Shown here one piece after another: positions 1 to 64,000 of a DNA stretch of 64,000 bases. The notes under the pieces are model-generated. The model ran no database searches, was not told where the DNA came from, and saw nothing but the letters and a program-made list of their open reading frames with translations. Within the stretch, counting starts at the first letter, position 1. The number at the start of each line of letters is the position of its first letter. This DNA is from Nemertoderma westbladi (Eukaryota > Animalia > Xenacoelomorpha). The position numbers and the translations under genes are program-made. The DNA is taken from contig JAUCBJ010007275.1 in the NCBI GenBank assembly GCA_032718475.1, forward strand, positions 35,666-99,665. The letters are read 5' to 3'.

Positions 1-697
1 GGTGAGTAATCTGAGAAGGTAATTGCGGAAGGATTTCGAGGTGGTTGTAACTCAAGTTGAGGGATCGCAATTGGTTCAAATTGCGAATAGAATCTGTTAG
101 ACTGTCAGTTCTTAATAAGTTATAGGAGAGATCAAGATGGGTTAGTTTGGGAGTCAAAAGAAGTGAAGAATCTAGCTGGTCGAATCTGTTATGACTGAGA
201 TGTAGTTCGGTTAACTGGTCCCAATTAGCGGGTGGGGCGCGATCACCACCACACTCACTGAGTAACTCGTAAGTGCTGTGAAGCATCCGGTAACAATCCA
301 AATACTTCAACCGCGAGCGAAGTTGGGTTAAACCAGCCACCAAGTTAATAGGTATTTTATTCAGAATTAGGCAGGTTAGGTTGGGTAAATGATGTAGCCG
401 GATTGGAGCTTGTATGGTGCTAGTGTGATGAACGAGTGACAAACTATCGCATTGAACAAAAGCTGAATGAAGACTGGATAAATGCCGTCTGTAGGCATCA
501 TCGTGAACACGGTGGTGGACAGCGCCAGAGTTTAAGGCATCAAAAGCTTCTCCAATAAACACCAATAACGAGGCTGAAATGTCTAAGTTATGGGGGTTTC
601 CCCTTTTTTCAATTAGAATTGTCAACCATTCTACATACTTGAGCGTGCTAACAGCAGCAACATCAAATTTAAACGGATAGCGATCCAGGGACGACAT
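1..697 (-). CDS. STK11IP: 5' part of an STK11-interacting protein (LIP1)-like leucine-rich-repeat gene; continues beyond the left edge
   Basis: Hand translation from ATG at 697 is open to base 1 (absent from the ORF track): MSSLDRYPF...SLSLVHH..APIRLHHLPNLTCLILNKIP...YELLSECGGDRAPPANWDQLTELHLSHNRFDQLDSSLLLTPKLTHLDLSYN...LRSLNLSYNHLEILPQL. ELLSxCGGD followed by W and LDSSL LRRs matches my recollection of STK11IP. Confidence 0.8.
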   Translation of the reverse strand, partial: MSSLDRYPFKFDVAAVSTLKYVEWLTILIEKRGNPHNLDISASLLVFIGEAFDALNSGAVHHRVHDDAYRRHLSSLHSAFVQCDSLSLVHHTSTIQAPIRLHHLPNLTCLILNKIPINLVAGLTQLRSRLKYLDCYRMLHSTYELLSECGGDRAPPANWDQLTELHLSHNRFDQLDSSLLLTPKLTHLDLSYNLLRTDSLTDSIRNLNQLRSLNLSYNHLEILPQLPSQITH

Positions 698-1790
698 AAT
701 AATATATAAATAAACAAAATAATCAGTGAATTCAGAATTAGTACCGTATAGCAAATTGGTCAAAAGAGACCTGAGAATGACACATGTTTAATGTTTATAA
801 CATAATATTGGTAGGTCACTTAGTCACTTAAGTAACATAGGGTTAAATTGCACACATTCATACTACACTACAGTACTACCTAGGCGTAATCGTAAAGACT
901 GATAAAATATTTACTGTCGATATCTGTATATTCCAAAATGTTACTATTATTACTTAGCCTTGCCTATATATATCATTTACTTACTCCTCGTTGTTTATAG
1001 CTCGTTAGGCCCTATTTTATTACTTTATTAGCTGAACCGGTAGGCCTACTCCCAATACTGCAATAAATCGACTCCCAGATTTACCGATTTACCTTTCCAA
1101 ACAAATTACGTTCTCATTTAAAAATCCAAATGAAACTATTTATTCTTAAATTGTTACTTTTTCGCTATAATATCAAATACACCTCAAAATCGGGAGAAAA
1201 GTGAGTACTTTTTTTCCCTCGGCAAACAAGTAACCCATACGATTGCATTGATCTTACTTTTTCTCCCGGCGAAAAAAGTAAAATAGGAAAATATTAAAGA
1301 TTTCTGGTTTGAATTTCTTAAATTTTATTATTTAGGGCCTAGGCCCCCTATGTGTTGGAAGAGCATCGTCATAGAAAAGGTTTGCGACTTTAGCGTCTGA
1401 CTGCAAGGGGAACTCCAAAACAGTTAAATAGGCTCTCTACTCTACTCTCTAGTAAGTAGCCTAATAAATATTCAAGAAAAATAATTTTTTTAAATCTGAG
1501 TCAGGCAGCATCAGGCTGTCAGGCTCAGGAGTTGAAGAGTACAATCATTGGAATCGCAGTAACTATGGAAGCAATATTTGAATAGGTCTATAGGCTATAG
1601 CAGTATAGTAAAATAGTGCAGTTCAATCTTTTTGCAACACACTTTCATTATATCTTGTATTAAAGAATTATAACAGTCGGGGAGAAGTTCAAATTTCAAC
1701 TGAGTTGAAATTTAAAACTTTTTTTTTTAAATTCAACTTTAAGTTGAAAATTCAACTCTAAAATGGTAGGAGGCCCAGAAGGCCCCTAAG

Positions 1791-2612
1791 TAGGGCTCGA
1801 TCGGAGTTGGGATTTGGCCGGAGCCGGAGCAGGAGTTGGACAATTTGGCCGGAGCCGGAGCAGGAGCCGGAGCAGGAGCCGGAGTTTTTCAAAAATTTTA
1901 AAAATTTAATTATTTATTTTAAAAAAAATAAAGTACCCGGTATGGTTATCGTTTGCCAATCGCTCATAATCAATCATACTGTCAGACTGTAGGTATAATT
2001 AATTTCATAATTTATAGATTTACGAATTTTCAATTTAAAATTTAAGTAATTAATTTATCACTGTATCATGGACAGACGGCCTGACGCTGACGGCGACGGC
2101 CTGATGCTGACGGCGACGGCCTGACGGCTAAAAATTACCTACAGTACCTACCTCCCTAACTGTCTAACTGTGGTAGAGGTGTGTACTGTAGGTAGCCTAC
2201 CGTACGTGTACCAGTAGGCCTACTGCAGTACAGTATGCTGGCATGACAGCAGTAAATGGCTGCAGTGGTACTGTCTGATAGTGTACAATCATAGCATTTA
2301 CAATTTTTTAAAGTAGGGCCTATCTGTCTGCTAGTCAGCCAGCTGGCCAGTACCAGTACTGCAGTACAGTCAGTCAGTCATTGACTTTAAGTAAATACTG
2401 CAGTATTATCAGATTATACTTGATATTGAAGCTGTAGGCCCTACTACAGTACTTATAGTGTTAAATAATTGTTCAGATTAGAATATGCACGAAATATAAT
2501 ACTTTATTAAAAAATTAACTCCGGCAATATTTTTACTGGAGCCGGAGCAGGAGCCGGAGGTGCCAAAATGGCCGGAGCCGGAGCCGGAGGCCGGAGCTCC
2601 GATCGAGCCCTA
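1791..2612. mobile_element. hAT-type MITE nested in the 1674-5072 element
   Basis: 16-bp TIR TAGGGCTCGATCGGAG / CTCCGATCGAGCCCTA. 8-bp TSD CCCCTAAG (1783-1790, 2613-2620). Subterminal GCCGGA arrays. Confidence 0.9.
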
Positions 2613-2885
2613 CCCCTAAGACGTGATGACAGAAGGAGAAGGCAGACTGGCAGAGTGGTGTTTTTATTGTTTTTAAGGATGTAGGCCTAAGCGTAAGGTA
2701 ACTCGAAAAATGAACCCTCATTACGATTACCCTGTTACCGATGGAATAAAAACTTTCACCGTTGGGATTACTTTTTTTTAAAACATTTTAAGTGATTACA
2801 TTTGGATAATAGCTGAAATACTATCAACTATCAGACTATACAGCTATAGGTCCTACACTGGAATTTATTAGACATATTAAATTAC

Positions 2886-4836
2886 CAGTCGGTGAGAAGT
2901 CAAAAATTGGACTTCAAGTCCAATTTTAGACTTCGAGTCCAATTTTAGACTTCGAGTCCAATTTTGGACTCCAAAGTCCAATATTGGACTTTAGTACAAC
3001 TCCAAGTGTACCCATACTGCCATACTGTATATCGGTATTTAAATCAAAACGGCATCCCGTATCAGTACATATATATTACATAATTACAATGCAACATTAT
3101 TTTAATGATCAAATTAATTATTATATGTATTATACTGTTATAAACAGGGATCGCACACGTACAGTCAGACATCAGTAGTTACTTTTTGCGGTAGTGGTAT
3201 AGCTTTGCACTTTGCGGTAGCCTTACTGCCTTAGCGGTGTATACCGCGGTAGCGTAGTTGAGTTATAGCTGTATAGTTCATTCATACCCACAGACCCATA
3301 CTGCCATACCTGTGGTATTTTCGTATGGCAAAAATAAGACTACTGTAAACTGTAACCTATTGTGTTATTGAGTTAATGTTTATTGACTAATTGTTTTGAT
3401 TAGGTTCACTGTATCAAGTAAAATGCACACATCTCTGCATCTCCAACCAGACACTATATAACATTGGAGTTGGAGGTGTCTCATTCAGTCATTGGTTCCC
3501 CCAAGCTTGACACTAGAACAAAGCCGCCTCCGCTTTGCAGGACATCGCTTTAAGCCGTGAGGACCAGCCAGTGCACCTCATGGAGTGAATAAGCATGGTG
3601 GACAGCCCATGACTTTCTTGAGACGCATCTTTCTTACTGTCTTAAAGGACACTGGCCTTGAAGATGCGGATGATCTAGCAAATGTCATAGGTGATAAGGC
3701 TGTAAGAGTGTAAGGGAGTTGTGGAGGCGCACTTTTCCCTGCTTTTGTCAACAAGCCGGCACAGCATTCTTAATACATTATAGGGCCTATATATATAATG
3801 CAGCTGCAATGAATCATGCCGATTGTAGTAGTAGTATGTGGTGAGGTTATAGGGCTCCTTCAATTGGTAAAGTCAAAAGTGGGCGTTTATTGTTTTAGTT
3901 AGAAAAGCCTGCCTCTGTAACCTGTTCCTTTCCCTCAATTGGTTTATGATTATGACGTGTGTTACTTGTTACTTCTGTACTTATTATGTGGAGACCCCAA
4001 CACGTTAATCAGTTACTAATCCCATTTCATTATCCTGTTATCCAGCCGTTTTATAATACCCTCCCTGTTGTATGGAAAATTAGAAGAGATGGTGGTAGCA
4101 TCAACTTGTAGTATTTCTTTCTGATAGGGCTCCCATAGCCTTAGACGAAATCATAGCTTGTACTGTAGTTAGCCTTAGCAGCAGCTGCAGTTGGCTAACC
4201 TGGCATTGCTACCAGTATCCACCAAATATAATTTGTAATTAAATATTTGTTGGAGCATAATCTAATCTAGTCCTAAAGACACTATAAAGTCCTGGGTACA
4301 TAAGGCTGTAAGGTTAGACATAACATGAATGTAAATTGTAAACTAAACAATATGCTAAAAGTAAAGTACAAAGTACCTAGAATGCTAGAATGTACCATTA
4401 TATTCTAAGTACAGTACAGTCATTACACTGCAGGCAGATACATACAGAGCTGCAAAGGTAACTTTCCATAATTTAACAGCTGTCTGGCTGTCTCTCATCT
4501 GTCATGCTTCATGTACCTTTAAGTTCGATTCTCAATGTCACGTCCAAAATTGGACTTAAAGTCCAATATTGGACTTTTGTAAAAATTCAAAGCCTTATAA
4601 AAAAAGTTCCCCCTGGCTGCCTGGTGAATTTCAGGTCCCCCTGTTCAAAACTCTTATTTTTTGATATATTTTCGATTAAAGAAAAAAAATCCCGCCCGAT
4701 CCAATTACCCAAGGCCCTGGAACAATTGGCTGATTTGAAGTCCAATATTGGACTCACAGAAGTCCAATTTTGGACTTGAACTGGAGTCGAAGTCCAATTT
4801 TGGACTCAAGTCCAATTTTTGACTTCTCACCGACTG
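2886..4836. mobile_element. Second CAGTCGG-ended TIR element, related to and nested in 1674-5072
   Basis: TIR CAGTCGGTGAGAAGTCAAAAATTGGACTT / AAGTCCAATTTTTGACTTCTCACCGACTG. Subterminal AGTCCAATTTTGGACT repeats. No clear TSD. Confidence 0.75.
3421..3835 (+). mobile_element. Decayed 3' fragment of an RTE-like non-LTR retrotransposon (same family as 33072-33590)
   Basis: Aligns by eye with 33240-33590, with several small insertions, and ends in a (TAG)n tail. Confidence 0.7.
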
Positions 4837-5934
4837 ACGGTATCTCTGTCAGTCTGCAGTCTGTAGGCTATGTCATAATTATTACCGTATATAATACTGT
4901 AATAAAATCCAAGTGATGGATTCCAAATCGATATTTAAGTATTTCAAAACCTAGGCCTACTCAAAAAGTTGAATAAAAAAAAGTTGAATTTTAAATCCTA
5001 CTTCAAAAGTTGAATTTTAAAAAATAAAGTTGAAATTTGAACTCAGTTGAATATAGAACTTCTCCCCGACTGTATAACACTTTTTCGTTATATAGGCCTA
5101 TATTTTATTAAAGAATTAGGCCTATAAAACCAACAAAAAAGTACAAATTTAAGAATAATTAATTAATTATGTATTACTGTATTACATGTAAAAAAAATGT
5201 AGAACGTTCAATTTTTCAATATTTTTTTGTCCCTTTGCCTTTATTAACCTCGATGGCGCTCTCAGGCTCTCACTCTGTAAATAAAATGCAGAAATGCTTC
5301 GAGCTCGAGGCTCAAGCATAGTGAAAAGTTATACTTTTTTTTCCCCAAAAATAAATAATTATTTAGTTGGAAATTAATTGAATAAAATGGATACGGTATT
5401 ACAGTATTAGGCCTACAGTATTAATTCCATATCCATAAACAATAAACATCAGAACATTACAATTTATTGTATTATACTGTCAGACTGTTATAATTAATGG
5501 ATTAGCCTAAATAAAAGAGAGTATAAACAGATAAACGAGGTAATATAAGGTCATTGTATATGGCTGTATGGTGAAATATGAAGTATATACCTGTCTGCCT
5601 GTATACCCCGGTACGGTACCGGTACTGTACTGCTGTACCGGTCAGCCGGTAGGTGAAATGAGATAAAAATACTGTAAATAAACACTCTGAGTCTGGAGTG
5701 AATAGTCTGGAACAATATAGGTAAAAATAACTGTTTTTGAGGTAGAAAATAACTATTCAAATACGAAATAATCGGTCAAAAAATAAGCAAATTCCAGAAT
5801 TCGGCATTTCCATTCTACCATTTAGTCAGTTAGTAGGCCTAGACATTTAGAGGATTAAAAACAGAAAAACAAGGCCTAAATCTGTAAATCGTAAATCTAC
5901 CTTCAATAATTATTTAATTACCAACTACAGAACT

Positions 5935-8870
5935 ATTTTTTTTTTTATTTATTTCTGAACAATTTACTACATTTCTACATACAATGTAGAATGTAGACGG
6001 TGGTTGGACGGGTAGGCCCATTACACCAGCCACCGTTAGCACTCAACAATTGTAGCTGCACTAAGAAACGCATTACAAAAACAAATAACCGACAAATCTA
6101 CTGTACGATCGAGTATCATAGTAATCAAGCGTAAGTAATTGCAACTATAAAACAACCAACCTACTGTAGTTACGATTATACTGCCGCACTGCATTATACT
6201 GCAATAATTATATAAGTGCACTTTTAATTATAGAGGAATAATCCTAAACAATACATATCTAATTAGTTGGTGTGGAAACGAAAATAGAAAACTGTAATTC
6301 GGATACAAACCTAAAATTGAAATATAAAACAAAGTTCTAACTAAGATAATATCTATGCAACAACAATACGGTACTCTATATACAGTGATCTGTATTGTAA
6401 GCATCTATCTAACAATACGGTACGTAATCTAATATATTTGTAACAATAGAAAGTGTAACAGTTTTGTTTAGCGTGTACATGTAAAATAGAAAATACATAA
6501 ATAATAATAAAATGCATGTAGAAAACACAGTGTTATTGCTCTGAAGCGAGCAGTTTAGTTATGGCGTTTTTAAATAAATTTACTGAATTAGCGTTTCGTA
6601 AAGAAGAAGGCAGGGTGTTCAAGACCTCTGGTGCGCGCACTCTGATTGATTGTCTAGCAATCTCAAGGCGTGTGCGTGGTACCATATAGTTATTATTGGC
6701 TGCCGATCGCGTTTGGTGTTCATGTGTTGTTGATATGAGAGTGAGTAGAGAAGGGAATATGTCAGATGGTAATAGTTTATGTATGTAGCTGTAGCTTAGT
6801 ATTGTTATCTGTTTTATACTAGAACGCCATCAAGATGGCTTTAAACGAACCTGTCTTACACAGACTCCAAGAAACAGATGGGATTGGAAGATGCAAACCA
6901 AGAATGACTTGCATCAACCAAAAAACTGCCTCCCATCTAATGTAATACACATTCGCCTAGGCAAACAAATCATAATCACAATTACTACGATGATGTGTGA
7001 AATGGTATCCATATCCGCAACCTGAGAAACGGCCCAAAAGAGCAGTTTATTCTGCGGAGGGGTCTTTTCTGTATTAGATAAATAAAATAAAGAACACTAT
7101 AATTACAGTATTTATACCTGATACATTCTCAGTTAGCCTAATAAAAACATCGGAGCAACCAATATAATGTACATGTACAAGCATCCTATGAAAGTTTGTG
7201 AAATGTTCCCTTAAGTCTACCCAACAGCCGTTGGTACCCGGCTGGCAGCCACCCTGGTTCAGTTTTATGGTTTTGTTAGTTTAATCGACAGCTGTTGTAA
7301 ACGTCCCAGATATACAAAACCTACTAAGCCTTTGCATTACAATTGAGCTTAGCCTAAGTCGATGACAGTATTATAACGATGACAATTAGGCCCTATAGAT
7401 ACATACGATATATAAATGATGTACTGCTTGACATTACACTAACTGGCTGAATAGAGATAGAACTATAATAATACGTTTGGCATTCTGTCAGATTTCAGTA
7501 GTAAGTAACCTCATAATAATTGCTAAATATCAATCACCTGAAAAACATTTCAAGCAAGGGAGTTGTGGGTATTTAATTTCGCGTTCAATAATGTTGAAAA
7601 TATGCAAATATTTCGAATATCGCACTTCGAATCGTTCCCAACTTTTTTATTCAACAACTAGACAACAATTGATAAATACTTGCGTTTACAATTTTACAAT
7701 GCATGCAAGTGGTTTCAAGCCATTTGGTGAACATACATAGTGAGTGATATATATAGGTAAATATATCCATCGTGTTTTTGCCGGCCTCAGCTTTAGACAA
7801 AAACTACCCAGTCTAAAGACAGGTTCGTTATAAATAGATCGTATTGTAAGTGGAGTGAAGTCTGTGTTGCCTTTTGATACGACAATATTCTGGGCTCTCT
7901 GTTGCAGTTTGTGCAAGGTTGAAACATTAGTAGTGAGTTTGTCTGTTGGTTTTCGTCGCTTATGTCGATGTCTGTAGTGTTTGTTTGTAGGTCTGTTGGT
8001 GTCGGTGTTTATGGTTTTATACGATTTTGCTGCCCACACAGTATTGCAGTACATCAGATACGGAGCTATCATCGTATTGTATAATACTATTAATGTTTTT
8101 GATGTGACCCACAATTTTTTATTTTATTTATTATGCCAATATTACGACTGATTTTGATACGTAGATAGTCACAGTGATTTTTCCAAGTCAGGTGTTCATC
8201 AATGTTGACACCCAGGAATTTGATAACTTTTTGTCGCTTAATTGTATTTCCGTTAATTGTTACAGCAGGTAGTGTGTTTAAGTCTAGCATTTTGTTTTGA
8301 GTTCGAAAAATAATGAAATTAGATTTTTTTATATTTAGAGACAGTCGGTTCAGTTGAAACCACTTTGTTAGTTTATCCAACTCATTGTTAATATCTGTAA
8401 TCAGTGAGTTTAGGTCTGCACTGGATTTAAACATATTCGTATCGTCAGCGTACAAAATGAATTTAGAAATGTTGGATACTGAGGGTAGGTCATTACAGTA
8501 GATTATAAATAACAAAGGGCTCAGAAGCGACCCTTGTGGTAATCCTATTACAATTGTGGAGTACTTTGATTGCGCTGTACCTACTGTCAGACTGTAACAT
8601 ATTGCACTCGATCTGTAAGGTAACTTGTGATCCAGACCAGCGCTGTATCAGTTATCCCGTAGCGTTGTAGTTTCTGTATCAGTATTTTGTGGTTAACTGT
8701 GTCGAAGGCTTTAGATAAATCCAAAGACACTCCGACACAGTATTCACCCTTGTCTAATGCGTCTGTGATGTTTTCTAGTAAGGTGAGTAAGGCATGCTGT
8801 GTAGAGCGTTTATTTCTGAAACCAAATTGATCAGGTGTAAGGATTGCCTGTCTAACTTTGCTTGTCTAAC
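5935..8870 (-). mobile_element. 5'-truncated CR1/L2-group LINE (RT pseudogene) with a ~1 kb internal insertion
   Basis: Minus-strand RT motifs DLSKAFDTVNH, GLPQGSLLSPLLFIIYCNDL, YADD, KFLGVNID (ORFs 8090-8515, 7686-8114). C-terminal HQTRS...NTLPSSLR at ~6550-6800. A-rich tail near 5935. Confidence 0.8.
6844..7829. mobile_element. Putative TIR insertion interrupting the LINE
   Basis: Inverted AACGAACCTGTCTT (6844) / AAGACAGGTTCGTT (ends 7829) bracket non-LINE sequence between two LINE coding segments. Confidence 0.45.
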
Positions 8871-9223
8871 TGCTTGCCTAACTAGTACTCAACGGGTGTT
8901 TGAAAAAGGTGGACTGGCAGACTGGACACAGAAAACATGGATAACGGACAGACCAATCAGAAACGTATTATGCAAAGCAGTTTGTAGCAAAAAAAAGGTG
9001 GACTGGACAGGACACATGCACAAAAACATAGATAATAGCTGAATAGTCTGACCAATCAGAAACGTATTAAAGCAATGCTATTTATTAGTGATTGGACTGT
9101 CCACCTTTTTCAGGTTTCAATTATCTATCTACAGTATAATGGGCAGATGGGCATGCTCTGGAAGCAGCTACCCCCTCCCCCCCCCCCCCCCCGCCGCGCA
9201 GATTGTCCCCCTATAGACTTACA

Positions 9224-11058
9224 CCCAGTAAAAAATCCACATGCGTAACGCATTCGTCCCACATGCAGCATTCGTAAAAGGTGCGTACAATGTTATTTAA
9301 GATTCGTGAAGCCTTCGTCGATGGTTCGTCAGTCCGAATAATTTAACGAATGCGTATATGATTCGTATCGCATGTGAGATTTCACTTGTAAATATATTCG
9401 TGGCTCATCATTCGTGGCACATGCGATACGAATGCTTCCACTCCACACAAAAAATAATTCGTGGTTCATTCGTTCGTGGCACATGCGATACGAATGCTTA
9501 GCCACGCCACGCTTAAAATTATTCGTGGTCCATTCGTGACGCATGCGATACGCATGCAAAGCACTCTCAATTGGAGTACCGTACAGACTGTAATACTGGC
9601 CAATCACCATTCGGCAAATAATCGAACATAGTGTTATTAGTTAGTAGCTCTCCCCCTTTGTTACCAGTCAGCCAGTCCCATGTACTTTTACTATATATTA
9701 TTTAATGGGTTGCCCAGTAATTCTTAACACCCGTTTATTATTTTGGTTCCCCATTATTTTGGTATGTAAACCTGTTCCCTTTACCAACATGCTTGATATA
9801 CTGTAATAATGTAAAGGTAGGCTAGGTGAGATAAATAATGACAACATAAAACTACTGTATTAACATAAGGAACTACAGTATGTAGGCATACTTATAGTAT
9901 GTAGGCACACACCCCCCCCCCCCCCCCCCCCCCACCCGTAGTTTTAGCCCCTGTACAGTAGTACTATTTCCCAAAGTTATTACAGTAGTTTTATGTTGTC
10001 ATTATTTATCTCACCTGGCCTACAGTACAGTACCAAATACATATTATAAAGCATGTGGCATTTTTATTAAATTGTACGTGTGTATGGTGATATTCTCACA
10101 CAGTTTCTTAGGCCTCCAGGTCGAATTTGTTTAATTCGCTATAAAACGCCATTAAAAAGTCTACTGATATACTGTAGCAGTTAATTACCGGTAACTGCTA
10201 CAGTAGGATCTACACTTATTAATGGTAAAAAAACCTTACAGACAAAATAGATCAAAGGCATACATTTTATGAGATGCATCAACATAATTTCAATGTTTTT
10301 TTACTATATTCTAGAATATTAATTCGCTTTTTTTCGATAATAAGTAATAAAATATATATATAATAATAATAAAAATATATATATAATAATAATAAAAATA
10401 TATATAATAATAAAATAATATAATATAATATAATAATAAAATAATATAATATAATATAATAATAAAATAATATAATAATAAAATATCATAAAAAATAATA
10501 AACCATCAATAATAATTAATAAGATTAATTATAAGCTTGAAATTAATATTTTAGATAATAAAATCATCAGAACTATAACGATTTACGTCTGAAATTGCGT
10601 GCTCTTGAATTATATCTGAACATTTTTTTTGGGAAATTGAAAATGGCTTTCATATTCGATTCGGAATATATCAAGTATATTCAAAAAAATAATATAAAAT
10701 GGACACGTTTTAACAGTTGTAAACTGTTAAAACTATGTAAACTGTAGCGAAATAATAAAAAAAAATAAAAATCCTGCGGTAAACATTCGTAAAGCGTGGG
10801 AAACATTCGTATATAACATGCGGGACGCATTCGTATAGTGTGCGGGAAACATTCGTATAAGATTAGGGACGCATTCGTAGAATGTGCGGGATTCGAATAA
10901 GGTTCGTATTACATTCGATATGCGAATAAAGGATGCGTATTTGGTTCGGTTTTCGCATTCGTATCGCATGGTTCATCTATGTAACATTTCAGAATGCGTT
11001 ACGAATGCGTGAAATATGCGCCATTCCCATGCGTTACGAATGCTGATTTTTTACTGGG
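9224..11058. mobile_element. EnSpm/CMC-like non-autonomous DNA transposon
   Basis: TIR CCCAGTAAAAAATC / GATTTTTTACTGGG. 2-bp CA on both flanks. Many subterminal CATTCG/CGAATG repeats. Internal (AAT/AT)n microsatellite at ~10345-10520. Confidence 0.75.
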
Positions 11059-11584
11059 CAGTATAATAATTGTAGGTCTAACGTCTGAACGTACCGTACA
11101 GCACTTTAACTTGGATTTATTGCAGTATTGCATTAGGCCTTATTGCTTATGGCCTCTTACTTATTCTGATATGGCAGTGATTTTTTTTGTCCTTTTATTT
11201 GACTTTTTTTGTGCATAATGAATGTGCATAACGAATTGTGCATAATGACTTTTGTTGTCCCTTTAATGACTTTTGTTGTCCTTTTAATGACTTTTTATGT
11301 ATGTATTTCTTAAAACTGTCAGACTGCTGATTTCTGGACTGTCAGACAGTTGATTTCAACATGCGTATGCCACAACATTCAAAATTTGCTGATTTCTGGT
11401 CTGTCGGACAGTTGGTTTCACTATGCCTGTGCCAAAACAATCCATGATTCCATGATTCATAGTCTATGAGATAGATTTCCATATGCGCCTGTGGTAAAAG
11501 ACTCTAAAATTTAATAGTTTGTGGTTGTTGTCGATAATCGATTACCACATGATGTAGCAAAACACTCATTTTATAGCCAAAAAC

Positions 11585-12117
11585 AATTACCAATTGATGG
11601 AAAGGAGCAGGTTAAGGCCGGATTTTTTTAACCAAAACAATAAACAGTCACTTTACCAAATGAAGGAAAGGAGCAGGTTACAGAGGCGGGCCTTTCTAAC
11701 CAAAACAATAAACGATCATTTAACTAATTGAGGGAAACGAGCAGGTTACAGAGGCGGGATTTTCTAACCAAAACAATAAACAGTCACTTTACCAAATCAG
11801 GGAAAGGAGCAGGTTACAGAGACGGGATTTTCTATCCAAAACAATAAACGATAACATTACCAATTGAGAGAAAGGAGCAGGTTACAGAGGCGGGATTTCC
11901 TAACCAAAACAATAAACGATCACTTAACTAATTGAGGGAAAGGGGTAGGTTACAGAGGCGGGATTTTCTAACCAAAACAATAAACAGTCACTTTACAAAA
12001 TGAAAGAAATGAGCAGGTTACAGAGGCGGGCCTTTCTAACCAAAACAATAAACGGTCACTTTACCATATCAGGGAAAGGAGCAGGTTAGAGAGGCGGGAT
12101 TTTCTAACCAAAACAAC
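11585..12117 (+). repeat. ~60-bp tandem repeat (about 9 units)
   Basis: Unit GGAAAGGAGCAGGTTACAGAGGCGGGATTTTCTAACCAAAACAATAAAC.... Reverse-complement copies at ~3860-3945 and ~13400-13480. Confidence 0.85.
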
Positions 12118-13024
12118 CGGTCAGCCGGTAGGCCTACCAGTACCGCATTTAAATGGTTGGCTACACAGTAGGCCTACAGCAGTACCGGTGCCGGTACCGG
12201 TACTAAAATACCTAAAATACCTGCTTTATACAGTACAGGCCACCAGAAAACGCAGATTTGTACAATTGTGAACACATTTTATCAAATGTGTACCAGTGTA
12301 ATGTAATGTTGTTGAACGGGACAATTGAACATAATTGAACATAACTGAATTGGCAACAACCAAAATTTTTTCGCCAAAGGATACAATTGAATACTTTTGA
12401 AACGCTTAGTAATCTGGAAACTCTCTGTAGTTTGCCGCTAGCTGTTACTCACTGCAGCTGGAAATGCGATAAGGATATTGTTTACCTTTATAGTGTGCGG
12501 TTAATAGTGTCTAGTAGGCAGGCCTATAGTTAGTGATGTTAAGGCATCTTCTGGTGTTTCTCTGTGCCCTCTCGGTGTCAGACTAATGGCGCGACATCTC
12601 CCTGCACTAAATTAATTATTCAATGGTCTAGGCTCCTCTATCCATATACCCATCCACTCCATGAACATTAACATTGTGCGGTTAGTAGTGTCTATATACA
12701 CTCCATGAACCTCCATGTGGTCTTGTATGTAGTTCTCTCTCTACCAATACAGCCCATGTCCGCAATGTTACGCCCTGGGGGCTCTCTCATCTACCTGATA
12801 TCAGACATACAGTACATTCGCACCACACACAAAGCCTTTGTCGGTCCCAGCAAGTCAGCCTCCTGATGTGTGATCTAGAAGATAACTCGCCATAACCTGC
12901 CAATCAGATGACTTGAACAACAAATGTGTTCACATGTGATCACATTGGATGAAATCTGCTTTTTCTGGTGGCTTGTACTGTACCTACATCTGTACATGCA
13001 ATACTGCAAAATAGTGCTCTATAT

Positions 13025-13223
13025 ACTAATACCGGTACTGATAGCCAGAGCGAACAGCAGTAGAGAAACCGGTAGCATGGAACCTAACGGTAAATATCTG
13101 GAGGACATAAAAAGTAAAAAAAAAACTAATACCGGTACTGATAGCCTGAGAGAACAGCAGTAGAGAAACCGGTAGCATGGAACCTAACGGTAGATTTCTG
13201 GAGGACATAAAAAGTAAAAAAAA
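13025..13223 (+). repeat. 100-bp tandem duplication
   Basis: ACTAATACCGGTACTGATAGCC...GGAGGACATAAAAAGTAAAAAAA occurs twice (13025, 13125). Confidence 0.85.
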
Positions 13224-13617
13224 GGACAAAAAAGGATTTAAACGGACAATAAAAATTATTGCGTTCTGTTATTAGGTTTCACTATTACGGCAGTACTGAA
13301 GTTTACAGATAAGGGGGGAACCTGGACGCAATAAAAATTAATCCCTCCTCCAGGGGGAAATTCGACGCAAATAACAGCTAATTATCCTCAAAAATAAAAC
13401 TGTAACCTGTTCTATTATGCTTAGTTTATTGTTTTGGTTAAAATAACGTGCCACTGTAACCTGCTCCTTTCCCTAAATTGAGAATTTAACATTGATGCGG
13501 GATATTAATTCGCCAAGGCAGGTTTTGCGTCCAGTTTTCCCCCTGTCTCGAAGTTTTTATCTAAATTCCAGGAAGTGCTATGCATATTGCTGCAGTAGTA
13601 TTTTTTTTGAGGGATTA

Positions 13618-14792
13618 TGTAAAAGCTTTTGCGGATATAATCAGTCCCCTTGCCCGCAAAGTACCGTGTGGGTGTTTTAACGGACATAAAAGTTGTTCTT
13701 CTATATGTGTGCTTTGGAGGACATGGCAAGACACAAAACCCGCAATGCGTCAAATCCTCTAGCACAGTGTAGCCTTGATGATTCAGATTACGACATCTAA
13801 CAGCTGGTTGCTGTCATGGAAACGGCCGTTGGACACATGGTTCTTTGTTCAGCTTAACAGCCAATCAGAGCGATTTTTACTTTAGACGTGGAGATATTCT
13901 ACAGATCGTACTAGGTGTGTTCAGTCTTACAGTGTTAGAGTTTTGTTGTTTCTATCTAGGCCAAGAACACCGGCTCTGGAGTAAAATTGTTTTCAGACTT
14001 TAGAAGAAACATTAGTAGGCTTAGATTATAGAGCGTATAACTGTTATCAGCGGTACAGTCTTACAGTACCAATCATATCATATCTTAACCTACCGTCTTA
14101 ATGCTTTTACTGTTGTCATTATTTGTATCAGTTGGTTGAATATTATTACTTGGAAAACATCGATAAATAACCCAAATTTCCCAATTTTCTTGATACACTA
14201 CAGGTTAGAGAGACAGGTTACATATAGCGATTGCGACTTATATTATCGTGGTTTGTAGTGAATTTAATGCTATTTGATAAGCACTACATGAGTCAATTGC
14301 TGTTCTCTTTATGTATGATAAAATTCATTGACGGTCGGCAGATTAGTGTGCAGTATTGTGCGGTACCGGTAGTGTGCATGATTGTGGCTGATAACTAAGC
14401 ATTTCCTAAAGAATGCGCCTCATACGTGAATCATAAGCCTTCCCGTCTCACCGTTGTGTTTAGTATAAGTCATATCTCTGTTTACCTAGATAGAGCGCCA
14501 CGTCCTAAAGGAACTGTTAATATTTCCCGAAAGTGAATAATATTCGTCAGAAATTATTTATTAACGATCAATCGAATAATACAGTAAGCTTACACTGCAA
14601 TAAAATCTAAGCCCTCCGAATCCAGTCTCCCGGGTAAATCCAGCGGGTGAATGGACGCGCACTAGGCTGGCTTCGGCTAATGTTGTGTTTATTGGTATTA
14701 AATACTTGTCATATGTTAAAGTCTATTTATAAACCAAAAGATATATAAATTTTGGCAGGTTAAACTGCTAAAGGTCTTCAAAAGCGCGTACA
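13618..14792 (+). repeat. Element A 5' LTR
   Basis: Near-identical to 28497-29671 (about a dozen substitutions by eye, ~99%). TG...CA ends. AATAAA at 14599-14604. Confidence 0.97.
13858..14001 (+). promoter_or_regulatory. Putative LTR promoter (CCAAT box plus Inr-like TCAGAC)
   Basis: CAGCCAATCAGAG (CCAAT 13861-13865) and TTTCAGACTTT (~13991) are conserved in the otherwise divergent U3 of element B (34095, ~34227). Confidence 0.45.
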
Positions 14793-14803
14793 ATAACAGT
14801 TAT
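14793..14803 (+). other. Non-tRNA primer-binding site of element A (ATAACAGTTAT), complementary to LTR 14037-14047
   Basis: Directly abuts the LTR-terminal CA. No TGG. Exact reverse complement ATAACTGTTAT lies at 14037-14047 and 28916-28926. Confidence 0.75.
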
Positions 14804-14859
14804 CTTCTTTATTGCAGTAAGCAATAAAGTTGAAAGTACCGGTCGACCGGTAAACCTGA

Positions 14860-15020
14860 ACCGGTACTGCTGTAGGTCCGTAGGCCCAACTGCCAGAAAC
14901 GGTACTGCTGTAGGTCCGTAGGCCCAACTGCTTGAACCGGTACTGCTGTAGGTCCGTAGGCCCAACTGCCAGAATCGGTACTGCTGTAGGTCTGCAGGCC
15001 CAACTGTCCTAACCGGTACT
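14860..15020 (+). repeat. ~38-bp tandem repeat in the element A leader
   Basis: ACCGGTACTGCTGTAGGTCCGTAGGCCCAACTGC repeated about four times; a single related unit in element B. Confidence 0.8.
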
Positions 15021-15204
15021 TCCAGTATAAGTACATTAGTATTATTCGATTTTGATTATTGTATACCGGTAGGTCTTAGTACTTAATCAGGGAACAGCCG
15101 CCCTGGTTTTTTATTGACATTTTACTTATTTCTGTCGGTTTTATTTACATGTAAGTTAATATTGAGCAGAAGACGTGTAAGTCTGCTCAGATTGTTCAGA
15201 TAAT

Positions 15205-15775
15205 TGTAGGCTGGACTGTTGTCGGACTGTTGTTGGGTCTGGAGAGATTGCGGCGTATGTAGAGTCTGTCCGATAAAGTGCCAGTTAGTAAGTTGGGGCA
15301 TCTTGAGTTGTAAGGTCAACCCCCTCCTAAAGAATAAGTCGTACTACCGTGTTAGAACGCATACTAACTAACCATTTTGGAATCTGCATATACTGTAGTT
15401 TATTTAGGCTTGATAGTAGTCTACCAGCATTTTAGCCTGTGTTTGTTTGTGTGGTCTGTTCAGGTACCGTAATAGTTATTACTCAGATATTTTGTAGGCT
15501 GGATTGTTGTCTGGCTGTTGTTGGGTCTGGAGAGATTGCGGCGTGTGTAGAGTCTGTCCGATAAAGTGCCAGTTAGTAAGTTGGGGCATCTTGAGTTGTA
15601 AGGTCAACCCCCTCCTAAAGAATAAGTCGTACTACCGTGTTAGAACGCATACTAACTAACCATTTTGGAATCTGCACATACTGTAGTTTATTTAGGCTTG
15701 ATGGTAGTCTGCCAGCGTTTGGTTTGTATTTTGTTTGAGTATTCTGTACGGGTAGCGTAATATTTATTGTTCAGA
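15205..15775 (+). repeat. ~288-bp tandem duplication in the element A leader
   Basis: GGAGAGATTGCGGCGT...GTAGTCT occurs at 15241 and 15529; single copy in element B (~35345-35620). Confidence 0.85.
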
Positions 15776-17083
15776 GTTTATGCGATTATTCGAAACATTC
15801 ATGTCCCCAAGTTTATTCCTACAGTAATTGTGCTTGTTACACATACCGTTGTAGTTAAATTAACCCCGGTACTACACGGGCTGCTTGGCGTAGGTAAAGA
15901 CTGGTGACTTTGTGCTCCGGTCACTCCAGCAGATGCTGTGGTTCTTTTAACTGTTCAAGTATATTTAACTGCTAGTTATCTGTTTTTAATAAGTACTTGT
16001 ACCTAATTTAGGGTTTGGTGTACAGTGCTTTCCGAGAGTAATTAGTGTGTAGGCAGTGTATTGTGTTGTAAAGTGGTTAATAGGCACGTTGGATCTGGTA
16101 GTCCGCGGTAATTAACTTCCAGGTAGGAACACTCCGTGATACATAACGTAGTACCTATAGCGATACGGCTATAGGTCGTCAGACGGTGGTATTTTTCCTA
16201 TCTGGACAGCGCAACATATTTACTACTACTTATTATTTTCAAATACCATAGTACCCTGTCCGTTGTAATAACCAGAATTCTAACCCTTTGTTAGGCTGGT
16301 TTGTAGACTTCCTGTAAAATTACCCTAAAATTTCGTACGTAATATTTTTGTTGTGTTTAGTTAGAGAATTAATCTCACCCGTATCGTAAGTAATTCGTAG
16401 ATAAGTAACTTAGGAAGTAGAATTATCTGTTTTAGTGTCCAATAAGTAGCACTTCACTGAGAGCGCACAGCTTCTGTGTAGTGATTATTTCCCAGAAATA
16501 GTAACATCTATTTCAATATTGTAACAAAACCCCTCATACGGGTATATATATATATATATATTATATATTATATAATCAACTCAAACGATTTATAAATAGT
16601 AGGCCTGCCATACAACAACTAGGTCTCAATATCAGTTGGACTACTGCTTAAGTAACGGTAATAAAGTAAGTTAAAGTAACCAAGTAACCCTAAAATTTCA
16701 GAAATTCAATTATTCTAAAATAATTGACATACCGGTATTTACCATAGGCTTATTATATTTATTTCTATAAATTTGGGCTGAAATCATACCGGTATTCTGT
16801 AATTAATTCTAGTTCATAATTATACTTATATATACTATAAGTGTAAACTGCATACCGGTATTCACGATAGGCCTATTATATATTTATATATATATTTGTG
16901 CTAAAATTATATACCGGTATTCTGCGACAAACCTAGTCTACAATACTTATATATACTATAAGTGTATACCGGTATTCTAATATACTGTAATAAATTACCG
17001 GTACTAGGCCAACGGTCATACTGAATTACTAGACTTGCTTTAACTGTAACTATAGCAGTAAGCATTCAACTGTATAGCTAAGC

Positions 17084-20000
17084 ATGTCTGACACTAAGCA
17101 AAACCTGTCAGACAGTCTAATCGATACAACCATCTGTGACACAGATAGGAGTGTGGAGCGATTAAGAAAAGGGTTCAGCTCACCTCCTACTGAAAGAAAG
17201 GTCATCCCTCCAGTAGTAGTATCAGACCCTAGGCTAATCCAACACCGTAGGTCTATCATCGGCACTCGGGCCCAGGTCAAATGGAACCAAGAAGCAGCTG
17301 TCCAACAGCAGCAACATCCTAGTCAAGAAACTCGTTCCCAGCGACCCGATAGCTCCAGTAGTTCGGATACTGTAGAGCTGACCCCCGAACGCGGAGTGAA
17401 GATGGCGGATACAGCCTATTCGGATCCCCTTCTCACTCTTCCTGCCGCAGTACTAACTACGATATTGATTGCGGTGGAGGAACACCAAGTCGATTGGGCG
17501 AGAAGTAAGCGAGCGACCCAAGATAGTTATGCGGGATACGCCAGGGAAGAATTGATGTCTATTGTCGAGTCACAATGGAACTTTCCCGGACCCGGATTCC
17601 CGTTAGACTTATCCGAAGCTACCTGGGATGACATACACATGATGGGAGTGACTAGAGATACGATGGATCCAGCTGTTTGGAAGAGGTCGGCAGCAGGATA
17701 TGTGCAGGGATTCTTCGGCTCCTTAGAGCGATTAGAAGAACAACTGTTTCGACAACCCCAAGGACCTCAAGAGCAGGAAGAGCTGCTTTATCAAGTACGC
17801 GAAAGAACCCTACGCATTAGACTAATCCTATCAGCCTTTGAGGAAACTTCCAAAAGAAGACAGGACACGTCGCTGCAAGTTGCTGTCAAGACTTGGTTCC
17901 AGCGGATAGGTCTCAAATTTCAAGAAACGGCCCAGTGGAAATCCCAGCTGGCTGAGCGACCAACCTATGAAGAATCAACCGATGCCACCTTTTCTCAAGT
18001 GGAAAGCGAAGTGACAGCAGAGAGACCGTGAACGAGAGACGCCATCGACATCTATCTGTCAGACTATCAACGTTTTTTAGGTGATGAAGAGTTGAGGAGA
18101 CGACTGGCTGGACTTCGCCCCAATAGTGAAGGAGCCAAGCTTGTGTTGGACTCAATCGATGCGGAAATGTTAGCTGCAAACCAAGCTAAATTTGATGAAA
18201 AACTCCGCCTCGCTAGAGTCCAAGAAGAACAAGTAAAGAAAAAACGTATAGAGGACAGAAAGGCAGTAGCAGCTGCAAAGGCGGCAGCGGCAGTGGAAGA
18301 GGCAAAAGCGGCAGCGGCAGTGGAAGCGGCAAAAGCGACAGCGGCAGCGGCAGTGGAAGCAGCAAAAGCAGCAGCAGCAATGGCATTGGCAGAAGCAGAA
18401 CAGAGAGCGTCTGAAGAGACCACCCAACTGGAGTTGGAAAATCTTCAAGAGACGCAAGACTGCATAAATAAACAGTTAACTGCTAGTCAAATGCAGATGA
18501 TGAGTCGATCTACTCCCAAGCGCCAAGGATACACATCATCGGAGGAAGGCGAGACCACCGATCCTGAAGGCGGAGGAAATAGATCTCGTCTAAGCAGGCG
18601 TAGAAAAACATCTCACCGTCACAAATTGCCTGATTTGCCCCCAGCTGTTAGAAGACAACTAGCTAGCACAGACTTAGGTAGTACAGAACCCACAGACCAA
18701 ATTATTAAGGTCAAAAGACTCCCTACAATAGTAGATGAGCCTGAAATAGTTAAGCCTGTTATCGAAAACACCCCTTCGGTGAGAGAGGCCCCTGTACTTC
18801 CCGAACCTACAACCAAATTCCCTTTACACAGTACGAAACTGTTTGCACCCGGTGGAGCAGTCCCAGAGAATGTCCCGGTTCTTGACGCCGAGAGAGAAAT
18901 CCAAGATTTGTCTCCCGTTGTCCCACGTCGGCTCGCTACTATGTTGGCGACTCCCGCTTCGGCGGTCGAGTGGGTTGATGAGGGACGGCGGGAGATGGGT
19001 CTCTTGCTCGGGCAGCTGAGAGAGCACCGAGAATGCTCCTCACAGCAGATCCGAGATTTAGAAGGGACTGTCCACCAACTCAAGGGAACAGTAAGGGAAA
19101 GTAGGGTAGAATTGCAAGAAGTGCAGCAAAGTATCGCGCTGGAACGCGACAAATTAGTCAATATACAAAAGGGTATACCAATACCCCCTGTAACATTGTG
19201 TCAACCTGTTAGGTCTGAAGTATTACATGCGCAAGGTGTGGAGCCTACACGCATCTATACTGCTAGTGAAGTAGAAACTCCTATAGCAAACCCTATTAAG
19301 GGTGATTATAAACCTGTTGTTAATGATATTCCCTATAGACCTGATAATAATCCGAGAAATTTATATACCGATAATTCGATATTAAATAATACGATGGCCC
19401 AAGAAAGCTTTACGCGTCAGATGGCTAGAACAGAAGCCCGCCAAGCGGTCAAAGTGGGAGAAATCGTCAAATTCAATGGAGATGAGATGAAATGGTTACC
19501 TTTCAATGAATATTACAAAGATGGCATACAGAACTCTGTACTATCTAACGGAGAGAAACTTAGATTCCTCATCAAGTGCTTGGAAGGACCTCCCAAGTTA
19601 ATGGCGTTAAAGTTTATTGGACATCCAGATGGTTTAAGACAAGTTTGGGAGACATTAAACATCAGGTATGGTAACAAGGATAACATAGCGAAGTATTTGT
19701 ATGCAAAATTAGTAGCCCCCCGAAACTTCCTTAGTAGCGGGATTATAGAGTTTTCCGATGAGATTCAGGAGATCTGTAGACAATTGGACTGGTTAGGTAA
19801 GTCTCATGAATATCAGAGTTCCATGGTTATTGGAGCCGTAGTCTCTACTTTACCAAAGGGTGGAGTATGTACACGCTGGGATAAGAAAGTGTTGTATATG
19901 AATGAGCAGCAACGACGAGGCCCTACCATGGCTGATCTCATGTCCTTCTTAGATGGTGAAGTAAAACTACAACTCATAAAGCAGTCCAGAGAGAAAACAT

Positions 20001-23000
20001 CGGAAAATAAGGTAAGTGAGAAACCCGTTTCTAGGAGAAGAGTAACACCAGTGTGTTACACTGACGACGGCGAAAGCCAAGCTTCTCAAGAAGAGGACAG
20101 CGGAAAAGACACTGACAGATTTTACTACGTTAACAAAACCTCAAAAGACGTAAGTAAATACAAGGCTCAAACCAACGATAGGAGAGAACAGGTTGCCAAG
20201 ACTCCTCCTCAGTCTCCTAACAGAATGCACGGAAGAAAGCCCGAAGAAAGAACGAGAGTGCATCACGTTACCCAAGGTAAAGTGAGTAACATCAAACCAA
20301 ACTGTGCGCTGTGCGACGGGCCCCACCGTTTGAGTGCGTGTGCTGAATTCCTAAAGAAATCCCTGGTAGACAGACGTGAAGTCATGTGGGATAAGCGGTT
20401 ATGCTATAATTGCCTCAGACCAGGACACCAACGGCGAAACCTGTTACTCCGACGTAAAGTGTGCAAAGTGCGGTGCGAAACATCACATCTTGTTACACAG
20501 TGAATTCGAACGAAACAACCCGAGTCAGGTAAGTGAGCCCGAACAACATGTCCAATTCAGTGATGTAAATGACACTGATCAAGAGTCTGAGATGGAAGGA
20601 TTCTATACTTACGAATTCTCTGACGCCAACGAATCCTGTTACCTAATAAATACCGCAGTATATCGAGCACTTACTTACGAAAAGGACACCGACAATGAGT
20701 TCCCCCCAACTACCTTTGACAGACAACCATCTTGGAAAGATCCAACTTCCAACGTAGGAATCAGAGAATTTCCTGTAGTGCAGGTAAGAGTTCACGGTCC
20801 TAACAAAAGTTACATAGTGAACGCCCTCCTTGACTCCGGCAGCACAGGAACATTCATCGATCAAGAACTAGCCGAAGATATCTTTGCTGGACAACCCAAA
20901 TTCCAAACTAAGTTGAATATGTCCGGAATTATGCAGGTTTGGAAATCTACCCTAACGGCAGATTACTATGTAGGTGCGTTGTCCACCCCCCAGGATAAAT
21001 TAGGAGCACAAAGTATAAGGTCAGTAAAAATGGTGGCTATAAAGAACTTCGCTACTACCCAAGTAGAACCTTATAACTGGGACGAGGACGAGAGCATCCA
21101 ACAGCTCAAGATACCGCGATTCCAGACAGATTATCCTGGAGTGCAAATACTCATCGGCCAAAACGCGCATGAGGCGCTCGAGACATTGGAGAAACGGCCT
21201 GCTCAACCGCAACCACTACAAACCTATGCGGTAAGAACTAGAGTAGGTTGGTACTTTACTGGCCCTTCCCGCAGAACTCTCAAAGAGAGATTACCACAAG
21301 AAAGAATATACCAAGTAAGTGATTGGGAAGTGGAGAGCAGTGAGGTGGACGAACTAACTAAGGGAATACCATATTCCTCAGATAATGACGACATCTACCA
21401 ACTCTTCGATGAAGAGAACACAATCGACCTACTTACAGAAAACAAAACTTGGAAAAACCAGGTGAACCTATGTCAACTGATTCGCCCATCGGGACCCATT
21501 GATTACAATGACGAACTAAATGATGAGATAGAGCGCTACAACGCTAGAACTCGGGACGAACTCGCCGTACGATTCTTTACTCAAGAATTGGTAGAGCCCA
21601 ATTCATACGATAAGGCCCTATCGATAGAAGAAGAAAGAGCCAAGCAAATCCAGGAAACAACTACACGTTTTTTAAAAGATCAAGGTAGATATGAAATCGG
21701 CCTACCATTTCGAAAACGAGAACCTAGATTTATAAATAACAGACCCTTGGCAGAGAAAAGAATCACTCAATTACATCGACGTCTTACGGCTAATCCTTCA
21801 GCTAAAGAAATGTACCAAACTCAGTTGAAGAAATTTATTACAAAGGGATACGCGGAGCGAGTACCGGAAGGAACACCAGTAACTGAGAGAACGTATTACT
21901 TAACACATCATTACGTTCCCAAACCCGGTAAACCCCATGAAGTACGAGTCGTATTCGATGGCTCCGCTCTATATATGGGCCAATCCCTCAATTCCGAGTT
22001 GTTACCAGGACCCAACTTACTCCAATCTTTGTTGGGAATACTTTTAAGATTAAGACAATATTCCATCGCGTTCGCCTCCGATATAGAAGGAATGTTCTTA
22101 CAAGTCAAGGCGCTGGAGAGAGATAGAGACAGCCTAAGATTTCTGTGGTGGCCTGAAGGAGATCTCAACCAGAAACCGGTAGAGTACTGGATGACCATCC
22201 AGGCTTTTGGGATCATATCAAGCCCTTCCAACGCCTGCTCCGTGGTGCGGACCACTGCGAATGACAACCGAGACGCCTTCTCCAAAGAGGTGATAGACAA
22301 CATCAAGCGCGATATATACATGGACGACAATTTAAAGTCCCTTCCATCAGTAGAAGAAGCCATTGATGTCGCGAAAGGAACGGTAGAGTGTTTGAAAAGA
22401 GGTGGATTTCGACTGACGAAAATCACCAGCAACTCCCGTGAGTTTCTGGAAGCGATACCGGTAGAAGACCGAGGAACGAAAGACCTAGACTTAATAAAGG
22501 ACGATCTTCCAGAAACCAAGACGCTTGGCTTGAAGTGGGACACAGAAAGAGATATCCTGTTTTTTCAGCTAAAACAGCAAGATAATCCAGTTCGGACCAA
22601 ACGGATTTGTTTAAGTATCCTGAGCACTTATTTCGACCCATTGGGATTTATTAGCCCAGTTATATTGATTGCTCGGAGTTTAGTACAACAAATGTGGCTT
22701 GAAAACCACTCATGGGACGATCCACTTAAGGGAGAACTGTTAACGAGGTGGATGAAATGGGAAGATTCTCTACCTGCCATCGAGAGCTTTGTAATTTCCC
22801 GTGCATATTTTGGTCATGTTCTCCCTACGTATTCCTATCAACTCCATGTGTTTGGAGACGCCAGCGACATGGGAATAGGTATAGTAGCATATCTGCGAGT
22901 CGAAACTCCGGATGGAATCAAAGTCGCCTTGGTTACCTCTAAGGCATTGATTAACAACAAGTTAAAGGTTCCTCGAGCGGAGTTAAAAGCGGCTTTATAC

Positions 23001-25169
23001 GCTACAGCCATCGGCCGGAACGTAACAGAACAAATCGACTATCCACTGGAGAAAACTGTTTATTGGACCGACGCTTTACTCGTGTTGGAGTATATAACCA
23101 ATGAAGTCTGTCAGTTCAGCGTTTTTGTTACTAACAGGGTAGCTATTATTCTTAGTCGCACAAAGATAGATCAATGGAGACATTGCCCTGGTACGATTAA
23201 TCCAGCCGATATCGCCTCCAGGGGAGCGACTCCACAGGAACTGATAGATACTCCAGACTGGTTGGGTGGACCTGACTTCCTGAGTAAGGAAGAGGATGAA
23301 TGGCCTCCTCACCTTACTACGGCAGAGATTAGACAAGCCAAGGGAGCGGAGAAAGTCAAACCTAAAACCCGGGCGAGTAAATCGAAGTTATTTAAACCGA
23401 CGATCGATCTATCTGTATTACATACTTCCGGAAACGATGCTTCGGATCCACAATCCCTCGCCACAAATAAGTCTGTTGTGGAAATTAGAGATAGAGATTG
23501 GAAATCTGGAATACCAGACGTCTCGCAAGGAATCTCACCCCTGCTGCAGAGAGCAATGTATCACTACAGTTCCTGGAATCGGCTCTGTAAAGCCGTCACA
23601 TATTTAAGGAGATGTTTTCATCATCACTACTCCAGGACGAAGACCATTAATGATACCGCTCCATTGACATCTGCGCAAGTTCATGTTATTAAAAATTTAC
23701 CCAAATATAAGACATCCGACCGGTTTCTAAAGGAGAAAATCAGTTACCAGGAGCATGAAGAAACCAATAAGCAGATACTGAGACTCCTGCAATGCTATGA
23801 GGATTCCGATAAGTATTTCCTGTTGTTGAGAAATCCGCAGATGCGCTTAAGGGATCGCTTCTCTAGCACAATGATAGATGGGTTAATACGTGGTGGAGGA
23901 AGACTCACCAATGCGCCATTATCCTTTGACACTAAATTCCCCATATTCATTAGAAATCTTGAAGTACAAATCAAGATGATTGTAGATGTTCACAGTAAAC
24001 TTTATCATGCTCGTAGAGAACGAGTTCTTAGCGAAATCCGAACTCGCTATTATTTTTATAAACCCCGTAGAGCTCTGAACCAAGTTCTTAGGAACTGCAT
24101 ACCCTGTAGGAAAGCATTCAGTAGGCCTTTAACACAGCGAGAGGCAGAATTACCTAGGGAACAAGTAAGCTTCTATGAACCACCTTTTACTAATACTGGT
24201 GTAGATTTATTTGGCCCTATTGAAGTATATCGTGCTAGGACTATAGTCAAGAGATGGTGTGTCATCTTCGTATGCATGACTTGTAGAGCCATCCATCTCG
24301 ATATGGTGAACGATCTATCTACCAACAGCTTCGTCTTAAGTTTACGCCGACAGATCGCTCGCTTCGGGACTAGTAATACCATGAGATCGGATAAGGGAAC
24401 GAACTTCATTGGTGCCAACAACGAAATCCAGGCTTACGTGAAGGACTGGAACCAAAGACAGGTGGACGATCAGCTAAGGATAACAGCGTCTAGCTGGACC
24501 TTCAAAGCCGCCGACGCCCCTTGGTGGGGAGGAAGTTGGGAGAGATTAATTAGAAGTGTCAAGACCGCATTTCACTTTATAGTGCCATGCCGCGCGTATC
24601 TCACCGACGAACTTTTGCGGACGTTAATGGAGGAAATAGCTGCCTATCTCAACGAGAGACCGCTTATGCCAGTCTCATCGAGTCCCGATTCCCTGGAAGC
24701 GCTAACACCCGCGCACTTTCTACTGAAGAAACCTGTAGCCATGCTCCCACGATCGGAGATTGCCGACGGAGACGAATACTGCCGTCGAACTTGGCAACTT
24801 ACGCAGTTGCTATCCCGTCGTTTCGCTGACCATTTCGAGAAACATTATCTGCCCACGCTACAACTTCGAACTAAGTGGTTTGCGCAGCAAGAAAACGTCA
24901 GCGCCGGAGATATGGTGCTTATTGTAGATTCAGACCTTCCACGTAAACGGTGGCAGACAGGTCGTATCATCGAGACTCACATCTCGGATGATGGTTTAGT
25001 GCGCTCGGTAGAACTCGTCGTCATGCGGCGTAACTTCAAGAAGCCAGGCATAATCTTTGAGACGCAACAGCTCAACCGCCCAGTTGGTCGTTTATGTTTA
25101 TGGAAAGAGACCGAGAACTCTCCGGAAACTATGGAAGGCAAGACACTCTTCCCACGACCACCTCCCTAA
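17084..25169 (+). pseudogene. Element A gag-pol polyprotein (~2690 aa) with one nonsense codon and one +1 frameshift
   Basis: ORFs 17084-18031 and 18092-20503 are in frame across TGA 18029-18031 (sense codon in B). An extra A near 20437 relative to B shifts the frame. Motifs: DUF1759-like FNGDEMKW, three Zn knuckles, protease LLDSGS, RT YMDD, Pao RNase H FGDAS/PRAEL/YWTD/NPADIASRG, integrase H-H-C-C, GVDLFGP, SDKGTNF, WWGGSWERL. Confidence 0.95.
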
Positions 25170-26825
25170 TTCCTCAAACATCTAGGGACTCCCCAACGTG
25201 ATACGTCTGGAGTGGGTGCATGACTATATTATTCTATCTATTTTTATTATATTTTATATGCGAACGTTATTACAGTATGTACATTATTATAATCGTTTTA
25301 TTTAATTTTATTTAGTAGAATGTTATTTTAGATTATTTAGTAGGTTAGTGCAATATATTAGTGTTTATTACGTAATTACATATAATATATATTTAATATG
25401 ACGGCGAGAAATAATTCTTTCTTTTTCCTTACTGTCCGTATTATATTATAAATACGAGACTACAGTAAGATGACATGTCAGTACTTATTAAAGTACAATA
25501 AAGCTCCTACTATATTTAAGTATTATTGGTAGGCAGAGTATTAGGAATGCAAAGTTCAGATCCTCGTGTCTCGGCTAAACCAAGCTTTGGGTAGACCTTG
25601 GAAACGACTTGCCTCTTCACACTGACATTGCTTCGTGCGATATTGCTCTTCTACTTTATATTAAATAATACATATAGTAGCGTGATGTCCCTATAACAGT
25701 AGCGTAAAACGCAAATAAATCTGTTAAACCTTTTGACCATCTGTAATTTTAGTCGATTAAGATATCGCGGCACCCACCGATATACTTGAAAGACAAATTC
25801 TAGAATCAGTGGTTAACGTCCCCAGACAAGTTCTGGAATAAATCGGTGCCCATCTTAAATATTAATTTAATATTTATTAAAATCTGTAAAATTCAGATCC
25901 TTTAAAATTTCTAGTCAATTAAGATATCGCAGCGCTTACCGATACTCTTAAAAGACAATTTTATAGAATTAAGGATCCTAGGTCCCCAGACATGCTCTGG
26001 AATAAAATTGTGTCAATTTTACCATCAAATAATAAAATTCACGGGAATAAATTTAAATTCATATCTTAAATGAATTTCATAAATTGTCATTTCGTGCAAT
26101 TTATAACATTCCCAAAATTCCAGTAATTAATAGATCATGGGAGCGGAGATTCATCCTATTGAGCGTATTAGAGTGCGAGAATCTCCAACATATAGTCAAT
26201 AGCCGATAAAATTAATAATATCATGCATAAAGAGGATATTGACAATTAAAGAATTACTATTAAATAGCATTCCAGATCTGTATGCATGAGAATTACCCTA
26301 ATTCTACCGCTAGCTTTCCATAATGTCACCATAGCAACACCCACGCTAGAATTAGAAGCAAGTTAAAAGAACAATAGAAAGCTTGTCCCATTGCATAGCA
26401 TAGAGAATACATAGCACATGGTTAGTATCCAAGGATACACAGTAATAACGTGACATTCTGGAAGGCACTGACTAACGGACAAATGGCCTGTATGTGTACA
26501 ATTGGAGACAGTTTTGTGGAATTTGTGCGTTTATAGGTGAATGTTACTGCTAAAGTGTGTTTACAGTAGCTAGTCGCAATTGTGAAAGTAACCCTAACTC
26601 TAATATAGAAAGAACCTAAAGTGGATTCAAGCCTTTGGGACAGACAGTGGAGTGACTTGTGCCGGTTATCGTTGTCGTGCTGTTGCTACATGTTGGCGTA
26701 AACACCGCGACAACGGTACATCGGCGCTGAGAATCCCACTGTCCGGGGGCAAAGAAAGGTAGGCAGCGACGCTCGCTTGCCTAAACATAAACTCATTATA
26801 ATATTAATAAACCCAAATAGCAGAT

Positions 26826-28419
26826 ATGACGGAGTTGATAGAAGATGATCTTGGTATCAGGGAGCGATATACTCTACCTTTACAAGCATTTGTGGATAGC
26901 TTGATACGCGGTGAATCCGATCCAACCATTACGGAGGACGATGGTCGTTATATCGAACCGCCGATGTCCCAAGAGCAACTTACGCGTGAATTGGACTATC
27001 GAAAATTCACCGCTCGCTATACGCATCGTAATGGTATGTATATGGACTTCTTAACTACCGGCCATCTTATCGATTTACATGATACGGACGATGTAGACAC
27101 CGAAAGGGAAATGGTTCTATTTAAATATCATACCCAGCGGAGTCGTAACGATAAACCGAGAATAGTACACGAAAATTCTATTCGTAACAGACTGGAAAGA
27201 GAAAACGTTCAAGAACCGGATAAACGCATCGACTTCAGTGACTACCTGGAATTTTTGAGAGAAACCTATCTCAACATCGCCAGTCAGCAGAACCTAGAGA
27301 CTCGATATCCTCAAGGTATACATCATGACCCTATGGTAGAACTCAAACGGCTCTATTTCACTATGATGTATCTTACCGCCGATCGTCCACTACCTGTTAT
27401 CCCGGATAGTTTTGAACAAATGGAAGAATATTGCAAAACTGGAGAACGATCACCCGCGTTTCCTCTACAGGACGTACGTCTTTGGTATTATTGTGACGAA
27501 TGCCCTAGACCCAACCAACAAACTGAAAGACACAAACGTCCGCTGTTCCTATTTCCACGAACAACCGGCGATGGAAATTTATTGCGCATATTGCAGACTC
27601 CATAACTTGCATATTTTTGCGGTTTGCCCTCAATTTATGACTCAATGTCACCATTGTCAACTAAAGGGACACGCCAGTTTCGATTGCCCTTTTAATCACG
27701 ATTTGGAAAGCGTAGATGAAATGATCACACTACGTTACATCAGAGCTTGGGAAGCGAACGCTGATTTACATTGTGATTTGCGCCATCGCTATTATCCTGG
27801 ACGCGCTTACGAAGGAGTTTATGCGTTCCATCCTTATCTATTCGCTTCTGTCGAACAGAAATCACGCATATCGAGTTACGAACTACTGAAGCGCGTCGGA
27901 GAATGTATTTCAACCAAATTTGTACGCAAATTTCTCAGGAGTGTTAATCCTAGCGACCTTCATTCCTATAACTTAATCAATTTTATCCGTCAGGATCCGG
28001 ACTATGGAGACTTATTTGTTAACTCACACCCCGAGTTACAGGAAGTATATCGACGGCCTTACGAATACCGAGCCCGCGAACGCGAGTTGGAAAGAACCAT
28101 TAAACCCAGGAAGTTTCTGACTGCCTATGGTCCACCCACGGCTCTCGTTCAGACCACTCGTAAAGGACCCGTAAGAGCGGCCGTCCTAAAACGCGCTCTA
28201 AAGGCCGTTAGACCCCTCTCCCCCGACGTTGATGTCAACCAACCCGGCACTTCGACCGGCGGATACACCGACCATAATCCTACACCCTCTGATGCAATCA
28301 TATTGCACCCTTCACCCAGAAGTTATAGCCCTCCTTGTAAAGTGGCTCGCCCCAAAGAGAAAAAGACTCTGGCCAGCTTTAAAAAACTGCGTAAACGCCG
28401 TCCGCGCAAGAAAGACTAA
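26826..28419 (+). pseudogene. Element A ORF3, internally deleted (~2.1 kb lost near 27542)
   Basis: N-terminus matches B 46823-47541 and C-terminus matches B 50541-51389. The central exonuclease region is absent and the join is out of frame. Retains two CCHC knuckles (~27583-27687) and a KKLRKRRPRKKD tail. Confidence 0.85.
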
Positions 28420-28486
28420 CTGTTTAGAGTATTTACGTATATTAGAAACTGTGATTTTGTATATTTATAGACTTGAATCCCATTTT

Positions 28487-28496
28487 CTGGGAGTGG
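28487..28496 (+). other. Polypurine tract of element A
   Basis: CTGGGAGTGG directly before the 3' LTR TGTA; element B has CTGGGAGCGG at 51458-51467. Confidence 0.7.
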
Positions 28497-29671
28497 TGTA
28501 AAAGCTTTTGCGGATATAATCAGTCCCCTTGCCCGCAAAGTACCATGTGGGTGTTTTAACGGACATAAAAGTTGTTCTTCTATATGTGTGCTTTGGAGGA
28601 CATGGCAAGACACAAAACCCGCAATGCGTCAAATCCTCTAGCACAGTGTAGCCTTGATGATTCAGATTACGACATCTAACAGCTGGTTGCTGGCATGGAA
28701 ACGGCCGTTGGACACATGGTTCTTTGTTCAGCTTAACAGCCAATCAGAGCGATTTTTACTTTAGACGTGGAGATATTCTACAGATCGTACTAGGTGTGTT
28801 CAGTCTTACAGTGTTAGAGTTTTGTTGTTTCTATCTAGGCCAAGAACACCGGCTCTGGAGTAAAATTGTTTTCAGACTTTAGAAGAAACATTAGTAGGCT
28901 AAGATTATAGAGCGTATAACTGTTATCAGCGGTACAGTCTTACAGTACCAATCATATCATATCTTAACCTACCGTCTTAATGCTTTTACTGTTGTCATTA
29001 TTTGTATCAGTTGGTTGAATATTATTACTTGGAGAACATCGATAAATAACCCAAATTTCCCAATTTTCTTGATACACTACAGGTTAGAGAGACAGGTTAC
29101 ATATAGCGATTGCGACTTATATTATTGTGGTTTGTAGTGAATTTAATGCTATTTGATAAGCACTACATGAGTCAATTGCTGTTCTCTTTATGTATGATAA
29201 AATTCATTGACGGTCGGCAGATTAGTGTGCAGTATTGTGCGGTACCAGTAGTGTGCATGATTGTGGCTGATAACTAAGCATTTCCTAAAGAATGCGCCTC
29301 ATACGTGAATCATAAGCCTTACCGTCTCACCGTTGTGTTTAGTATAAGTCATATCTCTGTTTACCTAGATAGAGCGCCACGTCCTAAAGGAACTGTTAAT
29401 ATTTCCCGAAAGTGAATAATATTCGTCAGAAATTATTTACTAACGATCAATCGAATAATACAGTAAGCTTACACTGCAATAAAATCTAAGCACTCCGAAT
29501 CCAGTCTCCCGGGTATATCCAGCGGGTGAATGGACGCGCACTAGGCTGGCTTCGGCTAATGTTGTGTTTATTGGTATTAAATACTTGTCATATGTTAAAG
29601 TCTATTTATAAACCAAAAGACATATAAATTTTGGCAGGTTAAACTGCTAAAGGTCTTCAAAAGCGCGTACA
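28497..29671 (+). repeat. Element A 3' LTR
   Basis: Direct repeat of 13618-14792, followed by TSD GATTA. Confidence 0.97.
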
Positions 29672-29684
29672 GATTATGCATTTA

Positions 29685-30165
29685 TTTTGGGCAAAAATGT
29701 TTTTGCTTTGGGGGCAAATGTATTTTTATTTTGGGGGATAATGTATTAGTTTTGGTGGAAAATGTATTTTTTTTGGGCGAAAATGTATTTGTTTTGGGCG
29801 GAAATGTATTTGTTTTGGGGGAAAATGTATTTGTTTTGGGGGAAATTGTATTTGGTTTGGGGGAAAATGTATTTATTTTGGGCGAAAATGTATTTGTTTT
29901 GGGGGGAAATGTATTTGTTTTGGGAAAATTTGTAATTATTTTGGGGGTTTTGTCATTTATTTTGGTGCTAATAATGCTTTGGGGAGCATTTATTTATTTT
30001 GGTATTGAATAATTTGTTTTGGTGTTGAATAATTGTTTTTGGTGTTGACAAATTTGTTTTGGTGTTTGAATAATTTTATTTGGGGTGACTTTTATTTTAT
30101 TTGGTGTGAATAATTTTTTTGGGGTTACATTATTTAATTTAGTGTAAAATAATTTTTTTTGGTGA
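29685..30165 (+). repeat. 21-bp and ~20-bp minisatellites
   Basis: GGGGGAAAATGTATTTGTTTT units followed by GGTGTTGAATAATTTGTTTT-like units. Confidence 0.85.
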
Positions 30166-30213
30166 AATTGTTATCAATTTAGGGATGACTTTAATTGGTA
30201 GCCATTTACATAT

Positions 30214-31558
30214 GGGCATTTCCACAGAAAATGGGACACGATATGAAAAAAATAAAACTTTAAAAAATAAGCAATATGTCATGATTTATTGGGTAAAATT
30301 TCATAAATTTTTCGAATTTGACAACATTTACATTGATTTGAGGGTATAAAGTTGGAAATTTTGCGATTATATCGACCATCATCAAGAAAACACTTAAAAC
30401 ACTTAAAAACTAAAAAAATATCAAAATTCAAGGCGAAATATTTATTTTACTGTTTATCTATATACAGTAGGCTATCCTTGGTTGCTTGGTATCATTGTAA
30501 TCAGCCGTAAATGCACATTCCAATGAGATACAGTAGTTCTACGCCATAAACATAGAACGATTCTCGTACAATAAAGATTAAGAGCTACCTGTATCCAATT
30601 GTAACGTCAAACACTTTTTTTTACATTTTTTCTCAATTACTTCTCCATTGTTTGGCAAACCATATCGAAATTGTAATGACTCAATGCCGACGTAAGATGG
30701 CGTCTCTTGTGCCATTTGCAGCAATCCAGACTACCATAGAGGCTGTAATTTCAGTGAATGAAGTTTGTAACGTCCGACACATTTTAACGTCCGACACTAT
30801 AATTATTTAATGTATTTAATGTCTAAATTGCAGTTCATAGTGTAAAAGGCATAAATAAATAAAAATAGGTTTCAATAATTGCGATTTTCGACTCAAAATA
30901 ATATATTGATAATATAATTAAATAATAGATTAGATAAATAATATTGATAATATATTTGGCAATTATTGTTGGTGAAATTTAAAATGGTTTTCAGATTCGA
31001 AATCTGAAGATGAAGGCGGTTCTAATGTTATCTAGATTTCATTCCAAAGACGAAAAATAAAGCTGACGGAGGTGGCTAAATATTGCTATTATTTATGTAA
31101 CGTCCAACACGTAACGTCCGACACCATTCCGCACAACTTTGAATTGAAAATGTTGGTTTCAAAAGATCTGCAGTGCAATTTCGAAAACCTTTTCGAAAAA
31201 TAGAATAGTTGAGCTACAATTTGAGCCCAAAAATAATAACATACCAGTCTTCGGCATTAATTGCAATCAAAAGTAAAATATGTACAATAAAAAGTGTCCT
31301 ATTTTTGTAACGTCCGACACCTTTTTAAAAGTCAACTGTTTAAGAAGAATAACGTTTCCCAATGCAGTGTACAGTAGGCCTATTTGAGATAATCTGTCTG
31401 CGATATTATTATAAATTGTCTCATTTATTCAACGCAATCTGATGTCAAAAATTCAAGTATTTTCGTAAATTTAAAGAAAAACATTCAAAAATCGAACGTC
31501 ACGTAACGTGTCCGTAACGACGCAATTGTCCGTAACGTCCGACACCGTGGAATTGCCC
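30214..31558. mobile_element. PIF/Harbinger-ISL2EU-like non-autonomous element
   Basis: TIR GGGCATTTCCAC / GTGGAATTGCCC with AT on both flanks. Internal TAACGTCC(G/A)ACAC motif occurs six times. Confidence 0.65.
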
Positions 31559-33071
31559 ATATATTAGTCAAATTCACAACACTGTGTCTTGGTTGGATCA
31601 TATTGTGTCTACCAAGACATCACAATTACAGTATGTACAGTATATCGGATATCACAAGTCCTATTGAAGTTGTTACAGTATGTACGTACAGTATATCGGA
31701 TATCACAGTCCTATTGAAGTTGGCCATTGATGATCATTTTTCTCTTTCTTTTGTATTTAATTTTAATGTTGGTGAAATCCCTCAGCACAAAGTCAAAAGG
31801 CGAAAAAATGCGATCCCAAGCCGCAGTGGGACAAGGCCAATGGTATTAACACTAGAGTATCTACAGTATAACGGCATACTGTACTGCATGCAGCAGCATT
31901 AATAAAGCTATGCCGACTTTCCTATAAGTAATCGAAATAGAGGAAAATGGTTTACGGATCTAGACTGTGACAATATGTACAATTATTGTATAAACACATG
32001 TATATTGTGGGGCAAACCACGAATTTGCGGAGACGTAGTGAACTGACACTGTTAGGTATGTTGGTCAATAATGGCAAATAGTTATGTCGTCGTCATAACC
32101 ATGTTGAAATGGTATTAATATTGTCGAATTTAAAGCTTTCGAATTGGAAATTTGTACGCATCAATACGACTTAAATTTGTGGTTTTTTAGTGACTTTCAA
32201 ACACTATCAATTTAACAGTCTCCCGCTAGAGGGCTACATGTCTAAACATTAAATGTCCTCCCATATCTTTGCTTTTAATCTGAAACTTTGTAGATTTGTA
32301 GTAGACCATTAGCTGTGTCATTCAAAGGACGCTCATCCGTCTGTAGTTTTCTAGTCTACCGCTAGAGGGCGAAATGTCTCAAAGTAAAATCCTTGATCCA
32401 TTCCGTTATTTATGATCCGATCAATCTGAAACTTGTCTCATATGTGCTAGAACACATCCGATGTTCTTGTGTGGTCGGTAATTGGTCTGCAGCTCTCCAG
32501 TCTCTCGTTAGCGGGCGAAAAATGCATAGGTTTTGCATATAATTCATTCGAGTTGACACTTAACATTTAGACACTTTATGTCACGTGCTCCGCGAAGGCC
32601 CCACTTCCTGTATAACAACGTATTACATTTTTAAATTAGCGAAAGCTGTATATCATCAGTTCTCACTCAGTATAGGTTCGTTTATTTATTTAATTTGAAA
32701 ACATTGATACTGAAATGTGCTTATTTTCCTTATACTTTCTTAATTGCGATAGTTTCGTTTATAGTTTAGGTTAGAACACACTGACACTGAAACCTGTTAC
32801 TTTCCAATGACGAAATCGATGTAGTTCTGCCTATTGTATTGGTATGCAAAGTTCAACACTGAAAACTACCTCTTTCATTTTCTGGCGAATTCTACTAAAT
32901 CAGTAAACTTAGGCGTGTCCATATAAAAAATACCGGGGTTATTGGTGTTTGGTGTTTGTTGGTGTAGTTTTAAATTATTAAAGATTTAGTTTAAGACAGT
33001 TGAGCGTTCCTGAGAAATAAAGCTATCTAATATTAGATCTACAGACCCAAGTCCCATCGAATGACTGACAG

Positions 33072-33590
33072 ATGAAGTCACGTATAATTCATCGGAAACT
33101 TGGGGTCCGATTATTTAGAGCAGCAGTAGTTCCAGTACTCCTCTATGGGAGTCCATGCTGGGCTCTAACTTCTGAGGACACCAACTCTCTGGATGGCACA
33201 TTCGTAAGAATGCTACGCCGGGTTCACTGTGTCAAGTACAATGCACACATCTCCAACTAGACACTAGATAACATTGGAGGTGTCTCATTGGTCCTCCCAA
33301 GCTTGACACTAGAACAAAGCCGCCTCAGCTTTGCAGGACATTGCTTTCGCCGTGTGGACCGGCCAGTGTATAATCTTATGCTTTGGCGGCCTCATGGAGT
33401 GATTAAGCATGGTGGACAGTCCATGACTTTCTTGAGACGCATCTTAAAGGACACTGGCCTTGAAGATGCGGATGATCTAGCAAATGTCATGGGTGATAGG
33501 GAGTTGTGGCGTCACAATTTTGTCGACAAGCCGGCATAGCATTCTTAAAAATGCAGCTGCAATGCAGCATGCCGATCCTAGTAGTATTAG
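33072..33590 (+). mobile_element. 5'-truncated RTE-clade LINE, 3' end
   Basis: VLLYGSPCW...MLRR...HISN*...FAGHCFR...DRELWR is typical of the RTE C-terminus; TAG-repeat tail. Confidence 0.8.
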
Positions 33591-33907
33591 ACAGATACAG
33601 TACAACTACTGTAGCTTGTGATAGTATGGTATCCGTATGCTAAGGCTTGCCTACTTTTTTGGCTCTCCATAGTCCCCAGACCTTATCACTTTCAGGAGAT
33701 TTTTTTAAAGGCTATTAAAAATACATAATACATAAAAATACAATAAATGTACCACACACTGTATATCGAAAATATTTATTAAAATCAACTGCAAAAACAA
33801 AACTAAACCAAGTTTCATATATCATTTTTTTATATTCAAAGTAAAGGTATTTATTATGAAATATAAGCTAATAAAAATTGTAAGGTACTAAGACTAACTA
33901 AAGTACA

Positions 33908-35058
33908 TGTAAAAGCTTTTGCGGACATAACAAGTCATTTTTTCCCGCAATGCACAGTGTAGGTGCTTTAGCGGACATAACAAGTCATTTTTGCCGCAAT
34001 GCGCATAATACTCTAAAAGACTGGAGCTCAGATGACGAAATCTGTCAGCTGATTTCCTGTATACGTGGAACTTTTCTTTGTCCTGCCTAGTCAGCCAATC
34101 AGAGACGATTTTCACTTTATGTTGAACAGGGGCCTATGGAAAACCGCGCAATGCATTACGGTCTTTGTTTACTTTTCTGAGCCAGAGAACCGGCTTGGAA
34201 ATCTTCTGAACTTCTGATTTTGGAAGTTTCAGACTTTTGGCCTAAACATCTGATGGCTTTGATTACAAGAACGTAAATCTATTGTCTGGAAACATTACCT
34301 GGCTGCATTTACCTGATGAACTCAACATCCTGCATACATACTGACTTACGTAACACATACTGATTGTTCACCGCATTATTTTACTTCTGTTATTAATTGT
34401 TGTTATATGGATATATATTGCTGATATATTTGGATAATACCGATGAATAATCATAAAACCCCCAATCTTCTTGATTACTGAAGGTGAGAGGAACAGGTTA
34501 CCGGTAGCAACTGCGACTTAAATTATAGTGGTTTTGTGTGAATTAAATGCTATTTCATAATCCCTACAAGTGTCAGTTGCGATCTTCCTTATATATGATC
34601 AAATTCAGTGACGGTCGGCAGATCAGTGTGCAGTAGTGTGAAATAGTGTGAAGTCGTGTGAAGTAGTGTAACAGATAATAAAGCATCTCCTAAAGAATGC
34701 GCTATTTACGAAACTCAGTAGCCATCTAGTTGTAATTAGTATAAGTCATAACTCTGTTTTTATACTTAAAGCGCCACGTACTAAAGGAACTGTTAATATT
34801 TCCCCGAAAGTAAATATATTTGTCAGAGATTATATAGTAACGATCAATCGAATAATACATATAGGTCTGCACAGCAATAACTTTCAAAGCACCCGAATCC
34901 AGTCTCCCTTAACTGTGGGTGAATGATCGCGCACAGACTGGCTTCGGCGGATGTAACTTCAGTACATTAAATAATTGGTCTAGGCTAAAGTCGATTTACA
35001 AACAAGAAGACAACTAAAATTGGCAGGTTAAACTGCTAGAGGTCTAAAAGCGCGAACA
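33908..35058 (+). repeat. Element B 5' LTR
   Basis: TGTAAAAGC...CGCGAACA; about 98% identical to the 3' LTR by eye. Confidence 0.93.
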
Positions 35059-35069
35059 ATAATAGATTT
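35059..35069 (+). other. Non-tRNA primer-binding site of element B (ATAATAGATTT), complementary to LTR 34275-34285
   Basis: Pairs 11/11 (one G:U) with AAATCTATTGT at 34275-34285 and 51834-51844. Confidence 0.75.
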
Positions 35070-36948
35070 TTAAGTTCTTTATTGCACCATAGGCAATAAA
35101 GTCGAATGTACCGGTCGAACGGTAAGCTGTAAGCCTAACTGCCCAACTACCCGAACCGGTACTTACTGGTACCAGTATTATTTCGATTGTGACATATTGT
35201 ATATTGTAGGCTGTTAGGGGATTAGGGATTGATCACCCCTTATTCCTTTGTATGGTTTACTTATTTCTGTCAGTATTATTTATCTGTAAGTGTAATATTG
35301 AGCAGAAGGCGTGTAAGCCTGCTCAGATTGTATAAATAATTTGTAGGCCGGATTGTTGTCTGACTGTTGTTAGGTCCGAAGAGATTGCAGTATGTGTAGA
35401 GTGTCTGTCCGATAAAGTGCTAGTTAGGAAGGTGGGGGCATCCAGTGTTGTAAGGTAAATCCCCCCGAAAGAATAAGTCGTACTACTCGGTTAGAACGCC
35501 TACTAACTAACCATTTTGGAGTCTGCATATACTGTAGTTTATTTAGGCTTGACAGTAGTCTGCCAGCATTTGGTCTGTATTTTGTTTGTATAGTCTGCAC
35601 GGGTAGCGTAATATTTATTGTTCAGAGTATATGCGAGTATTCGCAACCTACAACCCCCCAAGTTTATTCCTACAGTAATTGTGCTTGTTATACATACCGT
35701 TATAGTTAAATTAACCCCGGTACTACATCAGGGCTGCTTGGCGTAGGTAAAGACTGGTGATTTTGTGCTCCGGTCACTCCAGCAGATACCGTGGTTCTTT
35801 TGGCTGTTCAAGTATATTTAACTGCTGGTTATTTGTTGTATAAGTACTTGTACCTAATTTAGGATTTAGAGTATAGTGCTTTCCGAAAGTAATTTTGTGT
35901 GTAGGCAGTATATTTGTGTTGTAAAGTGGTTAATAGGCATGTTAGCTCTGGTTGGCTGCGGTAATTAACTTCTAGGTAAGGACACTCCGGGTACATAACA
36001 TAGTACTTATAGAGCTAAGACTATAAGTCGTCAGACGGTGGTATTTTCTTATCTGGACAACGCAATTTACTTACTACTGCTTTATTGTTTTCAAATACCG
36101 TAGTATCCTGACAGTTTGTAAGAACCAGAAATTCTAACTCCTTGTTAGGCTGGTTTGTAGATTTCTTGTAAAATTACCCTAAAATTTGTATGTATAACTT
36201 TTTAGTGTTAATTTAGAGATTGTAATCTCAAACTGTAATAGTAAGTAATTTGTAGTGATAAGTAACTTAGTAAAGTAGAATTATTCGTTTTAGTGTCCAA
36301 CAAGTAGCACTTCACTGAGAGCGTTCAGCTTCTGTGCAGTGACTCCTCACCCAGAAATAATAACATTTATTTCAAACATAGTCCAACCCCTTGTACGGGT
36401 ATATATATATATTATAAATAAACTCAAACCGATTTATAAAATAGTAGGCCTGTTATACATCTATTAGGTCTTAATATCAGTTGGACTACTGCTTGATAAC
36501 AGTAATAAGTAAAGGGAAGTAACCCTAAAAATTCGGAAATTCAGTTATTATAAAATAATTGACATTACCGGTATTTACGGTAGGCTTATTATATATTTAT
36601 ATAAATTTGGGCTGAAATTATATACCGGTATTCTGTGACTAATCCTAGTCTATAATAATACTTATATATACTATAGGTGTATACCGGTATTTACGGTAGG
36701 CTTATTATATATATTTATATAAATTTAGGCTGAAATTATATACCGGTATTCTGTGACTAATCCTAGTCTATAATAATTCTTATATATATATACTATAAGT
36801 ATACCAGTATTTTAATATATTATATATATATCACGTTACACTGAGTAACGATATCGGTAATTAATTACTAGGCTTACAGTTGATACTGATTTACTAGACT
36901 TACTTTAACTGTCGTTATAGTAGTAGGCATTCAACTGCAATATAAATC

Positions 36949-39900
36949 ATGGCTGACACAAAGCAAACACTGTCAGATAGTCTCTTAGAAAGAACAGTCT
37001 GTGACTCAGATAGGAGTATAGAAAATCTGAGACCGAAGTCCAAGTCCCCTCTTACTGTAAGAAAGGTCATCCCTACAGTAGTAGTATCAGACCCTAGGTT
37101 AGTAAAGCACCATAGGTCTATTATAGGCACTAGGGCTCAGGTCAAGCGGGACCAAGAGGCAGCTGTTAAACAGCAGCAGCACCGGAACCGAGAACTTATT
37201 TCTCAACGGCCCGATAACTCTAGCAGTTCAGACACTGTAGAGTTGACACCCAAAATCGGAGCAAGGATGGCAGAAGCGGTTTATCCAGATCCACTTCTAA
37301 TACTTCCTGGAGCTGTACTCACTAGAGTATTGATTGCGGTGGAAGAACATCAAATTGATTGGGCGAGAAGTAAGCGATCGACCGAGGACAGTTATGCGGG
37401 ATACACGATGGAGGAATTAAGGTCTATTGTCGAGACGCAATGGAACTTCCCGGACCCGGACTCCCGTTTAACTTATCGGAAGTTGCTTGGGAGGACTAAT
37501 ACAGGATGGGAGTAGTAAGGGACACTCGAGATCCAGCTGTGTGGAAGAGGTCGGCAGCAGGATATGTCCAGGGATTCTTCGGCTCTTTGGAGCGGTTAGA
37601 GGAACACCTGTTTCAACAACGTCAAGGACCTCAAGAGCAGGGAGAGCTGCTTTATCAAGTGCGAGAACGAATTTTACGGATCAGACTAATTCTTTCAGCC
37701 TTTGAGGAAGCCTCGAAGAGAAGCCAAGACACGTCGTTGCAAGTTGCCGTAAAAATTTGGTTCCAACGGGCGAGTCTTAAAGTCCAAGGAACGACACAAT
37801 GGAAAATTCAGCTAACTGAGCGCGCGACCCACGGAGAATCAACAGACACTACCTTTTCTCAAGTGGAAGGCGAAACTACATCCGAAAAACCTCAGAAGAA
37901 GGATGCTATTGACATCTATCTGTCGGACTATCAACGATTCATAGGTGACAAAGAGCTAAGGAGAAGGCTAGCTGGACTTCACCCTAATAGTGAGGGGGCC
38001 AAATTTGTGTTGGACTCGTTAGATGCCGAAATATTAGCCGCTGAGCAGGCTAAATTTGATAAAAGCATCCTCATCGCTATGGAACAGGAAGAACAACTAA
38101 AGAAAAAACAGATAGAAGACAGAAAGGCAGTGGCAGTGGCAGAAGCTGAAAGAAAAGCGGCAGCGGCAGCAGCAGAAGCTGAAAGAAAAGCGGCAGCGGC
38201 AGCGGCAGAAGCTGAAAGAAAAGCGGCAGCGGCAGCGGCAGAAGTTGAAAGAAAGGCGGCAGAAGCTGAAAGAAAAGCGGCAGAGGCAGTGGTAGAAGCA
38301 GAATGGAGGGCATCTGAAGAGACAGCCCAACTAGAGTTGGAAAATCTTCAAGTGAAGCAAGATTACTTAAACAAACAGAGAACAGCTACTCAGATGCAGC
38401 TGCTAAGTCGATCTACTCCCAAGAGACAGGGATTTACATCCTCTGATGAAGGTGATACAACAGATCCTGAAGGTAGAGGAAATAAATCTCGTTCCAGCGG
38501 ACGTAGAAGGGCGTTGCACCGGCAGAAATTGCCTAATTTGCCTCCAGCTGTGAGAAGGCAACTAGCTAGTGTAGATTTAAGTAATCCTGCGCCTACAGAC
38601 CAAATTATTAGGGTAGAAAGACTCCCTACTATAGTAGATGAGCCTGAAATAATTAGGCCTGTTCTCGAAGCCACTCCCTCTGTGATAGAGACCCCTGTAC
38701 TTCCAGAACCTAACTCTAAATTCCCTTTGCACAGTACTAAACTACCTTTGCCCAGTAGAACAGCCCCTGAATCAATCAACGCCAAGCAAGACATCAACGA
38801 TTTGTCGCCCGTCGTCCCTCGTCTACCCGCTACTATGTTGGCGGCTCCCGCTTCGGCGGTAGAGTGGGTGGATGGGGGACGGCGGGGGACGGATCTCCTG
38901 CTCGGGCAGCTGGAGGAACATCGTATACGTTCCTCCCAACAGGTCCGAGAATTGGAAGGGACTGTTTAGCAGTTAAAGGGAACAGTAAGAGAGAGTAGGT
39001 TAGAATTGCAAGAAGTGCAGCAGAGTATCGCATTAGAACGCGATAAATTAGTAAATATACAAAGGGGTATACCACCACCTGTAACAATGTGTCAACCTAT
39101 TAGGTCTGAAGTATTTCATGCGCAAGGTGTGGAGCCTACATGCATCTATACTGCTAGTGAAGTAGAAACTCCTATAGTAGCCCCTATTAAGGGTAATTAT
39201 AAACCTGTTGATAATGATATTCCATACAGACCTGATCATAATCCGAGAAATTTATATACCGATAACTCGATATTAAATAATACAATGGCCCAAGAAAGTT
39301 TTACGCGTCAAATGGCTAGAACCGAAGCCCGTCAAGCGGTAAAGGTGGGAGAGATCGTCAAGTTCAATGGAGATGAGATGAAATGGTTACCTTTTAATGA
39401 GTATTATAAAGATAACATACAGAACTCTGTACTATCTTACGGAGAGAAACTTAGATTCCTCATCAAGTGCTTGGAAGGACCTCCCAAGTTAATGGCGTTA
39501 AAGTTTATTGGACATCCAGATGGATTAAGACAAGTTTGGCATACACTAAACATCAGGTATGGTAATAGGACTAACATAGCTAGGTATTTGTATGCGAAAT
39601 TAGTAGCGCCCCGAAAGTTCCTTAGCAGCGGGATTATAGAGTTTTCCGATGAGATTCAGGAGATCTGTAGACAACTAGATTGGTTAGGTAAGTCTCATGA
39701 ATATCAGAGTTCCATGGTTATTGGAGCCGTAGCCTCTACTTTGCCAAAGGGTGGAGTAGGTACTCGTTGGGACAAAAGAGTTCTCTATATGATGGACCAG
39801 CAACAAAGAGACCCTACCATGGCTGATCTCATGTCATTCTTAAATGGAGAGGTAAGATTACAGCTCCTAAAGCAGTCCCGAGAGAAGATACCGGAAAATG

Positions 39901-42900
39901 AGGTGAGTGAAAAACCTGTTTCTAGGAGAAAGGTAACACCAGTGTGTTATACAGACGACGGCGAAAGCCAGACCTCCCACGAGGAGAACAGCGGGAAAGA
40001 CACCGAAAGATCTTATTATGTCAACAAAACACGTAAAGACGTAAGTAAATCTAAGTCTCGAACCAGTGACAGGAGAGAACAGGTAACAACAACTCCTCCC
40101 ATGTCTCCTAAGAGAATTCATGGAAGAAAGCCCGAGGAAAGAACAAGTGTGCACAACACAACCCAGGTTAAAGTAAGTAACATCAAACCCAAATGTGCAT
40201 TGTGCGACGGGCCCCATTGTTTGAGTGGATGTGATGAATTCTTGAAGAAATCCCTAAAGGATAGACATGATGTCATGTGGGATAAGCGGTTGTGTTATAA
40301 TTGTCTCAGGCAAGGACACCAACGGCGGACCTGTTACTCAGACACGAAGTGCATTAAGTGCGGCGCGAAACATCATATCTTGCTGCACACAGAATTTGAT
40401 AGAACCCGCACGAGTCAGGTAAGTGAGTCCGAACTACATGTCCAATTCAGTGATGTGAACGACACTGACCACAGCTCTGAGATGGAAAGATTCTACACGG
40501 ACGAATTCTCCGACGAAAACGAATCCTGTTATATGATAAACGCCGCAGTGTATCGAGCGCTTACGTATGAGACTGAAACCGATAATGAAGCGCAACTGAC
40601 TATTCTGGACCGACAACCATCTTGGAAAGCGCCAACTTCCAACGTCGGAATCCGGGAATTCCCAGTGGTGCAGCTGAGAGTCCACAGGCTAAGTAAGAGT
40701 CTTATAGTAAACGCCCTCCTTGACTCCGGCAGCACAGGTACATTCATCGACAAAGAACTAGCCGAAGACATCTTTGCTGGACAACCCAAGTTCCGAACTA
40801 AGTTGAACCTTTCAGGAATTATGCAGGTTTGGAAATCTACAGTAGCTACAGATTACTATGTAGGCGCATTGTCCACTCCCCAGGACGAACTAGGAGAACA
40901 TAGCATAAGGTCAGTAAAAATGGTGGCGATAAAGAACTTTGCTACCAGCCAAGTGGAACCTTACAACTGGGACGAAGATCATTTTACCCAGCAGGCATGA
41001 TATCCCTAGATTCAACACCGACTACCCAGGGGTACAGATATTGATCGGCCAAAATGCGCACGAGGCGCTAGAGACATTAGAAAAACGGCCTGCTCGACCG
41101 CAACCATTACAAACGTACGCGGGAAGAACGAGAGTAGGTTGGTACTTCACTGGACCTTCCCGTAGAACACTGATGGAAGGACTCCCTCAAGAAAGAATAC
41201 ATCAGGTGAGTGAATGGGAAGAAGAAATCAGTGAGGGAGAAACCACAACTGAGGGAACACCATACTCCTCAGATAATGACGATATTAACCAATTATTCGA
41301 CGAGGAAAATACAATCGACCTCCTCACCGAAAATGAAACTTGGCGAAACCAAGTAAACCTGTGCCATCTCATCAATTATGGCGGACAATTCAACTACAAC
41401 GACGAATTAAACGAAGTGATAGATCACTACAACAATAAGATTCGCGATGAACACGCCGTACGATTCTTTACTCAAGAAGCAGTAGAGCCTAATTCCTACG
41501 ACAAGGCCCTGTCCGTCGAGGAAGAGAGAGCCAAGCAGATTCAGGAAACGACTACCCATTTTTATAAAGATCAAGGTCGCTATGAGATTGGTCTTCCGTT
41601 CCGACGGCGAGAACCCAACTTTATAAATAACCGACCCTTAGCGGAGAAGAGAATCGCGCAACTACATCGGCGTCTTATGGCCAATGTCTCAGCCAGGGAA
41701 ATGTATAAGACCCAGCTGAAGAAATTTATCGATAAGGGATACGCGGAGCGAGTACTGGAAGAAACACCCATCACAGAGAGAACGTATTATCTAACACATC
41801 ATTACGTTCCCAAACCCGGTAAACCCAACGAAGTCCGGGTAGTGTTCGACGGCACCGCCCTTTACATGGGCCAATCCCTGAACTCCGAATTGTAGCCTGG
41901 ACCCAACTTACTGCAATCCTTGTTGGGAATACTATTAAGATTACGGCAATATTCTCTCGCTTTCGCTTCGGATATAGAAGGCATGTTCTTACAAGTCAAG
42001 GCGCTGGATAGGGATCGAGACAGCCTACAATTTCTGTGGTGACCTGAAGGAGACCTCAACCAAAAACCGGTGGAGTACTGGATGACCATCCAGGCTTTCG
42101 GGATCATCTCGAGCCCCTCGAACGGTTGTTCAGTAGTGCGCACCACTGCTGATGACAACCGAGACGCCTCCTCTAAAGCGGTTATCGACAACATCAAACG
42201 GGATATATACATGGACGACAATTTAAAGTCCCTCCCATCGGCGGAAGAAGCCATTGATGTTGCCAAGGGAATGGTAGAGTGTTTGCGACGCGGTGGATTT
42301 CGACTAACCAAATTCACTAGTAACTCCCGTGAGTTTCTGGAATCAATCCTGGTAGAAGACCGAGGTGTTAAAGATCTGGACCTCATCAAGGACGATCTTC
42401 CGGAAACCAAGACGCTTGGTTTGAAATGGGACACGGAGAGAGATATCTTGTTTTTCCAGTTAAAACAGCGAGATAATCCAGTTAGAACTAAACGGATTTG
42501 TCTAAGTATCCTGAGCACTTATTTCGATCCATTGGGATTTATTAGCCCAGTTATATTGGTTGCTCGGAGCTTAGTGCAACAAATGTGGCGTGAAAACCAC
42601 TCGTGGGACGATCCACTTAAGGGAGAACTACTAAAGAAGTGGATGAAATTGGAAGATTCTCTACCTTCCATCGAGAACTTTATGATTTCCCATTCATATT
42701 TTGGTCACGTTCTCCCCACGTATTCCTATCAACTCCATGTGTTTGGAGACGCCAGCGATATGGGAATAGGTATAGTAGCCTACCTGAGGGTTGAAACTCT
42801 GGATGGAATTAAAGTTGCCTTGGTCACCTCTAAGGCCTTGATAAACAACAAACTACGAGTTCCTCGAGCGGAGTTAAAGGCGGCTCTATACGCTACAGCC

Positions 42901-45095
42901 ATCGGCCGGAATGTAACAGAACAGATCGACTATCCACTGGAGAAAACTGTCTATTGGACTGATGCTTTACTCGTTTTGGAGTATATAACCAATGAAGTCT
43001 GTCAGTTCAGTGCCTTCGTTACCAACAGAGTAGCCATTATACTTAGTCGCTCTAATGTAGATCAATGGAGACATTACCCTGGGACGATTAATCCAGCCGA
43101 CATCGCCTCCAGAGGAGCAACTCCTCAAGAACTGATAGATACTCCAGACTGGGTAGGTGGACCCGACTTCCTAAGTAAAGAAGAGGATGAATGGCCTCCT
43201 CATCTCACCACGGCTGAGATTAGACAAGCCAAGGGAGCGGAGAAAGTCAAACCTAAAACCCAGACGAGTAAATCAAAGTTATTTAAACCCGTGATAGATC
43301 TGTCTGTACTACACATCTCCAAGGACGACGCTGTGGATCTAAACTCCCCCGCCACAAATAAATCTGTTATAGACATCAGAGAAAGAGACTGGAAATCTGG
43401 AACACCAGACGTCTCGCAGGGACTCTCACATCTCCTGCAGAGAGCGATAAATCACTATAGCTCTTGGAATTGGCTTTGTAAGGCCGTCGTGTATTTGAAG
43501 CGATGCTTCCATCATCACTATTCCAGGACGAAGATCGCTAGTGATACCGCTCCACTGACATCCAAGCAGGTCCATGCTATAAAAAAACCTTCCCACATAC
43601 AAAGTGTCGGATAGGTTTCTGACGGAGAAGATCAGTTAACAGGAGCATGAAGAAACCAATAAGCAGATACTGAGACTCCTGCAATGCTATGAAGATTCCG
43701 ATAAGTATTTCCTGTTGTTGAGAAATCCACAGATGCGCTTAAGGGATCGTTTCTCTAGCACAATGATAGTTGGGTTAATACGTGTTGGAGGGAGACTAAC
43801 TAATGCTCCATTGTCCTTTGACACTAAATTTCCCATACTCATTAGAAATCTTGAAATACAAATCAAGATGATTGTAGATGTTCACAGTAGGCTTTACCAT
43901 GCTGGTAGAGAACAAGTTCTTAGCGAAATTCGAACTCGCTATTATTTCCATAAACCCCGTAGAGCTCTGAACCAAGTTCTTAGGAACTGTATAACCTGTA
44001 GGAAAGCATTCAGTAGGCCTTTAACACAGCGAGAGGCAGAATTACCTAGGGAACAAGTAAGCTTCTATGAACCACCCTTTACTAATACCGGTGTGGATTT
44101 ATTTGGCCCTATTGAAGTATATCGTGCTAGGACTATAGTCAAGTGATGGTGTGTCATCTTTGTCTGTATGACTTGTAGAGCGATCCATCTAGATATGGTG
44201 AACGATCTATCTACCAACAGCTTCATACTGAGTTTACGCCGACAGATCGCTCGTTTTGGAACTAGCAACACCATGAGATCAGACAAAGGAACGAACTTCA
44301 TTGGCGCCAATAATGAGATCAAAGCTTATGTTAAAGATTGGAACCAAAGACAGGTGGACGATCAGCTAAGGGTAACAGCATCTAGCTGGACCTTCAACGC
44401 CGCCAATGCCCCTTGGTGGGGAGGAAGTTGGGAGAGGTTAATAAGGAGCATGAAGACTGCATTTCACTTTATAGTGCCTTGCCGCGCGCGCGTATCTCAC
44501 CGATGAACTTTTGCGGACATTAATGGAAGAAATCGCCGCATATCTTAACGAGAGACCGCTTATGCCAGTCTCATCGAGTCCCGACTCCCTAGAAGCGCTA
44601 ACACCCACGCATTTCCTACTGAAGAAACCTGTAGCCATGCTCCCACAATCGGAAATCACGGACGGAGACGAATACTGCCGACAAACTTGGCAACTCATGC
44701 AGTTATTATCCCGTCGTTTCGACCATTTCGAAAAACTTTATCTGCCTACGCTACAACTTCGAACCAAGTGGTTTGTGCAGCAAGAAAACGTCAGCGCTGG
44801 AGACATGGTCCTTATTGTGGAATCAGATCTTCCACGTAAACGGTGGCAGACAGGTCGTATCATCGAGACTCATATATCCGATGATGGTTTAGTGCGATCG
44901 GTAGAACTCGTCATCATGCGATGTAACTTTAAGAAACCTGGAATTGTATTCGAAACACAGCAGCTCAATCGCCCAATTGGTCGTTTATGTTTACTGGAAA
45001 GAGACAGAGAGCTATCCGGAAACTATGGAAGGCAATATACTCTTCCCACGACCACTTCCCTAATCCAACAAACATCTAGGGACTCCCCAATGTAA
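36949..45095 (+). pseudogene. Element B gag-pol with multiple stops and frameshifts
   Basis: Collinear with A. Lesions near 37450, 38967, 40990, 41893, 42040, 43585, 43637, 44144 and 44485. Gag runs directly into protease in one frame (ORF 39006-41000). Confidence 0.95.
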
Positions 45096-47802
45096 CAGCG
45101 TACGGAGTGGGTGTGTGACTACATTATTGTATATTTGTTTTTATTATTTTTATATTTATGTATGTATTATTATGTAATTTTATTATAATCGTTTTCTTTA
45201 ATTTTATTTAGTAGAATGTTATTTTAGCGATTATTTAGTAGATTAGTGCAATATATATATTCGTGTTTATTACTTAATTACTTAACATTATATATTTAGT
45301 GCAATGGCGAGAAATAATTCTTTTTCTCTTTCCTTACTGTCCGTACCATATTATAAATACATGACTACAGTAAGATAAAATGCCAGTACTTATTAAAGTA
45401 CAATAAAGCTCCTACTATACTCAAGTATTATTGGAAAGTAGAGTATTAGGAATGCAAAGTTCAGATCCTCGTGTCTCGGCTAAACCAAGCTCTGGGTAGA
45501 CCTTGGAAACGACTTGCCTCTTCTCGCTGACATTGCTTCTTGTAATATTGCTCTCATACCGTATATTAAATAATACATATAGTAGAGTGATGTCCCTTTA
45601 ACAGTAGCGTAGAACGCAAAATAAATCTGTTAAACCCTTTGACCATCTGTAATTCTAGTCGATTAAGATATCGCGGCACCCACCGATATACTTGAAAGAC
45701 AAATTTCTAGAACCAGTGGTTAACATCCCCAGACAAGTTCTGGAATAAATCGGTGCCCATCTTAAATATTAAATATTTAATATTTATAAAAATCTATTAA
45801 ACAAATGTTATAATAGAGTAAATGCAGACAAATAAACTCTTAAGGAGTTTGTAAACCAAGAAAATCTATAAATCAAAATCTGTTAAAATTCAGATCCTTT
45901 AAAATTTTAGTCGATTAAGATATCGTAGCACTTACCGATACTCTTTAAAGACAAATTTCGTAGAATTAAGGATCCTAGTCCCCAGACATGTTCTGGAATA
46001 AAATTGTGTCTATTTTAATATTAAATAATAAAATTTACGGGAATAAATTTAAATTCATATCCTCTCATGAATTTGATAAATTGTCATTTTATACAATTTA
46101 TAACATTCCCAAAATTCCATTAATTAATAGATCATGGGAGTGGAGATTCACCCTATTAATTATATTAGTGTGCGAGAATCTCCAATATATAGTCAATAGC
46201 CGATAAAATTCATAAAATCATGTATAAAGGGGAATATTGACAATTAAAGAATTACTATTAAATAGCATCCCAGATCTGTATGCATGAGAATTGCCCTAAT
46301 TCTACTGCTAGCTTTCCATAATGTCACCATAGCAACAACCACGCTAGAATTAGAAGCAAGTTAAAGAACAATAGAAAGCTTGCCCCATTGAATAGCATAC
46401 GGAATAAATAGCACACTGCTAGTATCCAGGGATACATAATAATAACGTGGCATTCTGGAAGGCACTTGACTAATGGACAAATGGCCTGAATGTGTACAAT
46501 TTGTGACAGTTGTGTGGAATTTGTGCGTTTATAGGTGAATGTTACTTACTACTAAAGTGTGTTTACAGTAGCGTGTCGCAGTTGTGAAAGTTGCCCTACC
46601 TCTGTAGCAAGAACCTGAAGTAATTCTAAGACCTTGGGACGGACAGTGGAGGGACTCGCGCTGGTTATTGTTGTCGTTGTGTAGCTACTACATTGGCGAG
46701 AGGCACAGCGACGACAGTACATCAGCGCTGGGGATCTTGCGCTGTCCAGGGGCAGTGAGGGGGAGGCAGCGACGACCGCTAGTTATAATTAATTATAATA
46801 TTGATAAACTCATATAGCAGCTATGACTGAGTTGATAGAAGATGATCTTGGTATCAGGGAGCGATATACCCTACCATTGCAAGCGTTTGTTGATAGTTTA
46901 ATACGCGGCGACGCTAGTCAACCCACTACGGAGGACGATGGCCGTTATATCGAACCGCCAATGTCAAAGGAACAACTCACGCGTGAATTGGACTATAGAA
47001 AATTCACCGCTCGCTATACGCATCGTAATGGTACATAAATGGACTTCTTAACTACTGGCCATCCTATCGATTTACACGATACGGACGATGTAGACACCGA
47101 AAGGGAAATGATCCTATTTAAATATCATACCCAGCGGAGTCGGAACGATAAACTGAGAAACGAACACGAAAATTATATTCGAAACCAACTTGAAAGAGAA
47201 GACGTTGAAGAGCCGGATAAACGTAGTGACTTCAACGACTATTTGGAATTCTTGAGAGAAACATATCTCAATGTAGCCAGTCAACAAAACCTAGAAACTC
47301 GATATCCTCAAGGTATATACATCCTGACCCTATGATGGAACTCAAACGACTCTATTTCACTATGATGTATCTTACCGCCGATCGACCTCTACCTGTTGTA
47401 CCGGATAGCTTCGAACAGATGGAGGAATATTGTAAAACTGGAGAAAGATCACCCGCGTTTCCCCTACAAGACGTGCGTCTTTGGTATTATTGCGATGAAT
47501 GCCCTAGACCCAACCAACAAACGGAAAGACATAAACATCCGCGGAGACGTTGCGCTAAACACAGTTTTACTCGCTATACTTACGGGAGTTTCGAGCGAAA
47601 CTTGTTCGATGTATCACCTACGCTCGCTCGACTCAAACGATCCTTAAATAAACCTATGATCCGAGTTCCAGAATACTCGGTGAGGCCTCCTCACTCCCTG
47701 GTGAGACCTCAGACTCTTTATCCTAATAGTATCATGGATCCTCCCGAACTGTACTCACTGTTCAAAGATCTAGTGTTACCCGAACAACTAATCAGTGGCA
47801 CT

Positions 47803-48368
47803 TTTTCTAACAGTGAACTATAATTTTGTTAACCAAAATAACAAAAAAAAAATACCGGTATACTCTAGCCTATACTATACTATATTATAATCATAACCAA
47901 CCTGTAACAGTAAAATGACAGCAAGTGTGACAAGTTGTTCTATGAAATTCGATCTTGAAGCTGGTGATGTATACCTTCAAGCGGCAAATATAGTCGATAT
48001 TAGTAGGTCAGTCAGTCAGTTAGTCAGTATCGATAAATCTCTCTCATTACCGGTACCATTTATAAATTGGTTGCTGTTGCGGTTCCGGTTGCTGTTGTGG
48101 TTGTGAATGTGTCACAACAACATCATTATCATCATCTTCCCATGGGTTGTTTGCGGGTAACATTGGATTTGTTATACCATCCTCCCAATTTTCTTGAGAA
48201 ATTATACCGGTATCGCATGTATGAATTTCGCTATCGCCGCCCCGGGTTGAATTCTCACATTTAATGTGAAATTTTTCATTGTTTTAAAATCCGTTATTTC
48301 GTTTCCTCTTTTATTTTTAATTGCCATATGGAAATTTTATATGGAATTTGCCATCTTCAAGTTTCATA
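47803..48368. other. Foreign ~566-bp insert in element B ORF3, flanked by a diverged ~150-bp duplication
   Basis: The KPMIRVPEY...DLVLP coding block occurs at 47650-47802 and again at 48369-48522, around unrelated AT-rich DNA. Confidence 0.75.
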
Positions 48369-50121
48369 CAAACCTATGATCAGAGTTCCGGAATACACGG
48401 TCAGACCTCCTCATTCCCTGGTGAGACCTCAGACTCTTGATCTTAATAGTATGACAGATCCTCCTGAACTGTACTCATTGTTCAAAGATCTAGTGTTACC
48501 CAAACTATTAGTCGGTGGCACTCCGGTTGTGGGCTCTCTAGATATTTGCCCATCCTACCTAGCCGGATTGGGACGCGGACATCTAATATCGCCGTTCAAC
48601 CAGTATAATCATCCCAGTTTAACCCCGATACAACCTGTCACCGAGGTGGAGGAGAGCGTTGTACGAAACGCGTTAGACGCTATTCGGCAAAAGATCGGAA
48701 AAGGAACCTACGATTGTTTAGACAAACGTAAATTGCAACAACAAGTCCAAGCGGTAAAAGAATTAGCTTTACCTCAGTTCGATCGGGAAATCCAGAATCT
48801 CGAAGAAGATATCGAACTTGGACGAACCTACTCTCTGCAAGAGTTTTTGGACGAGTGCTTCCAACGACAAGTGGAGGAAAATCAGCTCGAGGAGAAGCAC
48901 ATCAAAATGGACGAGAGAGAAGAAGCAGCTTTAGCCCAGCCAGAAGCTCAAATCCTTATGACTGATCTCTATTCCAAAACCATTATTCATCCTTCGATGG
49001 TTCCCCATTTTGGAGACAAACTCTTCGCCACGGTACAACCCCAACCGGTTGATATCAATTTAAGATCTAGAGATCTTATCACTGATGCTCCTATGTTACA
49101 ACGTCCGCCAATCGAGGCCGCTCGTGTCGATGGTATACTCGTTGAACCTCCGGACAATCGAGCGGATCTTGTCCGTCGTATGGTACACGAGGTCAACCTA
49201 CGCGCTAGACCTTTACCGAACTCATTTTATGGAATCAAAGATCACCCCTATTATGTCAATTTAACTCAATATTATATGGTGAAACCGGAAGATCCTACAC
49301 ACAGTTTAAGGTTTCTACCACTGATAAACCCCCTAGATCTTGTTGAACTCGAACAACTACAGAAACATCTAGATCAATTGGTCAAAGTAAACTCATTCAG
49401 AAAACCTTATAATGTTTCAAGAATAGAAAAGGACATAATGCCTCCGTATAATCTCGATGGATTTATTAAAACTCGATTAGTCCATTGGAATCTCGACGTA
49501 TTATTCGAGGAAGAGCGAATACAGCAATATGGAGATGCAGAGACTTATACTACACATTATCTGAAGTATAGCGATCTACCTAACGCAAGCAAACGCGCCA
49601 CCTTATGGCATCCGGTGGGTATGACCATAAAAAACGCCACCAAAGAGTGGAACGAAACTCTTAACGTTATCGAAATGTATGGAGTTGTCACTTATGATAA
49701 CGAAGGTAGCGTTCCGATTAGAGAACTGGGAACTACGCGGATGATACACATACATGGATTAGCTGGTTCTACCCATGTGTTTACCCGAGCGTGTTCCGAC
49801 GTCATCGATTATTCTTTTGAGACTCTCACCGAGATCCAAAAGAAACTCCGACATGGACAATTCGAACTCGCGCAGCGCTACGTCACTGATACCGAGCGCA
49901 AACCGGCCATGGGTATAGATGGATCGATGTTACCCCAGCCAGTGCTCGAGATGTTGTTTAACGAAAGAATCCTTAAAATCGGCTCAGCTGTTTATGGAGA
50001 TCTCCAGAATGACTTCAGGAACATGGAGAATATCCCCTATCATTTCGTAGACACCCAGCTGATTGCTCCCTGGGCAGAAGGCCGAGATTTCTTCCGCACT
50101 ATGTATGCCAATACATCCAGA

Positions 50122-50270
50122 CTATATGGGCCAATCCCTTAATTCCGAATTGTTACCCGGACCCAACTTACTCCAATCCTTGTTGGGAATACTCTTAAGA
50201 TTAAGACAATATTCAATTGCTTTCGCCTCAGATATAGAAGGCATGTTCTTACAAGTCAAGGCGCTGGATA
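50122..50270 (+). other. 149-bp piece of the family's own RT gene inserted into ORF3
   Basis: YMGQSLNSELLPGPNLLQSLLGILLRLRQYSIAFASDIEGMFLQVKALD matches pol (~21970-22118; 41862-42010). Removing it restores the ORF3 frame (ANTSR|SAYINKV). Confidence 0.9.
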
Positions 50271-51467
50271 AGCGCATACATCAATAAAGTCCAACGAACC
50301 TCCATCGGACATCTTGCCTTTCAAGAATACGAATGGAATTTCAAAGTCGGAAACCCTATCAACTATCAACAAGTATAAGAAGATCATTATTCTCGATTAT
50401 ACTTCGACGGACCATTGACTGCACCTGGCGTCGTTTATAGCTTCATGAGTGTTCCACTTCGTCCCTCATTAGCTATATACACTATCTTCGAGAACGCCGC
50501 ACTTGCCGGTTGGCTAGCCGATGTGTGCAGTACACCTACAATGGAGATCTATTGTGCGTATTGTAGACTCAATAACTTACACATCTTCGCAGTCTGCCCT
50601 CAATTTATGACTCAATGCCATCATTGCCAGTTTAAAGGACACGCAAGTTTTGATTGCCCTTTCAACCGAGATCTGGAAAGCGTAGATGAAATGGTTGCCC
50701 TGCACTACATTCGAACCTGGGAAGCTAACGCGGATCTCCATTGCGAGTCACGTCATCGATACTACCCTGGATGTGCCTATGAAGGAGTTTATGCGTTTCA
50801 CCCGTATCTCTTTGATTCCATTGAGCAAAAATCTCGCACACCGAGTTACGAACTAATGAAGCGTGTTGGCGAGAATATTTCAACCAAATTTGTTCGCAAG
50901 TATCTCAGGAACATTAATCCTAATGATCTTAATTCCTATAACTTGATCAACTTCATCCGCCAAGATCCGAAATATGGTGACTTGTTCATCAACTCGCATC
51001 CAGAACTAGAGGAAGTTCATAGACGACCCTATGAATATAGAGCCCGAGAAAGCGAGTTAGAAAGAACCATCAAACCGAGGAAATTTCTCACTACTCACGG
51101 TCCGCCTACCGCTCTCGTGCAGACGACTCGTCAGGGACCAGTAAGAGCTGCTGTCTTGAAACGCGCTCTGAAGGTTGTTCGACCTTGTTCCACTGAGGTT
51201 GATATCGATCAACCGGGTACCTCGACCGGCGGATACACCGACCGTAACCCTAAACCTTCCGATGCAATTGTATTGCACCCCTCACCCAGGAGTTATAGCC
51301 CTCCTAGTAAAGTGGCTCGCCCCAAAGAGAAAAGGACTCTTGCTAGCCTCAAAAAACTTCATAAACGCCATTCACGTAAGAAGGACTAACTGTTTAGAGT
51401 ATTTTTATATTTTAGAAACTGTGATTTTTTATATTTTATAGAATTAAATCCCATTTTCTGGGAGCGG

Positions 51468-52620
51468 TATAAAAGCTTTTGCGGACATAACAAGTCATTT
51501 TTTCCCGCAATGCACAGTGTAGGTGCTTTAGCGGACATAACAAGTCATTTTTGCCGCAATGCGTATAATACTCTAAAAGACTGGAGCTCAGATGACGAAA
51601 TCTGTCAGCTGATTTCCTGTATACATGGAACTTTTCTTTGTCCTGCCTAGTCAGCCAATCAGAGCGATTTTCACTTTATGTTGAACAGGGGCCTATAGAA
51701 AACCGCGCGATGCATTACGGTCTTTGTTTACCTTTCTGAGCCAGAGAACCGGCTTGGAAATCTTCTGAACTTCTGATTTTGGAAGTTTCAGACTTTTGGC
51801 CTAAACATCTGATGGCTTTGATTACAAGAACGTAAATCTATTGTCTGGAAACATTACCTGGTTGCATTTACCTGATGAACTCAACATCCTGCATACATAC
51901 TGACTTACATAACACATGCTGATTGTTCACCGCATTATTTTACTTCTGTTATTAATTGTTGTTATATGGATATATATTGCTGATATATTTGGATAATACC
52001 GATGAATAATCATAAAACCCCCAATCTTCTTGATTACTGAAGGTGAGAGGAACAGGTTACCGGTAGCAACTGCGACTTAAATTATAGTGGTTTTGTGTGA
52101 ATTAAATGCTATTTCATAATCCCTACAAGTGTCAGTTGCGATCTTCCTTATATATGATCAAATTCAGTGGCGGTCGGCAGATCAGTGTGCAGTAGGCGTG
52201 AAGTAGTGTGAAGTCGTGTGAAGTAGTGTAACAGATAATAAAGCATCTCCTAAAGAATGCGCTATTTACGAAACTCAGTAGCCATCTAGTTGTGATTAGT
52301 ATAAGTCATAACTCTGTTTTTATACTTAAAGCGCGACGTACTAAAGGAACTGTTAATATTTCCCCGAAAGTAAATATATTTGTCAGAGATTATATAGTAA
52401 CAATCAATCGAATAATACATACTGTATACAGTAGGTCTGCACAGCAATAACTTTCAAAGCACCCGAATCCAGTCTCCCTTAACTGTGGGTGAAAGATCGC
52501 GCACAGACTGGCTTCGGCGGATGTAACTTCAGTACATTAAATAATAGGTCTAGGCTAAAGTCGATTTATAAACAAGAAGACAACTAAAATTGGCAGGTTA
52601 AACTGCTAAAGGTCTAAAAG
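51468..52620 (+). repeat. Element B 3' LTR
   Basis: Direct repeat of 33908-35050. First TG mutated to TA. 10-bp insert at 52422-52431. Confidence 0.93.
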
Positions 52621-54363
52621 ACTGCAGACTGTACGTACAAGCCTAGCCTGATAGCTGCTTAGGCCTACTTCTGTTTTGCCTATCACAGTTTCTCTAACAC
52701 AATATCCCTTTAATTGAATATCAGAATATTCCACCTATCTTTGCCTTGTTTTATTTAATTAATATAGGCGCGTAATAAATTAGAAGAGCTAGATCTGAAA
52801 ACTGATTTATACCGTCTGACCGTGCTATACGGCGCCTACACTTTTCTTTACTGCAATGAAAGCCGGTGTACAGTATCTGGCTGCGTGGGGTTCCAGGACG
52901 ACAGGACGAAGGTCAGAAAAAATGCACAAAACAAAACAAATGCGAATCGCCAGGGCGACATATTTTCCAACTTTTTTGACAATTTTTATATCGCAGTGCA
53001 ACATTATTTCTCAGTATGTCCCTACGCCATACATTTTCATTTTACTATCTATTTCCAGTATGTAACCGCGTCATTACTAGGTTGTTCTAGAAAGTTTGAG
53101 TGCATAACTACAAATAATTCCCCTCAAATAAATAAAAGTAGATCCGTACACAACTAGTACAGTACCACTTTCAAATAACGTCGTATTGGATCCTAATGGA
53201 TCCTATTAGGATCCAAGTCACTGATTCACTACTATTGGAGTTATGATTTAATTGGAAATTAAATTTAGCCCAAATTCCAGACTTGGAGGCACTTAGGATT
53301 TGACTTGGATTTCATTAGGAATTTACTTGGAAATCGGCGCTTACTTTGATGTCTGGAAGGTGGACTGACTCAGACTACGCTTGTGCTGGTCTACTTCTTC
53401 TCTATCCTGTCAATCATTAAGTTGTATAGAATGGACTAGACTCGGCCTAAAGTTTGCGTGGTGTTCAGTTCATTACATTGAGGTATGGTTGTCGATGGAA
53501 GATTACACTCTTACTGTACCTTGTATTGCCAGCCTCTGACGTAAATAATATTTAAAATATAAACTCTAATAGATGAAATCCACACACATCCGCACATAGT
53601 TAACGTCCGTGGGCTGGTGGGCTCTGGAATAATTTAAAATCGTATTGAACTTATACAAATAAATGTAGGATCACATACTGTATTTATTACTATTGAACAT
53701 ATTTTGAGTAATAAAGAGTAAAACAAAATGTTTGTGTAATTATTAATAGAATAAATATTAGTTTATTTTAATTTATTAGTTTAATTAATAATTAGACATG
53801 GGCTAAAACTGGTTGACTAAATAAATGTATGTTATCCACGGGAAATTCATTTCCTATACACATTGACATATGTATACATACTGTATGTACCATACACACT
53901 TACTGATATTTTACTGATTATTGATAGTAACAATGTACCCCTAGATCCCTTCCTATAATAAATATTTTACTGAAACACACAAGTTCCGCATTTAAACATA
54001 ACACCCACAAAGCACATTACACTCTTTTACACTCTCCAAGCAGATTCCGCAACATGTCACATTATTGTCACAATCCGTATCGCTACCACTACGAAAAATA
54101 ATTGACATAACATCCTACCGGAATTAACAGACCCTTATGAGTTTAGTGGCGGTTTGTAACAAACTCAACCTCTTAGCATATTGATATTAATATTAATTAT
54201 AAATTATATTTATTATACCATGGAAATGGTAAAATTGCCAAATCTAAAAAGTTCGCACAATAATTTAAATACAATTATTAAAAGTTTGACTTCCGAATAT
54301 AATCAGTTGAGGCTCACTCAACGTGTTGGCGGGCCTATTTTACACAAGCGGCGATACCTTTAC

Positions 54364-55024
54364 TGTGACGGGATCTATGAGATCCCGACCGGGTTAGACT
54401 TGTATGCGTCACCGTTCTGCTGGGCAGTCGTGCTAGTTCGCTTTGGCCGAAGGCCGTTGGGGAAAACAATAAGAGTTTCTGTTTTTTCTCAATATTGCTC
54501 AATTAACGATAATAGCACTATCAGTCAATCGGTAATGATACAGATGTAATAGCAGAAAATACACAGATTAATTGCTGATGTTAGTGGTGGTGACGGTCAT
54601 TAACTATGACCGGTCTGCAATCAACTGACCGGTAAATCAGTAATGTAGGATAATATATGATTAACACACACGGATATTGATTTCACCTCTTACTGTACTT
54701 GGCCCTCTGTACCCAATGGATGCTTTCCTATCTCTAATCACGTGCTTCCCTCCCCGCTATTGGCTAATATACTAATTGTCACTTTGGCACTCCCTGTGAG
54801 TGTTTCCCCCGCTGCTAGCCTCTACTAGCTGTATTCCCTCAGAGGTGGTTTGACCTCTCACCTCTCTCTGTGGCTTTGGGGCTTGTGTCGCCCCCCCCCC
54901 CCCCCCCCCAATGTTGGTTATGAGACGAGATTAATATTGGTAATCTCGTATCCCCAACTTATTGGTAAAATCCCACTGGTCCCATTTTCTGGTGGGTAAT
55001 GAAGTGGAATTGAATCCGCTTACA
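54364..55024 (-). repeat. Candidate 3' LTR of the minus-strand BEL/Pao element (left boundary uncertain)
   Basis: TTACA ending at 55024 is followed by CTCCCCCCCC (a PPT on the minus strand). The left TG could be 54364 or 54155. No partner LTR in the window. Confidence 0.35.
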
Positions 55025-55649
55025 CTCCCCCCCCATGCTATCTTCCCGGTGAGAAGATAGCATCAACCTTAAGTGCGCTTCAATTCCGCTGGAACCCAAT
55101 CTAATATCGGGTGTGGGGTGGAGTTCTTTTCTCGGGGTCGGCTTTCCAGGCCGCCCCCCCTGGGTATGTTATTACTACCCCTCCTTGGTGCAATCGCGAG
55201 CTATGTTGCACCAAGGTATCTGGCGTCTCTACAATTGTGCTCTCTCTTCACACAATTTTTCGCAACCTCTCTCTGATCTCACTCTCGGACCCCTCTGTCC
55301 CTTACTCTCTCTCTCGTGGACCTCGTTGTCCCTTACTCTCTCTCTCTCACGGACCTTGTTGTCCCTTACTCTTTCTCTTACTGCTCGCACCCCACACTTG
55401 AATTGCACTCCTCTCACTCCTACGCATGTCAACACCTCCTCTCCATGCTTCCCCCCGTTCTCCTATACTCAGCCGATGATTGTTCGGCTGTCCGTCCCCT
55501 CCTGTCAGGCTCCCACATTCTCGTCAGTGTTTGATCAGGCACTTGAGAAATGGGATCCGTCTAGTGTCTCGTCCTCATGTCATAGTCAATTCGTCAATAA
55601 AGTATTTTTTTTATGTTCCCCCCTATCTCTGCTATTATCATATCTACCT

Positions 55650-56085
55650 TTCTACTTACTACAACTTCTAACTCTTATGGTACTACGTATCCTACTACTA
55701 CTCCTATGGTATACCTATATACCATATTCTACTCTCTTACTATGTGGCGCTCTCGGTGCCCACAACTTCTAATTCCTATGGTACTATGTACCCTACTACT
55801 TCTATGGTATACCTACATACCATACTCTCTACTCTCTTACTACGTGGCGCTCTCGGTGCACACATCTTCTGACTCTCCCAGTACTATGTACCCTACTACT
55901 AATCTCGTGGTATGTCAATATACCACACTCCCTATTCTCTAACTTCTAACTCTCCTCTTACTCTTACTAACTTCTAAGTAACTTTCTAACTTCTTACTTC
56001 TTACTAACTCCTACTAACTTCTAACTAACTTTCTAACTTCTAACTTCTTACTAACTTCTAACTAACTTTCTAACTTTCTTCTATC
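55650..56085. repeat. Low-complexity tandem repeats (CTAACTT-type and ~100-bp units) in the 3' region of the minus-strand element
   Basis: Repeated TAACTTCT(TAC) and CTATGGTACTA.GTA.CCTACTACT...GTGGCGCTCTCGGTGC blocks. Confidence 0.7.
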
Positions 56086-56130
56086 TCGCTTCTTATTTTA
56101 TTATTTGCTTATTATTTTTTTTATATTTTT

Positions 56131-59100
56131 GTGTGGGAAGGGCGTCTCTCCCTCATTTCCACCCCCTCAGTCCAACATATTGGACGACCAAACTCAAAGG
56201 TGCTCCTTCCAATAGCCAGCACTTTCCCACAGCCCTCCTGTAGGTCTTCCTATCTTTGGCTCCTATCTTGCCTCCTATTCTCACTTCCACCGACCGGACT
56301 CTTCCGTCCCCGTCGGGATAAGTATCTACCACTCTCGCTAGTCTCCATTGGTTATTGATAATTGTGTCGTCTGTGAAGATTATCAAGTCACCCTTCTTCA
56401 GCTCCCTATTGGTGTTTCTCCACTTACTTCACCTATGTAACGTCGGAAGATATTCCTCTACCCATATCCTCCAATACTCAGCACTTATTGCCTTGGCTAC
56501 TTTCCAACTTTGACGGAAATGTATGTCATCTGGGTCTACACCCCGCATGTCGATGTTCGCCGGCCTCTCCATCAGAAAGTGTCCCGGTGTTAACACGTCC
56601 AGTGATTCCGGGTCGTCATTCTCCGGATATAGCGGCCTGCTATTAATGATTCCTTCGCATTTGGCTAGCACCGTTCTTAATATGTCCTCTGTGACAATGT
56701 GGGTGTTCATCAGCTTGGACATTAAATGATTAGAACTTCCAACAAGTCTCTCTACACATCCTAACGTATGTGGCGCTTTACTTGCTGTCTCCTCATGGCC
56801 GCCCTGACATCGTCTCCCTCTAGGATGTCAAAGGCCTCGGCCAACTCGTTCTCCACTCCACGAAGTTGGTCCCGTTAAACCGTGATTGTTCCCCCTTTGC
56901 GGTTTACAAATCTTTCTAAGGCATTAATAAATGCTGATGCCATAGCGTCCTGCGCAATTTCTATTCCTACCGCTCTCGTGTTGTTGCATACGAAGATAAT
57001 GCCGTAGCGTTTCTTTGTGTGTCGCATCACCTTTATCTTAATTGGCCCGAACATGTCCATGCCGCAGTGCGCGTATGGCGGGTCGTGTTGTCTCACTCTA
57101 TTGGCCGGTAATGGCACCATCTCCTGTACGGCCCTCTCCTTTCTCGTCCGTCAGCAGGTCTGGCACTGCCCCACTACCGCCTTCACCTTCTTTCTAAGTT
57201 GTGTGATCCAGAATGTCCTTCGTATCTCTGTGAGGGTCTGATTCGTGCCTCCGTGTAGTATCGACTAATGCGAGTCCCAAATGATCTGGTGGACTATCGG
57301 TGATTTATTAGGGATTATTAAGGGTTTTGGTGGGATAACTAAGCTGTTGTTGTTCACCACTCTGGAATTCATCACCAGAATCCCGTCGTCGTTCAACTGC
57401 GGGGACAGCGTGTTGAGTTCGCTGTCTCGACGAAGGTGTTGTTGCTTGCTGATTCTGAACACTTCGTTGGCGTACTTCTTTCCTTGCTCGTATCATATTG
57501 CGGCTTTAGCCGCTCCTTCCAGATCGACGGTTGGTTTCCTTTTGGCATCCTTGCCAACTCCCCTAAGGAAATCCCCGTAGGCCCTCCAATACACTACCAA
57601 CTTCTTAGTCTTGTACCAGCTGGAGCTGTAACTGAGCAACCTGTCCGTCGGATTATCGCATGGTTATTCTGATTTCGGTGGCACTTCCTTGATCTCCCTC
57701 ACCAACTGGCTGTATATCTCTTCCCCTCCTGAATCCTCCCACTCTTCTTCTGCTACTACTTCCTCTGAGCCCGGGTCCACCTTCCTCATTGGTGGCCAGG
57801 CTGATCTATCATTCAGGAAGTGTGGCCCGTGCTGCCACAACTCTTCCTTCTTTGAGAAAGTGTGGCGTGCCACGCCCCTCGATAACTATCTCCCTGTTAA
57901 TATTGTTGTGTTCTAGAATATTTATTATAGTTTCATCGTATTGCCAAAGCGGCTCGGCTGGAGCCAAAGTTAATATGTAATGCAATAATTCACCTCAAAT
58001 TTCTCAGCTATTTCATGAATATAATGAGTATTAAATCCTTGTCAAAATCCTTGACCTTTCTAGGTCAGTCGTCGCCCTTATCTCGTCTATCCTATTCGCG
58101 ACGAAAATAGGGTATCTCGTCTTCTCGTTATGTAGCCACCCTAGCACTACCATGGAGTCCGTCCAGTAGTGTGTCTCCACTATGTTGGGTATAGTGTCCA
58201 TCAAGTAAGCTGTGGCCCTTACTCCTAACCTCGCAGCTGTCAGCTCGAGTTTTGGCACTGACGCTGAATCTGGTGGCATCGACTTTGCTTTACTAAATGC
58301 AAGTCTGGGCTTATGAGCCCCCTTTCGCTGTACCAAATAAAGTGCCGCTCCATATGCTTCTAAAGATGCATCGGAGAACATGTGTAGATCCAGGTCCGTC
58401 ATGTCTCCGTCCGGGAAATACACGCGTGGCATGCTATACGTCCCCATCTGCTCCAGACTCCCCGTCCACTTACTCCACTGTTTACTTATTTCTTCCGGGA
58501 CCTCCGTATCCCACTCATCCTTTAACTTGTATACTTTCTTTAGTATCTGTTTCCCTGTGACTAACAATGGGGATGCTAGGCCTAGGGGATCGTATATCCT
58601 TGCTATGTATGATACAAAGCCCCACTTAGTGTGGATCTCTGCACCCTCTTGGCTCAGTTGATACTCCAACTCGTCTGTCTCATGGTTCCACACGATCCCT
58701 AGCGCCTTCTGCTGAGACTCCACTCTCTTGTTCACCATATCCTGTCCCTTTGCTGTTGTGGGGTTGTCCATGGTCGACTCTGGTCATTTGTCTTCTATGG
58801 CCTTCATGAATTCCTCGGAGCTGGACTGGAACTTAGTCAGGTTGAACCCAGATCCTTTTAGGATGTCGCGAACCTCGCGCCCTATCTCCAGTATTTCTTC
58901 AACCGTGTTTCCAGATCCCATCCCCATCGTCTACATAGAAACCACGTCGAATCATGTCGATCGCCTTCGCACTATACTCTCCTTCTTTGCCCTCTACCGT
59001 ATCTCTCACAGCCATAGTCGTTGTAAATGAGGATGACTTGGCCCCCATGTTTTGCACCACCATTTTGTACATCGGTATCGCAGACGGTTCTTCGTCGCCG

Positions 59101-61461
59101 TTGTACCATAGGAAGCGCTGACTGTCGCTGTCCTCTTCTGTCACATGGACTTGGTTGAACATACCTCCAATGTCGCACGTGAAGGCTTGCCTCCCATTCC
59201 TGAATCTCAACAGGACCTCCATCCCCGAATTATATATGTTGGGGCCCTCCAGCAGATAGTCGTTTAGGCTCTTGCCATTCGTTTTGGCCGACGCGTTGAC
59301 CACCATCCGCAGTTTACCCTTCTTTGGGTCTAGAGCCACGTGCAGTGGCAGATAGTAGGTTCTGTCCGTGTTTGGCTCGTCGACCGGTAACTCCACGGCC
59401 CATCCCTTCTCAACGTTTATCCTGATCGTCCTGTGGTTGTACTCGTCCTTCTCGGGGCTCCGTCTGAATGTCTGCTTCAGTTTGCGAAGCCTCGTGAGTA
59501 CCATCCCTTTGTTGTCTGGCAATGGTAGTTTTGGTTGTTTTCACACCATTCCTATGGTGTACCGTCCCCCTTCGCACTTCATCGACTCTCTTTACGCTCT
59601 CTTCTACTGAGGTTCCGACCCCGGCCTCCTTCAATCCTTCGAAGTCCTGCTTCAGCAGCCGCTTAAGCTGCTCCTCTGCTCCTTCATCCTCCATCTCCCT
59701 CATTGTCCCTGCGAACATGCACCCTGATGTCTCCGACACCCTGAATGGAATTTTGGTTTTAATTGGGCTGCTAAGCGTCCATCCAAACGGCGTGAGAATC
59801 GCCATTGGATCGCACGCCTGTTCTCTCCGAATATGGTCCGTACTCTCTCGTGGGCCGTCGGACAATCCATTCCCATTATGATGGATATTTTCGGGACGCC
59901 CAGTTCCGGTATTGAGAAATCGATATTGTCCAGGAACCGGTATTGCTCGACCTCGATCCTATTGGGTCTCCTGGCGTTTATATTAATCAATTCTATAATC
60001 TGAATAGGGTCGATGGTCGCCCCATAATCACATCCTGGTGCTATTGCTGATATTTCGCACCTTCCCATCCCCATCTCCAGGACCTCATCCTTGCTCGAGA
60101 TAGTAGTTACCGCCATCCTACTCGGCCTCGTTTGTAACCTTATCTCCTCGGCAACCCAATTCTCCACCAGCGTGAAGGCTGCTCCGCTGTCAACCAGCAT
60201 CAATGTCGTAACCAATCGACCGCTTTCTCCCATCACCCTCACTGGTACCACCCTGAGTACTACCGTTCCCCTTATCTTCGCTCCTATGGTGCTTGTCGCC
60301 ATTGTTTGTCCTTTGCCTTGACCGAATCTTATTGGTGTCTCCTTACACTCTTCAACCCTGTGTCCTCCTACCACACATCGGTGAAAAATTCCATTCTTAT
60401 CAGCGTAGGCTATCCGATCTTGTTCGAGTAGCACCTGCCAATGCTTACAGTCCATGGTCTTATGGGTTCCATTTTTATGCAATTAACATTTGTATCCTGG
60501 TTTGTAACATTCCTTGTATAGCCCTACACGTATTGCGCGTAGATTCACATCTATCAGTTTAGTGTTTTGGTTATTTGGATTTGGCCTACTGGGTGTGTTG
60601 GGATTATATTTGTTCGTGTTATTATTTTGTCCCTGTTCGTGCCACGGTGTGGCCCTACTCCCAGCTATCTGTGGATTTGCAGCCCCTGTGTCGCCGCGTA
60701 TGGTAGTGACTGTCTTAATTTTGGTAACGCATTTGCCGCACTATATTCTTGTTTCGGCCTGTTGTATTCGGTCTTTGGCGCCTTTCCCAGGCTATCCTCG
60801 CTGTAGACTAGGTCTGTGATTAGTTCTGCTTCGTAATTGAGGAAGTTCAACATTTCCTCTAGGCCTGGTTCCGCACCTTTCTTCTCCCGGGTGGAGAAGA
60901 CGATCTTCCTCCACTTATTTCTTAGCCAGATTGGCAGTGCCTGCGCTATCGTGGTGATGTTATTCGATGCGTTGAGTTCGTAAGGCGCATCCAAGGTCTT
61001 CAGCACAATCAGCGTCTTTTCGACTTTATTCGCAAAAGTCTTGATGCTGAAGTCTTGAGGCTTGATGCCTGTAGGCCACCTGATGTTATTCCACTCAAGG
61101 TCTTCCGGATGATCTTGGCAGGGTGTCCGTACTCTCTGTCTAGGGCCCGCCATCCAGTCGTGAATCCACCCTCGATACCTTGATACTGCCTTACGATGTC
61201 GTACGCTGGGCCCCCTGTGTAAACTTGTAAATATTTTAGGCACTCCGCCTGTGTCAGATTCTTTGTTAATATTTCATTACTGTATATGCGTCGGAATTGC
61301 AGATATTCCTACATTCTGCTTCCATCGAATTTAAACGGCTCCACTGGTGGCAGCCCGATCCTGGACTTAAGGGCATCGATGAGTGTTGCCATTCCCATCG
61401 CCTGTACTTCTAGTGGGCTCGATGGATGCTGTACAGACTCTCCTGTTGCTGGGTGCGGTTC
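56131..61461 (-). mobile_element. Decayed BEL/Pao retrotransposon of a different family (gag-pol pseudogene)
   Basis: Fragments PFKFDG (gag), LVDSGA (protease), FYVDD (RT), MFSDAS/PKLEL/YWTDS (Pao RNase H), GMDMFGP, INSRPL, LTPGHFL, WRLARV (integrase/DUF5641). Many frameshifts. Confidence 0.9.
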
Positions 61462-64000
61462 TATAGTGGTGGCCGGTGCCCCCCCCCCTTTTCCCCTAGG
61501 ATATATATAGAGAGACTTTACCGGTACCACAGGACTGATCTGTACTATATAGATATTTGGTTTTATTATCTTGAGTCTGCATGTGTGCGGTAGCTAGCCA
61601 CTTCTGACCGTCTGTTATTATTATCGAAATAACATTGATAGATACTTTAACATTCATACTTATTATTTTATATATATTTATATTATTTATTATTTATATT
61701 TATATATATTTAAGGAAAAATCGATTAGGGATTACCAGCAGCCCACTGACTACCACAGCCTTCGGCGCTTCCTTGGGATGATTGGATTTTATCGGCGATT
61801 CATTCCGTATTACACCGCGATTATACTGCCTCTCCAACGCCTCATAAGAGTGTCTCAGCCAAAGCGGGGCGGTTCATCCCCGTACGAGTGGACTTCAGCA
61901 CATGACAAATCCTTCATTGCTATCAAGAACGCCCTGGTGGATGCAGTCACATTAGCCCACCCATCTAAAGATCCAGAGGTGGAACTCACTCTCACCACAG
62001 ACGCATCATCCACAACAATAGCAGGTGTTTTACACCAAATCGTTAACAACAAACCGGAACCACTTGGCTTTTTCAATAAAGGCCTCAACGACCAACAATC
62101 AACTCTCTCAGCGTTCGACCGCGAGTTACTCGCCGTATACAAATCAGTCGAACACTTTCGCCACATAATCGACGGGCGCCGCGTAACAGTGTTCACCGAC
62201 CACAAACCAATCGCCGTTGCATTTAGTCACAAATCACATGTTGGGAAAACACCTAAACAACAGCGCCAGCTCTCTTATATAAGCGAATTCATCACCGATA
62301 TTCTACACATATCAGGGGCTGATAATGTAGTAGCCGACGCGCTATCTAGAGTCCCAGCCGAACCTCTATCAATTCACGCAGTCGAAACAGATACATGGGG
62401 CTTGAAAGAAATAGCCGAAGCTCAAACACGATGTGAAGAGATAAATAAGCTTCCCACCGATACATCAATCAAACTGAAATCATTTCAATTGAGAGATGGC
62501 TCCGTACTGTGGTGTGATGTTTCACAAGAATCGCCCAGACCATTTGTTCCCGTAAAACTCCGATCACAAATATTTAGTGAATTACACAACCTCAGCCACC
62601 CAGGCCGCAAAGCCACGACCAATTTAATTTGTTCTCGATTTGTTTGGCCCAGAATGCGAGGCGAAATAGCATTATGGTGTAAAGAATGTATGAATTGCCA
62701 GAGGAGCAAAGTCGATAAACACACTAAAGCACAATTCCAAGTATTCGATGAACCATCATCGCGATTCACCACAGTCCATATGGACATCGTAGGGCCTTTA
62801 CCTATCTCCGAATCTCATCTCGGTAGTACTTCGCCTTACCGATACATCGTCACATTCGTAGACCGATATACACGATGGACAGAAGCAACTCCCACCGATA
62901 GTATTCTAGCGGAAGACATTGCTCACATCTTCGTCGATACTTGGTTCAGCCGGTTCGGAACACCACTTCAGCTGGTTACCGATCGAGGACCACAGTTCGA
63001 AAGCGCACTCTTTGCTGAAATATCTACGATTATCGGTTTCCACCGACTAAGGATAACAGCCTACCACCCACAGGCCAATGGTTTCATAGAACGCCGTCAC
63101 CGAACCTTTAAAAGTGCTATACGAGCCCGCGGTACAGATTGGATCAGATCTCTTCCCCTGGTTCTATTCGGAATGCGCATTCATACTACGGATGAGTTCC
63201 CGAGTCCGTTCGAGATGGTTACTGGAACCCGCCCTTTAATACCCAGTTTAGCTCTCACATCGCAACGAGCCCATCTGTCTTCAACAGAAGCAAAAAACTT
63301 CCTAGGGAGACTACGCGAGAATATGGCAGAGATGGAATTTCGACCTCCGCGAGTACCGGCACAACAGCGAACTTACATGCCAGCAGGATTAGAAAGCTGC
63401 TACCGAGTTTGGGTTCGGGTAGATAGAGTGAAGCGCTCCCTAGAAGCCCCGTACACCGGCCCCTACGTTGTACTGGAACGACATCCCAAATTCTATGTTC
63501 TGCAGAATGGCAAGCACAAAGATACTGTGAGCATCGACCGATTAAAACCAGTTTACGAGGGTGTATCTAAACCAGTAAAATCGAGGAAGGAAGATATTAC
63601 CGAAACTCAGACCAATGGTCCGGTCTCAAACCATCCACGTCCAAAACCCACCAAAACAGTCAGTTTTGATGATAACGTACTGTACTGTTCATGACTATCG
63701 AGTAATACGTAACCTAGCAGCAATTCGTTTTTTTTTTAGTTATTGTTTTATAATTCGTTTAGGATTTTACCATATTATTTGCTTTGTGTTTGTTATATTG
63801 CACGCTCCGCGTCTAGGCGGGGGAGTCTATAGTGGTGGCCGGTGCCCCCCCCCCCCCCCCCCTTTTTCCCCTAGAATATATATATAGAGAGACTTTACCG
63901 GTACCACAGGACTGATCTGTACTATATAGATATTCGTTTTATTATCTTGAGTCTGCATGTGTGCGGTAGCTAGCCACTTCTGACCGTCTGTTATTATTAT
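61462..64000 (+). mobile_element. Internally deleted Gypsy/Ty3 element inserted into the gag of the minus-strand BEL element
   Basis: Direct repeats TATAGTGGTGGCCGGTGCCCCC... start at 61462 and 63828; the second runs off the window. PPT AGGCGGGGGAG precedes the second. Only the 3' half of pol lies between them. Confidence 0.85.
61778..63694 (+). CDS. Gypsy pol C-terminal half: RT thumb/connection, RNase H, integrase (HHCC, DDE, GPY/F)
   Basis: GFYRRFIP, TTDAS, DRELLAV, FTDHKP, NVVADALSR, H-H-C-C, HMDIVGP, TDRGPQF, YHPQANGFIER, PYTGPY, VSIDRLKP. Confidence 0.92.
   Translation: MIGFYRRFIPYYTAIILPLQRLIRVSQPKRGGSSPYEWTSAHDKSFIAIKNALVDAVTLAHPSKDPEVELTLTTDASSTTIAGVLHQIVNNKPEPLGFFNKGLNDQQSTLSAFDRELLAVYKSVEHFRHIIDGRRVTVFTDHKPIAVAFSHKSHVGKTPKQQRQLSYISEFITDILHISGADNVVADALSRVPAEPLSIHAVETDTWGLKEIAEAQTRCEEINKLPTDTSIKLKSFQLRDGSVLWCDVSQESPRPFVPVKLRSQIFSELHNLSHPGRKATTNLICSRFVWPRMRGEIALWCKECMNCQRSKVDKHTKAQFQVFDEPSSRFTTVHMDIVGPLPISESHLGSTSPYRYIVTFVDRYTRWTEATPTDSILAEDIAHIFVDTWFSRFGTPLQLVTDRGPQFESALFAEISTIIGFHRLRITAYHPQANGFIERRHRTFKSAIRARGTDWIRSLPLVLFGMRIHTTDEFPSPFEMVTGTRPLIPSLALTSQRAHLSSTEAKNFLGRLRENMAEMEFRPPRVPAQQRTYMPAGLESCYRVWVRVDRVKRSLEAPYTGPYVVLERHPKFYVLQNGKHKDTVSIDRLKPVYEGVSKPVKSRKEDITETQTNGPVSNHPRPKPTKTVSFDDNVLYCS

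Follow-up and report, generated by a model that had tools for sequence, protein, structure and literature searches.

Complementarity between the LTR and the primer-binding site in two BEL/Pao retrotransposons, a probable basis for self-priming

Two related LTR elements, A and B, lie within the 64-kb window (the whole stretch of DNA that was analysed), and in both of them an 11-mer inside the LTR pairs with the 11 nt that directly follow the 5' LTR. The position of this pairing and its covariation between the two elements suggest that A and B quite probably prime reverse transcription with their own LTR 11-mer instead of a tRNA, in the manner of Tf1.

Anatomy of elements A and B and the LTR–PBS pairing

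On their protein domains and architecture, A and B are assigned to the BEL/Pao superfamily. Pfam matches to DUF1759, Peptidase_A17, and DUF5641 had E values of 2.7e-12, 7.9e-36, and 1.6e-19, respectively. The best 120 relatives listed for A Pol were BEL/Pao polyproteins with 35 to 42% identity, and PF05380 was present in 120 of 120 among the matches listed; among the named ones, corals, molluscs, echinoderms, and further marine invertebrates predominate, and the host is therefore probably a marine invertebrate as well. The catalytic motifs of A pol were picked by eye in the translation, and with the identities that we take these motifs to have, the order is protease, RT, RNase H, and integrase. 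The coding frames of B are more fragmented than those of A. Internal regions of the two elements are about 84% identical across 10.5 kb, and their LTRs are identical at 763 of 1084 positions. A 5-bp target duplication (GATTA) is present on both outer flanks of A, and the 5' LTR end of B was set by homology to A because the end of its 3' LTR is altered. The features are listed in Table 1.

Table 1 Positions of the features of elements A and B within the window
Feature	Position	Strand	Description
Element A	13618-29671	+	16.05 kb; both LTRs TG...CA
5' LTR of A	13618-14792	+	1175 bp, TG...CA; 99.06% identity to 28497-29671
CCAAT box	13861-13865 (B 34095-34099)	+	Conserved block 13857-13870, 13/14 identical in A and B
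TCAGAC	13993-13998 (B 34229-34234)	+	Conserved; Inr-like or acceptor-like; 43-44 nt upstream of the 11-mer
Possible second helix, 5' strand	14028-14033	+	Pairs with 14807-14812 (B 34267-34272 with 35074-35079)
Candidate self-primer of A	14037-14047	+	11/11 complement of 14793-14803; 3' LTR copy 28916-28926
Hypervariable stretch	14052-14071	+	Just 3' of the primer
Predicted U5 hairpin	14750-14773 (B 35021-35038)	+	Upstream of the PBS, by folding
Primer-binding site of A	14793-14803	+	First 11 nt after the LTR; no TGG
Leader hairpin, 9 bp	14807-14829 (B 35077-35101)	+	After the PBS; stem identical in B, loop differs
gag region of A	17078-20503	+	DUF1759; broken by one in-frame stop and one frame change
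pol frame of A	20370-25169	+	Open; Peptidase_A17, Integrase_H2C2, DUF5641
Purine-rich tract, PPT candidate	28489-28496 (B 51460-51467)	+	Short, directly 5' of the 3' LTR
3' LTR of A	28497-29671	+	Repeat match to the 5' LTR
Element B	33908 to about 52634	+	About 18.7 kb
5' LTR of B	33908-35058	+	1151 bp; 97.4% identity to 51470-52620
Candidate self-primer of B	34275-34285	+	Pairs with 35059-35069; 3' LTR copy at 51834
Primer-binding site of B	35059-35069	+	First 11 nt after the LTR; no TGG
3' LTR of B	51468-52634	+	Both ends altered; GTACA on both outer flanks

The leader of A (14793-17077, about 2.3 kb) holds no frame of 100 codons, and it contains short repeats 3' of the PBS hairpin and a 288-bp duplication at 15196-15775. 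Extra frames between pol and the 3' LTR (26811-28419 in A and 50379-51389 in B) carry a CCHC-knuckle-like motif and a basic tail; a Pfam search gave no match for them, and the leads from an Atlas search were all below 0.9. About 3 kb of B (47543-50540) is missing from A; this segment includes a 625-codon frame at 48265-50142, with no Pfam match, and a 146-bp copy of pol sequence lies at 50123-50268. Downstream of the primer, homologous LTR sites carry a donor-like GT at 14205 (A) and 34486 (B), a possible splice donor, and ATTAAA at 14698 (A) and 34967 (B), a possible poly(A) signal. The CCAAT motif is presumably a U3 promoter element. Elsewhere in the window there are a host exon-like frame with leucine-rich repeats (2-787, minus strand), a 68-bp tandem array (11551-12184), a 21-bp tandem array (29670-30200), into whose edge A is inserted, and a Gypsy-type RNase H and integrase fragment of 698 codons (61460-64000) between two 165-bp repeats that are 92% alike.

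The LTR–PBS pairing starts from the first base after the LTR and consists of 11 of 11 Watson–Crick pairs in A, and of 10 Watson–Crick pairs and one G-U in B (9 if the G-U is not counted). The two LTR sites are homologues by LTR alignment, and each 11-mer is present in both LTR copies of its element. All of this agrees with a preliminary description of this DNA, which had also held that neither element has a TGG-type PBS; no TGG is present near the 5' LTR end of A or B, the first being at +312 and +109, respectively. A shuffled LTR of the same composition yielded such a complementary site anywhere in 23 of 20,000 cases for A and 137 of 20,000 for B. Both fall within the range used for Tf1-like self-priming, namely, an LTR complement of at least 10 nt that starts 0 to 5 nt after the 5' LTR: A with 11 Watson–Crick pairs at offset 0, and B with 11 pairs if its single G-U is counted. 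Without such anchoring, complements are common: a scan gave 601 matches of 10 to 11 bp in 199,454 positions, with no enrichment after CA.

Between A and B, four differences in the LTR and three in the PBS stand opposite each other, so that three pairs swap and the fourth becomes G-U, as had been described. When the differences were placed at random, all pairs were kept with at most one G-U in 260 of 2,000,000 trials, and in 1,189 with any number of G-U, for a covariation that is drawn from two copies of the family. The 11-mers of A and B are 7/11 identical, which is about the LTR average, yet the pairing is kept. The A 11-mer is a near-palindrome and also matches its PBS as a direct repeat at 10 of 11 positions, so it is B, with a direct identity of only 4/11, that carries the proof of inverted orientation. 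No third covarying allele of at least 25% was found in either 11-mer among the contigs of two public runs (40 of 46 variant rows). The duplexes (−10.1 kcal/mol in A and −8.0 kcal/mol in B) are AU-rich and no stronger than control windows, of which 1 in 50 in A also reached a score of 11. The signal lies in position and covariation, not in energy, and the pairing, its location at the LTR end, the covariation, and the lack of a TGG are direct observations in both elements. The swaps had been read as compensatory selection; the pattern itself stands, but a primer copied into the PBS in each cycle would look the same.

Three other readings of the site were rejected. A self-dimer of the PBS through the palindrome of A fails because the palindrome is not kept in B, a local hairpin masking the primer was no better than shuffles, and the best splice-junction matches for A and B use weak donors inside or away from the 11-mer and are not conserved between the two.

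Primer-binding sites and phylogeny of the relatives

A Pol was aligned with 31 relatives, and 101 loci were fetched. The 5' LTR end could be fixed in 17 loci (16 families), with the help of a sister locus where the repeat of the locus did not give it; L048 and L066, with unclear LTR ends, were left out of the complement tests. An initial inspection led to a new LTR end for L030 and to a wider range of offsets, up to 4. Three of the 16 families (L021, L049, and L094) have a TGG within 5 nt of the LTR end, and a self-complement above controls was absent in all three. By contrast, 12 of the 13 non-TGG families have a self-complement, which is contiguous in two and spans a predicted junction in ten (one with a mismatch). 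The earlier proposal of tRNA-independent self-priming thus gains support from sequence comparison, and over a wider range than claimed. The contiguous 11/11 complements are those of L046 (offset 3) and L060 (offset 0). In the junction type, the PBS pairs with the exon–exon junction of a predicted GT-AG intron in the LTR, which has strong splice signals; clean matches of 10 to 15 pairs were found in nine families (L008, L012, L024, L030, L033, L038/L043, L082, L083, and L089), and the match with one mismatch, in L084, was judged by eye. L100 has neither a TGG nor an assigned self-complement.

A junction scan anchored on ACA or TATA, which covered the 83 of 101 loci with enough upstream DNA, found a match in 31/83 loci versus 0/83 on the reverse strand, some of the 31 being doubtful; positions away from known LTR ends are among the matches at L054, L088, L089, and L038/L043. 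Seven other anchor pairs on the same strand gave 3 to 14 matches in 83, many of them in the same loci. A contiguous scan without a fixed LTR end was no better than the null (16/83 versus 15/83), and L028, L042, and L047 were therefore left uncounted. Recurrent TGG 9-mers, sought in order to class more loci as tRNA-type, gave only coding or same-family matches.

In every classified case the helix begins 0 to 4 nt from the LTR end. Among the 28 helices compared, the modal length is 11 (17/28), and many different PBS sequences occur, each fitting its own LTR. L082 and L083 swap two pairs, the exon end being CAC or TAA and the PBS GTG or TTA, within a block that is otherwise conserved. For A and B, the evidence from relatives is an analogy at about 40% protein identity; on this analogy, the two elements have in contiguous form what in most classified relatives extends over a predicted LTR splice junction. 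Two side observations concern these loci. The LTRs of L030, L033, and L046 end in TATA, not CA, and their PBS helix begins 2 to 4 nt later. L080 to L101 are BEL/Pao elements on 22 contigs that are filed under prokaryote genomes, one of them a Wolbachia chromosome; they are probably host DNA in bins.

Trees were built on RT–RNase H segments (FastTree with 97 rows, seven loci with short segments being left out, and IQ-TREE with 35 rows). A supported branch (96/95) has all three TGG rows on the same side, together with four unclassified rows. A and B form a long branch (1.23) that falls outside the main self-complementary group, close to L008 and to the TGG side. The contiguous forms require three changes in 200 of 200 bootstrap trees, and one of them, L060, sits within the junction types. 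A third BEL/Pao element in the window (56400-61300, minus strand), decayed and distant, has a long branch and clusters with the TGG side. These unrooted trees are compatible with a single origin of self-complementarity. An origin independent of Tf1, as had been proposed, is plausible; self-priming has also been predicted outside Gypsy, in the Copia TAR lineage (available text of PMC6317226), and the step to BEL/Pao is accordingly smaller than the first reading supposed. Hairpin priming has been proposed as ancestral (available text of PMC3601003). One history that we put forward tentatively is that a large marine-invertebrate branch of BEL/Pao swapped tRNA priming for self-priming. Its main form would be a primer built by host splicing of an LTR intron, with only the spliced 5' end starting replication and the unspliced 3' copy passing the intron on, and A and B, as well as L046 and L060, would belong to separate lineages with a contiguous primer, probably after intron loss.

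Proposed priming cycle and alternative explanations

The start, cut, and extension proposed here are modelled on Tf1. Transcription of A would begin at 14037 or up to about 15 nt before it, and the RNA would fold so that 14037-14047 lies on 14793-14803 over a 745-nt loop. The RNase H of the element would cleave after 14047, and RT would extend the primer through U5 and R to 14048, giving about 745 nt of minus strand, which would then transfer to R in the 3' LTR. During later plus-strand synthesis the primer would be copied, and the PBS would be re-templated from the LTR in every cycle, so that both strands would drift together. The 11-mer drifts but stays paired and the stem of the neighbouring hairpin is invariant, a combination that fits templated copying of the primer. 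Just 3' of the primer, the hypervariable stretch accounts for 13 of the 40 variant rows listed from two public runs, and for all 11 rows with an indel, every one of them supported by one or two contigs, and A and B are identical at 23 of 53 positions across 14048-14100. In the junction-type relatives, the primer would end just 3' of the predicted junction. A predicted LTR intron that is spliced from the 5' RNA could persist in both LTRs only if copying of this RNA ended at that point.

Local folding leaves the PBS unpaired, with the predicted U5 and leader hairpins flanking it on both sides (z −3.9 in A and −1.4 in B). Partition-function folds of the whole leader with the start at the 11-mer gave the 11-bp duplex at 0.99 in A and 0.16 in B, and with the start 6 to 15 nt upstream at 0.77 to 0.91 and 0.63 to 0.82, respectively. 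The preliminary description had pointed to TCAGAC as the transcript start, with a primer that is internal, unlike that of Tf1. The motif is indeed conserved, but the duplex vanishes in both elements with a start 43 nt or more upstream (0.00 at 43 nt, versus 0.6 to 0.8 in both elements at 6 to 15 nt), which disfavours this start, although equilibrium folds of 800 to 900 nt are weak evidence. What survives is that the primer may not coincide exactly with the first 11 nt of the transcript. The helix had also been said to end at exactly 11 bp, which holds for the contiguous part; both elements could form a second helix of 6 bp on the far side of a small internal loop, predicted at up to 0.88 in B and at 0.00 in A, in which the leader hairpin competes with it. 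In the comparison of 28 elements, the mean score for a further short helix, beyond a small loop on the 5' side of the primer helix, was 4.49 versus 3.08 ± 0.25 (0 of 5000 permutations), in a test that includes related elements and uses coordinates from our own matches. This suggests that the RNA likely extends a few bases past the primer helix, and the primer of A and B may carry a short 5' extension.

Among the alternatives, the best placed, although unlikely, is that the duplex is structural, serving packaging, dimerisation, or a translation switch, while something else nearby primes. Retroviruses have long-range leader pairings, which provide a precedent, and the lengthening of the pairing by the second helix across elements is structure-like. 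However, the helix lies 0 to 4 nt from the LTR end and replaces the TGG rather than joining it, the 11-mer drifts freely while the adjoining true structural stem is invariant, and the intron kept in both LTRs of the junction types appears to fit best with a copying stop at the junction.

A primer acting in trans, with a solo LTR or another copy donating a short LTR-derived RNA and with no intramolecular fold, is slightly less likely again. The family is highly repeated (25,052 contigs on 3 kb in one public run), and in the folds the cis duplex, which bridges 745 nt, is weak and depends on where the RNA starts. A shared pool would, however, need no match between a PBS and its own LTR, and such a match is kept by each of A, B, L082, and L083; moreover, Tf1 is described as folding its own RNA (available text of PMC7175516).

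Priming by a host RNA, such as an internal tRNA fragment or another small RNA, with a secondary role for the LTR complement, is very improbable, even though half-tRNA priming is known in Copia lineages (available text of PMC6317226) and the ICTV gives the family as tRNA-primed (PMC8742986). A and B differ at 3 of 11 PBS positions, the varied PBS sequences of the 28 helices each match their own LTR, and no TGG occurs within 100 nt of the LTR end in A or B; neither a tRNA gene (ARAGORN) nor a credible Rfam match was found in the region. Chance, whether through AT-richness or through a near-palindrome that was duplicated locally, would suit the near-palindromic A 11-mer and the abundance of unanchored 10- to 11-bp complements, but it is largely refuted and scarcely credible, as B is inverted only, the sites are homologous, the covariation has a probability of about 1e-4, and the relatives show the same pattern again.

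Comparison with known priming systems

Priming from their own LTR would place A and B beside Tf1/Tf2 of Schizosaccharomyces pombe, Tj1, Tf1/sushi, and Tcn1, which likewise have an 11-nt PBS facing their own LTR and no tRNA site. The modal helix length of the BEL/Pao relatives is the same as that of Tf1, and the PBS start ATAAC is shared with Tf1, probably by coincidence. Tf1 reportedly requires an accessory U5 stem-loop near the PBS. The Tf1/sushi group has a Ty3/gypsy chromovirus Pol, whereas A and B have BEL/Pao domains and no chromodomain match. A differs from Tf1 in its 745-nt loop within a 1.2-kb LTR, the primer of A and B may have a short 5' extension and not be exactly the first 11 nt, and most classified relatives of A and B form the primer across a predicted splice junction. 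Moreover, self-priming is established by experiment for Tf1, whereas for A and B it is predicted from sequence. According to the available text of the sources, the Tf1 PBS of 11 nt is complementary to its own LTR RNA and RNase H cuts between bases 11 and 12 (PMC7175516), the PBS starts with ATAAC and about half of Tf1 cDNA retains a PBS copy at its 3' end (PMC11042837), and self-priming is predicted for Tj1, sushi, and Tcn1, all Ty3/gypsy (PMC4600332 and PMC7175516).

Cer7 of Caenorhabditis elegans, a BEL-type element, reportedly codes for a tRNA-like RNA whose CCA end would fit a TGG site. Like A and B it would supply its own primer, although as a tRNA-like RNA and not as an LTR–PBS fold. In the TAR lineage of plant Ty1/copia (Houba and Osr-1), an LTR complement of at least 10 bp starts 0 to 5 bp after the LTR (available text of PMC6317226); self-priming is predicted there from sequence, as in A and B, but these are Copia elements of plants. 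Self-priming has thus already been proposed in two superfamilies, and BEL/Pao would be the third. Among the matches listed in searches of openly available papers, no case of self-priming in BEL/Pao was found. In the available text of PMC554778, PMC8220671, PMC2774666, PMC3118150, and PMC6238403, term searches turned up nothing about how BEL/Pao is primed, and that of PMC5443660, PMC6934838, and PMC3391268 does not name BEL/Pao self-priming.

If the self-priming reading is true, all three integrase-bearing LTR superfamilies have self-priming, and the ICTV statement on host tRNA does not hold for a large share of Belpaoviridae. Such elements would evade control by tRNA supply and 3' tRNA fragments, and annotation tools based on the PBS would systematically overlook them. 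With the junction form in relatives, reverse transcription would depend on host splicing from its very first step, and the RNA ends that this form sharply predicts are checkable in public transcriptomes of hosts with genomes. The two-copy case is modest alone, but it is part of a broad and testable pattern.

In the ICTV profile, Belpaoviridae use tRNA-Arg or tRNA-Gly as primer on a PBS of 18 nt and have a genome of 4.2 to 10 kb and LTRs of 0.2 to 1.2 kb (PMC8742986). A and B share with the family its specific Gag and Pol domains, the order PR-RT-RH-IN, TG...CA LTRs, and a 5-bp target duplication. Their LTRs of 1.15 to 1.18 kb fit the profile, whereas their totals of 16.05 and about 18.7 kb exceed it; they also depart from it in the 2.3-kb leader and the extra 3' frames and in having no 18-nt tRNA PBS. 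Taken together, A and B are BEL/Pao elements by protein that deviate from the ICTV description in PBS and size and most likely work like Tf1.

What the first reader, a model, noticed from the sequence alone, without database searches (positions are those of the whole stretch)
46823..51389. ORF3 at the env position encodes a DEDDy-like 3'-5' exonuclease with zinc knuckles, not an envelope
Seen: after repairing lesions, a ~1200-aa protein with no signal peptide or TM helix. It has CDEC..H..C near the N-terminus, a charged helical middle, then VVTYDNEG ... LPQPVLEMLFNERILKIGSAVYGD ... FVDTQ ... SIGHLA ... GPLTAPGVVY, then CAYC-x5-H-x4-C, CHHC-x4-H-x4-C and an NLS-like basic tail. Knowledge: this motif order is that of WRN-exo/EXD1/EXD2/Mut-7(Nibbler) DEDDy domains, several of which act in piRNA/siRNA processing. 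The last catalytic Asp is not visible here (YSFMS). The shared termini are strongly conserved between A and B at protein level, implying selection. Inference: a captured nuclease used for primer maturation, proofreading or anti-silencing.
Basis: partly seen in the sequence, partly recalled or inferred. Interest (0 to 1): 0.85.

Follow-up and report, generated by a model that had tools for sequence, protein, structure and literature searches.

The report
Exonuclease-like third gene in BEL/Pao retrotransposon
A high-copy BEL/Pao jumping gene in an animal genome carries, where an envelope gene would sit, a large conserved extra gene whose protein likely contains an RNase D-like RNA-trimming domain with zinc knuckles, and it may finish the primer that this element is predicted to cut from its own RNA.

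Summary
The observation largely holds. Element B is a BEL/Pao LTR retrotransposon with a broken ORF3 of about 1,230 codons between integrase and the 3' LTR. It has no membrane segment, and every motif quoted is present. ORF3 is under purifying selection (dN/dS 0.05–0.10 against copy A). Copy A lacks the exonuclease part, so selection there rests on variants in other copies: 16 of 17 are synonymous.

The DEDDy call is plausible (about 0.7–0.75) but unproven. Only the ExoII region scores above shuffles against RNase D profiles. Pfam, PDB and HMMER over 1.84 billion proteins find nothing, and both folds failed. The 'missing' fourth acid is unsettled: two ExoIII registers tie, one giving Ser and one Glu. 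Neither gives Asp.

New here: neither copy has a tRNA primer site. Their 11-nt primer sites pair with their own LTR, with three compensatory changes, which predicts Tf1-like self-priming. Primer-end trimming is therefore my leading mechanism (0.35).

DEDDy ORF3s are published for bdelloid Juno/Vesta elements; I found none for BEL/Pao. New variant of a known kind.

The parts
33908..35058 (+). 5' LTR of element B (TG...CA)
   Evidence: 18 mismatches in 1,140 aligned bases to the 3' LTR
34275..34285 (+). LTR segment complementary to the primer-binding site; predicted self-primer (same letters in the 3' LTR at 51834-51844)
   Evidence: 10 Watson-Crick pairs + 1 G-U; homologous to 14037-14047 of copy A
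35059..35069 (+). 11-nt primer-binding site without the TGG of a tRNA site
   Evidence: 3 of 11 pairs changed on both sides between A and B, none broken
36946..45095 (+). gag-pol of element B (broken by frameshifts): BEL/Pao gag, PR, RT, RNase H, IN
   Evidence: DUF1759 E 4e-11, Peptidase_A17 E 2e-35, Integrase_H2C2 E 3e-8, DUF5641 E 7e-19
46815..46825 (+). TAG-CAG just before the ORF3 ATG, kept in A and B; possible splice acceptor for a subgenomic mRNA (inferred)
   Evidence: surrounding identity 76-78%; no RNA data
46823..51389 (+). ORF3, about 1,226 codons, broken in this copy; soluble, no known family
   Evidence: no relatives
47491..47562 (+). N-terminal Cys/His cluster (C-x2-C...H-x-H...C-x2-H), possible zinc site
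   Evidence: sequence; no Pfam, PHROG or NCBIfam hit
47803..48369 (.). AT-rich insert between two copies of a 153-bp duplication; lesion of this copy
   Evidence: bins inside it are thinly covered in three runs and uncovered in the fourth, and one contig joins across it; unique in the window
49684..49707 (+). candidate ExoI (Asp 49696, Glu 49702)
   Evidence: best placement of the RNase D ExoI block but reached by 520 of 1,000 shuffles
49933..50067 (+). ExoII and DTQ region, ungapped match to RNase D (Asp 49999 on RNase D Asp85)
   Evidence: 2 of 1,000 shuffles
50123..50268 (+). 146-bp piece of pol (RT region) inserted into the exonuclease-like domain; lesion of this copy
   Evidence: 93% to 21972-22117, 90% to 41863-42010; contigs of 4 of 4 runs join across it
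50400..50450 (+). ExoIII register 1: Tyr 50436, Ser at the acid position (50448)
   Evidence: no non-synonymous variant listed at 50436-50450
50442..50528 (+). ExoIII register 2: Tyr 50478, Glu at the acid position (50490), followed by a proline-free stretch up to the knuckles
   Evidence: ties with register 1; neither is significant
50553..50657 (+). two CCHC-type zinc knuckles (C-x2-C-x5-H-x4-C; C-x2-C-x4-H-x4-C)
   Evidence: all Cys/His kept in copy A; Pfam zf-CCHC_3 E 0.015, below cut-off
51297..51386 (+). basic C-terminal tail
   Evidence: 12 K/R in 30 residues; kept in A
51468..52620 (+). 3' LTR of element B, preceded by a short purine tract at 51460-51467
13618..29671 (+). sister element A: open pol frame, LTRs 99.1% identical, 5-bp target duplication; its ORF3 (26826-28419) lacks the middle and the exonuclease-like domain; self-primer pair 14037-14047 / 14793-14803

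Best explanation
ORF3 is a conserved, non-envelope accessory gene of a BEL/Pao retrotransposon family, and its protein likely joins an RNase D-like 3'-5' exonuclease domain to zinc knuckles that would trim RNA 3' ends on the element's own RNA, most likely the predicted self-primer. Shown: position, size, lack of a membrane segment, purifying selection, an ExoII region that resembles RNase D, two knuckles, and an 11-bp PBS-LTR pairing with compensatory changes. Inferred: expression from a spliced subgenomic RNA; RNA binding by the knuckles and basic tail; the DEDD-type fold; use of Glu 50490 as the fourth acid. Hypothesis: the front of the transcript pairs with the PBS, is cut in the loop, and the exonuclease trims the single-stranded overhang back to the eleventh paired base so that RT can extend it. 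The protein acts in trans, so copies with a broken ORF3 still move.
For: Selection: dN/dS 0.095 (237 codons) and 0.05 (282 codons) against 0.11 for pol; 16 of 17 listed variants at 50402-50468 are synonymous third-position changes, against 0.29 expected. Fold leads: ESM Atlas top hits are PF01612 clusters at 0.86, 10 of 10 agreeing; RNase D is the top NCBIfam hit, E 0.088; a mainly RNase D profile gives 10.3 bits against at most 4.0 for 1,001 controls and ranks this ORF first of 238 window frames; hhalign score 29.2 against at most 19.5 in 60 shuffles; ExoII block reached by 2 of 1,000 shuffles. Three acids sit at the expected places although the rest is unrecognisable. Priming: no TGG within 60 nt of either 5' LTR; 11 of 11 pairs in both copies at homologous LTR positions, 3 changed on both sides and 1 to G-U; reached by 0 and 7 of 1,000 LTR shuffles, and by 3 and 1 of 600 other leader 11-mers. 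DEDDy enzymes process 3' ends of structured RNAs (PMC5408684, passage).
Against: No Pfam hit, PF01612 included; no PDB hit; no relative at E<=0.001 among 1.84 billion proteins. The Atlas hit is under 0.9 with 108 shared features, which the tool calls a lead only. Only 1 of 4 home-made profiles scored above its controls, and RNase D had been singled out beforehand; hhalign probability is 27%. ExoI (520 of 1,000) and ExoIII (176-677 of 1,000; pooled 934 of 2,000) are not significant, and neither ExoIII register has Asp. Tf1 primer cleavage needs the RNase H of RT (title of Levin 1996 in the reference list of PMC4600332); that Tf1 has no exonuclease gene is recalled. Earlier scan notes report self-priming BEL/Pao elements without mentioning such an ORF (unchecked). 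The transcript start is not mapped, and nothing shows that ORF3 protein enters the particle.
Confidence: 0.35

Rival explanations
1. The domain has a DEDD-type fold but serves as an RNA-binding surface, not a nuclease. ORF3 is an adaptor that exports or transports the element's genomic RNA, as Egalitarian and EXD1 use exonuclease folds and CERV exports Cer1 RNA.
For: In register 1 the fourth acid is Ser, with no non-synonymous variant listed among copies at 50436-50450. The protein has knuckles, a basic tail and a possible splice acceptor. Egalitarian binds localisation stem-loops, including the I factor's, and does not need its catalytic residues; Exd1 is inactive (bioRxiv 10.1101/2025.08.03.668247, passages). 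CERV is a spliced nuclear export factor (PMC10309623, abstract).
Against: Three candidate acids are kept in a domain that is otherwise too diverged to recognise, and register 2 supplies a fourth. No similarity to any adaptor domain in the other 900 residues.
Confidence: 0.25
2. The domain is an exonuclease (or a decoy of one) aimed at host small RNAs: it degrades or mis-trims piRNA/siRNA 3' ends and weakens silencing.
For: The family is very abundant (9,020-24,152 variant contigs laid in three runs). Host DEDD-fold proteins act in small-RNA pathways (PMC5408684 discussion).
Against: No small-RNA or RNA run was available. The two profiles of stand-alone bacterial 3'-5' exonucleases gave no signal. 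In bdelloids, DEDDy ORF3s showed no clear link to copy number.
Confidence: 0.15
3. The exonuclease resemblance is limited to a chance or vestigial 45-residue patch. ORF3 is a selected zinc-binding accessory protein of another fold, probably still RNA-binding.
For: All library searches are blank or below cut-off. Only the ExoII/DTQ patch is significant, and about 30 extra residues lie between ExoI and ExoII compared with RNase D.
Against: A language-model feature search, NCBIfam, PHROGs (second hit, E 0.13) and profile tests point to the same superfamily. The RNase D ExoI block picks YDNEG and both ExoIII blocks pick 50400, in the right order.
Confidence: 0.25

Closest known systems
DEDDy ORF3s of bdelloid rotifer LTR retrotransposons Juno and Vesta, shared with Athena/Terminon elements (PMC5408684; abstract, passages, sections 3.1 and Discussion read)
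   Same: An RNase D-like DEDDy-type ORF at the env position, without transmembrane domain; activity not demonstrated.
   Different: Those carriers are the dUTPase-coding Juno and Vesta lineages (Ty3/Gypsy-like, recalled), not BEL/Pao. Their tetrad is intact as DEED; here ExoII is Asp and the fourth acid is Ser or Glu. This ORF3 is about 1,230 residues with knuckles and a basic tail. That paper saw no departure from neutrality within the genome, whereas selection is strong here. Sequence homology could not be tested: the supplement gave 694 characters of text.
RNase D / PF01612 DEDDy 3'-5' exonucleases
   Same: Ungapped 43-49-residue match over ExoII and DTQ; D-x-E upstream; PL-x6-Y spacing downstream.
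   Different: Far below family cut-offs (12 bits against 299); no Y-x3-D; extra residues between ExoI and ExoII; knuckles follow instead of HRDC domains (HRDC recalled).
Dada DNA transposons of Laccaria and Ectocarpus with a DEDDy domain (PMC3706591, passages)
   Same: A mobile element carrying a DEDDy domain, proposed to process 3' ends.
   Different: DNA transposons; the domain sits inside the transposase and keeps all four acids.
Self-primed reverse transcription of Tf1/Tj1/sushi, plant Tcn1 and TAR (PMC4600332, PMC6317226, passages)
   Same: No tRNA site; the PBS is complementary to a segment of the element's own LTR.
   Different: The passages name Ty3/gypsy and Ty1/copia groups only. Here it is BEL/Pao, the paired segment lies about 750-780 nt upstream of the PBS, and an exonuclease-like ORF3 is present.
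BEL/Pao env genes (roo F-like, mosquito gB-like; PMC13524379, passages)
   Same: Third ORF between pol and the 3' LTR.
   Different: Those are membrane glycoproteins; this ORF has no hydrophobic segment.

Membership tests
BEL/Pao LTR retrotransposons | Pao-type gag and pol domains in the order PR-RT-RH-IN | tested here: met
   PF05380 is the Bel/Pao RNase H (PMC3985635 passage)
BEL/Pao LTR retrotransposons | LTRs with TG...CA ends and a target-site duplication | tested here: met
   clear for A (5-bp duplication); the ends of B's 3' LTR are altered
Envelope glycoproteins | Transmembrane anchor and signal peptide | tested here: not met
   highest 19-residue hydropathy 1.42 over six stop-free pieces; acidic N-terminus (sequence); no dedicated predictor
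DEDDy 3'-5' exonucleases | ExoI D-x-E on the first strand | tested here: inconclusive
   YDNEG is the best placement with the RNase D profile, but 520 of 1,000 shuffles reach it, and the pooled profile picks another place
DEDDy 3'-5' exonucleases | ExoII Asp | tested here: met
   aligns to RNase D Asp85 (its catalytic role is recalled); 2 of 1,000 shuffles with both profiles
DEDDy 3'-5' exonucleases | ExoIII Y-x3-D | tested here: not met
   two tied registers give Ser or Glu, neither Asp; no non-synonymous variant listed at 50436-50450; 50478-50492 lay too near the edge to be read
DEDDy 3'-5' exonucleases | Family profile score above cut-off (PF01612, TIGR01388) | tested here: not met
DEDDy 3'-5' exonucleases | DnaQ-like fold | tested here: inconclusive
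   models of pLDDT 30.8 and 33.9; Atlas lead at 0.86
DEDDy 3'-5' exonucleases | Metal-dependent 3'-5' activity | not testable with these tools
   needs an assay
WRN-exo / EXD1 / EXD2 / Mut-7 subgroup | Closer similarity to these than to RNase D | not tested
Juno/Vesta/Athena DEDDy ORF pool | DEED tetrad | tested here: not met
   the ExoII residue is Asp against DEED
Juno/Vesta/Athena DEDDy ORF pool | Sequence homology to those ORFs | not testable with these tools
   sequences not available; no relative
Tf1-like self-priming elements | PBS complementary to the element's own LTR instead of a tRNA | tested here: met
   no tRNA set of the host was available for the converse test
Tf1-like self-priming elements | Paired segment is the 5' end of the transcript and is cut to prime | not testable with these tools
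   no RNA run listed

The most novel reading that the evidence does not exclude
A self-priming BEL/Pao retrotransposon encodes its own primer-maturation exonuclease: a D-E-D-E variant of the DEDDy family, fused to zinc knuckles, that trims the element's RNA back to the 11-bp self-primer duplex. This would give the first concrete substrate for a retrotransposon-borne DEDDy ORF3.
Probability: 0.2. Interest if true: 0.85.

Novelty: new variant of a known kind. Interest (0 to 1): 0.58.

Why it matters
The function of exonuclease-like ORF3s in retrotransposons has been open since they were described in bdelloid rotifers, where neither activity nor selection was shown. This family extends the arrangement to BEL/Pao, shows strong selection, and offers a defined candidate substrate, the 11-bp self-primer duplex, so the question becomes directly testable. 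If the domain is instead a dead nuclease, it is a transposon-made analogue of Egalitarian or EXD1. Either way the protein has no detectable relative among 1.84 billion proteins.

Tried and rejected
Blank searches: word-indexed protein search of the 625-aa frame against longer proteins (words came from the first 500 residues, so most of the exonuclease part was not used), of residues 440-620 and of the 154-aa domain; HMMER over 1.84 billion representatives; PDB (best E 0.31, unrelated); phage records (E 4-9); metagenome and viral contigs with the domain, the integrase or the knuckle region, so no related element from another species could be read; Atlas on the middle region; Rfam and ARAGORN. 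Searches (pol against plasmids; bacterial promoter scan) were irrelevant.

Both AlphaFold jobs failed (pLDDT 30.8 and 33.9), so no fold search was run and their secondary structure is not used. A fold guided by an RNase D alignment was rejected as circular. No RNA holder was listed; this is no evidence on expression. No genome is held for the window.

Rejected readings: ORF3 as env (no hydrophobic segment). A-versus-B conservation as evidence for the nuclease (A lacks it). The 146-bp pol piece and the AT-rich insert as normal parts of ORF3 (other copies join across them; the joint sides are short, 21-29 letters for the pol piece). My interim conclusion that the missing Asp proves a dead enzyme was dropped when the second register tied. 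Proofreading: no evidence either way.


Full report
Setting. The window is animal-like DNA with two related LTR elements: A (13618-29671) and B (33908 to about 52620). Pfam places them in BEL/Pao: DUF1759, Peptidase_A17, Integrase_H2C2, DUF5641; PF05380 is described as the Bel/Pao RNase H (PMC3985635, passages). Their LTR pairs differ at 11 of 1,175 and 18 of 1,140 bases, so both are young. ORF3 starts 1.7 kb after pol and ends 80 bases before the 3' LTR.

Observation. The coding pieces total about 1,226 codons, and no 19-residue window exceeds hydropathy 1.42, so this is not an envelope protein. Copy B is broken at five places: a stop at 47036, a frameshift near 47315, a 153-bp duplication around an AT-rich insert, a 146-bp piece of pol at 50123-50268 (93% identical to A's pol, 90% to B's own), and a stop at 50376. 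Contigs from four DNA runs (at most three samples and three studies; one may be the source of the window) show an abundant family: 24,152, 18,452, 9,020 and 370 contigs were laid, covering 30, 30, 30 and 28 of 30 bins. Contigs of 4 of 4 runs join across the pol piece, with short sides of 21-29 letters. The AT-rich insert is thinly covered in three runs, uncovered in the fourth and bridged by one contig. So the exonuclease-like part belongs to the family's ORF3 and the inserts are lesions of this copy.

Selection. A and B share only the ends of ORF3; A lacks B 47543-50540, including the whole candidate nuclease. The shared ends give dN/dS 0.095 (237 codons, 90% identity) and 0.05 (282 codons, 84%; dS near saturation, pN/pS 0.11), against 0.11 for pol and 0.19-0.22 for gag. 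For the domain itself I laid the runs on 50360-50500. All 17 listed variant rows fall in 50402-50468; 16 are third-position and synonymous, against an expected share of 0.29 (P about 3e-8 if rows were independent, which they are not). This covers 23 codons only; ExoI and ExoII were not examined across copies.

Is it DEDDy-like? Against: no Pfam family on the domain at E up to 10, no PDB match, no relative in three word-indexed searches or in HMMER over 1.84 billion proteins, and two failed folds. NCBIfam ranks RNase D first of 18,950 models (E 0.088, far below cut-off), and PHROGs lists an exonuclease second (E 0.13). The match to E. coli RNase D is ungapped over 43 residues and puts Asp 49999 on Asp85. 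I built four profiles from bacterial PF01612 loci (69 sequences). The one made of 29 loci, 25 of them RNase D-sized, gave 10.3 bits on the 5' part and 9.4 on the X-joined read-through, against at most 4.0 for 1,000 shuffles and the reversed sequence, and ranked this ORF first of 238 window frames (E 0.032). The other three profiles gave -1.1 to 3.0 bits, within their controls. hhalign gave probability 27% and score 29.2 against at most 19.5 in 60 shuffles; the other three gave 0.4-4.5%. Block by block, ExoII is reached by 2 of 1,000 shuffles, DTQ by 2-30, ExoI by 200-520, the following helix by 71-319 and ExoIII by 176-677. These leads are concordant but rest mostly on one 45-residue patch. 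I put the fold at about 0.7-0.75, and I do not file the protein as a DEDDy member because Y-x3-D is absent.

The fourth acid. A second PL-x6-Y motif follows (Tyr 50478) with Glu at +4 and no proline before the knuckles. The two registers tie in three profiles (-16.2/-15.8, -22.3/-23.3, -15.5/-13.9), and neither beats shuffles (934 of 2,000). The domain may therefore be D-E-D-E and active, or D-E-D-S and dead. Without an unbroken sequence this stays open.

Priming. Neither 5' LTR is followed by TGG within 60 bases. The 11 bases after each LTR pair fully with a segment of the LTR, at aligned positions in A (14037-14047) and B (34275-34285). Of the 11 pairs, 7 are unchanged, 3 changed on both sides and 1 became G-U; none is broken. 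The match is reached by 0 and 7 of 1,000 LTR shuffles and by 3 and 1 of 600 other leader 11-mers. This is the signature of Tf1-type self-priming (PMC4600332 and PMC6317226, passages). It rests on two copies, and the transcript start is not mapped. I found it before looking up earlier scan notes, which report the same pattern in BEL/Pao elements of other genomes (unchecked, not support).

Mechanism. Most likely (0.35), ORF3 is made from a spliced RNA (TAG-CAG is kept before the ATG in both copies; inferred), binds the element's RNA through knuckles and basic tail, and trims RNA 3' ends, most plausibly the overhang left on the self-primer. It would work in trans: A lacks the domain, B is broken, and other copies carry ORF3 deletions. 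Rivals: a non-catalytic RNA export or transport adaptor (0.25; Egalitarian passages; CERV abstract), a small-RNA antagonist (0.15), or no DEDD fold at all (0.25). The link between ORF3 and the primer is co-occurrence in one family only.

Known or new. DEDDy-type ORF3s are published for bdelloid Juno and Vesta elements and Terminons (PMC5408684: abstract, passages, sections 3.1 and Discussion; review PMC5718144, passages), and DEDDy domains for Dada transposases (PMC3706591, passages). I found no report for BEL/Pao in searches. The phrase 'bel pao' did not match the slash spelling, so 36 and 61 are weak; 73 used separate words and listed four papers, two of which I read in passages. Searches listed no title on self-priming BEL/Pao; I read passages of PMC6317226, PMC4600332, PMC3601003, PMC5443660 and PMC13524379. 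Repbase and most subscription journals are not covered, and the alignments in the figures and supplement of PMC5408684 could not be seen, so homology to the rotifer ORFs is open. Earlier scan notes describe Rrp6-like ORF3s in other invertebrate LTR elements (unchecked), which suggests repeated capture. Verdict: a new variant of a known kind, interest 0.58.

Noticed in passing
window 14037-14047 with 14793-14803; 34275-34285 with 35059-35069: 11-bp PBS-LTR pairing with three compensatory changes and no tRNA-type site: predicted self-priming in a BEL/Pao element.
   Followed up: yes
window about 14807-14830 and 35077-35101: A 9-bp hairpin just after the primer site is kept in A and B with different loops, followed by a second short hairpin; possible packaging or priming element.
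   Followed up: partly
window 46850-47060 and 48903-51037: Other copies in three runs carry internal ORF3 deletions at these joints, so ORF3-defective copies have spread.
   Followed up: no
window 45623-45786 / 45876-46037: Tandemly duplicated 165-bp unit in the 1.7-kb pol-ORF3 spacer, present in A too; parts of the spacer are 91-97% identical between A and B, far above synonymous-site identity, which suggests a cis-acting element.
   Followed up: no
window 18250-18442 and 38126-38291: Alanine-rich repeat of variable length in the long N-terminal extension of gag.
   Followed up: no
window about 58000-61300, minus strand: Degraded third element with BEL/Pao-like gag, protease, RT and RNase H fragments, judged by eye from the ORF list.
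   Followed up: no
window 61598-63694, minus strand: Open 698-codon RNase H-integrase frame of Gypsy type by eye, flanked by a 92% identical repeat (61460-61624 / 63826-64000).
   Followed up: no
window 2-787, minus strand: Host-like coding stretch with leucine-rich repeats; resembles the N-terminal part of STK11-interacting protein (recalled, not searched).
   Followed up: no
window 7686-8865, minus strand; 11551-12184: Fragments of a non-LTR reverse transcriptase by eye, and a 68-bp tandem array with dispersed inverted copies.
   Followed up: no
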